Assembly (NCBI GenBank): GCA_027064025.1
Contig: JAMOQL010000120.1
Location: forward strand, 1 to 49,774
DNA length: 49,774 bases
DNA from: Bacteroidales bacterium
GTDB taxonomy: Bacteria; Bacteroidota; Bacteroidia; Bacteroidales; JAFGXI01
Direction of reading: 5' to 3'
Part shown: positions 1 to 49,774 of the stretch, in pieces
Layout of the letters: every line of letters starts with the position of its first letter
Position numbering within the stretch: position 1 is the stretch's first letter
The notes under the pieces: generated by a model
Seen by the model: the letters and a program-made list of their open reading frames with translations, nothing else
Told to the model about the DNA's origin: nothing
Databases searched by the model: none
Position numbers and translations under genes: made by a program

Positions 1-171
1 CTATGCCTGTTCGGAATTGGGGCATTATTTTAAATCAATTTATGACTATATTTGCAGAGAGACTGAGAATTTAAGTTATCGAACCAGTAGATTTTTAGTT
101 TACACAGTTTTCAGAATAGTGTCATAATAAAAAGTATTACTTGTAAATAAATTTACCGAATTAGCTAACCC

Positions 172-208
172 AATAAACAAAGAAAAGCCTTAAACAATGT
201 TTAAGGCT
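172..208 (-). terminator. Rho-independent terminator candidate at the end of the minus-strand operon
   Basis: Inverted repeat agccttaaac/gtttaaggct at 186..208 gives a 10-bp stem with a 3-nt loop. On the minus strand it is followed by a T-rich run (complement of aaacaaagaaaa). It lies 20 nt downstream of the stop at 228. Confidence 0.55.
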
Positions 209-227
209 AGTTAAATAAATTATTAAA

Positions 228-677
228 TTAATTCTTTTTTATCAAGGATAGAATCCCAACGGCACAACCCTCTTTTCCATCTTCAAATGAAATTAAGACC
301 TTATATACTCCAGTTTTAGGACAAATAAAATCGAAATAAGGATAATGTTTTCCTGTCTTTGCAAAATAAGAGGTTCCTAATAATTTTGTTTTATCATAAA
401 GCTGTAAAATAGCTTTTGAATCGAACTCTGTTGCATTACAAATATTAAATCTATAATGATTTCCTTTATTTAATAATAAAGAAAACCTAGCTATTGGTTT
501 CTGTTGACCCTTTTGACGTGGCTTTAATCTTGCTTTAAGTTCTTTAAGATAAGTTGCATCGCTCCCTAATTTAGCACTACAAACCGTTACTAAAGAGCTG
601 TTACATTGAGCTTTTGCTGTATTACTTGATAATATTAATAGAGTAGGTATAATTAATATATATAAATATTTTCTCAT
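228..677 (-). CDS. Small secreted hypothetical protein with several Cys residues, probably a beta-sandwich
   Basis: 149-aa ORF. N-terminal signal peptide MRKYLYILIIPTLLILSSNTAKA/Q. Five further Cys residues. No motif I recognise. It starts 36 nt after the upstream lipoprotein gene. Confidence 0.6.
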   Translation of the reverse strand: MRKYLYILIIPTLLILSSNTAKAQCNSSLVTVCSAKLGSDATYLKELKARLKPRQKGQQKPIARFSLLLNKGNHYRFNICNATEFDSKAILQLYDKTKLLGTSYFAKTGKHYPYFDFICPKTGVYKVLISFEDGKEGCAVGILSLIKKN

Positions 678-713
678 TAATTCTATGTTTTTAGTTTAGA
701 TATCCTCTTTATC

Positions 714-1634
714 TTAATATTTAATAATAAAATTTCTAACATTTTCTACGTTAGCAATTATTTCTTCTAATTGTTCATCTGTCATTTCAATTGTTGTTGT
801 TGTATTTGAAACCACAGTTAAAACGCCATCTACTTCAATCATTTCCGATTCTCCTTCGTGTTCTATTATATTAACTTTTGATAATGAAGCGTTTAAAGTT
901 TCTAACTGGTTATTTAGTTCGAAGAATTTTTTATCATTTTTATAATGAGACAGCACAATCAACAATTGTTCCAAAACAATCTTTTGTTCAGCTACCCGTT
1001 CTCTAATAGTTTGATTATCATTTTCTTTTACAACTTGAGTTGCTAAATACAGACCTTCGACCCATACTCCTGTAACCAACAACGAACTAATACTACTTCT
1101 ATGATTTTCTACTAAATAAGCATCCATATTATCAAAAGCCGAAATTGACATATACATTAAGGAGTCTATATTTTCACTATTTGTTGCCAAACGCTTTAAG
1201 GTTTCAAAGTTAAAAAACTGACCTACTTTCAATTCATCAGAAAGTTCTTTAATCGCTGTAATGTAATTAATAACAGCACCCGTTTTATTATACATATTTA
1301 GGTAACCCATATCTGCACCTAAAACACCCAAATTAAGAGCTTGCTTAAAACTGGTATTGTATTCATCAATATCATCGGTTGAGGATAAAAACTTATAATT
1401 AAATTCTATACCTTCATCTTTTAACAAGGCAGACATTTCTACAGGCGAAGAAATATTTGATATTATTTCTCCCATTGCTTCTTGATCTTCTTCTACAGGC
1501 ACATCGTTAAAAAGAGAATCAGGAACCTCAAAGTTCTCTACATTCAAATCTGTAGTGCTTGAGTCACCCGAGTTATTACAGGCTGAAAAAAAGAAAATAA
1601 TTGCTATTAAGCTAAGCGAAGTTTTAAATTTCAT
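714..1634 (-). CDS. Lipoprotein of unknown function with a predicted helical mature part
   Basis: I moved the start to the internal ATG at 1634 (MKFKTSLSLIAIIFFFSAC NN), which gives a lipobox Cys. The longer ORF-track start at 1697 would lie inside the ABC gene. The ATG overlaps the ABC gene stop by 4 nt (ATGA). Confidence 0.7.
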   Translation of the reverse strand: MKFKTSLSLIAIIFFFSACNNSGDSSTTDLNVENFEVPDSLFNDVPVEEDQEAMGEIISNISSPVEMSALLKDEGIEFNYKFLSSTDDIDEYNTSFKQALNLGVLGADMGYLNMYNKTGAVINYITAIKELSDELKVGQFFNFETLKRLATNSENIDSLMYMSISAFDNMDAYLVENHRSSISSLLVTGVWVEGLYLATQVVKENDNQTIRERVAEQKIVLEQLLIVLSHYKNDKKFFELNNQLETLNASLSKVNIIEHEGESEMIEVDGVLTVVSNTTTTIEMTDEQLEEIIANVENVRNFIIKY

Positions 1635-4600
1635 TTTTTGTGTTTTTTGATTCTTAAATAAAGATAAAATTGTTTTAAATTGAAATACTTTAGCCAATCA
1701 ACTTTTGAACTTATTATTAACAATTTACTTAACAAATCGAAGTATAATGTTATATAAAAGACAATTGTCATTAGCCAAATAATAATAATATTGAATCCAA
1801 ATGTATTATAATAATTTCCTGCAAAAAATTTCTTTGGAGCATAAAAATGTGAACGGAAATTAAAATATCCCTCATCACTTCTTGGAAGCATAAAAATTGG
1901 ATCTATTTGTTGAATAAGGGCATCGTTATATCTGATAAACTGATTCTTTTCATAGATGTTTTTAACTATATCGCTTACAGCATCATTTCTATAGTCATTC
2001 TTTAATTTCTTATACAATTTAGGATTGTTTTCCATTGCCCAAGATATTATCTTATCTTTTTTCCCATTAGCTTCGGTAAACATATTACTATAATAAGTAT
2101 TCAATTCCTCGATATATGACTTTGAAAGAAAAGTTATAAAAAGAGACAACGAATCGGGTTGTAATTTATCGACAAACTTATCGATTGGGAAATTCGGTAA
2201 AACATGATGTTGTTTTTTAAATTCGTTTTGCAATAAATCTAAATCTTCTATTACCTTTTTCTGAATTTGAGGATCGTCAGATTTACAATTTTTATAACTA
2301 TAATCAAGCCGTTCTTTTAACTCAGGGAGATAATAAATTTGTTTAAAATTAGAGACACTTTCTTTTTTATCAATTTCAAAAAACTTTTTCTCGTACTCAT
2401 TATTCTTAAATTGGTTAACCATAAGAGCTTCGTAAGCCCATTTAGAGGCCATAAATTCAGCTACAACAGGTACTTTTTCTACAGTTCCAATACTTCTGTT
2501 TAATTTATCGAAACTAAACATGGCTCCTCCTAAAATCATTTGTGGTATTAAAATTAAAGGAATCATAATATAGATTGTAACCACCGAATTAAAAGCCGAT
2601 GAAATATTTAAGCCCAAAATATTAGCAAAAGAAGCTATACTAAACAACACAATCCAATATTCATAAGTCATTCCCTTAATCCCAAGGATAGAATTACCAA
2701 TAATTGCAAACAGAGCCATTTGAATGGCTGATAAAGAAAATAGAATTCCTATTTTAGATATCAAATAGGAAGACCGACTCAGGTTAAGAAACTTTTCTCT
2801 TTTAAGTATCTTTCGATCTTTAAAAATCTCCTCCGCACTTACGGTAAGCCCCAAAAAAAGTGCAACCACAATTGTCATAAAGATATAAGGAGGGATATTT
2901 TCGTTTTCTCTAAAAATATACACCTGTGAATGCGGATCTGCAATATATCTAATAATAAAAGCTAAAATAACAGCAAGAAGCGGAGCTTCTAATAAATTCA
3001 TCACAATATATTGAGCATTACTTACCTTTGATAAAAAATCTCTTTTAAGATAAATAATTACTTGAGAAAACCATTTGGGTATAGATAAAGACTTTGGAGG
3101 TTGATCGTTAACTGTAGTTATGGCTTTAGTACTAATATTTTCTTGATAAGAATTAGCCCAAGTTTCGGGAAGTACTTTACGTTTTTCTTGAAAAATCCCA
3201 TATTCATCGACTACCTTTGCCTCAATAATATTAAAAATTAATTCAGGGTTTACATTTCCACAAACATGGCACTCCCCAACATCACTATTAACCTGAGCGT
3301 CAACCTTTTTGAAATACATCACTGCTTCTACAGGATTCCCAGAATATATTAAATAGCCTCCAGTATCGAGAATAATCATTCTATCAAACATTTTAAAAAT
3401 ATCTGATGATGGTTGATGAATAACCACGAAAATTAATTTTCCCTTAAGGCTTAACTCCCTTAATAAGTCCATAACATTCTCTGAATCTCTAGAAGAAAGT
3501 CCAGAAGTTGGTTCATCAACAAATAATACGGACGGTTCTCGTATTAATTCAAGAGCAATATTAAGCCGTTTTCGCTGTCCGCCACTAATCAATTTATTTA
3601 AAGGATTCCCTACTTTTAGATCGCGACGATCATATAACTCTAATGATTTTAGAGTTTTATTTACCAATGCATCTAATTCTTCTTTTGTAGAATCTTTAAA
3701 ACATAATTTTGCATTAAAGTATAAATTCTGATAAACAGTCAGCTCTTCAATTAACAAATCATCTTGAGGGATATAACCTATTACACCTTCCAATTCTTCT
3801 TTTTCTGCAAAAAGATCTAAACCATTAATTAATACCTGTCCACTTGTTGGGGCTTGTAAACCCGCCAGAACATTCATTAAAGTTGTTTTACCTGCTCCAC
3901 TGGCGCCCATTATTCCAACAAGTTTCCCTTGCTTTTCTTCGATATTTATATTTCGAAGTCCTAAATTCCCATTAGGAAATTGATAAACAATATTTTTGGC
4001 TTGAAAAGAAATATTTACCTGAGCCCTATCTCGCATAAAACGAGCTATAACATCACTATAATACAAAGGTTTACCCTTTGGTAATTTAATAGAGCTTCCA
4101 TTTGCAAATAAATAAATACTCTCCTTTGTTAATGGTAATCCATTTATTAACAAAGAATTAGCCCCAGTATATTTAACAAAATACAAATCGGTGCTTTCAA
4201 CTCTAAGAATACAAACACGCCCTTCTAAACCTTTTATATTAACATAAAACGAATGTTCGTCTGATTGTTGTTCACTTTCTTCGTAAACAATAATATTTTT
4301 GTTACTTATTTCAGAAATATTTGATAAGACATAGTTTTTAATGTCTTTTACCTCTGTAGAAGAAATATTGAATACTTCGGCAACTGTAGATATTATTGCC
4401 ATTCTTTGCTCAGTAAACTTTTTGTCAGAATTAACCAACTCATAAAGTCTAACTAGCACTACAACTTTCTGTTTCTGCGAAAGTGTTTTATTAATTTTTT
4501 TTGCAATTCCTAGAGTTTTTACAGAATCTCCAACTGAAGTAAGATTCCCTGTACTCTCTTCTTTTTTTTCTCTAAGTTTACTCGTTTTTTTACGAGATTT

Positions 4601-4765
4601 TGCTTTTTTCTCAAAGAGCTCTAAATATGAGTTTAAATCATGCTCTCCAATTTGCTGACGTAAGAACGCACGAACATAAGCCCGCTCAGTATCTTCAACT
4701 CCACCATCTTGTTTTGCAATAATTGCAAATAATTGCATTAAAGCTTTTAAAATCTCTTCACTCAT
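1631..4765 (-). CDS. ABCG-like fused ABC transporter (ATPase plus ABC-2 permease) with a long N-terminal regulatory extension (TerB-like helical region, then an FHA-like segment)
   Basis: Walker A GASGAGKTT, ABC signature LSGGQRKR and Walker B LFVDEPTSGL are present, followed by a multi-TM ABC-2-type region. A soluble insert of about 200 aa precedes the last TM. Roughly 280 aa lie ahead of Walker A. The start is 22 nt after the DUF1987 gene. Confidence 0.85.
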   Translation of the reverse strand: MSEEILKALMQLFAIIAKQDGGVEDTERAYVRAFLRQQIGEHDLNSYLELFEKKAKSRKKTSKLREKKEESTGNLTSVGDSVKTLGIAKKINKTLSQKQKVVVLVRLYELVNSDKKFTEQRMAIISTVAEVFNISSTEVKDIKNYVLSNISEISNKNIIVYEESEQQSDEHSFYVNIKGLEGRVCILRVESTDLYFVKYTGANSLLINGLPLTKESIYLFANGSSIKLPKGKPLYYSDVIARFMRDRAQVNISFQAKNIVYQFPNGNLGLRNINIEEKQGKLVGIMGASGAGKTTLMNVLAGLQAPTSGQVLINGLDLFAEKEELEGVIGYIPQDDLLIEELTVYQNLYFNAKLCFKDSTKEELDALVNKTLKSLELYDRRDLKVGNPLNKLISGGQRKRLNIALELIREPSVLFVDEPTSGLSSRDSENVMDLLRELSLKGKLIFVVIHQPSSDIFKMFDRMIILDTGGYLIYSGNPVEAVMYFKKVDAQVNSDVGECHVCGNVNPELIFNIIEAKVVDEYGIFQEKRKVLPETWANSYQENISTKAITTVNDQPPKSLSIPKWFSQVIIYLKRDFLSKVSNAQYIVMNLLEAPLLAVILAFIIRYIADPHSQVYIFRENENIPPYIFMTIVVALFLGLTVSAEEIFKDRKILKREKFLNLSRSSYLISKIGILFSLSAIQMALFAIIGNSILGIKGMTYEYWIVLFSIASFANILGLNISSAFNSVVTIYIMIPLILIPQMILGGAMFSFDKLNRSIGTVEKVPVVAEFMASKWAYEALMVNQFKNNEYEKKFFEIDKKESVSNFKQIYYLPELKERLDYSYKNCKSDDPQIQKKVIEDLDLLQNEFKKQHHVLPNFPIDKFVDKLQPDSLSLFITFLSKSYIEELNTYYSNMFTEANGKKDKIISWAMENNPKLYKKLKNDYRNDAVSDIVKNIYEKNQFIRYNDALIQQIDPIFMLPRSDEGYFNFRSHFYAPKKFFAGNYYNTFGFNIIIIWLMTIVFYITLYFDLLSKLLIISSKVDWLKYFNLKQFYLYLRIKKHKK

Positions 4766-4787
4766 GCGCTAAAATAAAGCAAAATAT

Positions 4788-5168
4788 TTAGTCTTCGTAT
4801 GGTATTTGTTCGAATGGAACATCTACAATATCAGCATATTCCTCACCAGCTTCTTCCATATCCTCATCATCTTCAGGAAAATACCATTTAACTGAAATTT
4901 CTTTTCCTGCCTCAAACATTTCTTCAAGTTTAAGAAGAATATCTAATAGTAATTTAGACGATGCTGTATTAAAATATTCTAATTTAAAGCCAAAAGTCAT
5001 TTTTTTATACTTGCTTTCTGAGAAATCTTCAAGCCAGTCTAGAATTGGATCATAAAATGCCCCAACATCTTCTGGCAAAGAGCGTCCAGACAACTGAAAA
5101 ATTTCATTCTCTACATCTAAAACAACTGCAGGAGTATCGTCCGTTCCTTGAATCTTGATTATATCCAT
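4788..5168 (-). CDS. SiaC-like DUF1987 regulatory phosphoprotein (partner-switch substrate)
   Basis: 126 aa. The N-terminus IKIQGTDDTPAVVLD..FQLSGRSLPED and the YFNT(68)ASSK motif are typical of DUF1987/SiaC proteins. The C-terminal tail is acidic. Confidence 0.75.
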   Translation of the reverse strand: MDIIKIQGTDDTPAVVLDVENEIFQLSGRSLPEDVGAFYDPILDWLEDFSESKYKKMTFGFKLEYFNTASSKLLLDILLKLEEMFEAGKEISVKWYFPEDDEDMEEAGEEYADIVDVPFEQIPYED

Positions 5169-5196
5169 AGTGTATTTATTTATCTTGTTATAGTTA

Positions 5197-5766
5197 TTAT
5201 TTCTTTCTTTCTATTCGCGATGTTAATATAAAAAATGATACCTGGTCATCGATATCTAAGAAATAGAATTCGAGTGGATTTCCTGTTTTTTTAGCAATAT
5301 CGATAAATCCTAGACCAGCTCCTTGCTTATCCGAAAGAGTACCTCCTTTAATTTGTTCTTTATGAAGTTTTTTTAATCCTTCTTTATCAAGGCTGTTTAT
5401 CAGATTTAGCTGATTTGTTAATTCTTTAATATTATCGTTTGAAACAACATTTCCTGTTGTTACACCATATTGATTTTCGTCTTTATGAATTAAAAAAACA
5501 CCTCTTTTTTCTTTATGGACTTCCCCTAAATCAACCTCCTCGGCATGTTTACTTATGTTTTGCAAACACTCTACCATAACATGAAAAACTTTCCGTTGGG
5601 TAGAACTCGACTCATCTGCTTTATCCATTGCAGATTCGGTTAAAGAGGTAAATGCTTTAGTTATATCATGAGTAATTTCTCCTTCGTATACCAAACTCAC
5701 TTCATTCTGTTTCATTAGTTTATAAAACTGAAAAACGCTTTTGATAAATTCACTTTCTTTAATCAT
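5197..5766 (-). CDS. SiaB-like small protein kinase (anti-sigma-factor-kinase/GHKL-like fold)
   Basis: 189 aa. It has the N-box-like ECLQNISKHA and the G-box-like GAGLGFIDIAKKTGNPLEF that I associate with SiaB-family kinases. It sits between the PP2C and DUF1987 genes. Confidence 0.7.
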   Translation of the reverse strand: MIKESEFIKSVFQFYKLMKQNEVSLVYEGEITHDITKAFTSLTESAMDKADESSSTQRKVFHVMVECLQNISKHAEEVDLGEVHKEKRGVFLIHKDENQYGVTTGNVVSNDNIKELTNQLNLINSLDKEGLKKLHKEQIKGGTLSDKQGAGLGFIDIAKKTGNPLEFYFLDIDDQVSFFILTSRIERKK

Positions 5767-5777
5767 TATTATATTCT

Positions 5778-8405
5778 TTAAAATCCAATTCCTATTAATA
5801 ATATATCATCTATTTGCTTATGCGCTCCTTTATATTCGTCAAAATCTTTAACAAACTTATTAGAATATTCAGGCATTCTCAATTCTTGATTCTTAATAAT
5901 TAACTCTCGCATCCTTTTAGCTTGATACTTTTTATGAGTCTTCTCGCCTACTTGATCAGGTAAACCATCCGAGAAAAAGAAAATCTTATCATCCTTTTTA
6001 ACATCAATTACATAATTTGTAAAATCTTTCTCTTTCTTTTTTTTATGAGGTATTCCTCCAATAGCCTTTCTATCACCTTTAAATATCTCTAAATTATTAT
6101 CACGCAATAAGTATAATGGGCGATGTGCTCCAGCATATTCTAAAACCTTTGTCTTTTTATTATATTTACATAATGCAATGTCCATACCGTCTCTAGCATT
6201 AGCTCCCTCTTGATCTTGACGAAGTGTTTTTCGTACTCCATAATGTAGTTCATCGCAAACTTGAGCTGCAGAAAGTTCTCTATCGTGGTCTACAATATTC
6301 TGTAATAAAAAATATCCAATAAACGAAAGTAAGGCACCTGGGACGCCGTGACCTGTACAATCTACTGCGGCAACATAAACATAGTCTCCTTTTTCAAAAA
6401 GCCATGGAAAATCTCCACTAACAACATCTTTAGGTTTATAAAATATAAAAGAGTCTTTAAAATGATTTTTCAAAACTCCATTATCAGGCAAAATAGCATT
6501 TTGAATTCTTTTAGCATAATTTATACTCTCTGTAATTTTTTTATTCTTATCCTTAATTTCTAGCTCAATCTTCTTTTGCTCTGTAATATCATGAGCCACA
6601 AACAAAACCGTTTCTAAAGTTTGTTGTTCATTATATTCTGGAATAGATGAAATATGCATAATTCTTTGCAACTCATCTGTATCAATAATAAACTCAGCTT
6701 CTTTGTTTACTGGATTTTGATTCATTTCATCGAGAACATTTTCGAAAAAATCTTGTAAACCATTCGGTAATTGGACTTCACTAATAGGTTTATTTATAGC
6801 TTCTTGCACCTGCACTCCTGTATATTGTGTAAAAGTAGGATTTAAATAGAAGAATTTTTTTGTTGAACTTCCAATTCTCATAATAACATCGTTAGAGTTT
6901 TCGGATAGAGATTGCATTTGTCCCCTTCTTCGTTGCTCTTTCTCGGCCAATTTTCTTTGCGATATATCTCGAGTATTTAGAATAATTCCAGCAATTGCGA
7001 GATTTTCTAAAAGATTGATAGCCGTAACTTCTAACCAAACTTTTATACCTTCGTTTTCTTTATACAAAAACTCTACACTTTCTTTCTTTGATGGATTCTG
7101 TTTTACAGAGTTAAATAATTCTTCTAAAATTTCTTGGTTTTGTCCAAGATCTTCAAATATATATGTACCTATCTTTTGGTCAGGCTCATAGCCTAATATT
7201 TTTGTCGTAGCAGGAGACTCATATTGTACAATTCCGTCTTCGTTAATTATTGATATTACCTCTGACGCATTCTCTAACAAAGAATTTAATTTAGTTTGTG
7301 AATTCTCAACTTCCTGAATTTTAATAGCTAAATCTTTATTGGTTTCCTCCAACTCTTCTTGAGTAGACAACATTTCCTCTGCATTTTGTCTTAATTCTTC
7401 TTCATTTTCCTGCAATTCGGTTGTCATTGCTTGTGACTCTGAAAGAAGATTCGCTGTTTTTTCATTAATTAGTATATTAAAGATCGTTTGACCAATAACA
7501 TCTCCTAAATTATTCACAAAATGAATAACACGCTCAGATATTTCGTTGTCAACAGCAGCAAACTCTATTACTCCTCTCAATTTTTCGTCACTAATTAAAG
7601 GAACCAATAAAATTGAGCCAGGCTTTTTATCACCAAGAATTCCAGAGCTAATAGAAACGTAGTCTTCTGGAATTTCTTTTCTATAAATATACTGCTTTTC
7701 GTATGCAACTTGTCCAATAAGACCAACTCCTATAGGAACTTCTTGTTTAATAAACTTCTGCCTGTCATAAGCATACGATGCAACATTTTCAAGAATTTGC
7801 TTTTCTTCATCATATAAATAGAAAGAGCCTTGAATTAAATTAGTGTAGCTTATAATATCTAACAATACTTGATAGGCTAGTTGATTAATATTATTGTATT
7901 TCCTTAAAGTTGAAGAAATAATATCTCGACCTTTTATTTGCCAATTTTGCTCAGTTTCTTTTATTGTTGATTCCTTAAGATTATCTCTCATTAAGATTAA
8001 TTTCTTAATTAAATCATCCTTTTTATTAGTATCTAAAGAAGCTTCGTAATTTCCTTTACTTATTTCATCAGAAAAGCTATAAATACTTTTTAAGTATTCT
8101 TTTTTATCAATTATTTCGTTTTTAAAAGAGGTTTGATCTTTATCTATTATTTTAGCTAGAATTAAAGCAACTCCACCTAAAATAAACGGAGCTAAATCGA
8201 TAACAAAATGTAGTGGATTTGAGATATGCATAGTCCATAAACCTGTAACCGTAATATGAATCCCTCTAAATAATATATCAATAGTCCATGAAATAATGGG
8301 GAACATCATTCCAAAGAGAAAGCCCGCAACAGGATATTTTTGGGTTTCTTCAGATAAATTAAAAAGCCCCTTTTCTACTTCAATATTTTCTTTTTGTTCT
8401 ATCAT
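5778..8405 (-). CDS. Membrane-anchored GAF / coiled-coil / 2x PAS / PP2C (SpoIIE-family) protein phosphatase, SiaA-like
   Basis: 875 aa. N-terminal hydrophobic helices, then a GAF (YAYDRQKF..GVGLIGQ..SSGILG), a Q/E-rich coil and two PAS-like blocks. The C-terminal SpoIIE/PP2C motifs are SGDFPW...AAVDCTGHGVPGALLS...FSDGLPDQ...DDILLIGI. The ATG overlaps the stop of the upstream GAF gene by 1 nt. Confidence 0.85.
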   Translation of the reverse strand: MIEQKENIEVEKGLFNLSEETQKYPVAGFLFGMMFPIISWTIDILFRGIHITVTGLWTMHISNPLHFVIDLAPFILGGVALILAKIIDKDQTSFKNEIIDKKEYLKSIYSFSDEISKGNYEASLDTNKKDDLIKKLILMRDNLKESTIKETEQNWQIKGRDIISSTLRKYNNINQLAYQVLLDIISYTNLIQGSFYLYDEEKQILENVASYAYDRQKFIKQEVPIGVGLIGQVAYEKQYIYRKEIPEDYVSISSGILGDKKPGSILLVPLISDEKLRGVIEFAAVDNEISERVIHFVNNLGDVIGQTIFNILINEKTANLLSESQAMTTELQENEEELRQNAEEMLSTQEELEETNKDLAIKIQEVENSQTKLNSLLENASEVISIINEDGIVQYESPATTKILGYEPDQKIGTYIFEDLGQNQEILEELFNSVKQNPSKKESVEFLYKENEGIKVWLEVTAINLLENLAIAGIILNTRDISQRKLAEKEQRRRGQMQSLSENSNDVIMRIGSSTKKFFYLNPTFTQYTGVQVQEAINKPISEVQLPNGLQDFFENVLDEMNQNPVNKEAEFIIDTDELQRIMHISSIPEYNEQQTLETVLFVAHDITEQKKIELEIKDKNKKITESINYAKRIQNAILPDNGVLKNHFKDSFIFYKPKDVVSGDFPWLFEKGDYVYVAAVDCTGHGVPGALLSFIGYFLLQNIVDHDRELSAAQVCDELHYGVRKTLRQDQEGANARDGMDIALCKYNKKTKVLEYAGAHRPLYLLRDNNLEIFKGDRKAIGGIPHKKKKEKDFTNYVIDVKKDDKIFFFSDGLPDQVGEKTHKKYQAKRMRELIIKNQELRMPEYSNKFVKDFDEYKGAHKQIDDILLIGIGF

Positions 8406-9094
8406 TATTCTTCGAATGCTTCAATTAAAAACTTAATTCTTCGTTCCGATATTTTCTTAAATGTAGCCACCTCAACAACGCCTACGACTTCTTTATGGTT
8501 AAAGATAGGTAAAATATACAAAAAATTTGGCTTAGCTTTACCTAATCCCGAAATTATTTCCATATCTATTTGTTCGGCAATATCAATCCCCACTGGCAAA
8601 CCACTAATAGCAACCTGCCCCGTAATACCTTCTCCCACTTTTATCTCTGTTGGATACATTTCATTGGCAAGAGCATAGCTCGTACTTATACTTAATATTT
8701 TATCTTTCTTTTCGTATGCTAAACCTGCAACCAATTGAATAGCGTCTGCTAATTTTTGAAATTTCAAATTAAATATTTCGCTTTTTGACAAATTACGATC
8801 TATTTGCTCAACTAATTTCAGGCATTTATTTTCTTCATCAATCTCATTTTCTATTATGTTATCTTCACTATTTTCATCTACCAGATTAGTAAGCGCTTCA
8901 AATTCTAATGATATCTTTTTATCTGAGCCTCTCAATAAAATAATATTTATAAGTAATAAAATAATTGATACAAATGCTGAAGAAAAAACAATCTGAGAAA
9001 AATATTTATATTGAATTAGATTTAATATAATTACTCCTATACAAAAAAGGAGGATTATCAAGTTTATATAATTTACTATTTTAAAATTTTTCAT
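8405..9094 (-). CDS. Membrane-anchored stand-alone GAF-domain protein
   Basis: 229 aa with two N-terminal TM helices and a C-terminal GAF (GEGITGQV..ISGLGKAKPNFLYILP..VVGVVEVATF). This GAF is paralogous to the GAFs of the 10506..12485 and 5778..8405 products. Confidence 0.75.
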   Translation of the reverse strand: MKNFKIVNYINLIILLFCIGVIILNLIQYKYFSQIVFSSAFVSIILLLINIILLRGSDKKISLEFEALTNLVDENSEDNIIENEIDEENKCLKLVEQIDRNLSKSEIFNLKFQKLADAIQLVAGLAYEKKDKILSISTSYALANEMYPTEIKVGEGITGQVAISGLPVGIDIAEQIDMEIISGLGKAKPNFLYILPIFNHKEVVGVVEVATFKKISERRIKFLIEAFEE

Positions 9095-9124
9095 TTAATT
9101 TACTTTTTCTTTTTTACTTAAAAT

Positions 9125-9682
9125 TTATAAGTTATTAATAAATTTTGAAATATTTTCTACATTTAATATTTGGTCAGGCTTAAACAACTTCATTGCCGCA
9201 TTAGGCATTGTACTTATCTGACTATCATTGGGATCTTGTACAATTGTACAGCCTCCAAAATCAGAAATCTTTTTTAACCCGTATGCTCCATCTCTATTTG
9301 CTCCCGACAAAATAATTCCAACGAGTTTTTCTCTATAAGCCTCGGCTGCTGTTTGCAATGATAGGTCTATCGATGGTCTCGAATGGTTTACTTGTTCGCT
9401 AACAGAAAGAGAAATACGCCTGTCAACATCTATTAACATATGATAATTGGCTGGTGCTAAGTATGCAATTCCAGGCTTAACTATAGTTTTATCAGAGGGT
9501 TCAATTATTTTAATATTAGATTTAATAGATAGGGCTTCAACAAAGCCATTTCGAACGTGTTTTAAGCGATGTAAACTTAAAAAAACAGGGAGGTTAAAAT
9601 CTTTTGGCAAATGTGACAAAAGATGTACAATAACCTGAAAACTACCTGCTGACCCTCCTATTATTAATGCTTTATACGTCAT
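9125..9682 (-). CDS. CheB-like protein-glutamate methylesterase/deamidase, catalytic domain only with no receiver domain
   Basis: 185 aa. Candidate triad contexts are IIGGSAGS (Ser), FLSLHRL (His) and ILSGANRDG (Asp). These resemble the CheB motifs GASTGG / QHMP / TGMGxDG. The ATG overlaps the CheR-like stop by 1 nt (TAATG). Confidence 0.75.
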   Translation of the reverse strand: MTYKALIIGGSAGSFQVIVHLLSHLPKDFNLPVFLSLHRLKHVRNGFVEALSIKSNIKIIEPSDKTIVKPGIAYLAPANYHMLIDVDRRISLSVSEQVNHSRPSIDLSLQTAAEAYREKLVGIILSGANRDGAYGLKKISDFGGCTIVQDPNDSQISTMPNAAMKLFKPDQILNVENISKFINNL

Positions 9683-10503
9683 TAGTTCTTTTTCTTATAG
9701 ATACTCTCCTTGAGATTAAAAATAGTAAATAATTCTCTATTTGCATCATCTACTAAACTTTCTTTTACACCTAATATTAAAAAGCCTCTAGATTTTAAAC
9801 TTTTGATTAAGTTTTGAGCCACATCGGCTTGTTTCTTTTTATTATATCTTAATAAAATATTCCTATATAATATCATATTTACAGCCTTCGAAAACGGTTG
9901 TTCTATTTCATTATATTCGTATTGAATTGTATTATTAAATAGACTATTTAAAGGAATCATAACGTTCTGTACTTTCGTAAAATATTTTTCGTCTAAATTA
10001 TGCCCATCTATTCTCTTATAATTAGATAGACTTAGTCCATGTTTACGTTCTTCATAATTAAAACCTCCTTTCACATCCGAAAGCACCTTGAAAGGAGAGG
10101 AATAGAATACTTGAATTTTATCAGCCATCCCCAACTCTTCTCTTAAAATAAGAAATGATAATAATTCAGCACCTTGAAAGCAGGAAGGAATCCAAACCTT
10201 ATACATAATATCTCTAGAAAAATTATGCAAGACCTCTTCTTTTACAATCCGCCATAAAGCAGGGTCTCTAAATAATTCAAAAGAGTCAACTAATAAAAAT
10301 TTAATAAATTCATTTCTAAGACTCGAAATTTTCTTTACTTTATTAAAAAGGTCATCAACTGAAGTTATTTTGTATTTATCTATAAACTGTTCCATTTTTA
10401 TTTTGATGGAAACATATGTAAAATCAGATAAATCAAAATTATATATTTCGTTAATAAACTCTATAATTTTCTTTACATCTTTTATTTTAAGGCTAAATCC
10501 CAT
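9682..10503 (-). CDS. CheR-like methyltransferase-fold protein with divergent SAM-binding motifs
   Basis: 273 aa with CheR-like length and layout. KVWIPSCFQGAELLS aligns with canonical (R)VWSAxxSTGEEPYS, and MILYRNILLRYN aligns with IFCRNVMIYF. By eye the acidic ASDID-type motif is replaced by YSSPF. The start is 2 nt after the sensor stop. Confidence 0.65.
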   Translation of the reverse strand: MGFSLKIKDVKKIIEFINEIYNFDLSDFTYVSIKIKMEQFIDKYKITSVDDLFNKVKKISSLRNEFIKFLLVDSFELFRDPALWRIVKEEVLHNFSRDIMYKVWIPSCFQGAELLSFLILREELGMADKIQVFYSSPFKVLSDVKGGFNYEERKHGLSLSNYKRIDGHNLDEKYFTKVQNVMIPLNSLFNNTIQYEYNEIEQPFSKAVNMILYRNILLRYNKKKQADVAQNLIKSLKSRGFLILGVKESLVDDANRELFTIFNLKESIYKKKN

Positions 10504-10505
10504 TT

Positions 10506-12485
10506 TTACTCTTTACTATTTATTTTGGTTTCTAATTCTTTTATTCTTTGTAGTAATTCACTTTCTCTTCTCGACGATTCTTCTTGTGTAGCCTGCATTT
10601 CTTCGAGATTTTGTCTCATTTCTTCTTCTTGAGCAGATAACTCTTCAGATTGTTGCTGCGATTGTTCCAATAATTCCGACGTTTGCTGTGAAATTTTCAC
10701 AGAAGACAAGGTTGAGGCTATACTTTCGCTTATGGTTTCCATAAATTTTATTTTATAATCTTCAATGGGCTTAAAGGATGCTATTTCAATAACAGCAAAT
10801 ACTTTTTCTTCAATTTTCATTGGGACAATTAACAAAAACCTAGGGTTTGCAGTTCCTAATCCAGAAGATATATTAACATAATTATTTGGTATTTCTGAAA
10901 GATAAATAGTCTCCTTTTCAAATACACAAGCCCCTATTAAGCCTTCACCAAATTGAATTTCTTTTTCTAAGAATTTCTTTCTATCATACGCTACTGCCGA
11001 AATTAATTTCAAAGATTTTTCAGTATCGTTAACAATAAACAAACCACCCTGATTTGCTCCAATATACTCTATCACATTTCGAACAATCGTATCAGATAAA
11101 ACCGAAATATCATTTGAATTCTGCCTCAATATCTCTGAAAATTTAGCTATCCCCTCAGTCGCCCAGTTTCGTTTTTCCTCTTCTCGTTTTCTCTCTTGTT
11201 CTAGTTGGTCTGCTTCTTTTAGATTATCTCTCATTTTTATTAGAGAATGGCTTAAAACATCTTCTTCGTTGATATTTTTGAGATCAACTTCCAAATTACC
11301 CTTACCTATTTCATTTGCAAAACTAGTCGATTTTTTCAATCTATCTATCAAAGTATTAAACACATCAGTAATTATTCCAATCTCGTCTGTCCTTTTATTA
11401 TCGATGCTATCTATCAACTCTCCTTTAGCAATTCTTTGGATACTTTTCCCTAAACGGGTTATTGGCTTTGAAACAATCTTTGATATTAACAAAAACAAGA
11501 GAACAAAGCTTATGAAAAAAGCAAGCAATGCAACTATAATACTCGAGCGAATTAAACTAATCATTTTCGCTGAGCTTTCTTTATTATCGATTTGATATAC
11601 GACAAAAGCAATATTTTTTTCATTAAAATCTTTAATAGGAATAAATGCATAACTATATTTATCTGTACTTTTCAAATTTATTCCCAAACCATCTTTTATA
11701 TTAAAATCTTCTGCGTTAATACTTTGGTTGATATAGGCTTCTGAACTTGCCAATTCTACAAAATCCTCATTAGCCTCTATGTTTTTCTTATTTGATAGTT
11801 TGTCCAAACTATTCTTATCTATATACAAAGCATATTCTTTCCCTTCATGATTTTCAATTAACTCATCAATAAATTTCAAAAAAGGATATTCGATTTGAAC
11901 AGCTCCTATGTATTGATTTGTGTTATCTAATATTGGAGCTACAGCGTTTACAAACAAGCCATTTTGATTTACATCAATACCTTTTACAGCAGAATGTTTG
12001 TTAGATATTGTCAATAATATTTCTGAAAAATCACTTAAATCAGATCCTCTTTTATTTGACCACGTTTTATAAAAAGAAGTTGCTGGAGGTAATACAAATT
12101 GAATCCTAGTTTGGAGTTCACTAAGCTTATTTGTTTTGTCTACTAGAGGACTTATTGTTCTTCGTAAAATTGAACTTGTAGAATCCTGGTTATTAATTTT
12201 TTTTTGAAGAATATATGCCCAACGTACTGAAGGTAATTCAGAAAGCATCGAACTCGTAATAAGAGCTTGTTCTGATACTGTTTTCACTTTAGAATATAAT
12301 AATTCTTGAAATTTCACGGCATCCATAGTAACTCGTTCAGTTTGATAGTCTTTTGAATCTCTAATTTTTCTGAAGATTGCAAAACTTGTCAACAATAATA
12401 CAATTAACACTATAGGAATAACTAGTTTATTTGATATCGAAGATTTAATTTTTTCGAGAATATATTTTCTTTTCTTTTGTCCCAT
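10506..12485 (-). CDS. Membrane sensor: TM, Cache-like periplasmic domain, TM, HAMP, HAMP-like linker, GAF, Q/E-rich coiled-coil tail
   Basis: I moved the start to the ATG at 12485 (MGQKKRKYILEK.. followed by a TM helix). The ORF-track start at 12761 would overlap the divergent gene at 12574. HAMP is SKPITRLGKSIQRIAKGEL..DEIGIITDVFNTLIDRL. GAF is AYDRKKF..GEGLIGA..SSGLGTANPRFLLIVP. The protein has no kinase, cyclase or MCP signalling domain. Confidence 0.8.
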   Translation of the reverse strand: MGQKKRKYILEKIKSSISNKLVIPIVLIVLLLTSFAIFRKIRDSKDYQTERVTMDAVKFQELLYSKVKTVSEQALITSSMLSELPSVRWAYILQKKINNQDSTSSILRRTISPLVDKTNKLSELQTRIQFVLPPATSFYKTWSNKRGSDLSDFSEILLTISNKHSAVKGIDVNQNGLFVNAVAPILDNTNQYIGAVQIEYPFLKFIDELIENHEGKEYALYIDKNSLDKLSNKKNIEANEDFVELASSEAYINQSINAEDFNIKDGLGINLKSTDKYSYAFIPIKDFNEKNIAFVVYQIDNKESSAKMISLIRSSIIVALLAFFISFVLLFLLISKIVSKPITRLGKSIQRIAKGELIDSIDNKRTDEIGIITDVFNTLIDRLKKSTSFANEIGKGNLEVDLKNINEEDVLSHSLIKMRDNLKEADQLEQERKREEEKRNWATEGIAKFSEILRQNSNDISVLSDTIVRNVIEYIGANQGGLFIVNDTEKSLKLISAVAYDRKKFLEKEIQFGEGLIGACVFEKETIYLSEIPNNYVNISSGLGTANPRFLLIVPMKIEEKVFAVIEIASFKPIEDYKIKFMETISESIASTLSSVKISQQTSELLEQSQQQSEELSAQEEEMRQNLEEMQATQEESSRRESELLQRIKELETKINSKE

Positions 12486-12533
12486 TGCTTTTCGGATATC
12501 TAAATTTTTAACCTTAATTTCTAATTTTAGTTT

Positions 12534-12541
12534 TATCTTTG
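12534..12541 (+). promoter_or_regulatory. Bacteroidota-type -7 box (TATCTTTG, consensus TAnnTTTG) for the THUMP methyltransferase gene
   Basis: Exact match to TAnnTTTG, 33 nt upstream of the ATG at 12574, inside the divergent intergenic region 12486..12573. Confidence 0.4.
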
Positions 12542-12573
12542 CACAAATTACTTTTACTTTTACAAGATACATA

Positions 12574-13758
12574 ATGTTTGGAAAAAGAATAAAAATTATT
12601 GCAAAAACTTTTTTTGGTCTAGAAGACATTCTAAAAAAAGAGATAGAACAGTTAGGGGCTAAGAAAATTAAAACCCTCAATAGAGCTGTTGAGTTTGAAG
12701 GAGATTTAGAGCTCTTATATACCGCTAATTTAAAATTAAGAACTGCTCTTTCTATTATCACTCCTATATTTGAATTTAAAGCAAAGAATGATGACCAGCT
12801 TTATAAACAAGTGTTAGAGTATAATTGGGGACGCATCTTCAATTTACATCAAACATTTGCCGTTTTCTCAGTGGTTCATTCAGAATTTTTTAATCATTCT
12901 CAGTACACATCTCTAAAAATTAAAGATGGAATAGCTGACCATTTTCGTCAAAAATACAATGAAAGACCAGATGTTGACAAGAAATTTGCAGATATTAAAA
13001 TAGTTGCTCATATCAACGACGATAAGGTTACCATTCTATTAGACACCTCTGGTAAAGCATTATTCCAAAGAGGATACAAGACAGAAATAACAGAAGCTCC
13101 CATAAACGAAGTTCTTGCTGCTGGTATAATATTACAATCTGATTGGGATATGAAAACTCCATTTATCGACCCTATGTGTGGTTCGGGAACTTTTCTTATT
13201 GAAGCGGCAATGATTGCTTCTAACACGCCTCCAAATATTTATAGACAACGATTTGGGTTCCAGAATCTAAGAAATTACGATGAGCTTCTTTGGAATTCTA
13301 TTTTAGATAAAGCAACCAAAGAAATTATTGAAGAAATTCCACCTATTCTCGGAAATGATATATCTGACGAGGTCATCGAAATAGCTCAAACAAATATTGA
13401 TAATACCAGATTTAAAAGAAATATTAGTTTGAATTGTGCCCATTTCACAAATTTTGAGCATGAACAAAAAGACGGTACTTTAATTACCAATCCACCTTAC
13501 GACGAACGTCTTAAAACGGCAGACATTATCGAGCTTTATCAAGATTTAGGTGATACTTTTAAAGAAAAATATAAGAATTTTGATTGTTGGGTTTTTTCGG
13601 GAAACCTACCAGCTCTTAAACGCTTAGGTCTTAAAACATCAAGACGCATCAAACTGTTTAACGGTCCTATTGAAGGTCGCTTAAATTTATACAAAATGTA
13701 CGATGGGAGCAAAAGAACTAAATATAATCAATATTTTGGAACTCCTGATCAGGACTAA
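12574..13758 (+). CDS. THUMP-domain class I SAM-dependent RNA methyltransferase (RlmL/RlmK N-terminal-like, UPF0020)
   Basis: 394 aa. THUMP-like N-terminus, SAM motif I DPMCGSGTFLIEA and catalytic NPPYDERL. Confidence 0.8.
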   Translation: MFGKRIKIIAKTFFGLEDILKKEIEQLGAKKIKTLNRAVEFEGDLELLYTANLKLRTALSIITPIFEFKAKNDDQLYKQVLEYNWGRIFNLHQTFAVFSVVHSEFFNHSQYTSLKIKDGIADHFRQKYNERPDVDKKFADIKIVAHINDDKVTILLDTSGKALFQRGYKTEITEAPINEVLAAGIILQSDWDMKTPFIDPMCGSGTFLIEAAMIASNTPPNIYRQRFGFQNLRNYDELLWNSILDKATKEIIEEIPPILGNDISDEVIEIAQTNIDNTRFKRNISLNCAHFTNFEHEQKDGTLITNPPYDERLKTADIIELYQDLGDTFKEKYKNFDCWVFSGNLPALKRLGLKTSRRIKLFNGPIEGRLNLYKMYDGSKRTKYNQYFGTPDQD

Positions 13759-13770
13759 AAAACAAATACA

Positions 13771-14496
13771 ATGGATGTTGAATTATTTATCCCTTGCTTT
13801 ATTGACCAACTTTATCCGGAAACGGCTTGGAATTGTATAAAACTTCTCGAAAAAGCAGGTTGTAAAGTCCATTACAACCCTAAACAAACTTGTTGTGGTC
13901 AGCCTTCGTTTAATAGTGGCTATTGGGATACAACACGAAAAATGGCTAAGAAATTCATCAATGATTTTGATAAAAATTTGCCCATTGTTAGCCCATCTGG
14001 TTCTTGCACTGGTTTTGTAAAAAATCATTATCCTAAATTATTCGAAGAAAAAGAAAACTCTTTTCATAAGGATGCACAACTCCTTACAGACCATATATTT
14101 GAGATTACTGACTTTTTAGTTAATCATCTTAAATTCACCAATTTTGGTGCAGAATTCAAGCATAAAGTAACCTACCATGATAGTTGTTCTGCGCTTCGTG
14201 AATATGGAATAAAAGAAGAGCCTCGCCTTTTACTTTCAAAAGTTAAGGGTTTAGAATTAATTGAAATGGAAGAAAGCGAAACTTGCTGTGGTTTTGGAGG
14301 AACTTTTTCTGCTAAATTCGATGGCATTGCTAGTGCTATGACTGAACAGAAGGTAGAACATGCTCTTAATACAAAAGCGGAATACATTATTTCGACAGAA
14401 TCTAGTTGCCTAATGAATATAGAGGGTTATATCAACAAAAACAACAAAGCCATAAAAACAATTCATATCGTAGATATTTTAGCCAATTTTAAATAA
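13771..14496 (+). CDS. lutA: (Fe-S)-binding CCG-domain protein, LutA/YkgE-like
   Basis: 241 aa. The N-terminus VELFIPCFIDQLYPE..LLEKAGCKVHYNPKQTCCGQP and a second CCGFGG motif resemble the LutA/YkgE family. No lutB or lutC lies nearby. Confidence 0.7.
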   Translation: MDVELFIPCFIDQLYPETAWNCIKLLEKAGCKVHYNPKQTCCGQPSFNSGYWDTTRKMAKKFINDFDKNLPIVSPSGSCTGFVKNHYPKLFEEKENSFHKDAQLLTDHIFEITDFLVNHLKFTNFGAEFKHKVTYHDSCSALREYGIKEEPRLLLSKVKGLELIEMEESETCCGFGGTFSAKFDGIASAMTEQKVEHALNTKAEYIISTESSCLMNIEGYINKNNKAIKTIHIVDILANFK

Positions 14497-14503
14497 ATAA
14501 AAC

Positions 14504-15454
14504 ATGAAAAAAGGAATTATTTCAGGAATGTCAGGATCTGGGAAATTGGGAATTCTCTTATTAATCATCATAGTTTCAACACTAATAATGGGAGCTTTAG
14601 GACTAGCAGTTGCTTATTTAAAAACAGGAATAGGATTAAACACTAGTGTACTAATGGATTATAACAATCCTGATACTATTACCTACATGAAAATCATGCA
14701 GATTTTCCAAGCTATTGGTTTATTTATTATTCCTCCAGCTTTTGCAATCTTCTTATTTGGGAAGAAAGGTGAAAATTATTTACAATTCAGAAAGACAAAT
14801 CTTCTTTTTATCCTAGTAGCGGGATCTTTAATGATTGTAGCTTTACCGCTTATCAATTGGTTTGCTGAATTTAATCAAGCATTAATTTTACCAGACTTTT
14901 TATCAGGAATAGGTCAATGGATGCACGAAAGTGAAGCTTCGGCTGCAAAAATAACTGAGTATTTTCTGAAAGCTGATAATATTCCTACACTATTATTAAA
15001 TCTGTTCATTATGGCCTTACTTCCTGCTTTTGGAGAAGAAATGCTTTTTAGAGGAGTATTGCAACGAATATTTATCCAAATGAGTAAAAATATTCATATC
15101 GGAATTTGGATCACAGCATTTTTATTTTCGGCTATTCATATGCAATTTTTCACATTCTTACCTCGATTCTTTATGGGGGCTATGTTTGGATATATGTTAG
15201 TTTGGTCAGGCTCTATTTGGCTTACAATTACGGCTCACTTTGTAAATAATGGGACTGCTGTAATTATTGGTTACCTCACCGATAAAGGGAGTATCAGCTC
15301 TGATGTTGACACTATTGGAACTAATAATTTTGTTTATATTATAGGAAGTTTTATACTTGTTAGTACAGGTATGTATTACTTAAAAGTAAAAGCAGAAAAT
15401 CGATTTGAACAAGAGTTATTAAATACCACCGAGCAAACTATCGAAATTAAATAA
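14504..15454 (+). CDS. CPBP-family intramembrane glutamic endopeptidase (CAAX protease-like)
   Basis: 316 aa and polytopic. Motifs are FGEEMLFRGVLQ, FSAIHM and AHFVNNG. Confidence 0.8.
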   Translation: MKKGIISGMSGSGKLGILLLIIIVSTLIMGALGLAVAYLKTGIGLNTSVLMDYNNPDTITYMKIMQIFQAIGLFIIPPAFAIFLFGKKGENYLQFRKTNLLFILVAGSLMIVALPLINWFAEFNQALILPDFLSGIGQWMHESEASAAKITEYFLKADNIPTLLLNLFIMALLPAFGEEMLFRGVLQRIFIQMSKNIHIGIWITAFLFSAIHMQFFTFLPRFFMGAMFGYMLVWSGSIWLTITAHFVNNGTAVIIGYLTDKGSISSDVDTIGTNNFVYIIGSFILVSTGMYYLKVKAENRFEQELLNTTEQTIEIK

Positions 15455-15501
15455 TAATATTAATTCGAAAAAGACTTCTGGGAATATTTATTACTGGAGG
15501 A

Positions 15502-16449
15502 TTAAAACAAACTGTACTGGAAACTTGTTTCTTCGTCCTCTTCGGGCACTGTCGTTGTTTCTTTATTATCTGTTTGTTTAGTTGTCGTTAATTCCTGCTC
15601 AACAATTATTGCCTCATCTTGTATTTGGCTTGGAATATTATTTGTTGAATCTTCATAAATTTCAGTTTCATTCTGAAGAGGCTCAACATTGTCTGTTCTC
15701 AAGTCTTTATTTACAACCCTATTTTTCCTATATTCATCCGAAACATGTTCTTGTTCAGGAATAATTTCGTTTCTGCGAAAGAAATAAACAACGCCATACT
15801 TACGACAAAGATTCCGTCTATGGACCTCTGGGTTAGGCTCAAAAGAAGCTTCTATCTCGTTCCATAATTGAAGAATTACTTTATCTACTTCAGGTCTATA
15901 ATTAGCGACTTGCTTACTTGCTCTTACATAACTATCCTGTAAATTTTTCTGAAACCGATAAGCCTCCTTAAAGTTTTCGTAGTGAACTTTAACAATCCCA
16001 ATAGTTGGATTTGTCATTGGGTTCCCCCCGTTAGCAATACGCTCTGGTTCACCATTCACAACTATCTCTCCCCATTTCAATAAACCTTGTTCTGTTTTTA
16101 TCTGTGGTAATTTCTTGGCATCTTTATCTAAATTAAAATAATCTCTAGCTTCTTTTTTTAAATCGCCTCTTATTATTGCTAAATTTAAAACCTGAATAAA
16201 ATGTGAAACGTAATTCCTTCCCTTTTTGTACAAATAATTATACTTAGGACTTTTCTCTGTTTGCAAGTGATAAGCTTCTTTCTGATACTGAATTAAGCGT
16301 TCAAAATGTGGCAACGTTTTAATAAGGTTATTCAGAGAGGATTGAGAAAATGGTTTATCACGTGGAGCTAAATCTTGGGCATTTTCTATAGCTAATTTTA
16401 ATGCTTTTAACCTTGCACTATCGGTATTAGGTAATCTTCTATATGGCAT
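15502..16449 (-). CDS. Hypothetical protein with an acidic, Thr/Glu-rich C-terminal tail
   Basis: 315-aa ORF with no signal peptide or TM. The N-terminus MPYRRLPNTDSARLKALKLAIENA is unfamiliar to me functionally. The last 90 aa or so are low-complexity and acidic. Confidence 0.6.
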   Translation of the reverse strand: MPYRRLPNTDSARLKALKLAIENAQDLAPRDKPFSQSSLNNLIKTLPHFERLIQYQKEAYHLQTEKSPKYNYLYKKGRNYVSHFIQVLNLAIIRGDLKKEARDYFNLDKDAKKLPQIKTEQGLLKWGEIVVNGEPERIANGGNPMTNPTIGIVKVHYENFKEAYRFQKNLQDSYVRASKQVANYRPEVDKVILQLWNEIEASFEPNPEVHRRNLCRKYGVVYFFRRNEIIPEQEHVSDEYRKNRVVNKDLRTDNVEPLQNETEIYEDSTNNIPSQIQDEAIIVEQELTTTKQTDNKETTTVPEEDEETSFQYSLF

Positions 16450-16624
16450 CTTATAGTTAATTTGTTTGTGCGAATTTACAAATTGATAATCAATATTTCA
16501 GTATTCGCTAAAATTTGTATCAACACTATCTTGTTAATTAAAAGAAACTTAATATATATTACAAGTTTTGAAACTAAACAACTGAAAATTAAGTATAAAA
16601 GAGTCAAACTTATAAATTAAAATT

Positions 16625-16825
16625 ATGAAACTCGTAATATTAGGTAGCACTTCGTACAAGATTATCACTAAAAAGAATTCGTATTGGGAATATGATTTTA
16701 AGAGTGCTAAAAAGATTTATGATAAATTAAAAAAAGAAACTCAAACTGTAAAATTAATCATTGAGCAATGGGAAGGAGAAATTGGTGGAGAAGGGGTCCA
16801 TAGTGAAGAAATTATTTACGAATAA
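16625..16825 (+). CDS. Small hypothetical protein (66 aa)
   Basis: This is the only non-overlapping ORF in the 16450..16828 gap. I recognise no motif, so coding status is uncertain. Confidence 0.3.
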   Translation: MKLVILGSTSYKIITKKNSYWEYDFKSAKKIYDKLKKETQTVKLIIEQWEGEIGGEGVHSEEIIYE

Positions 16826-16828
16826 AAA

Positions 16829-18484
16829 TTATTTATTTTCTTTATTAAAATCGTTCCAGTATTTTTTTACTGTTTGTTTCATATCTTTTCTGAGCATCAG
16901 AATTCCAAATAAATTAGGTAAGGTCATAAATGCAATTGCAATACCAGAAAAAGTCCAAATTATTGTAGTGTCGGTAAATGAGGCTACAAAAAATGCAACA
17001 ATATATACAAAATGGTAGTATTTAACATATTTACTTCCCCATAAATAAGTAACCGCCCTATCGCCATAATAAGACCAAGCAATAGCAGTAGAAAAGGCAA
17101 AAAGCAACAAACCTATCGTAACAATATATTCTCCCCAATCACCAAAGAATCCTCGAGTAAAGGCTAGTGCTGTTAAAGGTGCTGAATGCATCAAAGACCT
17201 TCCTATCAACTGAAAATCTTGACTTTTAAAATTTCCATCTGTAATAGAAACAATTCCTGTAAATAATTTCCCATCTTTCTTAACATGAACATCTTCGGCT
17301 AAAGAACGTGCATGAATAATACTTATATTATTTTTTATAATTCCCTCCTCTACATTTAATTTTCCTGTATAAGTTTCTAACTGATTTTCGCCCATAATAA
17401 AAGACCTAAGTATTTCTTTATCAGCAGGAATAGTATCGTCATACTTTTGATTTAATACTTTTAAATCTGAAAATTGAAAAGTATTTTCATGTTTTTCGTT
17501 CCATGTCCCCGATGATAATAAAGTCAGGCCTGTGAGAGAACAAATTAAAATAGTATCAATAAAAGGTTCTAAAATAGCAACCATTCCTTCAGAAACAGGT
17601 TCGTTCGCTTTGGCTGCAGCATGTGCAATTGGCGCTGAACCTTGTCCTGCCTCATTCGAAAACAAACCTCTATTTACGCCTCTATTAAATGCAAAAGCAA
17701 TACTTGCTCCAAGAAATCCACCTGTAGCGGCACTACCCGTAAATACATCTCCAAAAATAGAAATAATAGAAGGAAGAATATTTTCGTAATTATAAATAAT
17801 AACAGAAAGTGTTCCTAAAAAATAAATTAGAGCCATAGCAGGAACCAATTTCTCGGTGACTACAACAATTCTTTTTATACCTCCAATAATTACTAAGCCA
17901 AGAATCACAGCTAAAACCGCTCCTGTTATCCAATGTTGAATACCAAAACTTGCAAAAACAGAATTCGAAATACTATTTACTTGGGGCATATTCCCTGTAC
18001 CAAAAGAAGAAACAATAGTTGCAAAGGCAAAAATAGCCGCCAACCATTTCATATTCAGACCATTTTTCATAAAGTACATAGGACCACCCGAAATACTTCC
18101 ATCTATTGCTTTTTCTCTATATTTATGCGAAAGAGTAACTTCTACAAATTTGGTTGTCATTCCTAAAAATGCGGTAATTATCATCCAAAACATAGCTGCT
18201 GGCCCCCCAAGATGAATAGCCAAAGCCACTCCCGCAATATTCCCTGTTCCAACTGTTCCAGAAAGTGCTGTGGTTAATGCTTGAAAATGTGATGCATCTC
18301 CTACATCTGTAGACTTATCGTATTTGCCAGTTACAATTCTAAAAGCATGACGAAAATATCTTACTTGAGGAAATTTAAGATAAATGGTAAAAAATAAACC
18401 TGTTCCCAAAAGTAAAAAAACAAACCATGCAGAACCTCCAATATACCCGTCTAGATTTAACAATAATTGATTGACTGTCTGCAT
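16829..18484 (-). CDS. Alanine/glycine:cation symporter (AGCS family) with an internal soluble insertion
   Basis: 551 aa. AGCS hallmarks are [32 protein letters not shown] and [18 protein letters not shown] hydrophilic block of about 100 aa (aa ~328-430) interrupts the TM core. Confidence 0.85.
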
Positions 18485-18493
18485 TTTGCGTAA

Positions 18494-19180
18494 CTATTTA
18501 GATTCTATTAACGTTTTAATATAAGGTATTATTTTATCAAAAATTTCCTTGGCATTACCCATTTCATTTGAAGAATTGGCGCAGTTAACCATTTTAAATT
18601 TATCTCGAATAGCAACTTGTTGCATATATATAAATCTTACTTGCTGTTGGAAATTCAGATCTTCTTCATGGATATCTGCTTGACCATGTAAATAATCTCT
18701 ATCACCGCCATCTCTTTGCTTTGTGAGCTGAGTTTCTGTAAAGCTCGGCGGTACATCTAAAAATATGTTTAGATCTGGTTTTGGAATCTTAAAATACTCA
18801 AACTCCATATCTAAAATCCAATTTGCCAAGCGATCTTGCTCGTGAATGGTTCCTAATTTTGCACATTGAAAAGCAACATTTGAATACACATATCGATCGG
18901 CAATAACAACATAACCTTCGCCCAACCAATTCTTAATCTGTACTTTAGAATTATTTCTGTCGCCAGCATATAATAAGGCAACCAAATGTGGATTAACTTG
19001 ATTGTTTGCTCCCAATTCGCCTCTCAAGAATTTAGCAACCAACTCTCCAAAAATGGGTGATTCGGTTTCTGGGAAATGAATAAACTTAGTTTTTAAACCC
19101 TTATCGTTAAAATACTGAGTAATTTTTTCTACTTGTGTAGATTTTCCAGCACCATCTAAACCTTCTAAAACTATGAACAT
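18494..19180 (-). CDS. tmk: dTMP (thymidylate) kinase
   Basis: 228 aa with the P-loop MFIVLEGLDGAGKSTQ and a DRY motif (ADRYVYS). Confidence 0.85.
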   Translation of the reverse strand: MFIVLEGLDGAGKSTQVEKITQYFNDKGLKTKFIHFPETESPIFGELVAKFLRGELGANNQVNPHLVALLYAGDRNNSKVQIKNWLGEGYVVIADRYVYSNVAFQCAKLGTIHEQDRLANWILDMEFEYFKIPKPDLNIFLDVPPSFTETQLTKQRDGGDRDYLHGQADIHEEDLNFQQQVRFIYMQQVAIRDKFKMVNCANSSNEMGNAKEIFDKIIPYIKTLIESK

Positions 19181-19253
19181 TCGTTATTTTTTAATGATTT
19201 TGACTACAAAAATAATATTTTATAGTTGATATTATCTAGTCTTAGCTTATTAT

Positions 19254-20303
19254 TTATTGATTGAAATAAATCCTTAATTCTGTATCGTCGAAATGGTAAA
19301 TAGAATTAACTCTTGCCCTAAAATCTGGAGCTTTAATTCCTGATCCAAACTGTTTTGATCCTACAAAAACTCTTGCTTCGTCCCAAATATTTTTTGAAAT
19401 AAAACCATCTAAAACAATTTGCCCTCCTTCAATAACTATAGACTGAACTTCCATTTTGTACAATTCATTTAAAATCTGATTCTCAAGTTCTATTTTATCA
19501 TCAATTAAAATAAAATTAGTATTCTGATATGTCCTAGACGGCAACTTAGAAGTAAAAATAATAGTCTTCTGAGAGTCGTCAAGCAGATTTAAGTTTTCAG
19601 GGAAAATACCTTTCCTATCAACCGAAACTCTCAAAGGAGCATTCCCCGCCCAAGCCCTTACGTTAAGCTGAGGATTATCTTTAATAGCTGTTTGTGTTCC
19701 AACCAAAAACGCAGGCTCTTCTGTCCGCCATTTATGTACATACGATCGAGATATTTCGTTTGTTATCCAAGCAGCCTCGGGATGTTCTTGAGTCCTATCG
19801 TAATCTATAAACCCGTCTTTTGTTTCTGCCCATTTAAGAATAATATAAGGTCTTTTCTTTTGATGAAATGTAAAAAATCTTCTATTAATATCTAAGCTTT
19901 CTTTTTCTAGCACACCTACTCGAACATCAATACCCGCCGCTTTCATCATTGCAATACCTTGCCCAGCAACCTTATCGAAACTATCGACACAACCAATAAC
20001 GACACAAGGAATCTTACTATTAATAATTAATGTTGAACAAGCAGGGGTTCTACCAACATGAGCACAAGGCTCTAGGTTCACATATATAGTAGAGCGCTCT
20101 AATAGAGATTTATCTTCAACAGAATTTATCGCATTAACCTCGGCATGAGCCTCTCCACACTGATGATGATATCCTTCTCCAATAATTTTACCATCATGTA
20201 CTATTACCGACCCTACCATAGGATTCGGTTGAGCCGTTCCTCGTCCCAATTTGGCTAGTTGCAAACAACGGTGCATGTATTTTATATCTACAGATGTTTC
20301 CAA
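19254..20303 (-). CDS. ribD: Bifunctional riboflavin biosynthesis protein RibD (deaminase/reductase)
   Basis: 349 aa. The CMP/dCMP deaminase zinc motifs HAEVNA and PCAHVGRTPAC are present, with a C-terminal RibD reductase-like domain. Confidence 0.9.
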   Translation of the reverse strand: METSVDIKYMHRCLQLAKLGRGTAQPNPMVGSVIVHDGKIIGEGYHHQCGEAHAEVNAINSVEDKSLLERSTIYVNLEPCAHVGRTPACSTLIINSKIPCVVIGCVDSFDKVAGQGIAMMKAAGIDVRVGVLEKESLDINRRFFTFHQKKRPYIILKWAETKDGFIDYDRTQEHPEAAWITNEISRSYVHKWRTEEPAFLVGTQTAIKDNPQLNVRAWAGNAPLRVSVDRKGIFPENLNLLDDSQKTIIFTSKLPSRTYQNTNFILIDDKIELENQILNELYKMEVQSIVIEGGQIVLDGFISKNIWDEARVFVGSKQFGSGIKAPDFRARVNSIYHFDDTELRIYFNQ

Positions 20304-20306
20304 TAT

Positions 20307-21779
20307 TTATTTTTTAAACCAACTCTCAACTAAATCCAAACTCTTAAAAGCATTTCCTATATAAGAATATTCGTTGGTATGAGAGCTGTATTCATAATCT
20401 TTTTCTAAATCTTCAACGTCTTGAATAATTTCTTCAACAGCATTAATAATCAACTCTAACTCAGAGTTTTTCATCGTTGGATGAATAGATAACCTAACCC
20501 AACCTGGTTTTAAAGACAAATCACCAAGGTTAATCTTTTCTGTTATTTCATGCGACTTTTTATAGTCAACATCTAACATTATATGACCGTAAGTACCTGC
20601 GCAAGCACAGCCTCCACGAACTTGTACTCCATATTTATCACTCAATAATTTCACAATTAAATTGAAATGAATATCGTTATGATAAAAAGAAATAGCCCCT
20701 ATCCTATTTCTATGCTCTTGAGCCAAAACATTGATACCTTCTATTTTTGTTAGTCCATCAATAGCCAAATTTACCAACTCATGTTCTCGTTGCATAATCT
20801 TTTTACAATCCATTTCTTCTTTAAGCTGAATACTTAAAGCAGTCCTCATCGTTTGTAAAAAGCCAGGAGTCCCTCCATCTTCACGGAGTTCTATATCATC
20901 AATAAATTTATACTCTCCCCAAGCGTTAGTCCAATCTACAGTTCCTCCACCTGGATTATCTGGAACTGCATTTTTGTATAGAGACTTATCAAAAATTAAT
21001 ACACCCGAAGAACCTGGGCCTCCCAAAAATTTATGTGGTGAAAACATGACAGCATCAAGTTTATCCATATTATCTTTAGGATGCATATCTATCTCAACAT
21101 AGGGTGCCGATCCTGCAAAATCAATAAAACAAAGCCCCCCATTTTCGTGCATTAATTTCGCCATCTGATGATATGGAGTAATAATTCCTGTAACATTGGA
21201 TGCCGCTGAGAAAGCTCCAATTTTTAACGTTCTATCTTTATATTTTTCTAATTCTAATTTTAAATTATCGAGCGAAACCAATAAATCGTTTGAAGGAGGC
21301 ACAATAACCACATCACAATCTGTTAAATACCAAGATGTTTGATTAGAATGATGCTCCATATGCGTAATAAAAACAACTGGTCTTTCGCTCGTTCTGCAAC
21401 TACAAGATTCGTTAATCTTCTGATTACAAGTCTTTAATCCTAAAATCCGTTGAAACTTATTAACAACTGCTGTCATTCCAAAGCCTGCCGTTATTATTAC
21501 ATCATTTTCGTTAGCATTGACATGAGATTTAATAATATGTTGAGCCCGATGATATGCTCGAGTCATCTGAGTTCCACTTTCGCTAGTTTCTGTATGAGTA
21601 TTGGCAACGAAAGGACCAATATCATTAATTATTTTCTCTTCGATGGGTCGATATAAACGCCCCGAAGCAATCCAATCGGCGTAAATCATAATTTGTTTAC
21701 CAAAAGGAGAATGATAAACTTGTTGATCGCCAATAATATTTTTTCTAAATGTTTGGAAGTATTGTTCAAGATTGCTCAT
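20307..21779 (-). CDS. Class V aminotransferase-fold PLP-dependent enzyme (cysteine desulfurase-like family)
   Basis: 490 aa. PLP-lysine context FSPHKFLGGPGSSGVL and overall class V layout. Substrate is unknown. Confidence 0.75.
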   Translation of the reverse strand: MSNLEQYFQTFRKNIIGDQQVYHSPFGKQIMIYADWIASGRLYRPIEEKIINDIGPFVANTHTETSESGTQMTRAYHRAQHIIKSHVNANENDVIITAGFGMTAVVNKFQRILGLKTCNQKINESCSCRTSERPVVFITHMEHHSNQTSWYLTDCDVVIVPPSNDLLVSLDNLKLELEKYKDRTLKIGAFSAASNVTGIITPYHQMAKLMHENGGLCFIDFAGSAPYVEIDMHPKDNMDKLDAVMFSPHKFLGGPGSSGVLIFDKSLYKNAVPDNPGGGTVDWTNAWGEYKFIDDIELREDGGTPGFLQTMRTALSIQLKEEMDCKKIMQREHELVNLAIDGLTKIEGINVLAQEHRNRIGAISFYHNDIHFNLIVKLLSDKYGVQVRGGCACAGTYGHIMLDVDYKKSHEITEKINLGDLSLKPGWVRLSIHPTMKNSELELIINAVEEIIQDVEDLEKDYEYSSHTNEYSYIGNAFKSLDLVESWFKK

Positions 21780-21855
21780 AGTCTGTTAATTTCTTTCAAA
21801 AATAGATAAAACCACAAAAAAAACGCCCTACAAAAGGGTAACAAAAGATTAAATT

Positions 21856-23097
21856 CTACAAATTATTATCTACTAGGTATTGTGCTGTATTTCTGGACTT
21901 TTGCTCTAAATAAACAGTTCTATCTTCGAGTAACTCATCAATTTTTGACTTTGTATAATGTCGAATTGTTATCAATTCTAAATTAGAATTGTATTTAACA
22001 TCAAAATCAATAGATATTTTTTTCAACATGGCATCAAACAAACGAGGCAAAAAATCTACTACTACCGAAAAACTAACTGCACCATTCTGCATCATATTTA
22101 CTTTAGCATTAAATTCAGATAAGACCGAAAAAATAGAGGCTAAATTCTTTTCATCTACAAACGAAAAATCTCGAGTTCTTATAGAAAGTAAAACTTGATG
22201 ATTCTTAATTATTACAATTGGTGTTGAAATATTTGCTTTATTGTGACTCACCAAAGTTCCTTTATCATTGGGATTCTCAAAAGATTTTACCATTAATGGG
22301 ATTCTCTTATTCTTAAGCGGTTGAATAGTCTTTGGATGAATAACTTGTGCCCCAAAAAAAGCTAATTCGATAGCATCGTAAAAAGATAATTCTGGTAATA
22401 GTTCTGGATTATCGAACAATCGAGGGTCTACATTTAATACACCTGGAACATCTTTCCAAATAGAAATAGACTCTGCAGAAAACGCATAAGCTAAAATAGC
22501 CGCACTATAGTCGGAGCCTTCTCTTCCCAAACTTGTGGAATGCCCTAGTAAATCAGAAGCTATAAAACCTTGAGTTAAAAACACTCTCTTCTTAGAAAAA
22601 TCGATCTTTTGTTTTGCGAGCTGGACTGTTTGCTTCCAGTTTACTTTTGCAAATCGATAATTTGAATCCGTTTTAATAATATCTCGAACATCAACCCAAG
22701 CTGCTCCCCCCACATTCTCTCTTATGTAAATCCACACTATTATTGTCGAAAATAATTCTCCAAAACCAATTAATCTATCATATTCATAATTATAATTATC
22801 AGAAACTTTTTTCTTTAATTCGATTTCTAACAACGATAAATATTCGTCGAACAAACAATTCTGAATATCTAAATTTTGTATTATTTTTCGATGAAAATCG
22901 ACAATAGATTGAAGTTCAGAACTAAAATCTTGATTTGAAAAATAAACATTAATGAGTTTCTCAAAAGCATTAGTCATCTTACCCATAGCGGAAATAACAA
23001 CTAGTATATCCCCTTGTTCTTTCGATAAAATATCGACAAGATTGCGAACTCCATTTGCATCTTTTACCGATGCGCCACCAAATTTAAAAACTTGCAT
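21856..23097 (-). CDS. lysC: Aspartate kinase
   Basis: I moved the start to the ATG at 23097 (MQVFKFGGASVKD, the canonical aspartokinase N-terminus). The 54 aa upstream in the ORF track are AT-rich read-through into the divergent promoter region. The C-terminal region is ACT-like. Confidence 0.85.
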   Translation of the reverse strand: MQVFKFGGASVKDANGVRNLVDILSKEQGDILVVISAMGKMTNAFEKLINVYFSNQDFSSELQSIVDFHRKIIQNLDIQNCLFDEYLSLLEIELKKKVSDNYNYEYDRLIGFGELFSTIIVWIYIRENVGGAAWVDVRDIIKTDSNYRFAKVNWKQTVQLAKQKIDFSKKRVFLTQGFIASDLLGHSTSLGREGSDYSAAILAYAFSAESISIWKDVPGVLNVDPRLFDNPELLPELSFYDAIELAFFGAQVIHPKTIQPLKNKRIPLMVKSFENPNDKGTLVSHNKANISTPIVIIKNHQVLLSIRTRDFSFVDEKNLASIFSVLSEFNAKVNMMQNGAVSFSVVVDFLPRLFDAMLKKISIDFDVKYNSNLELITIRHYTKSKIDELLEDRTVYLEQKSRNTAQYLVDNNL

Positions 23098-23153
23098 AAG
23101 TAACAAAGATAAAAACAATTGACGATTGATAATGTATAATTGATAATTGATAT

Positions 23154-23161
23154 TATTTTTG
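23154..23161 (+). promoter_or_regulatory. -7 box candidate (TATTTTTG) for the LeuC/LeuD-like gene
   Basis: Matches TAnnTTTG and lies 33 nt upstream of the ATG at 23194. Confidence 0.35.
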
Positions 23162-23193
23162 TAAGAAATATTTGATAATAAATTACAAAAAAT

Positions 23194-25002
23194 ATGGGAC
23201 TTACACTTATTGAAAAGATAATTGCTAACCACTCTAAACATGATGTGGTAAAGCCACACGAAATTATCGACATAGAAATTGATGCTAGAGCTGCACGTGA
23301 TTTTGGCGGACCCAATGTGGTCAAAAATATCGAAGATTATGGATTAGAAATTGACGATGTTTCTAAAACTTTCTTCACTTTTGACACTAACCCAACTGGC
23401 TCCGACCAGAAATACGCTGTAAATCAGCAAATTATACGTGTATTTGCTAGAAAACATGGTATTAAAGTTTTCGATATTGATAATGGAATTGGGACTCATA
23501 CAATGATGTCTGAAGGAATTGCCTATCCTGGTTCTACAGGTTTAACTACAGACTCCCACGCCAACATTCTTGGAGCTATTGGTGCATTTGGTCAAGGTAT
23601 GGGTGATAAAGATATGGCCGCTGCTTTTTCGAAAGGAAAAATATGGTTTAAAGTACCAGAATCTGTAAAAATCAATCTTAATGGGAAACGACCTAAAGGT
23701 ATTTCTGCCAAGGATATTACCTTAAATTTACTCTCTATTTTTGGAGCCAATAAATTATTGGGTTACTCAGTAGAAATTTATGGAGAAGAGGTCGAAAAAT
23801 TAACTTTAGACGAAAGAATTACAATTTCTTCTATGGCCACAGAAATGGGAGCAATCATTTTACTTTTTACGCCAAACGATAAGATAATGGCTTATTCGGA
23901 AAAGGCAACAGGCAGAAAATTAGAAAAAATTGTTGCAGATTCGGATGCTAAATATAAAGAAGTTTTCGATATTGACATGGCAAAATTTACTAGAAAAGTT
24001 TCGCTTCCTGGAGCCCCTCACGATACAGCTAATATTTCGGATGCAAAAAAAACAAAAATTGACTCTGCATTTATTGGCAGCTGCACCAATGGAAGAATCG
24101 AAGATTTAAGAGAAACGGCTAAGGTTTTAAAAGGCAATCATGTTGCGCCAGGTGTGGTTCTTAAAATTGTTCCTACTACAGACGCTATCTGGAATCAAGC
24201 ATACGACGAAGGTCTAATTAAGATTTTTAAAGATGCTGGAGCCTTAGTTTCTAATGCAGGTTGTGCAGGTTGTGCAGCTGGACAAGTTGGACAAAATGGT
24301 CCTGGAGAGATTACTATAAGCACAGGGAACCGTAACTTCCCAGGGAAACAAGGGAAAGGGGAAGTCTACTTATCGTCTCCAGCCGCAGTTGCTGCTTCTT
24401 CGATTGCAGGATACATTACCACTGAAGATGATATACCAAATGAGCCTGCCGTATTTACTATGGACGAATTGGAACAAAAATTAAAAAAAGCTAAAGCACC
24501 ACAACAACATAACGAAAATCCAACTGTTGTCGAAGGACGGGTTTGGTACATTAAAGAAGACAATATCGATACTGATATGATTTTCCATAATCGTTATTTG
24601 GCTATTACCGACATAAAGGAAATGGGACAATATATTTTCGATAATCTAGAGGGCTACGAAAACTTTGCTAAAGAATGTAAAAAAGGGGATATTGTTCTCG
24701 TACAAAAAAACTTTGGTTCAGGGTCTTCTCGCCAGCAAGCGGTTGATGGATACAAAGCATTAGGGACATCGGTTATTATTGCAGAATCGTTCGGAGCAAT
24801 CTACGAGAGAAACGCCATTAATGCAGCGATGCCAATTATGACTTACGAGAATCTTAAAGGCTTAAATTTAGAAGATGGTGATATTCTAAAAGTAGATTTT
24901 GAGTCTGGAATTATTGAAAATAAAACAAAAGACACTAAAATCCAAGCTAATCCTTTTTCTGAGGTTCAGCTAGAAATATACAAAACAGGAGGATTATTTT
25001 AA
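23194..25002 (+). CDS. Aconitase-superfamily dehydratase with fused large and small subunits (LeuC/HacA-like plus LeuD/HacB-like)
   Basis: 602 aa. The N-terminal part has the type-II LeuC/homoaconitase-like start LTLIEKII..H and the Fe-S ligand contexts IGSCTNGR and GCAGCAAGQ. A linker near aa 410-445 joins it to a LeuD-like swivel domain (GRVWYIKEDNIDTDMI..GSGSSRQQA). Confidence 0.8.
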   Translation: MGLTLIEKIIANHSKHDVVKPHEIIDIEIDARAARDFGGPNVVKNIEDYGLEIDDVSKTFFTFDTNPTGSDQKYAVNQQIIRVFARKHGIKVFDIDNGIGTHTMMSEGIAYPGSTGLTTDSHANILGAIGAFGQGMGDKDMAAAFSKGKIWFKVPESVKINLNGKRPKGISAKDITLNLLSIFGANKLLGYSVEIYGEEVEKLTLDERITISSMATEMGAIILLFTPNDKIMAYSEKATGRKLEKIVADSDAKYKEVFDIDMAKFTRKVSLPGAPHDTANISDAKKTKIDSAFIGSCTNGRIEDLRETAKVLKGNHVAPGVVLKIVPTTDAIWNQAYDEGLIKIFKDAGALVSNAGCAGCAAGQVGQNGPGEITISTGNRNFPGKQGKGEVYLSSPAAVAASSIAGYITTEDDIPNEPAVFTMDELEQKLKKAKAPQQHNENPTVVEGRVWYIKEDNIDTDMIFHNRYLAITDIKEMGQYIFDNLEGYENFAKECKKGDIVLVQKNFGSGSSRQQAVDGYKALGTSVIIAESFGAIYERNAINAAMPIMTYENLKGLNLEDGDILKVDFESGIIENKTKDTKIQANPFSEVQLEIYKTGGLF

Positions 25003-25018
25003 TCCTTTTCATTCATAA

Positions 25019-25058
25019 GAAAAAGCTGACTGTTAATCATAAACGGTCAGCTTTTTTA
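25019..25058. terminator. Bidirectional rho-independent terminator between convergent genes
   Basis: The hairpin agctgactgtt / aacggtcagct has an 11-bp stem with one G-T pair and the loop aatcata. It is flanked by an A-run upstream and TTTTTT downstream. It sits between the stops at 25002 (+) and 25094 (-). Confidence 0.75.
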
Positions 25059-25093
25059 TTGGAATTATCTTGTCCTAAATAATCGTTACAGGT

Positions 25094-25936
25094 TTAATCA
25101 AAATACTCTTCCAAAGTAAAAGTTTCTTTAGCTCTAACACCTTTGGAAGTTTCTTGTAGATTACAACATTCGTTGTATAAATCGTGCTCAAAGAATAAAA
25201 TATAATCTTTAGCAACAGCTTCTGAAAAGAACTTTTTTTTATCTTCTAAAGTTAGTAGAGGACGTGTATCGTAAGACATTACATAAGGCATTGGAATATG
25301 TGCTGTTGAAGGTAATAAATCGCCCATAAAAGCAATCGTTTTCCCATTGTAATTAACATGAGGGATAATTTGACCATCGGTATGTCCATTATAAATTCTT
25401 GCCGTAATATTAGGCAATATTTCTCCTTCGTCCTCAACCAAATTCAATTTCCCTTTTTCCATCATTGGGATAATATTCTCGGTCAGAAAAGAAGCTTTTT
25501 CTCTACGATTAGGATGTGTTGCCCACTCCCACTGTGCTTTACTTACCCAATAAGTAGCATTCTTAAAAGTAGGTTCGAGTTCGTTATTATCATTATATTT
25601 TACAGAACCTCCCACATGATCAAAATGTAAATGTGTTAAAATATTATCTGTAATATCGTCTACTGAATATCCTATTTTATTCAAAGATTTTTCGAGAGTT
25701 TCATCACCATTCAAATAATAATGTCCAAAGAATTTATCATCTTGTTTATCACCAACTCCACTATCTATTAATATTTTTCTATCTCCATCGACAATCAACA
25801 TGCAACGCATAGACCAATTACAAAGATTATTTTCGTCTGCAGGATATAATTTATTCCATATCACTTTTGGAACCACACCAAACATAGCTCCACCATCTAA
25901 TTTTAAATTTCCTGTAAGGATTGGATATATTTTCAT
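25094..25936 (-). CDS. MBL-fold metallo-hydrolase
   Basis: 280 aa with the HxHxDH motif (THLHFDHVGG) and later His/Asp ligands. Confidence 0.8.
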   Translation of the reverse strand: MKIYPILTGNLKLDGGAMFGVVPKVIWNKLYPADENNLCNWSMRCMLIVDGDRKILIDSGVGDKQDDKFFGHYYLNGDETLEKSLNKIGYSVDDITDNILTHLHFDHVGGSVKYNDNNELEPTFKNATYWVSKAQWEWATHPNRREKASFLTENIIPMMEKGKLNLVEDEGEILPNITARIYNGHTDGQIIPHVNYNGKTIAFMGDLLPSTAHIPMPYVMSYDTRPLLTLEDKKKFFSEAVAKDYILFFEHDLYNECCNLQETSKGVRAKETFTLEEYFD

Positions 25937-25960
25937 TTTAATAATATTTAATATTTGTAT

Positions 25961-27232
25961 TTACTTACTATATTTATCTCCCCAACGTTTATTAATAAGT
26001 TGTTCGGAATTTAATTCATTTGTGTTTTGAGCTGGCTGATATAAGATCGTCCCTTTAATCTGATCTGGAAAAAATTCTTGTTTTGCAAAATGTTCTGGAT
26101 AGGCATGCGAATATTTATATCCTTTGCCATAGCCCAATTCTTTCATCAACTTTGTTGGTGCATTTCTCAGACTTAAAGGCACAGGGAAATTTCCTGTTTC
26201 TTTGACCAATCGTTGAGCCTCTCCAATAGCTTGATAAGCCGAATTACTCTTGGGCGAATTGGCTAAATAAATAGTGGCTTCTGACAAAATAATTCTAGCT
26301 TCTGGTAAGCCAATTACATTAACCGACTGAAATGCTTGGTTGGCAATAAGTAGTGCATTAGGATTAGCCAAACCTATATCCTCAGCCGATAAAATAATTA
26401 ATCTACGGGCTATAAATTTAACATCTTCTCCTCCTTCAATCATTCGAGCTAACCAATAAACCGAAGCATTGGGGTCGCTCCCTCTTATCGATTTAATAAA
26501 TGCTGAAACAATATCGTAATGCATCTCTCCCCCCTTATCGTAAACCGAAATATTTTCTTGTAGAATAGACTCAACTATTTTATTATCGATTACAATTTTA
26601 TCTTTGTGGATAGAGTTAACGACCAACTCTAATATATTTAGCAATTTACGAGCATCTCCACCAGAAAACCGAAATAACGCTTCATTTTGTTTAATGTTTA
26701 TCTTCTTTTCTTTCAGCTCAATATCTTCTAGCAAAACACGAGAAAGCATTTTTTCTAAATCCGATTTTTTTAATTCCTTAAGAATATAAACTTGAGCACG
26801 TGAAAGTAATGGGGTAATGACCTCGAAAGAAGGATTCTCGGTTGTAGCTCCTATCAAAGTTATAGTGCCATCTTCCACAGCACCAAGCAATGAGTCTTGT
26901 TGTGATTTGTTGAAACGATGAATCTCATCGATAAATAATATAGGTGAATTGGTATTAAAGAACTGTGTTTTCTTAGCTTTCTCAATAACTTCTCTTACAT
27001 CTTTCACACCAGAGTTCACTGCACTTAAAGTATAAAATGGGCGATCAGAAATATTAGAAATAATTTTAGCTAAAGTCGTTTTGCCAACACCTGGAGGTCC
27101 CCAAAAAATCATAGAAGGAATAATCCCATTTTCTATATTCTTTCGTAAAGGTGAATTAGTTCCAATAATATGTTCCTGACCAATATATTGATCGAAAGAA
27201 CTGGGACGCATACGTTCTGCTAGGGGTTGCAT
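25961..27232 (-). CDS. rarA: Replication-associated recombination protein A (AAA+ ATPase RarA/MgsA)
   Basis: 423 aa with Walker A GPPGVGKTT, Walker B LFIDEIHRFNK and the MgsA C-terminal motifs (HYD..SAFIKSIRGSDP.A..YWLARM). Confidence 0.9.
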   Translation of the reverse strand: MQPLAERMRPSSFDQYIGQEHIIGTNSPLRKNIENGIIPSMIFWGPPGVGKTTLAKIISNISDRPFYTLSAVNSGVKDVREVIEKAKKTQFFNTNSPILFIDEIHRFNKSQQDSLLGAVEDGTITLIGATTENPSFEVITPLLSRAQVYILKELKKSDLEKMLSRVLLEDIELKEKKINIKQNEALFRFSGGDARKLLNILELVVNSIHKDKIVIDNKIVESILQENISVYDKGGEMHYDIVSAFIKSIRGSDPNASVYWLARMIEGGEDVKFIARRLIILSAEDIGLANPNALLIANQAFQSVNVIGLPEARIILSEATIYLANSPKSNSAYQAIGEAQRLVKETGNFPVPLSLRNAPTKLMKELGYGKGYKYSHAYPEHFAKQEFFPDQIKGTILYQPAQNTNELNSEQLINKRWGDKYSK

Positions 27233-27250
27233 TAAAAACTATTTTTTAAA

Positions 27251-27910
27251 TTACCAAGCTCCCATTCTAGAACCAAACATTGATGAACTACCCATTACAC
27301 CAATACCTCTTGCCGACTGCATTTGCATATTTTGCATTGGAGTGGCCTCTCTCATTTGAAATTCAAATTGTAAGGAAGCGTGTTCACCTATTTTATATTC
27401 AAAACCAATTTGATAAGCTTTTGGTCTGTGCATATTTTTAGATTCTGTTGGAATATTTGCTCCCATAAAATCCATATTCTCTGTTCCTACCATCACGCCT
27501 CCGTAGACTCTCAATTTCTCGGAGAGTTGATACGCTCCTTGCAAAGTAAAGTATGCTGAGGTTCCCGAGTAATTCATATTCTGAACTTGCCCTTCGTAAT
27601 AATTATAAAAAGTATAATTATTATAATTGGAATGTACTGCCATTAAACCCATCGAAACAGTGAATTTAGGCGTTAATTGATATGATATTGTTGGATTTAC
27701 ATAAGTATTGAATGCATAATTATTCTGCCCAGAAGACATTATCGAGCTTCCTAGAGTAATATTGGTAAAAATCTTTTTCTTAGCAGTATCTACCTTTGTT
27801 TTTGATGTTTGCACATCATACTCATCTTCCTGAATAAAACTTTCTGAATATTGTGCAAAAGTTAGACTTGAAGAAAAAACAATAATTAAAATGATATTAA
27901 AATATCTCAT
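27251..27910 (-). CDS. Putative outer-membrane beta-barrel protein
   Basis: 219 aa with signal peptide ..SSLTFAQ, alternating aromatic/polar beta-strand-like pattern and a Met/Gly-rich C-terminus. Function is unknown. Confidence 0.55.
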   Translation of the reverse strand: MRYFNIILIIVFSSSLTFAQYSESFIQEDEYDVQTSKTKVDTAKKKIFTNITLGSSIMSSGQNNYAFNTYVNPTISYQLTPKFTVSMGLMAVHSNYNNYTFYNYYEGQVQNMNYSGTSAYFTLQGAYQLSEKLRVYGGVMVGTENMDFMGANIPTESKNMHRPKAYQIGFEYKIGEHASLQFEFQMREATPMQNMQMQSARGIGVMGSSSMFGSRMGAW

Positions 27911-28008
27911 CTTGTAAAAATACTAAATTTATTGTGATTTTTGAATTCGTAAACTAAATTTAAGTTCTTTTAAGATTCTTAAATATAAACTCAGCTAAAG
28001 GTAAAAGG

Positions 28009-28755
28009 CTATTTAATCTTACGCTTTGCAATATTTCGAACGTAAATAAGTTTAGATCTTCCATTCTGAGTTTCTCTTTGCTCAATTTCAAACTTACCTG
28101 TGGACTTAATTAAAGGCGTTAATTTTTGAAATCCATAGTTTCTTGGATCAAAATTCGGTTGTTTTTTTTGTAATAGACTTCCTACATCACCTAAAAACGC
28201 CCAGCCTTCATCATCTGATAAATCAATAATTGTTGATACAATTAATTTAATCTCTTTTGTAGATATTTTCTCAAATGACTCCTTGTTTGCTTCCTTTTCA
28301 TCTTCAGATTCTTTCTCTTTAGATTTTATTTTAAGAATCTCGATATAGATAAATTTATCGCAAGCTACAATAAAAGGATTTGGAGTCTTTTTTTCTCCAA
28401 TTCCAATAACTTGCATACCCGCTTCTCTTAAACGTGTAGCCAGCCTCGTAAAATCACTATCGCTTGATACTAAACAGAATCCATTTACTTTTCCTGAATA
28501 TAATATATCCATAGCGTCAATAATCATCGCCGAATCGGTCGCATTCTTTCCTGTTGTATATCCATATTGCTGAATAGGAGTAATCGCATTTTCTAAAAGA
28601 ACATTTTTCCATTTCGATAAATTAGGTTTAGTCCAATCACCATAGATTCTTTTGATAGTTGGATTTCCATATTTTGCAATTTCCTCCATCATTTCTTTCA
28701 CAAATGCCGATGGTATATTATCACCATCAATTAACACAGCTAGATTCATATTCAT
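28009..28755 (-). CDS. NYN-domain (LabA-like) protein with a C-terminal OST-HTH/LOTUS domain
   Basis: 248 aa. NYN-like N-terminus LAVLIDGDN..YGDW...VSSDSDF. LOTUS-like C-terminus GWAFLGDVGSLL..P.FDPRNYGF.KL..LI. Confidence 0.7.
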   Translation of the reverse strand: MNMNLAVLIDGDNIPSAFVKEMMEEIAKYGNPTIKRIYGDWTKPNLSKWKNVLLENAITPIQQYGYTTGKNATDSAMIIDAMDILYSGKVNGFCLVSSDSDFTRLATRLREAGMQVIGIGEKKTPNPFIVACDKFIYIEILKIKSKEKESEDEKEANKESFEKISTKEIKLIVSTIIDLSDDEGWAFLGDVGSLLQKKQPNFDPRNYGFQKLTPLIKSTGKFEIEQRETQNGRSKLIYVRNIAKRKIK

Positions 28756-28782
28756 TGGTTTAATTTGAGTAAAACATTATAA

Positions 28783-30840
28783 TTATTCAACTACATCAGG
28801 GATATAACGAGTTGATAGAACTTTAAATTCAGTACGCCGATTAATTTGATTAGCCTCTTCTTTCAATGCCTTTGTTTTTTCATCATCTTCACCTTTTAAA
28901 GCATCAATAAACTCTGGGCTAAGAATATCTCCCAATTTAAACGATGAGCTTTCTGCAATTTTTTGTGTTACAATCTGAGGAACTGTTTCGCCATAACCTT
29001 TTGCTGTTAATCTATCAGCTTGAATGCCTTTTGATATTAAAAAATCGACAACAGATTGTGCTCTTTTTTGTGATAAGATAATGTTTGAAGCATCATTACC
29101 TATCATATCGGTATGTGCTCCCAACTCAATAGTAATATTAGGATTATCTGTTAATATAGTAACCAATTTCTCTAATTCCTTCTTTGAGCTCTCTGTTAAA
29201 ACCCATTTTCCAAACTCGTAAAAAGTATTGTCTAATTTTATTGGTTCGCCTAATTTAGCAATGCTTATCTCTTGTTTAAAATGCTTAGTATCATCCAAAT
29301 CCATTGTTGATGCAGAGCCTTTTCCAAATAAATAACCATTTTTCTTAATCAAATAAATATAATCAACGTCCTTTTTAAGAACGTATTTAAATCGCCCTTC
29401 AGCACCTGTTTTAATAGTCATTTCCGATCCATCATCACCATATATTTCTACGACAGCTTCGTTAATAAAATCTCCAGTTGACGCATCTGTAATAATTCCT
29501 GTTAAAGAAAATTCCATTACAGGTAGCACAAAAGCATAAATATCGTCTAAGCCTCTAGATTTAATAATTATAGGGTCTGAATCTCCATTCGGGATTTCTG
29601 TAATTTTACGAGACGATGTAAACATACCATCTTCTGAGCCTTCTTTAAAAGTAATAGCAAAATCATCGGCCGAGGAATTCATCGGGAATTTCATATTATA
29701 AATCGCCCACGAATCTCCTTTAGGGATAGCTCTAAAGATATCTAGCCCTCCCATTCCTGGATGATAATCTGAGGCAAAGTATAGCATCCCATTATCTCTA
29801 ATAAAAGGGTACAATTCGTTGCCTACCGTATTAATTTCAGGACCCATATTAATAGGTTCTCCAAATGCACCACTCGAACTTTCTCGTTCTACTTTCCAAA
29901 TATCTCTTCCTCCGTATCCACCAGGCATGTCCGATGCAAAATAAAGCGTCTTACCATCTTTAGATATTGAAGGCTGCCCTACAGATAAACTATCTGCAAC
30001 AATTGGAACATATTCTGCAGAGGTAAAAAACTCTCCAGGTTTACGCTTTCCTTCATAAATTTGGCAACCTAAATAAACATTTTTAACAGTCCTACATCTC
30101 GTAAAATACATAGAATTATAGTCTGCCGAAAAAGATGGGGAACCGTCGTCATATTTAGAGTTAATAGTATCATTTAAAGCCTTCACTTCTTCCCATTCCA
30201 TAGCTCTATTTTGATAAACTTCGAAAATATTTGTAAAATATTGACCTGTAACTTTATTTATCTTTGAGAATCCATCACGCTCACGACCAGACGTAAAAAC
30301 CACTTCGGTTCCTAAAGCATTTCCATAAGTCGATGAGAAATCACTTTCTCTAGAATTAATTTTTTTTAAATTCTCAATTTTATACCTAGTCGGATGCTTC
30401 ATCCATTCCGAAGAAACTTCGCAAGAACGTATCCCCATTTTCGTTAATGAATCGTTAGGCACTTTTTCGCTGTATTTTTTGTATTGAACAAGTGCCTCAT
30501 CGTATTTCATAACTGTTTGCAACATATTAGCATAGTAGTAAATTGAAATTGGATCCCAATAACCTTTATTTATTGCAGATTTATATCGAGCAGCAGCTTT
30601 TTTGTAATTCAAAGTCATTCTTTGAATCTGTGCTCGTTGAAACATTATATAAGCTTTTTCTTGCTTACTTTCAGCTTTAGAATAAGCCCCTTTATATAAA
30701 TCTAAGGCCTTTAATAGCTCATTAGTTTCGTATACAGCATCAGCTTTAAGCGTTTTCTTTGTTTTATTAAAATCCTGAGCATCAAGATTTAAACTGATAA
30801 TTATTAAAAATAATATTAAGCTTAAAATTCTATTCATCAA
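28783..30840 (-). CDS. OmpA-family protein (TPR, PD40/TolB-like repeats, CarboxypepD_reg-like and OmpA peptidoglycan-binding domains)
   Basis: 685 aa with a signal peptide, TPR-like N-terminus and repeated PD40-like S.DG..LYFASD motifs. The C-terminal OmpA motif is ELGAHTDMIGNDASNIILSQKRAQSV..GYGE. Confidence 0.85.
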   Translation of the reverse strand: MMNRILSLILFLIIISLNLDAQDFNKTKKTLKADAVYETNELLKALDLYKGAYSKAESKQEKAYIMFQRAQIQRMTLNYKKAAARYKSAINKGYWDPISIYYYANMLQTVMKYDEALVQYKKYSEKVPNDSLTKMGIRSCEVSSEWMKHPTRYKIENLKKINSRESDFSSTYGNALGTEVVFTSGRERDGFSKINKVTGQYFTNIFEVYQNRAMEWEEVKALNDTINSKYDDGSPSFSADYNSMYFTRCRTVKNVYLGCQIYEGKRKPGEFFTSAEYVPIVADSLSVGQPSISKDGKTLYFASDMPGGYGGRDIWKVERESSSGAFGEPINMGPEINTVGNELYPFIRDNGMLYFASDYHPGMGGLDIFRAIPKGDSWAIYNMKFPMNSSADDFAITFKEGSEDGMFTSSRKITEIPNGDSDPIIIKSRGLDDIYAFVLPVMEFSLTGIITDASTGDFINEAVVEIYGDDGSEMTIKTGAEGRFKYVLKKDVDYIYLIKKNGYLFGKGSASTMDLDDTKHFKQEISIAKLGEPIKLDNTFYEFGKWVLTESSKKELEKLVTILTDNPNITIELGAHTDMIGNDASNIILSQKRAQSVVDFLISKGIQADRLTAKGYGETVPQIVTQKIAESSSFKLGDILSPEFIDALKGEDDEKTKALKEEANQINRRTEFKVLSTRYIPDVVE

Positions 30841-30997
30841 AACGTTTTTCTTGAGTTATAAACGAAAGTATATTATTAATATTGTTCTGTCACAAAATAA
30901 CAACAGTTAGGCGAATTACAAAGCTATTTCTTAAAAAAAAATCACATCTAAATTGGTATTATATTTCAAGAATAAGCTCCTTAACAGAATAAGTTTG

Positions 30998-31005
30998 TAT
31001 TTTTG
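30998..31005 (+). promoter_or_regulatory. -7 box candidate (TATTTTTG) for the TonB-dependent receptor gene
   Basis: Matches TAnnTTTG and lies 34 nt upstream of the GTG start at 31039. Confidence 0.35.
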
Positions 31006-31038
31006 GCGTTTATTATCAAATAAACAAAAATTATTTCA

Positions 31039-33459
31039 GTGTTGAGATTACCACTTCTTCTTTCTATTTTCCTATTTAACTTATCTGTTTTTGCTCAAAA
31101 TACAGCAACTATTTATGGTAAAGTCAGAACAGACAAAGGCTTAGGCATCGACCTTGTAAACATTGCTATTCAAGGGCTACCAGGAGGAACTATGACCGAT
31201 GATAAAGGGAATTATAGTCTTAATATTCCAGCAGATACAAATTTAACACTCATTTTCTCACATATTGAATATCATACCGTAAAAAAAACAATTAAGGTTT
31301 CTAAAGGTAAAAAATTTAAACTCCATATTAAAGCAACAAGAAATATTACTACCCTTAAAACCGTGGATATCAGAAATGATGAAAAAAGACAAACTAATAT
31401 TATCCGATTAAATCCTAAAGTTATTTCCTCTATACCTAATTCTTCTGGAGGAATTGAAGCCTTAATAAAAACACTTCCCGGAGTTGTTTCTAACAACGAG
31501 TTAAGTTCGCAATACTCGGTTCGTGGAGGAAATTTTGACGAGAATCTAATTTATGTTAATGATATTGAAATCTATAAACCTCAATTAATTCGGTCGGGAG
31601 AACAAGAAGGATTAAGTTTTGTGAATACAGATATGGTTGAATCTGTTTCTTTTTCGGCAGGTGGATTCGAAGCTAAATATGGAGATAAAATGTCTTCTGT
31701 TTTAGATATTAAATATAAACGCCCCAAACAATTTGGAGCTACCGTTTCTGCAAGTCTTCTAGGAGGGTCAATACATGTAGCTGGCAGCGATAAGTCAAGG
31801 CGATTTACGCACTCTACAGGAGTAAGATATAAAACCTCTCGGTATTTACTTAGTTCTCTTGATACTAAAGGCGAATACACCCCTTCATATTTTGATTTTC
31901 AAACTTATTTGAGTTATGATATCAACGAAAATAATCAAATTGGGTTCCTAGGAAATATGGCCAGAAACTCGTATCAACTTGTGCCACAGAGTAGGGAGAC
32001 ATCTTTTGGAACAGTGAACGAAGCATTAGGACTAAACATATATTTCGAAGGTCAAGAAATTGATTTATACAACACACTACTAGGTGCTTTTACGTACGAA
32101 TATCATAAGAAAGATCTAAAACTAAAATGGATTGCTTCTACTTTTTACACGCAAGAAAGAGAGGCATACGATATTTTAGGACAATATTATTTGAATGAAT
32201 TAAACAAACAAATTGGTTCAGACAATTTAGGTGACAGCCTTATGAACATTGGCATAGGATCGTACCTTGACCATGCAAGAAATTCTTTTGATGCTTTAGT
32301 TTCGAGCATTAAACATATTGGAGAGAAAAAAATTGATGAGCACACTTTACATTGGGGTGCAAAATTTCAACACGAAGAAATTAAGGATAAAATGAACGAA
32401 TGGCAAATTAGAGATTCGGCAGGATATTCGATGCCTTTCCCTGACACTGTGGGATATAGACCAAACTACGTACCTATTTTCAGAAATATAAACTCCAACA
32501 ACACTTTAATGAGTAATCGTATTACAGCGCATTTTCAAGACACTTATCAATACGAGAAAGATTCTACATTAATGTTCTTAACTGTTGGTATTAGAGGTAA
32601 TTATTGGGATTACAATCAACAGTTTTTTGCTACTCCTCGAATGACTTATGCTATTAAACCCAATTGGAAAAAAGATTATTTATTTCGCTTTAGTTTAGGA
32701 GCTTATTATCAGCCACCATTTTTTAAAGAATTTAGATCTCTTGATGGTAGATTAAATAAAAATATCAGAGCCCAAGAGTCCTATCATGCTGTATTAGCAA
32801 GCGATTACAATTTTCATCTTTGGCAACGACCTTTTAAATTTGTTTCGGAAGTATATTATAAATATTTAAATAATTTAATCCCATATACGGTCGATAATGT
32901 GATGATTAGATATTATCCAAATCAAACTGCCAAGGGCTATTCGACAGGAGTCGATTTTAGAATTTTTGGAGAATTTGTCCCAGGTGTCGACTCGTGGGCT
33001 AGTCTTTCGTTTATGAAATCGGAAGAAGATATTTTGAACGATGGACACGGATTTATACCAAGACCAACCGACCAAAGGTTCAATGCTTCAATATTTTTTC
33101 AGGATTATCTTCCTAAATTTCCAAATTTCAAGGTTCACCTTACCCTTTTTTATGGAACAGGAATGCCCTTTGGGCCTCCTAATTCTGAGCGATATATGCA
33201 AACAGCACGAATCCCTGATTACTTCCGTACAGATATTGGTTTTACAGCTATTCTAAAAAATCAAAAAACTAAATTATCTAAAAATAGTTTCTTCAGAAAT
33301 TTCAAATCCATATTTCTAACTGCAGAAATTTTTAACATGATGAACAAAAACAATACTGTTTCTTACGTTTGGGTTACTGATATTCAGAATCGACAATATG
33401 CTGTTCCTAATTATTTAACAGGAATTCGATTAAATGTAAAATTAACTTTTAAGTTTTAA
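31039..33459 (+). CDS. TonB-dependent receptor with N-terminal CarboxypepD_reg-like domain
   Basis: 806 aa with a GTG start and signal peptide ..LSVFAQ. It has a CarboxypepD_reg-like block (IYGKV..D.KGNYSL), a plug region, a long beta-barrel and a C-terminal aromatic residue (..LTFKF). Confidence 0.85.
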   Translation: MLRLPLLLSIFLFNLSVFAQNTATIYGKVRTDKGLGIDLVNIAIQGLPGGTMTDDKGNYSLNIPADTNLTLIFSHIEYHTVKKTIKVSKGKKFKLHIKATRNITTLKTVDIRNDEKRQTNIIRLNPKVISSIPNSSGGIEALIKTLPGVVSNNELSSQYSVRGGNFDENLIYVNDIEIYKPQLIRSGEQEGLSFVNTDMVESVSFSAGGFEAKYGDKMSSVLDIKYKRPKQFGATVSASLLGGSIHVAGSDKSRRFTHSTGVRYKTSRYLLSSLDTKGEYTPSYFDFQTYLSYDINENNQIGFLGNMARNSYQLVPQSRETSFGTVNEALGLNIYFEGQEIDLYNTLLGAFTYEYHKKDLKLKWIASTFYTQEREAYDILGQYYLNELNKQIGSDNLGDSLMNIGIGSYLDHARNSFDALVSSIKHIGEKKIDEHTLHWGAKFQHEEIKDKMNEWQIRDSAGYSMPFPDTVGYRPNYVPIFRNINSNNTLMSNRITAHFQDTYQYEKDSTLMFLTVGIRGNYWDYNQQFFATPRMTYAIKPNWKKDYLFRFSLGAYYQPPFFKEFRSLDGRLNKNIRAQESYHAVLASDYNFHLWQRPFKFVSEVYYKYLNNLIPYTVDNVMIRYYPNQTAKGYSTGVDFRIFGEFVPGVDSWASLSFMKSEEDILNDGHGFIPRPTDQRFNASIFFQDYLPKFPNFKVHLTLFYGTGMPFGPPNSERYMQTARIPDYFRTDIGFTAILKNQKTKLSKNSFFRNFKSIFLTAEIFNMMNKNNTVSYVWVTDIQNRQYAVPNYLTGIRLNVKLTFKF

Positions 33460-33520
33460 TCCCTCCTTTTCTTATTTACAATTATTACATTTGTTCTTTA
33501 AATATAAAATTATTGTTTAG

Positions 33521-34696
33521 GTGATAAAAGTTTTACATATTGTCAATCGTTTTAATCTTGGTGGACACGTGTTCAAACCTTTATATCTATCAAAATATTT
33601 ACCTTCGGAATACCAAACCTTAGTAATTGGAGGCGTACATACCGAAGAGGAAGAAAGCAGCGAGTTTTTACTAAAAAAAGAAGGTATTAAATATATTGTA
33701 ATTCCTGAAATGAGTCGCTCTATTAGTTTTTCTGAAGATTTGAAAGCTTATCGGAAAATTAAAAAAATCATTCGAGAATTCCAACCCGATATTATTCACA
33801 CACACGCTTCTAAAGCAGGATTATTAGGAAGAATTGCAGCCTTCACAGGAAAAAAAGTTGTTACTATTCATACCTTTCACGGGCATGTTTTCCATTCCTA
33901 TTTTGGCTGGTTTAAGACAACTATTTTTAAATCTATCGAGAAATTATTAGCTTATAAAACCACAGCCATAATTGCGGTAAGTAAATTACAAAAAGATGAT
34001 TTATGTGAAAAATTCAATGTGGTTTCCGAAAAGAAAACTTATGTGGTTCCAATTGGCTTAGACCTTGAAAAATTCCGTACTCAACTCGATACTAAAAGAA
34101 TTGATTTCAGACAAAAATATAGAATCGAAGATGATGAAATTGTGATTTCTATTATTGGAAGATTAGTGCCCATTAAAAACCACCATTTATTAATCGAATC
34201 TTTTGCTAAACTGAAACAGATTAGTTTAAAAAAAGTTAAATTGGTTATTGTTGGTGATGGCGATCTAAAAACTGAATTAATGGACCTTTCAGCCCAAAAA
34301 GGATTATCTATTCAAAATAAGGAAACGAATGGCGATGTACTCTTTACCTCGTGGATAAAGGAAGTCGATTACGTCTATGCAGGTTCGGAAATAATCACTT
34401 TAAGCTCGCATAACGAGGGCACTCCTGTTGCCATAATCGAGGCACAAGTGGCCAAAAAAGCAATTGTTTCAACCAATGCAGGAGGGACTTCCGATATTTT
34501 AAGGGACTCTAAGTTTCATAGAATCTCAGAAAAAAACATCGAAGATTTCACACAAAATTTAAATGAAATCGTAGAGCTTGTTGCTGAAAATACTGAAATG
34601 GACAATACTAATCAAGAAAAAACATTAAAAGAATTCTCTTACCAAACCATGGTCAAGCGAATGGATATTTTATATAAAAAGCTGCTTAATTCTTAA
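33521..34696 (+). CDS. Family 4 glycosyltransferase
   Basis: 391 aa with a GTG start. GT-B/GT4 layout with IKVLHIVNRFNLGG at the N-terminus and the EGTPVAIIEAQ..KKAIVSTNAGG motif. Confidence 0.8.
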   Translation: MIKVLHIVNRFNLGGHVFKPLYLSKYLPSEYQTLVIGGVHTEEEESSEFLLKKEGIKYIVIPEMSRSISFSEDLKAYRKIKKIIREFQPDIIHTHASKAGLLGRIAAFTGKKVVTIHTFHGHVFHSYFGWFKTTIFKSIEKLLAYKTTAIIAVSKLQKDDLCEKFNVVSEKKTYVVPIGLDLEKFRTQLDTKRIDFRQKYRIEDDEIVISIIGRLVPIKNHHLLIESFAKLKQISLKKVKLVIVGDGDLKTELMDLSAQKGLSIQNKETNGDVLFTSWIKEVDYVYAGSEIITLSSHNEGTPVAIIEAQVAKKAIVSTNAGGTSDILRDSKFHRISEKNIEDFTQNLNEIVELVAENTEMDNTNQEKTLKEFSYQTMVKRMDILYKKLLNS

Positions 34697-35837
34697 AAAA
34701 TTGTAAGGCTCTCAAGCTAACAATAAATACGTTTTTATAATAAAATTTAATAATCTCTTTATAGCTGTAATCTTGTTTATCCATAGCCATTGCACCTTCT
34801 TGCGAGAGACCAACTCCATGTCCGTATCCACGACCGTTCAGAACAATGTTCCCATTTATAAAATCTACACTAAATAAAGTCGATTTTAATTTAAATGCAG
34901 ACCGAATCCTTGTGTATGCAATAGAATCATCACCAAATCTATAATATTTCTCTCGCTTATAAGTTTTAGTAATAAAATCGTTACCCGAAATAGTAGAGCT
35001 AATCTTAAAGCCATTCCTTTTTAAATAAGAAATCCAATTATTATAAGAAATTGTTCTGGTCCATGTATAATTATTTCCACCAATACTAAAGGCATCTGGA
35101 ACTGACCGCAAATAACTTCTGGGCTGTGACCACACATTCTCCGAGGCACAGGTTTGTCCACCACTATTCGAGTAAAAAGCTGCAGTAATTAGACTTAATG
35201 AGGTGTCAACAATTACCAAACCTTTGGTTATACTTGTGGCTTCAACAATTAAATCGCTATGATTTGCACGTCCTTTATATGCCTGACAATGAACATCATC
35301 GCAAAGATTAAATCCATCAGCATCGTGTTTATGAAAATTTTCGAGTGCGTATGTCCTACACAAAATAGCTTGAGTTTTATAATATTCTTTTCCTGCATGA
35401 ACTCCGCCCTCACTCTCTACAACTCCAGCAATATAATTTTCTAAATTAACAACATTTATCATTCTAATTTTTCCTGCAACTACATCGAGTACAAAATCAT
35501 CTTCGTACTCTCTAGCTCTAAGTTTTGGATTATTAGCTTTAATTCTCAGAGTATTAAAAGATTGTTGTCCTTTAAATTGAATTTTTTTATATGACCCAAT
35601 AACTCCAGATATCGTCTTAACTTGAATTTTTTGATTAATTAATGTTAAATAAACAATCGAATTAGCATTTAACACTATCGTTTTATTATTATCTGCAATC
35701 ATTTTATATTGACCAAAAACTGGAGATATTAAAGCCGATTTGAGTTTGTATTTATGAAACAAACCAATATTAATATCCTGAGAAAAACTTCCTAGATAAA
35801 GAATGATAGATAATATGATGGTAATAATATTCTTCAA
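34686..35837 (-). CDS. SpoIID/LytB-domain protein
   Basis: 383 aa with an apparent TTG start directly abutting the lpxB stop. It has a signal peptide and the SpoIID motifs AQAILCRTYA, CDDVHCQAYKG, FYSNSGGQT and GHGVGLSQEGA. Confidence 0.8.
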   Translation of the reverse strand: MKNIITIILSIILYLGSFSQDINIGLFHKYKLKSALISPVFGQYKMIADNNKTIVLNANSIVYLTLINQKIQVKTISGVIGSYKKIQFKGQQSFNTLRIKANNPKLRAREYEDDFVLDVVAGKIRMINVVNLENYIAGVVESEGGVHAGKEYYKTQAILCRTYALENFHKHDADGFNLCDDVHCQAYKGRANHSDLIVEATSITKGLVIVDTSLSLITAAFYSNSGGQTCASENVWSQPRSYLRSVPDAFSIGGNNYTWTRTISYNNWISYLKRNGFKISSTISGNDFITKTYKREKYYRFGDDSIAYTRIRSAFKLKSTLFSVDFINGNIVLNGRGYGHGVGLSQEGAMAMDKQDYSYKEIIKFYYKNVFIVSLRALQFFKN

Positions 35838-36959
35838 TTACTTTAATTTTTCGACCATAACCTGAGCAATACGCTCCGATGCTCCCGCCCCACCGAGGAC
35901 ATCTTCTAATTCTTGATATTCCTGAGCCAATTTCCCCCTATACTCTAAATCAAGAATTTTATCTAACTCTATTTTTAAATTTGCACTTGTTAAATCATTC
36001 TGTATCAACTCCGTAACAACTTCTCTGTCCAGTATTAGATTAACCAAAGATATATACTTAATATCAACAATTCGTTTTGCTATTTGAAACGAAGCGGCAT
36101 TTCCCTTGTAACAAACAACTTGTGGCACCTTAAATAAAGCGGTTTCCAAAGTGGCTGTTCCCGAAGTAATTAACCCTGCGTAGGCGTGCGATAATAAATC
36201 GTATGTTTTATTTACCACAAATTTAATGTCTTTACCACCGGCAATTTTTTGCACAAAATCTAAATCTAAAGTTGGAGCAACCGATACTACAAACTGATAA
36301 TTAGGATAGTCGTTTACCAAACTTAACATGATTGGTAATTTTACTTTTATTTCCTGCACCCTACTTCCTGGCAATAATGCAATAATTGGTCTATCATCTA
36401 ATTCGTATATTTTTTTAAAAACATCTAAACTAGGCTTAACACCTTTGTTGTATTGCTCAATTTCGTCTAATAGAGGATGACCAAAATAATTGACTTTATA
36501 ATTATGTTTTTGATAGAAAGGAGCTTCGAAGGGTAAAATAACAAACATTTCGTCAACAAATGCTTTAATCTTTTTTACTCTATTTTCTTTCCATGCCCAA
36601 ACCGTAGGAGAAATGTAATAAAAAACTTTAATGTTTTGTTTTTTCACAAACTCTGCAATCCTAAGATTAAAACCAGGATAATCTATCATAATCACTACAT
36701 CTGGCTGATATTCAAGAACCTGACTTTTACAAAGTTTGATATTCTTAAAAATCGTGCCTAGATTCTTCAACACTTCAGAAAACCCCATAAAAGCTAATTC
36801 CTTTATGTGTTTCAAAGGTTTATGACCAATCACTTCAGTCATTAAGTCACCTCCCCAATATTGGAATTCTGCTTGCGAATCAAATCTTTGAATTTGTTTT
36901 ACCAAATTGGCTCCATGCAAATCGCCAGATGCTTCGCCCGAAAGAATAAAATATTTCAT
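35838..36959 (-). CDS. lpxB: Lipid-A-disaccharide synthase
   Basis: 373 aa with the N-terminus MKYFILSGEASGDLHGANL and the LLPGSR and SGTATLE motifs typical of LpxB. Confidence 0.9.
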   Translation of the reverse strand: MKYFILSGEASGDLHGANLVKQIQRFDSQAEFQYWGGDLMTEVIGHKPLKHIKELAFMGFSEVLKNLGTIFKNIKLCKSQVLEYQPDVVIMIDYPGFNLRIAEFVKKQNIKVFYYISPTVWAWKENRVKKIKAFVDEMFVILPFEAPFYQKHNYKVNYFGHPLLDEIEQYNKGVKPSLDVFKKIYELDDRPIIALLPGSRVQEIKVKLPIMLSLVNDYPNYQFVVSVAPTLDLDFVQKIAGGKDIKFVVNKTYDLLSHAYAGLITSGTATLETALFKVPQVVCYKGNAASFQIAKRIVDIKYISLVNLILDREVVTELIQNDLTSANLKIELDKILDLEYRGKLAQEYQELEDVLGGAGASERIAQVMVEKLK

Positions 36960-36962
36960 CTT

Positions 36963-37292
36963 TTAATAATAAAATTTTAGTGCATAAACCAAAATAACCA
37001 TAAAAATAGTTGCCATCATTACGCCTTTCACCGTGAGGTAATTATTTTTCCAAATAAACAAAAAAAACAAAGCGAGATTTGGGATAGCACATAAACTAAA
37101 TAAAGCCGATAAACTAGAGTTGGCTCGTAACTTTGTCAAAAACTCAATTATACTTAAATTTTTGTTGGCTTCGGCATTGATAAATATCAAAGTTAATAGA
37201 GGAATAATAATTCCTAAAATCAAACCTAAAGGAAGGTTATTCACAACCGATTTAGGCTTATGTCCTTCTAAATATTCCATTATAAATTCCAA
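36963..37292 (-). CDS. Small integral membrane protein, function unknown
   Basis: 109 aa with three predicted TM helices. It lies between surE and lpxB, and its start overlaps the surE stop region. Confidence 0.55.
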   Translation of the reverse strand: MEFIMEYLEGHKPKSVVNNLPLGLILGIIIPLLTLIFINAEANKNLSIIEFLTKLRANSSLSALFSLCAIPNLALFFLFIWKNNYLTVKGVMMATIFMVILVYALKFYY

Positions 37293-38053
37293 TTCTTAAT
37301 ATTATCCATTTCGGCATAAGATGTTCCATCAATTTGTATTGGTACAATAGCAATATAGTTATTAGCTAAAGCCCATTCATCGGTATCTTCAACCTTAGGT
37401 TCAAAATTATCGAATGCCCCTGTCAGCCAATAATAATCGCCACCATTTGGGTCAGTTCTTTTAATATATTCCTCTTTCCAAACGCCTTTGGTTTGTCTGC
37501 AAATTTTCACTCCCTTAACCTCATTTATCGAAATATCTGGAACATTAACATTCAAGAATGTTTGGTCTTCAAGCCCATTTGCAAGAGTCTGTTCAATAAT
37601 TTTTGACATAAAATGTGTAACTGTAGAAAAATCGGCATCTTTATCGTGATTCAGCAAAGAAAATCCAATAGATGGAATCTGTTGCAAACAACCCTCGCGA
37701 GCGGCACCCAGTGTTCCTGAATACACTACAGATATCGAAGCGTTAGAGCCATGATTTACACCTGTTAATACTAAATCTGGTTTTCTTTCTACCAATTGAT
37801 TCATACCAATTTTAACACAATCGGCTGGAGTTCCGTTTATTACATAAAACGATAAATTTTCTTCATCTTTAATTTTACGTACTCGCAAAGGCGTTTTCAT
37901 AGTTATAGCATGCGACATCCCAGACTCTCCTCTTTCTGAGGAAACTACGATTAACTTACCGAAATTCTTAGCTACTGATATTATTGCAGCCAAACCCTTT
38001 GCTTGGTAGCCATCGTCATTTGATATTAGGATATATGGTTTTTTATTCGACAT
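37280..38053 (-). CDS. surE: 5'/3'-nucleotidase SurE
   Basis: I moved the start to the ATG at 38053 (MSNKKPYILISNDDGYQAKGL, the canonical SurE N-terminus). Also present: GVNHGSN and SGTLGAAREG. Confidence 0.9.
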   Translation of the reverse strand: MSNKKPYILISNDDGYQAKGLAAIISVAKNFGKLIVVSSERGESGMSHAITMKTPLRVRKIKDEENLSFYVINGTPADCVKIGMNQLVERKPDLVLTGVNHGSNASISVVYSGTLGAAREGCLQQIPSIGFSLLNHDKDADFSTVTHFMSKIIEQTLANGLEDQTFLNVNVPDISINEVKGVKICRQTKGVWKEEYIKRTDPNGGDYYWLTGAFDNFEPKVEDTDEWALANNYIAIVPIQIDGTSYAEMDNIKNWNL

Positions 38054-38195
38054 ATGTATCAATTTAATCGGTAAAAATAGTTTAAGATGATGATTTATTA
38101 AACAGATAACGAATAAGTAATTCATTTCTTTTCAACACTAACAAAATTGGCAATATTATTCAAAACTTGTACTTTTACTAACAAATAATTTTGAG

Positions 38196-38546
38196 ATGGA
38201 CATAGAACAAACAAGAGAATTCTGCTTAAGCCTAAAAGGAACTTCAGAAAGTATGCCTTTCGACAATACTACAATTGTATTTCGAGTTATGTCTAAAATG
38301 TTTTGTCTAGAATCTATTAATAAAAAAAGCATCAACTTAAAAGCTGACCCTAAAACAGTTAACAAATTAATTGAAGAATATTCATCGATACTCCCTGGTT
38401 ATCATATGAATAAAAAACATTGGATAACTGTAGATTTAGAAAACTTCAAAAGCGATAAATCCCTAAAGACCTTAATTATGGACTCGTATAACTTAGTGAT
38501 TACGAAAATGACTAAAAAAGAAAAAACCGAATTAGCACTTTTATAA
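38196..38546 (+). CDS. MmcQ/YjbR-family protein
   Basis: 116 aa. The motifs REFCLSLKG..E..PFD....VFRV..KMF and GYHMNKKHWITV are typical of the YjbR family. Confidence 0.75.
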   Translation: MDIEQTREFCLSLKGTSESMPFDNTTIVFRVMSKMFCLESINKKSINLKADPKTVNKLIEEYSSILPGYHMNKKHWITVDLENFKSDKSLKTLIMDSYNLVITKMTKKEKTELALL

Positions 38547-38619
38547 AGCCAATTATCCATTTGTTAGAATTTCTTATAAAAAGATAGTATCTATCATTCT
38601 TTTATTAAATCTATTTCCT

Positions 38620-38627
38620 TATTTTTG
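38620..38627 (+). promoter_or_regulatory. -7 box candidate (TATTTTTG) for slyD
   Basis: Matches TAnnTTTG and lies 37 nt upstream of the ATG at 38664. It overlaps the ORF-track TTG start at 38625, which argues against that start. Confidence 0.4.
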
Positions 38628-38663
38628 CCCGAGTTTTTTTATAAATATAATAATATCAATAAC

Positions 38664-39206
38664 ATGATTGAAAAGAACAAGGTGGTAAGTTTACATTACC
38701 GTTTACGTAAAGACAACAACGCAGGTGAGCTTATCGAAGAAACATATAACGCTCAGCCTTTAACATTTTTGTATGGTGTTGGAGGAATGATTCCTAAATT
38801 TGAAACAGAAATTGTAGGATTAAACGAAAAAGATAATTTTTCATTCGGTATCGAAGCTAAAGACTCTTATGGCGAATTTGACGAAACCGCAATCGTAGAT
38901 TTAGACATTAATATTTTTAAAGTTGATGGTAAATTAGACGAAAATGTAATTCAAATTGGAGCCATGGTTCCCATGAAAAATGCAGAAGGTCATAGAATTG
39001 ATGGTAAAGTAAATGCTATTACAGAAGAGCATATAAAAATGGATTTTAACCATCCATTAGCTGGCCAAAATTTACACTTCGAAGGTGAAATTATTGAGCT
39101 TAGAGATGCAACGGAAGAAGAGATTCAACATGGACACGTTCACCAAGAGGGACATCACCACCACGAAGAGGGTCATGAGTGTACAGGAAACTGTGGAAGC
39201 CACTAG
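38664..39206 (+). CDS. slyD: FKBP-type peptidyl-prolyl cis-trans isomerase SlyD with a His-rich metal-binding tail
   Basis: I moved the start to the ATG at 38664 (MIEKNKVVSLHYRL..). It has FKBP plus IF-insert layout, HPLAGQNLHFEGEI, and the C-terminal tail HGHVHQEGHHHHEEGHECTGNCGSH. Confidence 0.85.
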   Translation: MIEKNKVVSLHYRLRKDNNAGELIEETYNAQPLTFLYGVGGMIPKFETEIVGLNEKDNFSFGIEAKDSYGEFDETAIVDLDINIFKVDGKLDENVIQIGAMVPMKNAEGHRIDGKVNAITEEHIKMDFNHPLAGQNLHFEGEIIELRDATEEEIQHGHVHQEGHHHHEEGHECTGNCGSH

Positions 39207-39228
39207 AATTTAACAAAATATTCTATTA

Positions 39229-39262
39229 AGCAGGTGTTATTAATTTAGCATCTGCTTTTTTA
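39229..39262 (+). terminator. Rho-independent terminator after slyD
   Basis: The hairpin agcaggtg / catctgct has an 8-bp stem with one G-T pair and a 12-nt loop. It is followed by TTTTTTAT. Confidence 0.6.
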
Positions 39263-39310
39263 TTTGGTCACTATTTAAGTTAAAACGATGCACTTGCAGG
39301 GCATAATAAT

Positions 39311-40384
39311 TTATTGCTGCTTTTCAATCAAATAATAATAATGAGCTGGTAAATGCTGCCAAAACACATTCATAATTTTATCGTCCGAACTGGTTTCCCA
39401 TGGCTTTAAAATAACTTGAACCCCTACAGGAAAGAAAGAAAAATCGTTAACATATTCAGGAGTTTGGAAATCTCCTACTTTCTTAGAGATTTGCTTTTTC
39501 ATCTTTTTCCCCAAATTCTTTTTAAACCTCCTCTGCGATTTATCAGTCGGATTCTTCATCGAATTATAAATCCTTTTTATCACAATACGTTTAATAAATG
39601 GAATCTTGAAATCATTATTTTCTAAAGAAGCAAAAGGATTAACTTCTACCATATTATCTGGCGACTGAATGGAAAAAGGCAATTGTGGCACCCAGTCCGA
39701 GTTATTGATGATAGTGTAAGAAGGATTCTTCAGACTAGTGTAACTCGCATAATCGTATGCAAAAAAGCGATTACCCGGTTTGGGCGATGCAAAAGCATAT
39801 ACCTTAAAACGATTCTTTTTGGATAGTTGACCTTCGGGTAAATATTGAAAAGCAGCCCGCAACAAATGAGCTAAAGCCCCTCCCTGACTATGTCCTGTAA
39901 TATAAATGTCATAAATTCCTTTAGCATTCATTTCTTTTATATGCGACAAAATATCAGACATCATAAACGAAACACCCATCGTCCACCCCACATGAACTGC
40001 AGCTCGTTTATCTTCGGCATATTTATAATGTACTTTCTGACTATCGGGCAATACTAGATTTCCTTCTGCAGGAATCATTGCTGCATAAAAATTCTCGTAC
40101 CAAGAAATAGACTGCCGAGTGGTTCCTCTTAGGTTAATAACCATAGCCTGATTACCTTTCTGCCAAAGCTGCCATTTATTTTCCATCTTAAACAATTTGG
40201 ACTCATAAATTAATGAATAAGTAGAGTCTATATAAGTTGAGTCAACATCTTTTATTTTTCCATTAATCCAATAGTTACAAATGGCAACTAAATTCATCGC
40301 TTCATGTTTATCGAAAACAGTAGTAAATTGAGCATTTACTAACATCGAATTCGCTAAAATAATAACAAAAAAATATTTTTTCAT
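39311..40384 (-). CDS. Secreted class 3 lipase-family alpha/beta hydrolase
   Basis: 357 aa with a signal peptide (..LVNAQ) and the nucleophile elbow ITGHSQGGALAHL. Confidence 0.75.
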   Translation of the reverse strand: MKKYFFVIILANSMLVNAQFTTVFDKHEAMNLVAICNYWINGKIKDVDSTYIDSTYSLIYESKLFKMENKWQLWQKGNQAMVINLRGTTRQSISWYENFYAAMIPAEGNLVLPDSQKVHYKYAEDKRAAVHVGWTMGVSFMMSDILSHIKEMNAKGIYDIYITGHSQGGALAHLLRAAFQYLPEGQLSKKNRFKVYAFASPKPGNRFFAYDYASYTSLKNPSYTIINNSDWVPQLPFSIQSPDNMVEVNPFASLENNDFKIPFIKRIVIKRIYNSMKNPTDKSQRRFKKNLGKKMKKQISKKVGDFQTPEYVNDFSFFPVGVQVILKPWETSSDDKIMNVFWQHLPAHYYYLIEKQQ

Positions 40385-40467
40385 ATTAATAAATTATAAA
40401 ATTATAGCTCTAAATTAATTATTTCTTATTTACGAGTCCCATAAAATCCTGATATTCAAAACATTCT

Positions 40468-43389
40468 TTATACAAGTGCCCCGTACAAAATACTAATCGG
40501 ATGCAATACGTCTCGGCTTGTCCCATCTTTTATTTGATGTCTACAACTTGTTCCTGGAGCAGAAATCAAGGTTTCTTTTTCCGTTTTACGAACAGATGGA
40601 AACAAAACTAATTCACCTATTTTCATCGATAAATCGTAATGCTCTTTTTCGTAACCAAACGAACCAGCCATACCACAGCAACCTGAAGGTATTTCCTCTA
40701 CCGAATAATTTTTGGGGAACGATAAAATTATTTTAGTAGGGTCGGTCGAGGCTATCGCCTTTTGCTGACAGTGTCCATGAAGCTTTATTTTTTGCTCTGC
40801 ATCAGTAAATTGCTCTTGCTTTATCTTTCCTTTTTTTATTTCTGATGCTAGAAATTCATCAATCATCAACACATTTTTAGCTAAAGCTTTCGCCGATTTT
40901 TTTAACTCATTGCCAACCAAATCTGGATATTCATCTCTAAAACTCAATATGGCTGATGGTTCAATTCCAATCAATGGAATTTCGCTAGTTACTTTATCTT
41001 TCAATAAATTAACATTTTCTATCGCCAATACTTTGGCTTTTCTTATTAATCCTTTCGATATATAAGCTCGCCCACTTTCTTTATGACTAGGGATTATAAC
41101 TTTATAGCCCAATTTATTAAGCAATCGAATGGCTGTTATACCAATATCGGAATCGTTAAAATTGGTAAACTCGTCGTTAAACAAATAAACTGTCCCATTT
41201 TTACCTTCGGTTGCAGTAAGTGTTTTTACGTATTTCGATAAGGACACTTTCGACAATAAAGGGATACTCCTTTTAGATGCAAAACCTATCGAAGATTTTA
41301 TAATTGCAGATGTGAATTTATTGCCCATAAAAAAATTAGTAATGGGTCTAAACATCATTCCAAAAGCATTAATTTTAGAAATATTAGCAATTAGTTTGGT
41401 TCGTAGAGGGACTCCATTTTTATCATAATAATGCTGCAAAAACTCCGCTTTTAATTTAGCAACATCTACACTCGAAGGACACTCCGACTTGCAGGCTTTA
41501 CAGGACAAACACAAATCCATCACCTCATAAATTTCTTGCTGGTCGAAAGGATTAATCTTCTCCGATCGTGTCAAGAATTCTCTTAAAACATTAGCTCTAG
41601 CACGAGTAGTCTGATTTTCATTTTTACTAGCCTGATACGATGGACACATAGTCCCTCCCATCAAATGCGACTTTCTACAATCTCCTGAGCCATTACATTT
41701 TTCGGCAGATTCTAATAATCCACCATTTTCAGAAAAATCGAAAAAAGTTTCAAAAGCTTTATTTGCTTGATTGGGCTCAAAACGCAACGAGCTATTCATT
41801 TTAGGCGTATCGACAATTTTATTTGGATTAAAAATACCTTTGGGGTCCCAAACTTGCTTTATATCTTTAAACATCCGATAAACTTTCTCGCCCATCATTA
41901 ATGGGATAAATTCGCCACGCAAACGCCCATCACCATGCTCTCCACTTAACGAGCCATTATATTTTTTCACCAGTTTTGCCACTTCCAAAGCAATGGTATG
42001 AAATAACTCCTGCCCCTCTTTAGTTTTTAAATTCATTACAGGGCGTAGATGAATCTCGCCTGTAGCAATATGCGCATAATACACACAAGATAAATTATGT
42101 TGTTTTAGTAAAGCGTTAAAATCGTCTATATAAGCTTCTAAATGTTCTGGCAAAACAGCAGTATCTTCAATTACTGGAACAGGTTTAGCATCACCTTTCA
42201 TATTCGACAATAAGCCCAAACCTGCTTTACGAACATCCCATACCTTTGAAATATCTTTACCACGAATTATTGGGAAATGATAACCCAAATTGGCTTCTCT
42301 CATCTCCTTTTCCATTTCTTCTGTAATTTCAGAGATTTCTTCTAGGCTCAATTTATCGAACTCTACCATTAACATAGCCCCAGGATCTCCTTCGATAAAA
42401 AATCTATTTTTTGCAGATGCTCTATTCTCCTTGGCCAAATCCATTATGGTTTTATCCATCAATTCAATAGCAGAAGGATTATGTTTTAATGCAATTAAAT
42501 TGGCTCGAATGGCTTCCGTTACAGAATTTAGATGAACACAAACTAAAGCCTTCTCCGATGGAGGAAGATGTGTTAAGCGAACTTTCAGTTCTGTCATAAA
42601 CATCAAAGTTCCTTCAGAACCAGCAATCAATTTAGAAAAATTGAAAGGGATTGGAGTGTCTTGAAAGGGTTCAGACTCTAACAATAAATCGAGGGCATAA
42701 CCCGTATTTCTTCTTTTATTTTTCGGATTAGGGAACTGCTCAGTAATCTCTTTTTGGTTTTCTTCGGAAGATAACAGTGAATAAATATGTTTATAAATTT
42801 TATTTTCTAAGCGTATCCCCGTAGCTTTCCTCTTAAACTCCTCTAAAAACAGAGGTTTAAAATGAACCTCTGAACCATCTGAAAGAAAGCCTTTTACTTC
42901 TTGGAGATGCTCTCTTGTACTACCATAAACTAAAGAATGTGCCCCACAAGAATTATTACCGACCATTCCACCCATATTACATCTGTTCGAGGTAGATGTT
43001 TCTGGTGAGAAAAATAGTCCCTCTTTTTTCAAGATTAGATTCAACTCGTCCCGAACTACTCCTGGTTCAATAATAGCATAGCCTTTCTCTGTATTAATCT
43101 CTTTTATTCGAGTAAAATATTTCGAAATATCAACTACAATTCCATAACCCACCACTTGCCCAGCCAAAGAGGTTCCCGCAGCACGCGGAATGAGAGGAAT
43201 TTGATATTGATTAGCAAAATCGATAATCGTTTTAATATCCGATTTATGCTTTGGTTTTACGATTGCAATTGGCATTTCTCGATAAGCCGAAGCATCAGTC
43301 GCATAAATAATTTTATTTAAATCGTCAGTATGTACATCTCCATCGAATTTTAATTGATGAAGAAGCTGATGTATCTCTTGTTCTTGCAT
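40468..43389 (-). CDS. ydiJ: FAD-linked oxidase fused to a (Fe-S)/CCG-domain oxidoreductase (YdiJ-like, putative D-2-hydroxyacid dehydrogenase)
   Basis: 973 aa. It has an N-terminal FAD_binding_4-type domain (PRAAGTSLAGQ), a 4Fe-4S motif region CLSCKACKSECPS and C-terminal CCG-like CCGMAGSFG. The architecture matches E. coli YdiJ. Confidence 0.75.
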   Translation of the reverse strand: MQEQEIHQLLHQLKFDGDVHTDDLNKIIYATDASAYREMPIAIVKPKHKSDIKTIIDFANQYQIPLIPRAAGTSLAGQVVGYGIVVDISKYFTRIKEINTEKGYAIIEPGVVRDELNLILKKEGLFFSPETSTSNRCNMGGMVGNNSCGAHSLVYGSTREHLQEVKGFLSDGSEVHFKPLFLEEFKRKATGIRLENKIYKHIYSLLSSEENQKEITEQFPNPKNKRRNTGYALDLLLESEPFQDTPIPFNFSKLIAGSEGTLMFMTELKVRLTHLPPSEKALVCVHLNSVTEAIRANLIALKHNPSAIELMDKTIMDLAKENRASAKNRFFIEGDPGAMLMVEFDKLSLEEISEITEEMEKEMREANLGYHFPIIRGKDISKVWDVRKAGLGLLSNMKGDAKPVPVIEDTAVLPEHLEAYIDDFNALLKQHNLSCVYYAHIATGEIHLRPVMNLKTKEGQELFHTIALEVAKLVKKYNGSLSGEHGDGRLRGEFIPLMMGEKVYRMFKDIKQVWDPKGIFNPNKIVDTPKMNSSLRFEPNQANKAFETFFDFSENGGLLESAEKCNGSGDCRKSHLMGGTMCPSYQASKNENQTTRARANVLREFLTRSEKINPFDQQEIYEVMDLCLSCKACKSECPSSVDVAKLKAEFLQHYYDKNGVPLRTKLIANISKINAFGMMFRPITNFFMGNKFTSAIIKSSIGFASKRSIPLLSKVSLSKYVKTLTATEGKNGTVYLFNDEFTNFNDSDIGITAIRLLNKLGYKVIIPSHKESGRAYISKGLIRKAKVLAIENVNLLKDKVTSEIPLIGIEPSAILSFRDEYPDLVGNELKKSAKALAKNVLMIDEFLASEIKKGKIKQEQFTDAEQKIKLHGHCQQKAIASTDPTKIILSFPKNYSVEEIPSGCCGMAGSFGYEKEHYDLSMKIGELVLFPSVRKTEKETLISAPGTSCRHQIKDGTSRDVLHPISILYGALV

Positions 43390-43466
43390 TAATTGTAAAG
43401 TGTTAAATATTACTAAACAAAGCTAAAAAGTTTATGTTGAAAAAGTATCTTTGAAATAGATTTAAT

Positions 43467-43474
43467 TATCTTTG
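43467..43474 (+). promoter_or_regulatory. -7 box candidate (TATCTTTG), with a second identical copy at 43446..43453
   Basis: Two exact TAnnTTTG matches lie 18 and 39 nt upstream of the ATG at 43492. Confidence 0.35.
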
Positions 43475-43491
43475 CTAAAAAAATTATTTTT

Positions 43492-44217
43492 ATGTCGGAC
43501 AGCATTGTCATTATCCCTACTTATAACGAGAAAGAAAATATCGAAAATATAATACGAACTGTATTTTCTTTCGAAAAAAATTTTCATATTTTAATAATTG
43601 AAGATAATTCGCCCGACGGAACTGCTGATATTGTAAAAAATCTTCAAAAAGAATTTTCTGGTTCTTTACATATTCTTGAACGTAAGGGAAAATTAGGATT
43701 AGGAACAGCATATATTGCTGGTTTCAATTGGTCGCTAGAGCAAGAATATAAATATATTTTTGAAATGGATGCTGATTTTTCGCATCCACCAGAAAAGCTA
43801 AATGACTTATACGAATCATGCTCTAAAAACGGTGCAGATATGGCAATAGGTTCTCGTTATAAATCTGGTGTAAATGTGGTTAATTGGCCAATGGGACGGG
43901 TGTTAATGTCATATTACGCATCTGCTTATGTTCGTTTAATCACAGGAATGTCTATACGAGATACCACTGCTGGTTTTGCTTGCTATACCAGAAAAGTCCT
44001 AGAAACTATCGATTTAGATAACATCAAAATGGTCGGTTATGCTTTCCAAATAGAAATGAAATTTACAACTTGGAAACTTGGATTTAATATAGAAGAAATT
44101 CCTATTATTTTTACTGACAGAACATTAGGAACCTCAAAAATGTCTGGAGGGATATTCTCTGAAGCGATTATGGGGGTGCTTAAAATGAAAATAAAATCTT
44201 GGTTTACAAAATATTAG
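43492..44217 (+). CDS. Polyprenol monophosphomannose synthase (GT2, Dpm1-like)
   Basis: 241 aa with the motifs VIIPTYNEKENI, EDNSPDGT and MDADFSHPP. Confidence 0.85.
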   Translation: MSDSIVIIPTYNEKENIENIIRTVFSFEKNFHILIIEDNSPDGTADIVKNLQKEFSGSLHILERKGKLGLGTAYIAGFNWSLEQEYKYIFEMDADFSHPPEKLNDLYESCSKNGADMAIGSRYKSGVNVVNWPMGRVLMSYYASAYVRLITGMSIRDTTAGFACYTRKVLETIDLDNIKMVGYAFQIEMKFTTWKLGFNIEEIPIIFTDRTLGTSKMSGGIFSEAIMGVLKMKIKSWFTKY

Positions 44218-44301
44218 AATAATTACCTTTGATTACTAAACTGTACGAATAAATAAACTTTTTCAACTTTGAAACCTTATAGCCTATTTAACTAAAAGAA
44301 C

Positions 44302-45642
44302 ATGAAAACTCTAATACACAATGCCACTATCATTAATGAAGGTCAAACTTTTAAAGGTGCCCTTCTAATTAATAATGATAAAATTGAAACAGTTTATACA
44401 ACTCCAATCACCAAGCTACCTACAGATATTAATCTAATTGATGCTGAAGGGAAATGGTTAATACCTGGAGTTATCGATGACCAAGTACATTTTCGAGAGC
44501 CTGGTTTAACCCACAAAGGAAATATTGCAAGCGAATCTCGTGCAGCCATTGCTGGTGGGGTTACATCGTTTATGGATATGCCAAATGTCAACCCACAAAC
44601 TACAACTCAGGAGGAACTTACAAAGAAATTTGAAATTGGTCAAAAAACGAGTTATGCTAATTTTTCATTTTATTTTGGTGCTACAAACGATAATTTAGAT
44701 GAAATTCTTAAAACAAACCCCAAAACAACTTGTGGGATAAAAGTATTTATGGGCTCTTCTACAGGTAATATGCTAGTGAACAACCCCGAAATTTTAGAAG
44801 CCATTTTCAAAAATGCTCCCACATTGATTGCTACTCACTGCGAAGACGAAACCACTATCAATAAAAATATAGACCTCTATAAAGAAAAATACGGAGAACA
44901 GGTTCCTTTAGAAATGCACCCCAAAATCAGAAGCGAAGAGGCCTGTTTTTTATCTTCTTCTTACGCCGTTAAATTAGCAAAAAAACATAATACCCGTTTA
45001 CATGTTCTGCATCTTTCAACAGCCAAAGAACTAGAATTGTTTGAAGATGTTAATTTAAAAAATAAAAATATTACAGCAGAAGTATGTGTACACCATATGT
45101 GGTTTTCTGAAGAAGATTACAAAACAAAAGGGACACATATAAAATGGAATCCTGCAGTAAAAACCAAATACGATAGAGACGAGCTTTTAAAAGCTGCTTC
45201 GGGAAATCGCTTAGCCGTAATTGCCACCGACCACGCACCACATACTGCCGAAGAAAAAGACAATAGCTATTTTAAAGCACCTTCTGGTGGACCAATGATT
45301 CAGCACTCTTTAGTAACTATGCTAGAATTATCGAAGAAAGGAAAAATCAGCAAAGAAAAAGTAATTGAAAAAATGTGTCATGCGCCTGCCGATTTATTTC
45401 AAATTGAAAAACGAGGATATTTAAAAGAAGGTTATTTTGCAGATTTAACAATCGTCGACCCAAATCAAGAGTGGACGGTTAATAAAGAAAATATTTTGTA
45501 TAAATGTGGTTGGTCACCTCTCGAGGGACAAACATTCTCCCACAAAGTTACACAAACTTTTGTCAATGGTGTTTTAGCTTTCGATAACGGAACTATCAAC
45601 GAAGATCATAGAGGTATGGCTTTATCCTTTAATAGGGAATAG
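44302..45642 (+). CDS. pyrC: Dihydroorotase (class I, amidohydrolase superfamily)
   Basis: 446 aa with the motifs DDQVHFREPG and ATDHAPH and an overall cyclic amidohydrolase layout. A role as allantoinase or dihydropyrimidinase cannot be excluded from sequence alone. Confidence 0.75.
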   Translation: MKTLIHNATIINEGQTFKGALLINNDKIETVYTTPITKLPTDINLIDAEGKWLIPGVIDDQVHFREPGLTHKGNIASESRAAIAGGVTSFMDMPNVNPQTTTQEELTKKFEIGQKTSYANFSFYFGATNDNLDEILKTNPKTTCGIKVFMGSSTGNMLVNNPEILEAIFKNAPTLIATHCEDETTINKNIDLYKEKYGEQVPLEMHPKIRSEEACFLSSSYAVKLAKKHNTRLHVLHLSTAKELELFEDVNLKNKNITAEVCVHHMWFSEEDYKTKGTHIKWNPAVKTKYDRDELLKAASGNRLAVIATDHAPHTAEEKDNSYFKAPSGGPMIQHSLVTMLELSKKGKISKEKVIEKMCHAPADLFQIEKRGYLKEGYFADLTIVDPNQEWTVNKENILYKCGWSPLEGQTFSHKVTQTFVNGVLAFDNGTINEDHRGMALSFNRE

Positions 45643-45832
45643 ATTAACTATTCGTATCCTAAAGACCGAGCCTACTATTATAAAATATAAAAAATAATAT
45701 ATATTAACTTAATACAAACATCGGAAAATTAAATATCACCTTAAACAAACTAAACAAAGCTGTAACAAATTTTGAGTTATTGCGTCACAAGATTAATACT
45801 AAATAATAAGCACAATAAATAAATTAAAAACA

Positions 45833-48640
45833 ATGAAGAAAATTCAATCCTTATTGATTTTAGCGATTCTAACCGTTTCTATGGGATGGGCACAAATCGA
45901 TGTAAATCAGGAAATTCCTAAAGACCCAAATGTCATTTATGGAAAACTAGACAATGGAATGACGTATTACATTCGTCATAACGAAACTCCCAAAAACAGA
46001 GCTGAATTAACACTCATCACTCGGTCAGGGTCTATTCAAGAAGACGAAGACCAAAGAGGTTTAGCCCACTTATGTGAGCACATGGCTTTTAACGGGACCA
46101 AAAATTTCCCAAAACACAAATTAGTCGATTTTCTTGAAAGAACAGGAATGAAATTTGGTGCAGAGGTAAATGCTTACACTATTTTCGACGAAACTGTTTA
46201 TGGAATCACTGTACCTTTAGATAGTGCACAGTTTTTAGACAAAGGATTACTTGTTTTACACGACTGGTCGCATTATGTAACTTACGATAATGCAGAAATA
46301 GACGCAGAAAGAGGTGTTGTTCATGAAGAGTGGAGAATGCATCAAGGAGCACAATTTAGAATGCAAGACGTTATGTTCGATGCCATTTTTAAAGATTCTA
46401 AATATGCTAAAAGAAATACTATTGGATTAATGTCTGTAGTTGATAGTTGTAAATACGATGCTCTAAAAAGGTTCTACAGAGATTGGTATAGAACTGATCG
46501 CCAAGCGGTAGTTGCTGTTGGTGATTTTGATGCTAAAGAAGTGGAAGCCAAAATTAAAAAAATGTTTAGCGAGATACCTGCAACAGAGAATCCTAGAGAA
46601 TATGTTCAAGAACAAATACCCGATAACAAAGAGCCTATTATTGCAATAATGAAAGATAAAGAGAACACTTCTACAGCTGTTCAAATCTTTATTAAGCATG
46701 ATAAATTCTATATGAAAACCATTGGTGATTATAGAAAATCTATTGCTCACGATTTATACAATGAAATGATTAACAAAAGGTTACAGGAATTAACAATGGT
46801 TGAAAATCCTCCTTTTGTGTATGGTTATGCAGGATATAGCGATTTTATTGGACCTAAAGATACTTATATTTCTATCGCTGCCACAAAAGCTGATGGTATT
46901 GAAAAAGGTGCAAAAACTATCTTGGAGGAAAATTACAGAATTAAACAACATGGATTTACTGCTACTGAATTAGCTAGAGAAAAAAAATCTATGATGAAAA
47001 AAATGGAAAAACTTTATAACGATAGAAATAAACAAAAATCAAAAAATTTCGTCGAAGAATATAAAGCTAATTTCTTAATCTCTCAAACACCTTTTCCTGG
47101 AATAGAAAACGAATACAAATATTACAAAGAATTTATTGATGGTATTACTCTTGAAGAAGTAAACGCTTTAGCTAAAGAGTGGATTACTGACAAAAATATG
47201 GTTGTATTAATTGTGGCTATTGACAAAGAAGGTCTTAACATCCCTACAGAAGAAGATATTCTTAAAATAATCAACGATACTAAATCAGAACAATTAGAGC
47301 CTTATGTTGATAAAGTTTCTACTCGTCCGTTATTCGAAGCCAAGAAATTAGGAATTGTTGCAGGAAAAGTTGAAAAGAAATCAAAATTAAAAGAATTTGG
47401 AGCTGAAGAGTGGACCCTATCTAACGGTGTAAAAGTAGTTTTAAAAACTACAGATTTTAAAGATGATGAAATTAAAATGACTGGATTCAGTTATGGTGGA
47501 TATTCACTTTACGGACAAGAAGATGATATTTCTTCTAAGATTGCTACTGATATTATTAAAGAATCAGGTTTAAATGGATTCGATAAAATTGAGCTAGACA
47601 AACTACTTTCTGACAAAAACGTATCTGTTTCGCCTTATATTTCTGAGCTTTCTGAAGGTTTTAACGGATCTTCTTCTGTTAATGATTTCGAAACCATGTT
47701 GCAGTTAATCAACTTATACTTCAACAAACCTCGTTACGACCAAACGGCTTACGATTCATATATTTCTAAAGCAAAATCTATGTACGAGAACCAAAGTTTA
47801 AGTCCAGATGCCGTATTTAGAGACTCTATTAAAACTGTATTAGCTTCTCATAATTTAAGAGCACGTCCTATGTCAGCAGAATTATTGGACGAAGCCAATT
47901 ACAAAAGAGTTCATAAAATATATAGAGAACGTTTCAATGACCCTGCAAGTTTTACATTCTACTTTGTTGGAAATATTGATGCTAAAACAGCAAAACCTTT
48001 AATAGAAAAGTACTTAGGTAGTTTATCTAACACAAACAACAACGAAAAATACAAAGACCTAGGTATCAATTATCCAAAAGGGAAAGTTGATGTAGAAGTA
48101 AATATGGGTTCTGAACCAAAAAGTACAGTTCTTATGCAATTTAATCATGATTTTGATTACAATCAAAAAGACAGAATTGCACTTAAAGCATTAGGGAAAA
48201 TTCTTTCTATCGATTTAATCGATGTTATTAGAGAAGAACACTCATGGGTATATTCTATTGGAGCTTATCCTAATTATGAAAAAACTCCAACAGCAAAAGC
48301 TGTTATGACGGTATACTACCCTACATCGCCAGAGCATGTCGAAGATGCTACAAATGGCGTTTTAGAAGTATTCAAAAAAGTAACAACAGAAGGCCCAACA
48401 GATATTAACTTAAACAAAGCTAAGCAACAATTACTTAAAGAAAGAGAAACTCGTATGCGTGAAAATGGATATTGGTTAAATTCTATGAAAGCTTATAATT
48501 TTGACCATGTTGATAATTCTGAATTTAAGAATGAAGAAAAAATAATAAATTCTTTAACTAAAGAAGATATTATGGCTGTAGCTAAAAAATACTTAAAAAC
48601 AGACAATTACGTCAGAGTATTTATTAATCCAAAGAAATAA
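45833..48640 (+). CDS. M16-family (pitrilysin/insulinase) zinc metallopeptidase, double-length and secreted
   Basis: 935 aa with a signal peptide and the inverted zinc motif HLCEHMAFNG (HxxEH). The second half is a non-catalytic M16 repeat. Confidence 0.85.
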   Translation: MKKIQSLLILAILTVSMGWAQIDVNQEIPKDPNVIYGKLDNGMTYYIRHNETPKNRAELTLITRSGSIQEDEDQRGLAHLCEHMAFNGTKNFPKHKLVDFLERTGMKFGAEVNAYTIFDETVYGITVPLDSAQFLDKGLLVLHDWSHYVTYDNAEIDAERGVVHEEWRMHQGAQFRMQDVMFDAIFKDSKYAKRNTIGLMSVVDSCKYDALKRFYRDWYRTDRQAVVAVGDFDAKEVEAKIKKMFSEIPATENPREYVQEQIPDNKEPIIAIMKDKENTSTAVQIFIKHDKFYMKTIGDYRKSIAHDLYNEMINKRLQELTMVENPPFVYGYAGYSDFIGPKDTYISIAATKADGIEKGAKTILEENYRIKQHGFTATELAREKKSMMKKMEKLYNDRNKQKSKNFVEEYKANFLISQTPFPGIENEYKYYKEFIDGITLEEVNALAKEWITDKNMVVLIVAIDKEGLNIPTEEDILKIINDTKSEQLEPYVDKVSTRPLFEAKKLGIVAGKVEKKSKLKEFGAEEWTLSNGVKVVLKTTDFKDDEIKMTGFSYGGYSLYGQEDDISSKIATDIIKESGLNGFDKIELDKLLSDKNVSVSPYISELSEGFNGSSSVNDFETMLQLINLYFNKPRYDQTAYDSYISKAKSMYENQSLSPDAVFRDSIKTVLASHNLRARPMSAELLDEANYKRVHKIYRERFNDPASFTFYFVGNIDAKTAKPLIEKYLGSLSNTNNNEKYKDLGINYPKGKVDVEVNMGSEPKSTVLMQFNHDFDYNQKDRIALKALGKILSIDLIDVIREEHSWVYSIGAYPNYEKTPTAKAVMTVYYPTSPEHVEDATNGVLEVFKKVTTEGPTDINLNKAKQQLLKERETRMRENGYWLNSMKAYNFDHVDNSEFKNEEKIINSLTKEDIMAVAKKYLKTDNYVRVFINPKK

Positions 48641-48665
48641 TTAGCTCTGCAATATAGAATTAATT

Positions 48666-48696
48666 AAGGCTGTCTCGAAAGAGCAGCCTTTTTTTG
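48666..48696 (+). terminator. Rho-independent terminator after the M16 peptidase gene
   Basis: The hairpin aaggctg tctcgaaagag cagcctt is followed by TTTTTT. Confidence 0.75.
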
Positions 48697-48770
48697 TAAA
48701 TAACTTTTTATAATATCAGTACAAAACCAAATTTGTTCGTTCTATTTTTGCAGACATAACTTTTATTAAA

Positions 48771-49355
48771 ATGAAATATTTAATTGTAGGATTAGGGAAT
48801 ATTGGAGCAGAATATCACAATACACGTCACAATATTGGATTTAAAGTATTAGATAGTTTTGTAGAAGATAGCAAATATCCTTTCGAAGTTCAGCGTTACG
48901 GCGAAGTTTCTGAGTACCGATTTAAAGGTAGAAAACTCATCTTATTAAAACCTAGCACTTATATGAACCTTAGTGGAAACGCCATTAATTATTGGCTTCA
49001 GAAAGAAAAAATACCTGTAGAAAATATGTTAGTTATTGTCGACGATTTAGCCTTACCACTAGGGAACTTACGCATCAAGCCCCAAGGTGGTGATGCTGGA
49101 CATAACGGATTAAAACACATCGCTGAGATCCTTGGACATCAAAAATTTAACCGCTTACGATTTGGTATTGGCGATGAATTCTTAAGAGGTCAGCAAGTTG
49201 AGTTTGTTTTAGGAAAATGGAGTGTAGAAGAACAAAAAGCATTAGAAGAACCCATAAAAGTTTGTCACCAAATTATTAAAAGTTTTTGCACCATAAATAT
49301 GGGGAGAACCATGAACCAGTTTAATAAAAGAAAAACACCTTCTAATGATTCCTAA
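48771..49355 (+). CDS. pth: Peptidyl-tRNA hydrolase
   Basis: 194 aa with the motifs MKYLIVGLGNIG.EY..TRHNIGF and GHNGLK. Confidence 0.9.
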   Translation: MKYLIVGLGNIGAEYHNTRHNIGFKVLDSFVEDSKYPFEVQRYGEVSEYRFKGRKLILLKPSTYMNLSGNAINYWLQKEKIPVENMLVIVDDLALPLGNLRIKPQGGDAGHNGLKHIAEILGHQKFNRLRFGIGDEFLRGQQVEFVLGKWSVEEQKALEEPIKVCHQIIKSFCTINMGRTMNQFNKRKTPSNDS

Positions 49356-49596
49356 CACCGAAGAACAGCAAAAACACTTGATAGAATTAGCGTTTACAAA
49401 AATGCCTTTTGGTCGATACAAAGACTATTATTTATCAGAAATTCCGGAACCATATTATGTTTGGTTCAAACAAAAAGGATTTCCTACGAATAAAATAGGT
49501 AACTTCTTGGCTGAAATGTACGAAATAAAAGTTAACGGTTTAGAAGGTATGTTTAAAGAAATTCGGAAACAAGTTAATAACCAAAGGCTTCGATAA
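49345..49596 (+). CDS. DUF3820-family protein
   Basis: 83 aa. The motif MPFGRYKDYYLSEIPEPYYVWFKQKGFP is typical of DUF3820. Its start overlaps the pth stop region by 11 nt. Confidence 0.7.
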   Translation: MIPNTEEQQKHLIELAFTKMPFGRYKDYYLSEIPEPYYVWFKQKGFPTNKIGNFLAEMYEIKVNGLEGMFKEIRKQVNNQRLR

Positions 49597-49626
49597 AATA
49601 TATTTTTAAAATCAACAATATACTAA

Positions 49627-49657
49627 AGAGGCCGTATTTACCATAAATACAGCCTCT
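49627..49657. terminator. Hairpin between convergent genes (terminator candidate)
   Basis: agaggccgtattta / taaatacagcctct forms a 14-bp stem with one mismatch and a 3-nt loop. The flanks are only weakly T-rich. Confidence 0.45.
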
Positions 49658-49680
49658 TAAAATCTATAAAACAAAACTAA

Positions 49681-49774
49681 TTAAGCATGTCTTCCATGTC
49701 CATGATGACCTTCTCCATGATCGTGATCGTGTTCATCGCTATCGCAAGAATTATCACCCACTTTCAAAGTTCCA
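49681..49774 (-). CDS. 3' end of a gene running off the window, encoding a His/Asp-rich C-terminal tail
   Basis: My hand translation of the minus strand gives ..GTLKVGDNSCDSDEHDHDHGEGHHGHGRHA followed by a stop (TAA, complement of 49681..49683). It is open to the window edge and is not in the ORF track because it is truncated. Confidence 0.35.
   Translation of the reverse strand, partial: GTLKVGDNSCDSDEHDHDHGEGHHGHGRHA

What the first reader, a model, noticed from the sequence alone, without database searches (positions are those of the whole stretch)
4788..8405. SiaA/SiaB/SiaC-type partner switch without any diguanylate cyclase partner
Seen in sequence: a PP2C/SpoIIE phosphatase, a 189-aa kinase with N-box and G-box-like motifs (ECLQNISKHA, GAGLGFIDIAKK) and a 126-aa DUF1987 protein lie in a row, with gaps of 11 and 28 nt. 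The DUF1987 protein has a Thr at residue 68 (codon 4965..4967) in the conserved YFNT motif. Established knowledge, as I recall it: in P. aeruginosa, SiaB phosphorylates SiaC on Thr68 and SiaA dephosphorylates it. Unphosphorylated SiaC activates the cyclase SiaD. No GGDEF, EAL or HD-GYP ORF exists in this window, and the next gene 22 nt downstream is an ABC exporter. Inference: the switch has been re-targeted to a c-di-GMP-independent output.
Basis: partly seen in the sequence, partly recalled or inferred. Interest (0 to 1): 0.75.

Follow-up and report, generated by a model that had tools for sequence, protein, structure and literature searches.

The report
SiaABC-type switch wired to ABC exporter
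A three-protein phosphorylation switch that turns on a c-di-GMP-making enzyme in Pseudomonas sits here in a ten-gene operon, conserved across Bacteroidota, that has no such enzyme and lies next to an ABC export pump, which is probably what the switch controls.

Summary
Three minus-strand ORFs are true homologues of P. aeruginosa SiaA, SiaB and SiaC. Each gives a direct hit to the crystal-structure sequence, and Thr68 aligns with the known phosphosite. No GGDEF, EAL or HD-GYP gene exists in the window, or within ±10 kb of SiaC in about 170 related Bacteroidota loci.

The switch is the centre of a roughly 12.5-kb operon: dCache-HAMP-GAF sensor, CheR, REC-less CheB, 2TM-GAF protein, SiaA-like phosphatase, SiaB, SiaC, a 1044-aa ABCG-type exporter, a lipoprotein and a small secreted protein. 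This order holds in every one of 80 Bacteroidales species genomes whose contig reaches far enough, and in Fulvivirga (Cytophagales). In a second SiaC clade, SiaB-SiaC lie convergent to the same exporter family in 27 of 52 informative loci, and no other neighbour recurs.

The exporter has a cytoplasmic N-terminal module made of a TerB-like bundle and a non-canonical FHA-like domain. This is a plausible docking site for SiaC.

Most likely reading: a c-di-GMP-independent partner switch gates the exporter, with CheR/CheB methylation probably tuning the sensor phosphatase. Binding and phosphotransfer are untested. This is a new variant of a known kind and is moderately interesting.

The parts
10506..12572 (-). 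Membrane sensor: TM, dCache_3, TM, HAMP, GAF, then an acidic heptad helix. It is the first gene of the operon. The start at 12572 follows the public gene call; upstream starts as far as 12761 are possible.
   Evidence: Pfam dCache_3, HAMP and GAF_2; gene call in L001; TM segments at aa 49-67 and 345-363. It is present upstream of CheR in only a subset of related loci.
10575..10628 (-). Heptad motif 'EEEMRQNLEEMQATQEE' near the C-terminus of the dCache-HAMP-GAF protein. It is a candidate CheR/CheB substrate site.
   Evidence: The motif recurs in the upstream GAF proteins of many loci. It fits the MCP methylation consensus [EQ][EQ]xx[AST][AST]; that consensus is from my own knowledge.
9682..10503 (-). 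CheR-type protein-glutamate methyltransferase
   Evidence: Pfam CheR E=7.3e-13. Conserved in 72 of 88 loci; among the 80 species-genome loci it is missing only where the contig ends.
9125..9682 (-). CheB methylesterase domain alone, with no receiver domain
   Evidence: Pfam CheB_methylest E=5.4e-46, covering aa 7-182 of 185. 46-78% identical in related loci.
8405..9094 (-). Small membrane protein with two TM segments and a GAF domain
   Evidence: Weak GAF_2 hit; GAF_2 on the orthologues; TM segments at aa 6-24 and 35-53.
5778..8405 (-). SiaA-like phosphatase: two TM segments, GAF, acidic heptad helix, PAS, PAS, PP2C/SpoIIE
   Evidence: Pfam. The PP2C domain hits only SiaA-PP2C 6K4E, E=3.2e-29. 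The NCBIfam SiaA equivalog matches the PP2C part only, 161.7 bits against a cutoff of 700. TM segments.
7347..7409 (-). Heptad motif 'NEEELRQNAEEMLSTQEELEE' (aa 333-353) between GAF and PAS. It is a candidate methylation site.
   Evidence: Nearly invariant in all PP2C orthologues that are about 50% identical overall. The 20-aa window conservation is 0.95, second only to the catalytic DCTGHG segment at 0.98.
5197..5766 (-). SiaB-family protein kinase
   Evidence: Pfam DUF6272 E=3.3e-42; SiaB 6KKO_A E=1.8e-15; NF038262 174 bits, above the cutoff of 85.
4788..5168 (-). SiaC-family (DUF1987) phosphoprotein. Thr68 is at 4965..4967.
   Evidence: Pfam SiaC E=5.9e-41; 6KKO_C E=7.6e-17 with Thr68 aligned. 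It is the most conserved protein of the cluster, 68-86% identical. 'EYFNT[AS]SS' is kept in all homologues examined.
1631..4765 (-). ABCG-type exporter, 1044 aa: TerB-like bundle, FHA-like domain, NBD, five TM segments, a loop of about 240 aa, and a sixth TM segment
   Evidence: Pfam TerB, ABC_tran and ABC2_membrane. The best NCBIfam match is TIGR00955, below its cutoff. Topology.
4046..4765 (-). Cytoplasmic N-terminal module of the exporter: helical TerB-like bundle (aa 1-147) and FHA-like beta-sandwich (aa ~155-240). It is the candidate SiaC docking site.
   Evidence: AlphaFold2 pLDDT 84.7, pTM 0.80. Foldseek finds FHA domains (probability about 1.0, E about 1e-2) and 2H5N for the helical part. 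A profile search hits the MEK1 FHA domain at E=0.014. The family has 368 clusters at E<=1e-10, always with the module at residues 1-265 of proteins of about 1000 aa.
714..1634 (-). Conserved lipoprotein of 306 aa. Its start overlaps the ABC stop. Function unknown.
   Evidence: Invariant lipobox Cys19. No Pfam or NCBIfam hit. The model is helical with no significant PDB match. It is syntenic in 77 of 88 loci.
228..677 (-). Small secreted protein of 149 aa with a signal peptide and several Cys residues. Function unknown.
   Evidence: No family hit. Syntenic in 77 of 88 loci. The median gap to the lipoprotein gene is 2 nt.
186..208 (-). Terminator-like hairpin that closes the operon
   Evidence: A 10-bp stem followed by a T-run. 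It is the strongest minus-strand terminator-like site in 1..13500.

Best explanation
This is a Bacteroidota signalling-and-export operon built around a SiaA/SiaB/SiaC-type partner switch that does not use c-di-GMP.

By homology with P. aeruginosa:
- The SiaB-family kinase phosphorylates the DUF1987 protein on Thr68.
- The membrane-bound PP2C phosphatase removes the phosphate when its 2TM-GAF-PAS-PAS sensor part is stimulated. The accessory dCache-HAMP-GAF and 2TM-GAF proteins may also feed in.

Inference:
- Unphosphorylated SiaC then binds the cytoplasmic N-terminal TerB/FHA-like module of the ABCG-type exporter encoded 22 nt downstream. This switches on or off the export of an unknown envelope or extracellular substrate.
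- The exporter probably works with the co-encoded lipoprotein and small periplasmic protein.
- CheR and the REC-less CheB methylate and demethylate the nearly invariant acidic heptad helix after the GAF domains. This would give the sensor phosphatase chemotaxis-style adaptation without CheA, CheW or an MCP.
For: Homology of all three switch proteins to the structurally and biochemically characterised P. aeruginosa proteins, with Thr68, the kinase motifs and the PP2C catalytic segment conserved.

Operon structure:
- The gaps in the window are 11, 28 and 22 nt.
- The median SiaC-to-ABC gap is 38 nt, and it is 60 nt or less in 78 of 82 loci.
- The only strong terminator-like hairpin follows the last gene.

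Synteny:
- The order CheR-CheB-GAF-PP2C-SiaB-SiaC-ABC-lipoprotein-P149 holds in every one of 80 Bacteroidales species genomes where the contig extends.
- The same order occurs in Fulvivirga maritima, Cytophagales.
- It also occurs in a third lineage with different downstream genes.
- In a second SiaC clade, SiaB-SiaC are convergent to the same ABC family in 27 of 52 informative loci. L101 also has the lipoprotein gene and a PP2C with a different sensor.
- Where the ABC gene is absent, the neighbours are unrelated housekeeping genes, so no alternative partner recurs.

No GGDEF occurs in any Bacteroidota locus, and the phylum is GGDEF-poor.

The exporter carries a dedicated, conserved, cytoplasmic protein-interaction-type module.

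SiaC keeps the phospho-loop (Y65, N67, T68), but 9 of the 14 SiaD-contacting residues differ, including the charge change R103D.

The eLife 2021 authors proposed that DUF1987 proteins regulate adjacent proteins.
Against: - No binding, phosphotransfer or transport data exist. Everything beyond homology rests on gene neighbourhood.
- The same exporter family, with an equally conserved N-terminal module, occurs without any adjacent switch (L090, L096, L098, L099). The module therefore cannot exist only to dock SiaC.
- 23 of 52 clade-B SiaB-SiaC pairs have no such exporter within the flank.
- Bernardetia and Persicobacter have SiaB-SiaC without it.
- The changed SiaD-contact residues are what 31% identity would give anyway.
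- The CheR/CheB substrate assignment rests only on motif conservation and on resemblance to the MCP consensus.
- The rest of the genome could not be searched for GGDEF proteins.
Confidence: 0.55

Rival explanations
1. The switch is real, but its target is encoded elsewhere: a rare GGDEF cyclase, another enzyme or a transcription factor. The ABC exporter, lipoprotein and small protein are only co-transcribed or co-regulated cargo.
For: Many SiaB-SiaC pairs in Bacteroidota stand alone among unrelated genes, so SiaC must have unlinked partners in at least some genomes. The exporter family also exists without the switch.
Against: The exporter is the only recurrent neighbour, and the link survives a change from co-directional to convergent arrangement. 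Co-transcription alone does not explain that. No GGDEF lies within ±10 kb in about 170 loci, and the phylum is GGDEF-poor.
Confidence: 0.2
2. The polarity is reversed. The FHA-like domain of the exporter reads phospho-Thr68, so phosphorylated SiaC is the form that binds and regulates the pump. This would resemble the FHA-regulated ABC exporter Rv1747 of M. tuberculosis.
For: The domain at aa ~155-240 has an FHA fold and a weak FHA sequence signal. It sits in a protein encoded next to a Thr-phosphorylated protein.
Against: The canonical phosphothreonine-binding residues are not kept. The Arg of the 'GR' motif is not conserved (N, E or T at position 183). The 'SxxH' His is Leu or Met. The 'SxNG' loop is G-[ED]-[ED], which is acidic and should repel phosphate. 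Pfam FHA models do not match even at E<=1.
Confidence: 0.12
3. The exporter is on the input side. Its transport cycle or substrate load is reported to SiaB or SiaC through the TerB/FHA-like module, as in flux-sensing ABC systems, and the real output of SiaC is something else.
For: The N-terminal module is conserved even where no switch is adjacent, which suggests it has a function of its own. The pathway already has several sensors, so it appears to integrate many signals.
Against: In the only characterised system, SiaC is the output adaptor and the phosphatase is the sensor. No separate output gene is conserved in the neighbourhood.
Confidence: 0.08

Closest known systems
P. aeruginosa SiaABCD (PA0172-PA0169)
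   Same: It has the same three-protein core in the same gene order: a membrane PP2C phosphatase, a SiaB-family kinase and a DUF1987 phosphoprotein with Thr68 in Y-x-N-T. All three are detectable by direct sequence search against the crystal-structure sequences.
   Different: - No SiaD or GGDEF gene follows; an ABCG-type exporter does.
- The phosphatase sensor part is 2TM-GAF-PAS-PAS rather than the SiaA N-terminal region. NCBIfam equivalog scores are far below cutoff for all three proteins.
- 9 of the 14 SiaD-contact residues of SiaC are changed.
- CheR, CheB and extra GAF sensors lie upstream.
STAS-type partner switches (RsbU/V/W, HptB-HsbR-HsbA, BgrSTUWV)
   Same: The logic is the same: a PP2C phosphatase and a GHKL-like kinase set the Ser/Thr phosphorylation state of a small adaptor, and that state decides which partner the adaptor binds. 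The DUF1987 fold is described as STAS-related (PMC8457831).
   Different: There is no sigma or anti-sigma factor and no STAS Pfam domain. The presumed output is a transporter rather than a sigma factor or cyclase.
M. tuberculosis Rv1747, an ABC exporter with N-terminal FHA domains regulated by Ser/Thr phosphorylation (from my own knowledge)
   Same: It is an ABC-2/ABCG-like exporter whose cytoplasmic N-terminus carries FHA-fold regulatory domains and which is linked to Thr phosphorylation signalling.
   Different: Here a TerB-like bundle precedes a single FHA-like domain that lacks the canonical pThr pocket. The phosphoprotein is a separate DUF1987 adaptor controlled by a SiaB kinase, not a Hanks-type kinase acting on the transporter itself.
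Chemosensory-like pathways with alternative outputs, such as Wsp of P. aeruginosa (from my own knowledge)
   Same: CheR and CheB homologues are encoded together with a sensor and a non-motility output.
   Different: The cluster has no CheA, CheW, MCP signalling domain or receiver domain. The presumed methyl-accepting helix sits after GAF domains in a PP2C phosphatase and in GAF sensor proteins.

Membership tests
SiaABCD-type partner switch | A DUF1987/SiaC-family protein with the phosphorylatable Thr in the Y-x-N-T loop | tested here: met
   PF09345 E=5.9e-41. The alignment to 6KKO_C is ungapped and Thr68 lies on Thr68.
SiaABCD-type partner switch | An adjacent SiaB-family kinase with conserved N-box-like and G-box-like motifs | tested here: met
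   NF038262 174 bits, above the cutoff of 85. 6KKO_A E=1.8e-15 with both motifs aligned.
SiaABCD-type partner switch | An adjacent SiaA-type PP2C phosphatase | tested here: met
   The PP2C domain hits only 6K4E, E=3.2e-29. The catalytic segment is the most conserved part of the protein. The N-terminal sensor differs from that of SiaA.
SiaABCD-type partner switch | A co-encoded SiaD-type GGDEF diguanylate cyclase as the output | tested here: not met
   No GGDEF in the window or in any Bacteroidota locus. The proteobacterial control loci L093 and L094 do have one.
SiaABCD-type partner switch | Functional equivalence by NCBIfam equivalog thresholds for SiaA, SiaB and SiaC | tested here: not met
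   SiaC 89.6 bits against a cutoff of 150; SiaB 87.7 against 225; SiaA 161.7 against 700.
SiaABCD-type partner switch | Phosphotransfer to Thr68 and its removal by the PP2C; phosphorylation-sensitive partner binding | not testable with these tools
   This needs biochemistry.
Chemosensory (Che) pathway | CheA kinase, CheW adaptor and an MCP signalling domain alongside CheR and CheB | tested here: not met
   The cluster has only CheR and a REC-less CheB. No CheW, MCPsignal or HATPase_c-type CheA hit occurs in any of its ten proteins or in the syntenic clusters.
FHA domain (phosphothreonine reader) | FHA beta-sandwich fold | tested here: met
   The top Foldseek hits are all FHA domains, probability about 1.0. 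A profile search hits the MEK1 FHA domain at E=0.014.
FHA domain (phosphothreonine reader) | Conserved pThr-binding residues: the Arg of GR, the Ser and His of SxxH, and the Asn of SxNG | tested here: not met
   Arg183 is not conserved. The His position is Leu or Met. The SxNG loop is G-[ED]-[ED]. Only Ser191 and the structural 'NG' and 'G-S/D' positions are kept. There is no Pfam FHA hit.
ABCG / ABC-2 type exporter | An NBD followed by an ABC-2 membrane domain in one polypeptide | tested here: met
   ABC_tran at aa 270-421 and ABC2_membrane at aa 568-786. The best NCBIfam match is TIGR00955, 279.8 bits, below its cutoff of 736. Six TM segments with a large loop between TM5 and TM6.

The most novel reading that the evidence does not exclude
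This would be a phylum-wide Bacteroidota pathway in which a Thr-phospho partner switch (SiaA/B/C) directly gates an ABC exporter through the exporter's TerB/FHA-like N-terminal module. It would be the first partner switch known to control a transporter. In the same pathway, CheR and CheB, with no CheA, CheW or MCP, would methylate a conserved acidic helix in GAF-PP2C and GAF sensor proteins. That would give chemotaxis-style adaptation to a Ser/Thr phosphatase, in a phylum that largely lacks both flagellar chemotaxis and c-di-GMP signalling.
Probability: 0.3. Interest if true: 0.8.

Novelty: new variant of a known kind. Interest (0 to 1): 0.6.

Why it matters
The only studied SiaABC system acts through c-di-GMP. 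The authors of its structure suggested that DUF1987 proteins regulate whatever is encoded next to them, but no second output has been described in the literature I could search.

This operon offers a concrete and widely conserved second output, an ABC exporter. Two cultured hosts carry it: Perlabentimonas gracilis and Fulvivirga maritima.

It would show how Bacteroidota, which largely lack c-di-GMP, use this switch. It may also reveal non-chemotaxis substrates for the orphan CheR and CheB enzymes that are common in the phylum. The exporter, lipoprotein and small secreted protein form an uncharacterised envelope system whose substrate is unknown.

Tried and rejected
- Pfam FHA models do not match the exporter N-terminus even at E<=1. 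The FHA assignment rests on the fold and one weak profile hit. The canonical pThr-reader reading was marked down after I inspected the loop residues.
- AlphaFold2 of the 306-aa lipoprotein gave a helical model at pLDDT 75, but Foldseek found no significant PDB match (best E=0.1, designed repeat proteins and EfeM/EfeO at low probability). Its function remains unknown.
- PADLOC returned only generic ABC-ATPase hits, so I rejected a defence-system identity despite the TerB domain.
- Literature searches for DUF6272, DUF1987, and SiaC outside Pseudomonas returned only P. aeruginosa SiaABCD work. Searches for CheB-CheR fusions and for GAF/SpoIIE with CheR/CheB returned nothing relevant.
- The cluster-member look-up gave no organism names for the variant loci L090 and L095-L097.
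- I considered a mirror-tree co-evolution test between SiaC and the exporter N-terminus. I did not run it, because shared phylogeny would dominate the signal.
- A complex prediction of SiaC with the exporter N-terminus was not possible with the tools and caps available.

Full report
**Observation**

- Pfam assigns the 126-aa protein to the SiaC family (PF09345, E=5.9e-41).
- It assigns the 189-aa protein to DUF6272 (E=3.3e-42).
- The 875-aa protein carries GAF, two PAS domains and SpoIIE/PP2C.

Direct sequence searches against PDB chains tie each protein to the P. aeruginosa system itself.
- SiaC (6KKO_C/6KKP/7E6G): E=7.6e-17, ungapped, with 'YFNT68' on 'YLNT68'.
- SiaB (6KKO_A): E=1.8e-15, with both ATP-binding-type motifs aligned.
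- SiaA-PP2C (6K4E): the only PDB hit of the phosphatase domain, E=3.2e-29.

NCBIfam puts the kinase above the cutoff of the SiaB_fam_kinase model. All three proteins fall far below the 'equivalog' cutoffs for SiaA, SiaB and SiaC. They are therefore homologues, but not the same functional subtype.

No GGDEF, EAL or HD-GYP domain is present in any ORF of at least 120 aa or as a motif in any frame.

**What surrounds it**

The window is the end of a 163-kb metagenome contig from a Bacteroidales-like organism with about 31% G+C. The switch genes are the middle of a run of ten co-directional, tightly spaced genes:
- a dCache_3-HAMP-GAF membrane sensor;
- CheR;
- a CheB methylesterase without a receiver domain;
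- a small 2TM-GAF protein;
- the phosphatase, SiaB and SiaC;
- a 1044-aa ABC protein;
- a 306-aa lipoprotein, whose start overlaps the ABC stop;
- a 149-aa secreted protein.

The only strong terminator-like hairpin on that strand follows the last gene.

**Conservation**

A scan of one genome per GTDB species found 450 relatives of SiaC. The best 80 are all Bacteroidales: Salinivirgaceae, Tenuifilaceae and others, including the cultured Perlabentimonas gracilis. The order CheR-CheB-GAF-PP2C-SiaB-SiaC-ABC-lipoprotein-P149 is kept wherever the contig reaches far enough. Identities to the window proteins are:
- SiaC 68-86%;
- ABC protein 52-77%;
- lipoprotein 40-69%;
- small protein 31-78%.

Intergenic gaps stay operon-like. 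The median SiaB-SiaC gap is 13 nt and the median SiaC-ABC gap is 38 nt.

The same cluster is present in the complete genome of Fulvivirga maritima, in a different class, Cytophagia. It also occurs in a third lineage that has two SiaB copies and different downstream genes.

**Second arrangement**

Distant members of the exporter family (32-35% identity in the N-terminal module) have SiaB-SiaC immediately downstream on the opposite strand. In L101 they also have the lipoprotein homologue upstream and a SiaA-type PP2C with a beta-propeller sensor 2 kb away. That locus has no CheR or CheB.

A metagenome scan with that SiaC gave 80 loci. Of the 52 with enough downstream sequence or an ABC hit:
- 27 have the exporter convergent within 1.2 kb;
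- 2 have it elsewhere in the locus;
- 23 lack it.

In those 23 loci the neighbours are unrelated housekeeping genes, and only Reg_prop/Y_Y_Y-SpoIIE recurs. The exporter family is therefore the only recurrent non-switch neighbour of SiaB-SiaC in Bacteroidota. The link also survives a rearrangement that removes co-transcription.

The link is not obligatory in the other direction. The exporter, lipoprotein and small-protein genes occur without the switch at the same chromosomal position (L090, L096). More distant exporters also lack it (L098, L099).

**No cyclase**

I ran phmmer with two SiaD-like GGDEF proteins taken from proteobacterial control loci: Azospirillum, and Paraburkholderia, where Pfam confirmed the GGDEF domain. 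It found GGDEF only in those two loci among 101 loci (1.66 Mb), and none in the further 80 loci (0.65 Mb).

[quoted passage not shown] Other Bacteroidota also carry SiaB-SiaC without a cyclase, namely plasmids of Bernardetia and Persicobacter. A cyclase-less Sia module is therefore normal for this phylum rather than special to this window.

**The exporter**

The exporter has an NBD followed by an ABC-2 membrane domain (ABCG-like). It has five TM segments, a loop of about 240 aa and a sixth TM segment.

Its first 265 residues were modelled with a 46-sequence alignment (pLDDT 84.7, pTM 0.80). The model is a helical bundle (aa 1-147) plus a beta-sandwich (aa ~158-235).
- Foldseek matches the sandwich to FHA domains: Rad53, MEK1, CEP170, DgcB and EssC.
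- It matches the bundle to the TerB-like protein PG1108.
- A profile of the sandwich hits only the MEK1 FHA domain in PDB sequences, E=0.014.

The residues that bind phosphothreonine in canonical FHA domains are not kept. The GR arginine is variable, the His is Leu or Met, and the SxNG loop is acidic. I therefore treat it as a non-canonical FHA-like interaction domain.

The module defines a coherent family. It has 368 clusters at E<=1e-10, and the module is always at the N-terminus of proteins of about 1000 aa.

**Input side**

After the GAF domain of the phosphatase lies 'NEEELRQNAEEM(R/L)(A/S)TxEELE'. This stretch is nearly invariant in orthologues that are about 50% identical overall. It is the second most conserved 20-aa window of the protein, after the catalytic site.

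A paralogous 'QEEEMRQNxEE[LM]xATQEE' follows the GAF domain of the upstream sensor proteins. These are heptads of EE pairs followed by small residues. They match the methylation consensus of chemoreceptors, which I know from memory.

CheR and CheB are the conserved neighbours, and no CheA, CheW or MCP domain is present. That CheR and CheB act on these helices is inference only.

**Mechanism**

Established for P. aeruginosa: SiaB phosphorylates SiaC on Thr68 and SiaA dephosphorylates it. Unphosphorylated SiaC inserts the N67-T68-S69 loop between helices of its partner, and phosphorylation blocks binding (PMC8457831).

Inferred here:
- The same phospho-cycle operates in this operon.
- The partner is the exporter's N-terminal module.
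- The sensor phosphatase is tuned by methylation.

SiaC here keeps Y65, N67, T68 and E110, but 9 of the 14 SiaD-contacting residues have changed. This is compatible with a different partner but does not prove one.

The rivals are an unlinked target, phospho-dependent binding through the FHA-like domain, and the exporter acting as an input. They are listed with their tests in the rival explanations.

**Novelty**

The literature I could search deals only with P. aeruginosa SiaABCD. Its authors speculated that DUF1987 proteins regulate adjacent proteins.

This operon is a concrete and widespread variant with a different presumed output and an unusual input. The kind of system, a partner switch, is known. 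The wiring is new and untested.

Noticed in passing
window 9125-10503 (CheB, CheR), 7347-7409 and 10575-10628 (motifs): CheR and a receiver-less CheB are encoded with no CheA, CheW or MCP. They lie next to GAF proteins that carry a nearly invariant acidic heptad helix, 'EEELRQNAEEM..TQEE', which resembles chemoreceptor methylation sites. These may be non-MCP substrates of CheR and CheB.
   Followed up: partly
window 3971-4765 (ABC protein aa 1-265): The exporter N-terminus is a TerB-like helical bundle plus an FHA-fold domain that lacks the canonical phosphothreonine pocket. The module defines a family of about 1000-aa ABC proteins, with 368 clusters at E<=1e-10.
   Followed up: yes
L090 10001-14518; L096 8001-12431: The exporter, lipoprotein and small-protein genes occur at the same chromosomal position, next to DUF6427 and purD, but without the whole CheR-to-SiaC block. 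The seven regulatory genes therefore behave as one gain-or-loss unit.
   Followed up: partly
L095 6395-7552; L097 6378-7527: A third lineage (42-50% G+C) has two tandem or fused SiaB (DUF6272) copies before SiaC. It also has REC-CheB and CheD upstream, and two-component genes in place of the lipoprotein and small-protein genes after the exporter.
   Followed up: no
L100 6744-7708; L101 2163-12942; L109-L181: In a second SiaC clade, SiaB-SiaC are convergent to the exporter. L101 has the lipoprotein and small-protein genes upstream of the exporter and a Reg_prop/Y_Y_Y-PP2C nearby. There is no CheR or CheB in L100 or L101, nor (tblastn, E<=1e-5) in any of the 80 clade-B loci.
   Followed up: yes
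L092 (Persicobacter plasmid pPP7) 1-8378: SpoIIE-SiaB-DUF1987 follows, on the same strand, a giant fibronectin-III protein and a TonB-dependent receptor. This is another possible non-cyclase context for a Sia-type switch.
   Followed up: no
window 12572-12574: The called start of the first operon gene (12572, minus strand) and the start of the divergent rlmL-like gene (12574, plus strand) are 1 nt apart, which leaves no intergenic promoter region. Alternative upstream starts (12629, 12761) would overlap rlmL. The true start and promoter are unresolved.
   Followed up: no
window 714-1634 and 228-677: Two conserved envelope proteins, a lipoprotein and a Cys-containing 149-aa secreted protein, have no family assignment. 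The lipoprotein model has no PDB fold match.
   Followed up: partly
window 15502-16449: A 315-aa minus-strand ORF with no Pfam match.
   Followed up: no

Follow-up and report, generated by a model that had tools for sequence, protein, structure and literature searches.

Why should a PP2C phosphatase and a membrane sensor carry the same module in an operon that also encodes a CheR-like protein and CheB? The question arises from an initial annotation of a 49.7-kb window (the whole stretch of DNA analysed, 49,774 nucleotides) from a Bacteroidales bacterium, in which a linker-GAF-coil cassette of the sensor was claimed to be duplicated inside the phosphatase. The operon runs in the order sensor, CheR-like protein, CheB, small GAF protein, PP2C phosphatase, SiaB, SiaC and TerB-ABC transporter (Table 1). 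The larger ORFs outside it, as scanned in the window, are housekeeping genes.

Table 1. Genes of the operon and features of the shared module, in window coordinates
Feature	Position	Strand	Evidence
Sensor gene: TM, dCache_3, TM, HAMP, linker, GAF, coil	10506..12572	-	Pfam dCache_3, HAMP, GAF_2; gene call of 688 aa
CheR-like protein, paralogue group R2	9682..10503	-	PF01739 48.8 bits (cut-off 27); aligned to 5ftw
CheB methylesterase/deamidase, catalytic domain only	9125..9682	-	PF01339 156.9 bits; aligned to T. maritima CheB (3sft)
Small membrane protein, diverged GAF, no coil	8405..9094	-	GAF_2 18.4 bits, below cut-off
PP2C phosphatase, SiaA-like: N-terminal membrane segment, module, PAS, PAS, SpoIIE/PP2C	5778..8405	-	Pfam; NF038263
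SiaB-family protein kinase (DUF6272)	5197..5766	-	PF19788 143.8 bits; NF038262 174.2 bits (above cut-off 85)
SiaC-family phosphoprotein (DUF1987)	4788..5168	-	PF09345 139.3 bits; Thr68 conserved (alignment to 6kko)
TerB-domain ABC transporter (ATPase + ABC2 membrane domain)	1631..4765	-	Pfam families
Module copy in PP2C phosphatase, aa 96-375: helix-loop-helix linker, GAF, long helix with coil motif	7281..8120	-	BLASTP, per-block tblastn, AlphaFold2
Module copy at sensor C-terminus, aa 469-749 of ORF	10515..11357	-	BLASTP, per-block tblastn
Core coil motif of phosphatase, EEELRQNAEEMLSTQEEL, aa 335-352	7350..7403	-	Nearly invariant columns in three alignments
Core coil motif of sensor, 17 residues, containing EEMQAT	10578..10628	-	Fits Glu-Glu-X-X-Ala-Thr

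The module shared by sensor and phosphatase

In the PP2C phosphatase, which is of the SiaA type, the region 7281-8120 codes for the module that serves as input and transmitter. The SiaA profile NF038263 matches this protein with 161.7 bits; the match is restricted to the catalytic part and falls short of the equivalog cut-off of 700. When the 875-aa phosphatase (5778-8405, minus strand) was used as BLASTP query against the sensor ORF (10506-12761, minus strand), a single alignment was returned, pairing the two module copies over 289 columns with 39% identity and 61% positives (E=5e-48). Each block is also significant alone, with tblastn E values (composition-based statistics) of 2.7e-8 for the linker, 3.9e-25 for the GAF and 1.4e-8 for the coil. 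Smith-Waterman comparison with 2,000 composition-preserving shuffles gave z=14.1, 36.5 and 11.5, respectively, and the coil scored 128 vs 82 in the best shuffle. Because the blocks outscore shuffles of the same composition, the similarity does not reflect low-complexity coil composition, which the initial annotation had named as an outcome that would refute it. To judge from these alignments, the two modules are true paralogues.

The annotated duplication is thus borne out, and its details hold as well. The stretch given for the phosphatase (7326-8078, aa 110-360) falls within the actual module, and that given for the sensor (aa 387-645) is consistent with the ORF numbering, having been counted from the internal Met93. 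The quoted motifs (YAYDRQKF/VAYDRKKF, GVGLIGQ/GEGLIGA and the Q/E coil) were found as described, and in the phosphatase Pfam places two PAS domains and the SpoIIE/PP2C domain after the module, as claimed. No third copy of the module was detected in the window by tblastn; the small GAF protein shares 29% identity with the sensor GAF across 106 aa (E about 1e-10). Its stop codon overlaps the start codon of the PP2C gene. The sensor has no output domain and ends some 40 residues past its coil motif. Its ORF reaches 12761, with a 5' part that overlaps an RlmL-like gene on the plus strand.

The AlphaFold2 model of the module (mean pLDDT 88) consists of a helix (residues 2-21), a loop, a second helix (36-74), the GAF domain and an unbroken helix (196-279), ca. 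85 residues long, that contains the coil motif. The linker seems to be HAMP-like in shape only, since its modelled helix-loop-helix has a HAMP-like length, yet the Pfam HAMP profile (PF00672) matched neither window copy among six linker sequences scanned at E<=10; one relative's linker gave a weak match (E=0.028, 15 bits). GAF_2 (PF13185) recognizes both GAF domains above its gathering cut-off of 28.6 (46.4 bits in the phosphatase, 47.4 bits in the sensor), and in a fold search the modelled GAF matched solved GAF structures with a TM of up to 0.8 on the target. The matches were generic GAFs only, at <=21% identity, and point to no particular ligand. A common GAF ligand class, as had been proposed for the two proteins, finds no support here, the two GAFs being ca. 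36-38% identical after an ancient split. Regarding the age of that split, GAF identity is 0.64 between PP2C orthologues and 0.51 between sensor orthologues, far above the 0.385 between paralogues. A recent duplication was rejected on these values, which point to an old one.

The operon and the module family in Bacteroidota

The operon order is kept in about 60 species genomes, from Bacteroidales to Cytophagales. CheB adjoins the PP2C gene in 55 of 57 loci, together with a CheR-like gene, and the two PP2C loci without CheR/CheB nearby still keep the coil motif. SiaB, SiaC and the TerB-ABC transporter are present in 47 of 48 related loci, with the transporter gene after SiaC, and the small GAF protein is found in most related operons. 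Of 50 loci, 32 have the sensor upstream, and these span two orders; in the other 18 it is missing from the operon. The operon sensors of many relatives share the entire regulatory architecture of the phosphatase, i.e., module plus PAS-PAS, and lack the catalytic domain.

Outside these operons, a profile of the coil matched 3,723 representative proteins at E<=1e-3 and 1,493 at E<=1e-10 (counted as clusters at 50% identity), and the top matches contain 2 to 10 copies of the motif. Judged by these matches, the module marks a large Bacteroidota receptor family and is not confined to this operon. Among 47 sampled members, 43 have GAF and 41 PAS domains, most lack an output domain, and SpoIIE, HATPase_c and MCPsignal occur once each. 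A word-index homologue search with the coil alone gave only fragments of <=93 aa and no architectures. In most relatives, the motif is located between GAF and PAS or between two PAS domains. One member (P0120) carries six tandem 70-residue repeats of the motif with nothing downstream, so the motif must be more than a linker. No similarity to CheB or CheR was found in 150 module-family representatives. Neither enzyme is encoded within 8 to 10 kb at 17 cassette loci of the genome scan (L065-L067, L069-L082) or at P0120, and at L072 and L079 Pfam likewise detected no CheR/CheB in the cassette genes or the genes around them. Ubiquity of the cassette and independence from CheR/CheB neighbourhoods had been named beforehand as counting against the first interpretation. 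The module is indeed widespread, with many orphans that have no CheR/CheB within these distances. By analogy with orphan chemoreceptor genes, such orphan members do not exclude a shared enzyme.

The coil motif and its candidate modifying enzymes

The family coil motif, QEEE[LM]RQN.EE[LM].ATQEE[LM], occurs in 1 to 10 copies per protein. Over 426 copies in 150 representative proteins, the residues E, E, R, Q, N, E and E are conserved at 97-100%, and EE[LM].A[ST] is found in 286. The Glu-Glu pairs of the coil are heptad-spaced, and the conserved polar Q, N and T fall on inferred core "d" heptad positions. The methylation consensus of chemoreceptors is Glu-Glu-X-X-Ala-Thr (PMC1079850); EEMQAT of the sensor matches it exactly, and the PP2C coil reads EEMLST, with Ser replacing Ala. 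At the level of its residues, this near-invariant, glutamate-rich helix resembles a chemoreceptor methylation site. Heptad-spaced Glu-Glu pairs, one of them within a consensus heptad, suggest a methyl-accepting or deamidated coil as the best reading.

The enzymes encoded next to it are unequal. The motifs GSSTGG, QH and KDG, which hold the catalytic Ser/His/Asp triad of CheB, align in T. maritima CheB with Ser11, His38 and Asp131 of the window protein, which has no receiver domain. The CheR-like protein is degenerate in its SAM motifs: it reads WIPSCFQGAE, YSSP and YRNILLRY where the canonical enzymes have the W.A.CSTGEE loop, the ATDID acidic residue and CRNV.IYF (i.e., CFQGAE for CSTGEE, SSP for TDID and RNILLRY for RNVFIYF), and, when aligned to 5ftw, it lacks both the GxGEE-type loop and the conserved acidic residue that belong to the SAM site. 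A comparison of paralogue groups indicated that the entire R2 group is degenerate and that the R1 paralogues of related operons are canonical. R2 keeps the non-SAM motifs FRDPxxW and RN, and it is conserved adjoining CheB. Neither a canonical CheR paralogue nor a further CheR-like gene was found in the 49.7-kb window. The paralogy of the modules, the adjacency of CheB and the CheR-like gene, and the heptad-spaced EE pairs make it reasonable to infer a substrate site shared for CheR/CheB. The proposal in the initial annotation that both proteins are substrates of the same modifying enzymes gains support in this respect, the EE pairs including a consensus match and CheB lying by the PP2C gene in nearly all loci; it is weakened on the side of CheR, the window copy being degenerate and a canonical paralogue absent from the window.

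The coil might instead be a mechanical signalling helix only, a metastable dimeric coiled coil passing the signal from GAF to the next domain, conserved for packing and register, with CheR/CheB acting elsewhere or vestigial. The model, in which the last GAF helix runs on unbroken through the coil, would fit, as would the usual position of the motif between GAF and PAS or PAS and PAS, the placement of its polar Q, N and T, which share a heptad position like the residues that set the register of coiled coils, the degenerate CheR-like protein and the many family members far from CheR/CheB. However, the window sensor and relatives like P0120 carry the motif without a downstream domain to signal to, the near-invariant and presumably exposed charged residues (EE, RQ, EE) are not predicted by a packing constraint, and an intact-looking CheB is maintained next to the phosphatase gene. 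We regard this explanation as possible, though on the unlikely side.

A docking surface for a common partner is a distinctly unlikely explanation. Outputless receptors and the phosphatase would form mixed complexes, with contacts either coil to coil or via the pseudo-CheR R2 or the small GAF protein as adaptor, and modification would be secondary or absent. This corresponds to the hetero-oligomer idea of the first annotation. The prevalence of outputless members, the many operon sensors that mirror the regulatory half of the phosphatase, and the conservation of R2 by CheB with FRDPxxW and RN retained, as expected for a binding-only pseudoenzyme, all argue for it. Against it, the operon sensor is so often missing, and identity between sensor and phosphatase is not raised within genomes. 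We detected no co-evolution or gene conversion between the two, coil identity being 0.410 in the same genome vs 0.405 across genomes, and out of 2,000 permutations the observed same-genome identity was reached by 216 for the coil, 1,135 for the GAF and 325 for the linker. Hetero-oligomerisation via the shared coil thus gains no support from co-evolution. That the two proteins simply share domains as members of a signalling gene family, and that nothing but co-transcription links sensor and phosphatase functionally, agrees with the old duplication and the commonness of the module but is highly improbable given the tight operon with its overlapping stop and start codons and the recurrence of the sensor upstream in two orders.

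Known systems and a proposed pathway

The closest known concept is the MAC (methyl-accepting coiled-coil) class, whose systems MAC1 and MAC2 were defined bioinformatically (Wuichet & Zhulin 2010) and are carried in MiST3 (PMC6943060; bioRxiv 10.1101/2022.05.07.491037); MAC proteins have not been characterised experimentally (bioRxiv 10.1101/2022.05.07.491037). As in that class, CheB and CheR homologues are found with no CheA, CheW or MCP in the neighbourhood, and they adjoin sensory proteins of several domains that contain a Glu-rich coiled coil with heptads fitting the methylation consensus. MAC proteins are described as joining receptor and kinase domains (PMC6943060; bioRxiv 10.1101/2022.05.07.491037), whereas here the output is a PP2C domain directed to SiaB/SiaC and the sensor is outputless. 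In MAC1, CheB and CheR are fused to the coil protein, and here they are separate genes. The 120 fusion proteins of MAC1 type all carry NEELQATNEEL..SNEELQSTNEEL and none carries the module coil motif; conversely, 0 of 150 module proteins carry the MAC1 motif (NEELQ[AS]TNEEL repeats), and the cross profile score is ca. 6 bits. Homology of the two coils was rejected on these values. A scan of metagenome contigs for CheB/CheR fusions found none. MAC2, as known from secondary descriptions, is similar in having separate CheB and CheR genes by the coil protein, the arrangement of the window and of 55 of 57 related loci, but neither sensor nor phosphatase combines receptor and kinase as described for MAC2 (bioRxiv 10.1101/2022.05.07.491037). 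No publication on this operon type, or on the coils of CheB/CheR fusions, turned up in literature searches.

The sensor is also similar to MCPs of the Tsr/Tar type in being a membrane receptor with periplasmic Cache-type input, HAMP and a long helical region; the family shares with them the numerous orphan receptor genes alongside one core operon, and one of its members is fused to an MCP signalling domain. However, Pfam found no MCPsignal match (PF00015) in the operon proteins, which lack the corresponding hairpin; a single helix takes the place of the antiparallel four-helix bundle, and a GAF is inserted. HisKA and HATPase_c are absent from sensor and phosphatase (Pfam), the output being SpoIIE/PP2C or none. 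CheB lacks the receiver domain, and scans of the operon proteins and of the larger ORFs revealed no CheA, CheW or flagellar genes. The second half of the operon resembles SiaABCD of P. aeruginosa (PMC7647112, PMC8457831); both have, in the same order, genes for a membrane-anchored PP2C that follows a HAMP-type segment, a kinase of the SiaB family and a SiaC that has Thr68. It differs in that no GGDEF protein (SiaD diguanylate cyclase) is encoded in the operon, where the TerB-ABC transporter follows SiaC instead, in the GAF-coil-PAS-PAS input of the phosphatase, and in the CheR/CheB genes and extra receptors upstream. What had been annotated as a DUF1987 protein is this SiaC homologue, with the phospho-acceptor threonine kept. 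The authors of the SiaC structure suggested that DUF1987 proteins act as activity modulators of their neighbours (PMC8457831), and the TerB-ABC transporter is the probable SiaC target here.

Returning to the putatively modified coil, we propose that it would be the common signalling and adaptation element of the family. Its exposed, heptad-spaced Glu-Glu/Gln-Glu pairs would be deamidated and demethylated by the CheB of the operon and methylated by a CheR enzyme. Since the operon's own CheR copy looks catalytically degenerate, the methyltransferase in this genome would probably be a canonical paralogue whose gene lies elsewhere. Modification would tune the conformation that the helix relays to PAS-PAS-PP2C; the phosphatase would dephosphorylate Thr68 of SiaC, opposing the SiaB kinase, and the target of unphosphorylated SiaC would be a neighbouring protein, with the TerB-ABC transporter as the likeliest candidate. 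The weakest step is that of the outputless sensor, which may feed periplasmic information from dCache through mixed oligomers with the phosphatase or through competition for shared modifying enzymes. For the scheme as a whole, a CheR/CheB-modified coil as the adaptation element that steers a SiaABC-type phosphatase switch, we see an even chance. A wider version, which we offer tentatively and hold to be rather unlikely, is that Bacteroidota without flagellar chemotaxis operate a CheA/CheW-free network. Its dozens of outputless HAMP-GAF-coil(-PAS) receptors would have a methyl-accepting coil in common with a single PP2C, adaptation would fall to CheR, CheB and a pseudo-CheR adaptor, and SiaC phosphorylation would be the read-out and control the TerB-ABC transporter. 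If true, such a network would represent a chemosensory pathway of a new class, whose output is a partner switch.

Adaptation by CheR/CheB is understood almost solely for chemoreceptors signalling to CheA. The operon, being compact and strongly conserved, lends itself to tests: it has a candidate substrate motif and an enzymatic read-out (PP2C on phospho-SiaC), and Chryseolinea lacunae and Ohtaekwangia kribbensis are cultured carriers. A modified coil would mean that reversible glutamate methylation serves sensory adaptation also in Ser/Thr-phosphatase partner switches and in a large Bacteroidota receptor family, and thousands of outputless "GAF/PAS domain proteins" would gain a function.

The module shared by the sensor and the phosphatase

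The initial annotation had described, by eye, a linker-GAF-coil cassette duplicated between the sensor and the PP2C phosphatase, and this duplication was confirmed by BLASTP, per-block tblastn and shuffle tests. Residues 96 to 375 of the phosphatase align with residues 469 to 749 of the sensor at 39% identity over 289 columns (BLASTP, E=5e-48). The similarity does not come solely from a low-complexity coil, a possibility that had been raised with the original observation, because linker, GAF and coil are each significant singly (tblastn E values of 2.7e-8, 3.9e-25 and 1.4e-8; z scores of 14.1, 36.5 and 11.5 against 2,000 composition-preserving shuffles). In the AlphaFold2 model of the phosphatase copy (mean pLDDT 88), a helix (2-21), a loop and a second helix (36-74) lead into the GAF fold, followed by an unbroken helix (196-279). 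The modeled linker is HAMP-like in shape; the Pfam HAMP profile did not recognize it, and the GAF domains gave only generic GAF matches to solved structures, at ≤21% identity.

Among representative proteins clustered at 50%, a profile of only the 53-residue coil matched 3,723 at E≤1e-3, of which 1,493 also passed E≤1e-10, and the best matches hold 2 to 10 motif copies each. The family architecture is (sensor)-HAMP-GAF-coil-[PAS-coil]n. Among 47 sampled members, GAF was found in 43 and PAS in 41, while SpoIIE, HATPase_c and MCPsignal appeared once each; the complete module was present in 134 to 137 of 150 representatives. Columns that are near-invariant in the relatives lie chiefly in the coil (EE[EQ][LM]RQN.EE[LM].ATQEE). 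The typical member is a receptor with no output domain, and the window sensor is one of these; the window phosphatase is among the few that bear an enzyme. In the membrane receptor P0120 (locus L083, 8001-10778), six tandem 70-residue motif repeats come after the GAF, and nothing follows them; the protein has no output domain, and there is no CheR or CheB within 8 kb. Since family proteins carry many copies, in P0120 in tandem and with no domain downstream, the coil is a discrete reusable unit, more than a linker. In precomputed annotation, some of the module proteins (P0001, P0003 and P0006) carry PF28175, a recent Pfam family.

A conserved operon in Bacteroidota

The eight minus-strand genes form one tight operon, with several stop and start codons overlapping or nearly abutting, at the end of metagenome contig ENA ERZ27262656. 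Protein architectures were assigned from Pfam and NCBIfam. Outside the operon, the larger ORFs scanned were housekeeping genes, with no MCP, CheA, CheW or flagellar gene among them.

Genes and module copies of the operon, with the divergent neighboring gene (window positions)
Feature	Position	Strand	Remarks
Sensor	10506-12572	-	dCache_3, HAMP, GAF (Pfam); ORF continues to 12761
CheR-like gene	9682-10503	-	R2 paralogue
CheB	9125-9682	-	Catalytic domain alone, 185 aa
Small membrane GAF protein	8405-9094	-	Two TM, diverged GAF, no coil
Phosphatase	5778-8405	-	875 aa; GAF, PAS, PAS, SpoIIE; SiaA-like catalytic part
SiaB-family kinase	5197-5766	-	
SiaC (DUF1987) protein	4788-5168	-	
TerB-ABC transporter	1631-4765	-	1044 aa
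Module, phosphatase copy	7281-8120	-	
Module, sensor copy	10515-11357	-	
RlmL/THUMP methyltransferase gene	12574-13758	+	Overlaps sensor ORF at 12574-12761

The sensor ORF opens with a GTG inside the divergent methyltransferase gene, and its true start is probably downstream, at that of the 688-aa gene call or at Met93. The stop codon of the small GAF protein, whose position between CheB and phosphatase is conserved, overlaps the phosphatase start codon. Residues 1 to 95 of the phosphatase are a conserved polytopic membrane segment with no sizeable periplasmic domain, which may be a membrane-embedded input; the motif G..xxxH...P.L...D..P recurs in this N terminus in relatives.

Scanning one genome per species gave at least 568 relatives, from which 80 loci were kept, all in Bacteroidota. 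About 60 of them hold orthologous operons in the order (extra CheR), sensor, CheR, CheB, small GAF, PP2C, SiaB, SiaC, TerB-ABC; their taxonomic spread reaches from MAGs of Bacteroidales/Marinilabiliales to Chryseolinea and Ohtaekwangia in the Cytophagales. Of the 57 loci whose flank is long enough, 55 have CheB and a CheR-like gene directly upstream of PP2C; a sensor-type module lies upstream in 32/50, and SiaB, SiaC and TerB-ABC lie downstream in 47/48. Many relatives' sensors have PAS-PAS after the coil, still with no output, and the window sensor ends ~40 residues past the motif. Sensor-type module proteins at 17 other loci, as well as P0120, have no CheR or CheB within 8 to 10 kb, for which the orphan genes of chemoreceptors offer an obvious precedent. 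A ubiquitous cassette unrelated to CheR/CheB would have counted against the initial annotation, and half of this holds: the module is widespread and many of its genes are orphans, but the copy in the phosphatase is closely linked to CheR/CheB. In five loci of Marinilabilia, Saccharicrinis and Alkaliflexus type (L055, L057, L059, L063 and L068), a second CheB lies upstream of the sensor, and sensor and CheB are separated by two CheR genes. Two Draconibacterium-like loci (L036 and L037, 9674-12304) keep the PP2C-SiaB-SiaC-TerB-ABC part with an intact coil motif, with no CheR, CheB or sensor within 10 kb upstream.

The coil as a candidate modification site

Conservation across 426 copies of the motif is 96 to 100% at E, E, (E), R, Q, N, E and E. 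The L/M hydrophobics recur every seven residues, each preceded by an EE pair, and from this periodicity we infer a register with the EE pairs on the f/g flank of the heptad. In 286 of these copies the third heptad is EE[LM].A[ST] (EEMQAT in the sensor, EEMLST in the window phosphatase), and the sensor copy fits the Glu-Glu-X-X-Ala-Thr consensus of chemoreceptor methylation sites (PMC1079850). In an alignment to a solved CheB, Ser11, His38 and Asp131 of the window CheB fall on the conserved motifs for Ser, His and Asp; the protein has no receiver domain, so CheA-type phosphorylation cannot control its activity. The case for a methyl-accepting or deamidated coil is circumstantial but coherent.

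Related operons hold two CheR paralogues, e.g., R1 (4361-5200) and R2 (7531-8361) at locus L010; in Cytophagales such as L061 there is one CheR, of canonical type. The motifs of R1 are canonical (IWHAGCSTGQEVYS, ATDIN, CRNVIIYF), and R2, which adjoins CheB, has lost the SAM-site acidic residue and the GxGEE-type loop. The window gene is an R2, among the most degenerate (WIPSCFQGAE, YSSP, YRNILLRY), and R1 is absent from the whole 49.7-kb window; for methylation, this organism must therefore draw on an enzyme encoded elsewhere, failing which only CheB-type deamidation or demethylation would apply. R2 may be a binding-only pseudo-methyltransferase or an adaptor.

Sensor and PP2C modules are about as similar within a genome as between genomes (linker, 0.244 versus 0.237; GAF, 0.385 versus 0.385; coil, 0.410 versus 0.405), and permutation tests found no significant same-genome excess; these comparisons detected neither gene conversion nor co-evolution. 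Orthologue GAF identity is much higher (0.64 and 0.51), and the duplication predates the Bacteroidales-Cytophagales split. As the sensor lacks an output, hetero-oligomerization with the phosphatase would be an attractive hypothesis.

Proposed partner-switch output and relation to MAC systems

Similarity of the phosphatase domain to SiaA covers the catalytic part, the kinase scores above the SiaB-family cutoff, and SiaC retains Thr68. Published descriptions of Pseudomonas aeruginosa have SiaA and SiaB setting the phosphorylation state of SiaC, with unphosphorylated SiaC activating the diguanylate cyclase SiaD (PMC8457831; PMC7647112). In the window operon there is no cyclase, and the TerB-ABC transporter takes that place. 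As an invariant neighbor where the cyclase is absent, the transporter is by inference the likeliest target of the SiaC switch; DUF1987 proteins were proposed by the SiaC authors to modulate adjacent proteins (PMC8457831).

The nearest known concept is the class of methyl-accepting coiled-coil (MAC) systems, in which CheB and CheR are fused to the protein (MAC1) or separate and associated (MAC2) (PMC6943060; bioRxiv 10.1101/2022.05.07.491037), and whose proteins are stated to be without experimental characterization (bioRxiv 10.1101/2022.05.07.491037). By description, MAC proteins contain a kinase, whereas the module proteins do not. All 120 CheB/CheR fusion proteins retrieved bear another coil, NEELQATNEEL..SNEELQSTNEELQSVNEEL, likewise with EE..[AS][ST] heptads. 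The present motif was found in none of these 120 and the fusion motif in no module protein, and our coil profile scores about 6 bits on the fusions; the module coil is therefore a second, distinct class built on the same design logic. In a Bacteroidales MAG (locus L051), a MAC1-type fusion gene (about 18800-20813) lies about 5 to 6 kb downstream of an orthologous operon, roughly 2 kb beyond the TerB-ABC gene end, so both coil classes can share one genome.

We class this as a receptor system of MAC-like type that is associated with CheR/CheB and has a SiaABC-type partner-switch output. The initial reading, in which shared modifying enzymes, a common GAF ligand class and hetero-oligomers followed from the duplication, is right in its observation and supported in part in its interpretation. 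The duplicated module alone is ordinary family resemblance; the interest lies in the conserved system that surrounds it and in its near-invariant, methylation-site-like coil.

Follow-up and report, generated by a model that had tools for sequence, protein, structure and literature searches.

The CheR-like and CheB-like proteins encoded side by side in the window, by which we mean the whole 49.8-kb stretch of Bacteroidales DNA that was analysed, appear to target the glutamate-rich coils of a phosphatase-based pathway rather than chemotaxis receptors, as judged from the sequences of the proteins and their neighbors. Our preferred interpretation, to which we assign a probability of roughly 0.55, is that the two proteins form a modification module of the methyl-accepting coiled-coil (MAC) type that feeds into a SiaABC-like switch, and that the CheR-like protein is cofactor-impaired and mainly non-catalytic.

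Operon organization and candidate substrates

The initial annotation had described the pair as an orphan, a description that has to be abandoned, as the two genes sit within a conserved multi-gene operon of the described MAC class. Its features are as follows.

10506..12485, minus strand: membrane sensor with dCache_3, transmembrane segment, HAMP, GAF and C-terminal coiled coil (Pfam dCache_3, HAMP, GAF_2)
10578..10688, minus strand: aa 600-636 of the sensor, MAC segment, ...QQTSELLEQSQQQSEELSAQEEEMRQNLEEMQATQEE (regex scan)
9682..10503, minus strand: CheR-like protein, 273 aa (Pfam CheR, sequence alignments, AF2 model, Foldseek)
9125..9682, minus strand: CheB catalytic domain, 185 aa, triad S11/H38/D131 (Pfam CheB_methylest)
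8405..9094, minus strand: small GAF-like protein, 229 aa (Pfam GAF_2 at 18.4 bits, under the cut-off)
5778..8405, minus strand: SiaA-like sensor phosphatase, 875 aa (Pfam SpoIIE at 67.3 bits, PAS, GAF_2)
7353..7442, minus strand: aa 322-351 of the phosphatase, MAC segment, ...TTELQENEEELRQNAEEMLSTQEE (regex scan)
5197..5766, minus strand: SiaB-family protein kinase (DUF6272), 189 aa (NCBIfam NF038262, Pfam DUF6272, PDB 6KKO chain A)
4788..5168, minus strand: SiaC-family regulatory phosphoprotein, 126 aa (Pfam SiaC, PDB 6KKO chain C)
1631..4765, minus strand: TerB, ABC ATPase and ABC-2 membrane protein, 1044 aa (Pfam)
228..1697, minus strand: two ORFs of ~308 aa and ~149 aa with no Pfam or NCBIfam match, which follow the transporter in related loci too

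The order of the genes in the Bacteroidota operon, which runs from the sensor with its HAMP, GAF and coil through the CheR-like protein, CheB, the small GAF protein and the GAF-coil-PAS-PAS-PP2C phosphatase to SiaB, SiaC and TerB-ABC, is common to the Bacteroidales, Marinilabiliales and Cytophagales. The reading frames and positions given for the pair in the initial annotation were confirmed. The stop codon of the sensor gene is separated by 2 nt from the start of the CheR-like gene, the one-base TAATG overlap previously noted between the CheR-like stop and the CheB start is present at 9682, and a second gene overlap is located at 8405. The sensor is 659 aa long when counted from the ATG at 12485, a start that is backed by orthologues of 662-668 aa. 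In the phosphatase, a hydrophobic N-terminus that probably spans the membrane, as judged by eye, is followed by GAF, the MAC coil, two PAS domains and SpoIIE/PP2C. Likewise, the 229-aa protein, which keeps the same operon position in relatives, has a hydrophobic N-terminus that by eye is probably membrane-spanning and a C-terminal half that is weakly GAF-like.

The proteins of the switch were recognized by profile and structure matches. The SiaB-family protein scored 174.2 bits against NF038262 (cut-off 85) and matched PDB 6KKO chain A with E=1.8e-15, SiaC scored 139.3 bits against the Pfam model and matched 6KKO chain C with E=7.6e-17, and the NCBIfam SiaA model matched the C-terminal 264 aa of the phosphatase, which is the PP2C part only, at 161.7 bits relative to an equivalog cut-off of 700. 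The TerB-ABC gene directly follows the gene for SiaC, a position that is kept in most loci, and is itself followed by the two ORFs. The operon does not encode a SiaD diguanylate cyclase, and the pathway probably acts through the transporter.

The earlier proposal that the pair acts on targets other than MCPs gained support from the coils. Six heptad-phased [EQ][EQ] pairs were identified in the C-terminal coil of the sensor, which the initial annotation had already named as a target to assay, in the order QQ, EQ, EE, EE, EE and EE at an exact spacing of seven residues, and a second coil with three EE pairs, at 336/337, 343/344 and 350/351, was identified in the PP2C phosphatase. These Glu/Gln pairs are candidate substrates for CheR-like and CheB modification. 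EEMQAT in the sensor coil corresponds to the methylation consensus EExxA(S/T), the heptad motif is conserved in sensor-type proteins throughout the Bacteroidota, and ENEEELRQNAEEMRATQEELEK is nearly invariant in phosphatase orthologues from the Bacteroidales to the Cytophagales. A regex scan recovered the heptad motif in 37/76 sensor-type ORFs and 39/77 phosphatase ORFs, as compared to 6/2407 other ORFs. No HisKA or HATPase domain was identified by Pfam in either MAC protein, one of which carries SpoIIE while the other has no output domain.

In our preferred interpretation, the dCache sensor, with its periplasmic input and HAMP-GAF-coil, and the membrane-bound PP2C phosphatase would each present heptad Glu-Glu/Glu-Gln substrates to the module. 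The phosphorylation state of SiaC would be set by the phosphatase and countered by the SiaB-family kinase, SiaC would then probably act on the adjoining TerB-ABC transporter, and the switch would receive the input of the MAC module in place of that of a CheA kinase.

We also considered whether the pair might be what remains of a chemotaxis system, with either classical MCPs encoded elsewhere as its targets or a CheR-like gene in decay. Both proteins are indeed homologous to chemotaxis enzymes, but CheA, CheW, CheD, a receiver domain and a second CheR were all absent from the 49.8-kb window in tblastn searches, no MCP signaling domain was matched in the Pfam-scanned window products, sensor and phosphatase included, and both the operon order and the non-MCP coil motif are conserved across the Bacteroidales, Marinilabiliales and Cytophagales. 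A classical chemotaxis reading was rejected on the absence of CheA, CheW and MCPs and on the conserved, non-chemotactic operon. Nor is decay likely, since the frame of the CheR-like gene is intact and its dN/dS of 0.10 indicates purifying selection; with length and frame conserved, a pseudogene was also rejected. We thus regard the remnant hypothesis as very improbable.

The CheB and CheR-like proteins

The CheB product has the catalytic domain only and an intact triad, in agreement with the initial annotation. The CheB_methylest domain (156.9 bits) fills residues 7-182 of the 185 aa, so that a receiver domain would not fit, and the 81 orthologous operon CheBs, which are 180-229 aa long, all lack it. 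S11, H38 and D131 align with S164, H190 and D286 of the Salmonella CheB, the Ser-His-Asp triad is invariant in the operon CheBs (82/82), and the dN/dS value is 0.054. The window CheB is predicted to be an active esterase/deamidase that is not controllable by phosphorylation. The earlier suggestion that deamidation dominates is not supported: the best-conserved three or four heptad pairs are already Glu-Glu, and deamidation alone would therefore leave little work for an invariant CheB. Given these pairs and its strict conservation, CheB would appear to depend on methyl-glutamate, and so on a methyltransferase.

The CheR-like protein scored 48.8 bits against Pfam CheR (cut-off 27), with CheR_N under the threshold, whereas relatives with an acidic beta2 residue scored ~131-144 bits. 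Structural modeling, which had been proposed as a check, returned a confident AF2 model (pLDDT 93.3, pTM 0.90) with the two-domain CheR fold of a helical N-domain and a class I methyltransferase domain bearing a beta-subdomain, the top Foldseek matches of which are CheR structures (5FTW with TM 0.78/0.83, followed by CheR1 and the Salmonella CheR). Degenerate SAM motifs had been reported from an alignment by eye, and HMMER alignments to the CheR proteins of Salmonella and B. subtilis, with which MAFFT alignments concur, confirmed that the SAM-motif residues are not all conserved and that this holds family-wide. Motif I, AASTGEEPYS, is replaced by PSCFQGAELLS, which matches AxCSxGEExYS at C108, G111, E113 and S116 only. 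At the end of beta2, VFASDID reads VFYSS-PF, so that D154 of Salmonella corresponds to S136, and acidic residues are absent from positions 131-139. In class I methyltransferases the ribose-binding acid is placed at the end of beta2, and in the AF2 model S136 directly follows the strand at 130-135. The segment CRNVMIYF has become YRNILLRY, in which R230/N231 are retained as R214/N215, Cys is replaced by Y213 and Y235 by R219, with Y220 adjacent, and FFRE has become LFRD, with R98 of Salmonella retained as R79. The roles of D154, R98 and Y235 are presumed here from the structure papers on the Salmonella CheR and from general knowledge of class I methyltransferases.

These replacements suggest that cofactor binding by the CheR-like protein is impaired and that the protein is probably not a catalyst. 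Counting against this interpretation, G111, E113, R79, R214 and N215 are all retained, and a single lost acid is no proof of lost SAM binding. S135 and S136 are small polar residues that could still touch the SAM ribose.

Two CheR lineages in related operons

The comparison set consisted of 81 loci, in which we distinguish the CheB-adjacent CheR-like lineage (Rl) from a second, canonical operon CheR (Rc). The 65 CheB-adjacent copies grouped as being without the beta2 acid lack Asp and Glu there by definition. At the loci that also encode a canonical CheR, the CheB-adjacent copy has no acidic residue (50/50), and 66 of the 67 non-adjacent CheRs have Asp or Glu at the end of beta2; the contrast of 50/50 with 9/25 is given as bare counts, the loci not being phylogenetically independent. 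The loss of the acid beside a canonical CheR indicates relaxed constraint on cofactor binding. Furthermore, Rl forms a separate group on long branches in a neighbor-joining tree, and the mean identity in the same genome pairs is 34% for Rl, 52% for Rc, 60% for CheB and 69% for SiaC. Rc is more conserved than Rl in every genome pair (161/161), making Rl the faster-evolving of the two, and 33 of the 46 positions that are conserved in canonical CheRs are relaxed in Rl. The lineage has kept FRD, W84, E113, S116 and R214/N215, as well as the Arg-Arg of helix alpha2 in most copies.

Rl always lies directly upstream of CheB. The distance from the stop codon of Rl to the start codon of CheB has a median of 1 nt, is at most 10 nt in 54/65 loci and the two genes overlap in 22; natural CheR-CheB fusions also occur among the nearest relatives (P0111 and P0183). 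While domain content, motif states, synteny and selection can be read directly from these loci, the partnership of Rl with CheB is what we infer from them. The previous suggestion of a pseudo-enzyme or adaptor draws solid comparative support from the acid loss in 50/50 loci, the faster evolution and the translational coupling to CheB in nearly all cases, whereas a loss of SAM binding or activity is deduced from sequence.

In the clade of the window, Rl is found alone. No Rc was identified in seven clade contigs within ~3.4-10 kb on either side of the operon, and none of the best 120 of 3010 matches to a canonical-paralogue query was traceable to the clade genomes. The operon of this clade has lost Rc; here motif I has degenerated further, the adenine-side Leu has changed to Glu and Y235 to Arg or Asn, and the MAC motifs are unchanged. 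It is because Rl has lost the ribose-binding acid, and in the clade also Y235, the Leu on the adenine side and much of motif I, that we consider it to be cofactor-impaired and mainly non-catalytic. It may serve as a coil-binding partner or as a regulator of CheB, and in relatives methylation would be carried out by Rc within the same operon.

A somewhat doubtful alternative is that the CheR-like protein is a working glutamate methyltransferase with non-canonical SAM binding, which together with CheB reversibly methylates the MAC coils, as in ordinary adaptation, and is the only methyltransferase that the clade needs. This would agree with the purifying selection on the gene, with the retention of FRD, G111, E113 and R214/N215, with a strictly conserved CheB that requires a methyl-ester substrate and with the unaltered MAC motifs in the clade without Rc. 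In two further lineages (L041/L048/L050/L062/L065, and L035) the only CheR of the operon likewise lacks the acid, and L008, which belongs to the window clade, carries Glu in the column aligned with the beta2 acid; both observations count against the preferred reading, as does the fact that Rl is the sole methyltransferase candidate visible in the clade operon, although CheB seems to require methyl-glutamate. However, a working enzyme is difficult to reconcile with the loss of the acid from the adjacent copy in all 50 loci with a canonical CheR, with the further degeneration rather than recovery of the clade copies after the loss of Rc and with the low Pfam score of the window protein relative to its acid-bearing relatives.

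It is also conceivable, but improbable, that the coils are methylated in trans by a canonical CheR whose gene lies at another site of the genome, with the CheR-like protein as an accessory and CheB reversing the reaction. Such a supply would account for the presence of CheB and EE heptads without an operon methyltransferase, and Marinilabiliales relatives have additional CheR genes in an adjoining che cluster, but a second CheR was found neither in the window nor in the flanks of the seven clade contigs.

Within the preferred reading of a mainly non-catalytic Rl, we tentatively propose, as a possibility that falls short of an even chance, that Rl is a true pseudo-methyltransferase, acting as a coil-recognition or regulatory subunit that replaces receiver control of CheB. 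The writer would then have been lost in the window clade, leaving a reader-plus-eraser module to tune the PP2C/SiaB/SiaC switch over the ABC transporter.

Relation to described systems

The MAC class, including class MAC2, is credited to Wuichet and Zhulin 2010 in two sources, in which it is described by bioinformatics with no experimental characterization (bioRxiv 10.1101/2022.05.07.491037; MiST3, PMC6943060). MAC proteins are summarized as having kinase functions (bioRxiv 10.1101/2022.05.07.491037). Judged by gene content against these published descriptions, the operon resembles MAC2 in having separate CheR and CheB genes beside a protein with a methylation-site-like coil and in the absence of CheA and CheW. 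However, instead of a kinase, one MAC protein of this operon carries a PP2C phosphatase and the other is without an output domain, the pathway runs into a SiaB/SiaC switch and an ABC transporter, and CheB is flanked by a degenerate CheR paralogue.

The CheR fold, the CheB catalytic domain with its triad and the helix pairs with heptad Glu/Gln are shared with the enterobacterial CheR/CheB-MCP system, as is EExxA(S/T), which occurs once per coil here. In contrast, the operon has no CheB receiver, MCP signaling domain or CheA/CheW, D154, Y235 and most of motif I are missing from the CheR-like protein, and the C-terminus of the sensor lacks an NWETF-like tether. The SiaABCD system of P. aeruginosa (PDB 6KKO; NCBIfam NF038262-NF038265) is similar in its PP2C with membrane/HAMP-type input, in SiaB and SiaC and in gene order, but here the TerB-ABC transporter takes the place of SiaD, the phosphatase has GAF, the MAC coil and two PAS domains, and the CheR/CheB module has been added.

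The CheR-like domain of CheWS in T. denticola is non-catalytic; it keeps the SAM pocket (Kd ~9-18 uM), in which joint mutation of Glu and Asp abolishes SAM binding, but is missing the residues for catalysis and receptor binding (PMC10653840). Both cases would represent a CheR-fold domain that has moved past catalysis to another role in a chemosensory setting, as predicted from sequence for the window protein. CheWS is nevertheless a mirror image, since the window protein keeps FRD/RN but not the ribose-binding acid, and is free-standing and coupled to CheB rather than fused to CheW. CheWS aside, neither a link between CheR/CheB and SiaABC nor a CheR pseudoenzyme was found in the literature searched.

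Active and degenerate methyltransferase paralogues are paired in METTL3-METTL14. By analogy only, 50 related loci hold a canonical and a cofactor-impaired paralogue in one operon, but the degenerate copy invariably neighbors CheB, there is no sign of a complex between Rl and Rc, and Rc is absent from the window. If our interpretation is true, it would add a bacterial case in which a methyltransferase paralogue has given up catalysis and become a partner protein.

MAC systems form the only branch of the chemosensory superfamily for which no experimental data are known. The locus and its 80+ relatives supply a short, highly conserved candidate substrate motif and a defined downstream path from PP2C via SiaB and SiaC to an ABC transporter. 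The relatives also provide a natural series of operons, with the canonical CheR only, with the canonical and the degenerate copy, and with the degenerate copy only, which raises the questions of whether glutamate methylation tunes a partner-switching phosphatase and how a receiver-less CheB is controlled. The version with two CheRs is found in cultured Carboxylicivirga, Saccharicrinis, Labilibacter and Salinivirga.

Operon plan and putative methyl-accepting coils

The CheR-like and CheB-like genes very probably form a module of the methyl-accepting coiled coil (MAC) type, wired to a PP2C-SiaB-SiaC partner switch; the class is known but experimentally uncharacterised. They lie in a tightly packed run:

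12485-10506, minus strand, membrane sensor (659 aa): dCache_3, HAMP, GAF, then a terminal coiled coil with no further domain
10503-9682, minus strand, CheR-like protein (273 aa)
9682-9125, minus strand, CheB-like protein (185 aa)
9094-8405, minus strand, 229-aa protein, hydrophobic at the N-terminus and weakly GAF-like in one half
8405-5778, minus strand, phosphatase (875 aa): GAF, coiled coil, two PAS, SpoIIE/PP2C
5766-5197, minus strand, SiaB-family kinase (DUF6272)
5168-4788, minus strand, SiaC-family phosphoprotein
4765-1631, minus strand, TerB-ABC (ABC-2) transporter (1044 aa)
714-1697 and 228-677, minus strand, two ORFs without family match (~308 aa and ~149 aa)

Only two nucleotides lie between the sensor stop codon and the CheR-like start, the CheR-like and CheB genes share one base of a TAATG at 9682, and a TAATG also joins the 229-aa and phosphatase genes at 8405. 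Housekeeping genes make up the remainder of the window, and the G+C content of about 31% is uniform. A 315-aa ORF at 15502-16449 (minus strand) has an acidic, low-complexity C-terminus and no Pfam match, and related loci carry a gene without Pfam match at the equivalent position.

A word-indexed search with the CheR-like protein returned 36 proteins and a full profile search 42,036 CheR relatives, of which the nearest 150 were listed. Scanning a single genome for each species yielded 80 loci, every one from Bacteroidota. From the Bacteroidales and Marinilabiliales to the Cytophagales, the gene maps conserve a single plan: (canonical CheR), (sensor with coil), CheR-like, receiver-less CheB, small GAF protein, GAF-coil-PAS-PAS-PP2C phosphatase, SiaB-family kinase, SiaC, TerB-ABC transporter and two small ORFs. 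The pair is thus not an orphan, contrary to the initial annotation. CheA, CheW, CheD, a receiver domain and a second CheR were not detectable in the window, and it seems highly improbable that the locus is a chemotaxis remnant. The transporter (~1020-1100 aa) follows SiaC in most loci, and the two family-less ORFs follow it in every locus with an inspected gene table; these three genes are likely to be the output of the partner switch, in place of the SiaD cyclase of Pseudomonas.

The C-terminal end of the sensor carries ...QQTSELLEQSQQQSEELSAQEEEMRQNLEEMQATQEE..., with six [EQ][EQ] pairs in succession at an exact spacing of 7 residues (aa 600-636), and the phosphatase carries ...ENEEELRQNAEEMLSTQEE..., with three heptad-spaced [EQ][EQ] pairs (aa 336-351). 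EEMQAT (EEMRAT in orthologues) agrees with the classical chemoreceptor methylation consensus EExxA(S/T). Runs of three such heptad-spaced pairs were found in 37/76 sensor-type and 39/77 phosphatase ORFs, as against 6 of the 2,407 other ORFs in the loci. The sequence around the pairs hardly varies from order to order, the best-conserved pairs are Glu-Glu, and Gln is confined to the sensor coil, in the two pairs nearest its N-terminus. Such coils are the signature of MAC proteins and are predicted to be the modification substrates. The earlier suggestion of targets other than classical chemoreceptors (MCPs) gains comparative support.

Wuichet and Zhulin are said to have defined the MAC proteins. 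The MiST3 database includes MAC1, in which the protein is fused to CheB and CheR, and MAC2, in which both are encoded alongside, and MAC proteins are described as lacking experimental characterisation (bioRxiv 10.1101/2022.05.07.491037; PMC6943060). The window system resembles MAC2, but the cited description has kinase functions, whereas the MAC proteins of the window have a PP2C phosphatase or no output domain, and the pathway runs on into the SiaB/SiaC partner switch. Our literature search turned up no published link between CheR/CheB and SiaABC-type modules.

The operon also varies among the compared loci (L-numbers). SiaB-SiaC pairs are tandemly duplicated downstream of the phosphatase in L064, L074 and L077 (~14600-16530), and in L005 (10001-11850) a canonical CheR is directly followed by SiaB-family and SiaC genes, with no CheB or SpoIIE phosphatase. 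Cytophagales loci L028, L033, L046, L053 and L055 have about 3 kb of additional sequence separating the phosphatase gene from the small GAF gene, and the phosphatase is itself longer (~1040 aa). In the Marinilabiliales and relatives (L006 at 1-10000, L032, L057, L059, L060, L063, L067, L079, L080 and L086), a complete che cluster (receiver, Hpt, CheA, two CheW, CheR, HATPase protein, CheD and CheB with receiver domain) lies directly upstream of the gene for a soluble, 625-aa GAF-PAS-MAC protein and the operon that runs from the canonical CheR, the CheR-like gene and CheB to SiaC; there is thus a physical link between the two systems in these genomes.

A CheB without a receiver domain

The CheB-like product matches Pfam CheB_methylest with 156.9 bits over residues 7-182 of 185, and there is therefore no space for a receiver domain. 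Its S11/H38/D131 align with Salmonella S164/H190/D286 in the comparison with solved CheB structures, and the triad is invariant in 82/82 aligned operon CheBs, so that the initial annotation of an intact but receiver-less esterase holds. The orthologous operon CheBs are 180-229 aa long (81/81). Without its inhibitory receiver domain, CheB should be active constitutively or depend for gating only on a partner or the conformation of the substrate, as is established for truncated CheB. We consider the overall framework of non-MCP coil targets, a CheA-independent CheB and a SiaABC-type output to be very probable.

Two CheR paralogues with different cofactor pockets

The CheR-like product scores 48.8 bits against Pfam CheR (cut-off 27), with the N-terminal domain under threshold. 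Its AlphaFold2 model (pLDDT 93.3, pTM 0.90) is a complete CheR, with four N-terminal helices, a Rossmann-type core and a small beta-subdomain, and the top structural matches are CheR of B. subtilis (5FTW, TM 0.78/0.83), CheR1 of P. aeruginosa and Salmonella CheR. In the alignments, AASTGEEPYS of motif I reads PSCFQGAELLS, VFASDID of the beta2 motif reads VFYSS-PF and CRNVMIYF of the C-terminal motif reads YRNILLRY, while R79 of LFRD (Salmonella R98), G111, E113, S116, R214 and N215 are kept. S136 directly follows strand 130-135 in the model, at the position of the class I methyltransferase acid that binds both SAM ribose hydroxyls (D154 in Salmonella CheR). The degeneracy of the SAM motifs, initially read by eye, is hence real, and it is family-wide.

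Two CheR genes are present in the operon in 50/81 loci: Rl, the CheR-like copy directly upstream of CheB, and Rc, with canonical motifs (WHAGCSxGQE.YS, A[ST]D[IL]N, CRNV.IYFN). Rl has no acidic residue in the D154 column in any of these loci (50/50). CheRs not adjoining CheB have D/E in that column in 66/67 cases and Tyr in the Y235 column in 67/67; the figures for CheB-adjacent CheRs are 17/82 and 52/82, those with the acid being mostly the sole CheR of Cytophagales operons. The neighbour-joining tree places Rl in a long-branched group of its own, apart from Rc, the single CheR of the Cytophagales and the CheRs of chemotaxis clusters. Mean identity over the same genome pairs is 34% for Rl, 52% for Rc, 54% for the phosphatase, 60% for CheB and 69% for SiaC, with Rc better conserved than Rl in 161/161 pairs. 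Rl is relaxed at 33 of the 46 positions that canonical copies conserve at >=90%, including the D154 column, the adenine-side D/N-L Leu, the FD.I.CRN Asp and the CRN Cys. The acid is absent in 63 of the nearest 150 representatives, and all 63 also have a residue other than Cys before RN, mostly Phe or Tyr; this joint loss resembles remodelling of the pocket more than decay at random. As a side observation, the canonical copy of L071 (6743-7585) is split into ORFs of 186 aa and 89 aa, which may reflect a frameshift or an Rc gene being lost.

The CheR-fold SAM sensor CheWS of T. denticola, no longer catalytic, offers a precedent for a CheR fold without catalysis, and joint mutation of its pocket Glu and Asp abolishes SAM binding (PMC10653840). 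The window protein retains the Glu equivalent (E113) but lacks the Asp equivalent.

Possible roles of the CheB-coupled CheR

The upstream neighbour of CheB is invariably Rl, with a median gap of 1 nt from stop to start (at most 10 nt in 54/65 loci, overlapping in 22), and CheR-CheB fusion proteins occur among the nearest relatives (P0111 and P0183). Together with the altered pocket and the occurrence alongside a canonical CheR, this coupling and the fusions make a non-catalytic Rl the best-supported reading, and the pseudo-enzyme option of the initial annotation gains comparative support, unlike its suggestion that deamidation dominates. We give a probability of roughly 0.55, within the MAC/partner-switch framework, to Rl being functionally non-catalytic or strongly impaired.

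It is possible, if rather doubtful, that Rl is still a working methyltransferase with a non-canonical ribose contact. CheB ranks with the best-conserved proteins of the operon, and the heptad pairs that are conserved most strongly already consist of Glu-Glu; CheB thus seems to depend on methyl esters and so on a methyltransferase. In the window's clade, which comprises the window protein, a 78%-identical orthologue (GCA_054011295.1), the Bacteroidales MAG GCA_016936665.1, an Acetofilamentum MAG and three further metagenomic contigs, Rl is the sole CheR within ~3.4-10 kb either side of the operon, and no other methyltransferase was seen near it. The acid is likewise missing from the sole operon CheR of two further lineages, where the D154 column is Gly (..TGIN..) or Asn (..TNIS..); these CheRs (CheB-adjacent in L041, L048, L050, L062 and L065; L035 at 9953-10816) otherwise look canonical and are independent cases. 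A CheR encoded elsewhere in the genome and acting in trans would be the alternative source of methylation, an unlikely one.

The degeneration goes further in the window's clade than in other Rl lineages: motif I reads PSC..G[AS]EL, the Y235 column holds Asn or Arg, and the Arg-Arg of helix alpha2, kept in most Rl, is replaced by Ile-Lys. The CheR-like gene is under purifying selection despite this degeneration, with a dN/dS of 0.10 against the 78% orthologue, compared with 0.054 for CheB, 0.048 for the phosphatase and 0.034 for SiaC, all rough values with dS near saturation. The CheB-coupled paralogue is conserved and, judged from its motifs, apparently cofactor-impaired, and the operon of this lineage retains no other CheR.

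The established part of our model consists of the components, gene order, motif states and selection regime. If non-catalytic, Rl may attach to the coil and either recruit CheB or regulate it. Communication between the dCache sensor and the phosphatase could run through their MAC coils, or both proteins could be tuned there, and the modification state of the Glu/Gln pairs would bias phosphatase activity and hence the phosphorylation of SiaC, which may act on the adjoining TerB-ABC transporter.

The operon of the window's clade begins right after a divergently transcribed RlmL-type gene, and one member (L088, 8655-10828) has no sensor gene, the CheR-like gene being the first after the divergent RlmL-type gene.
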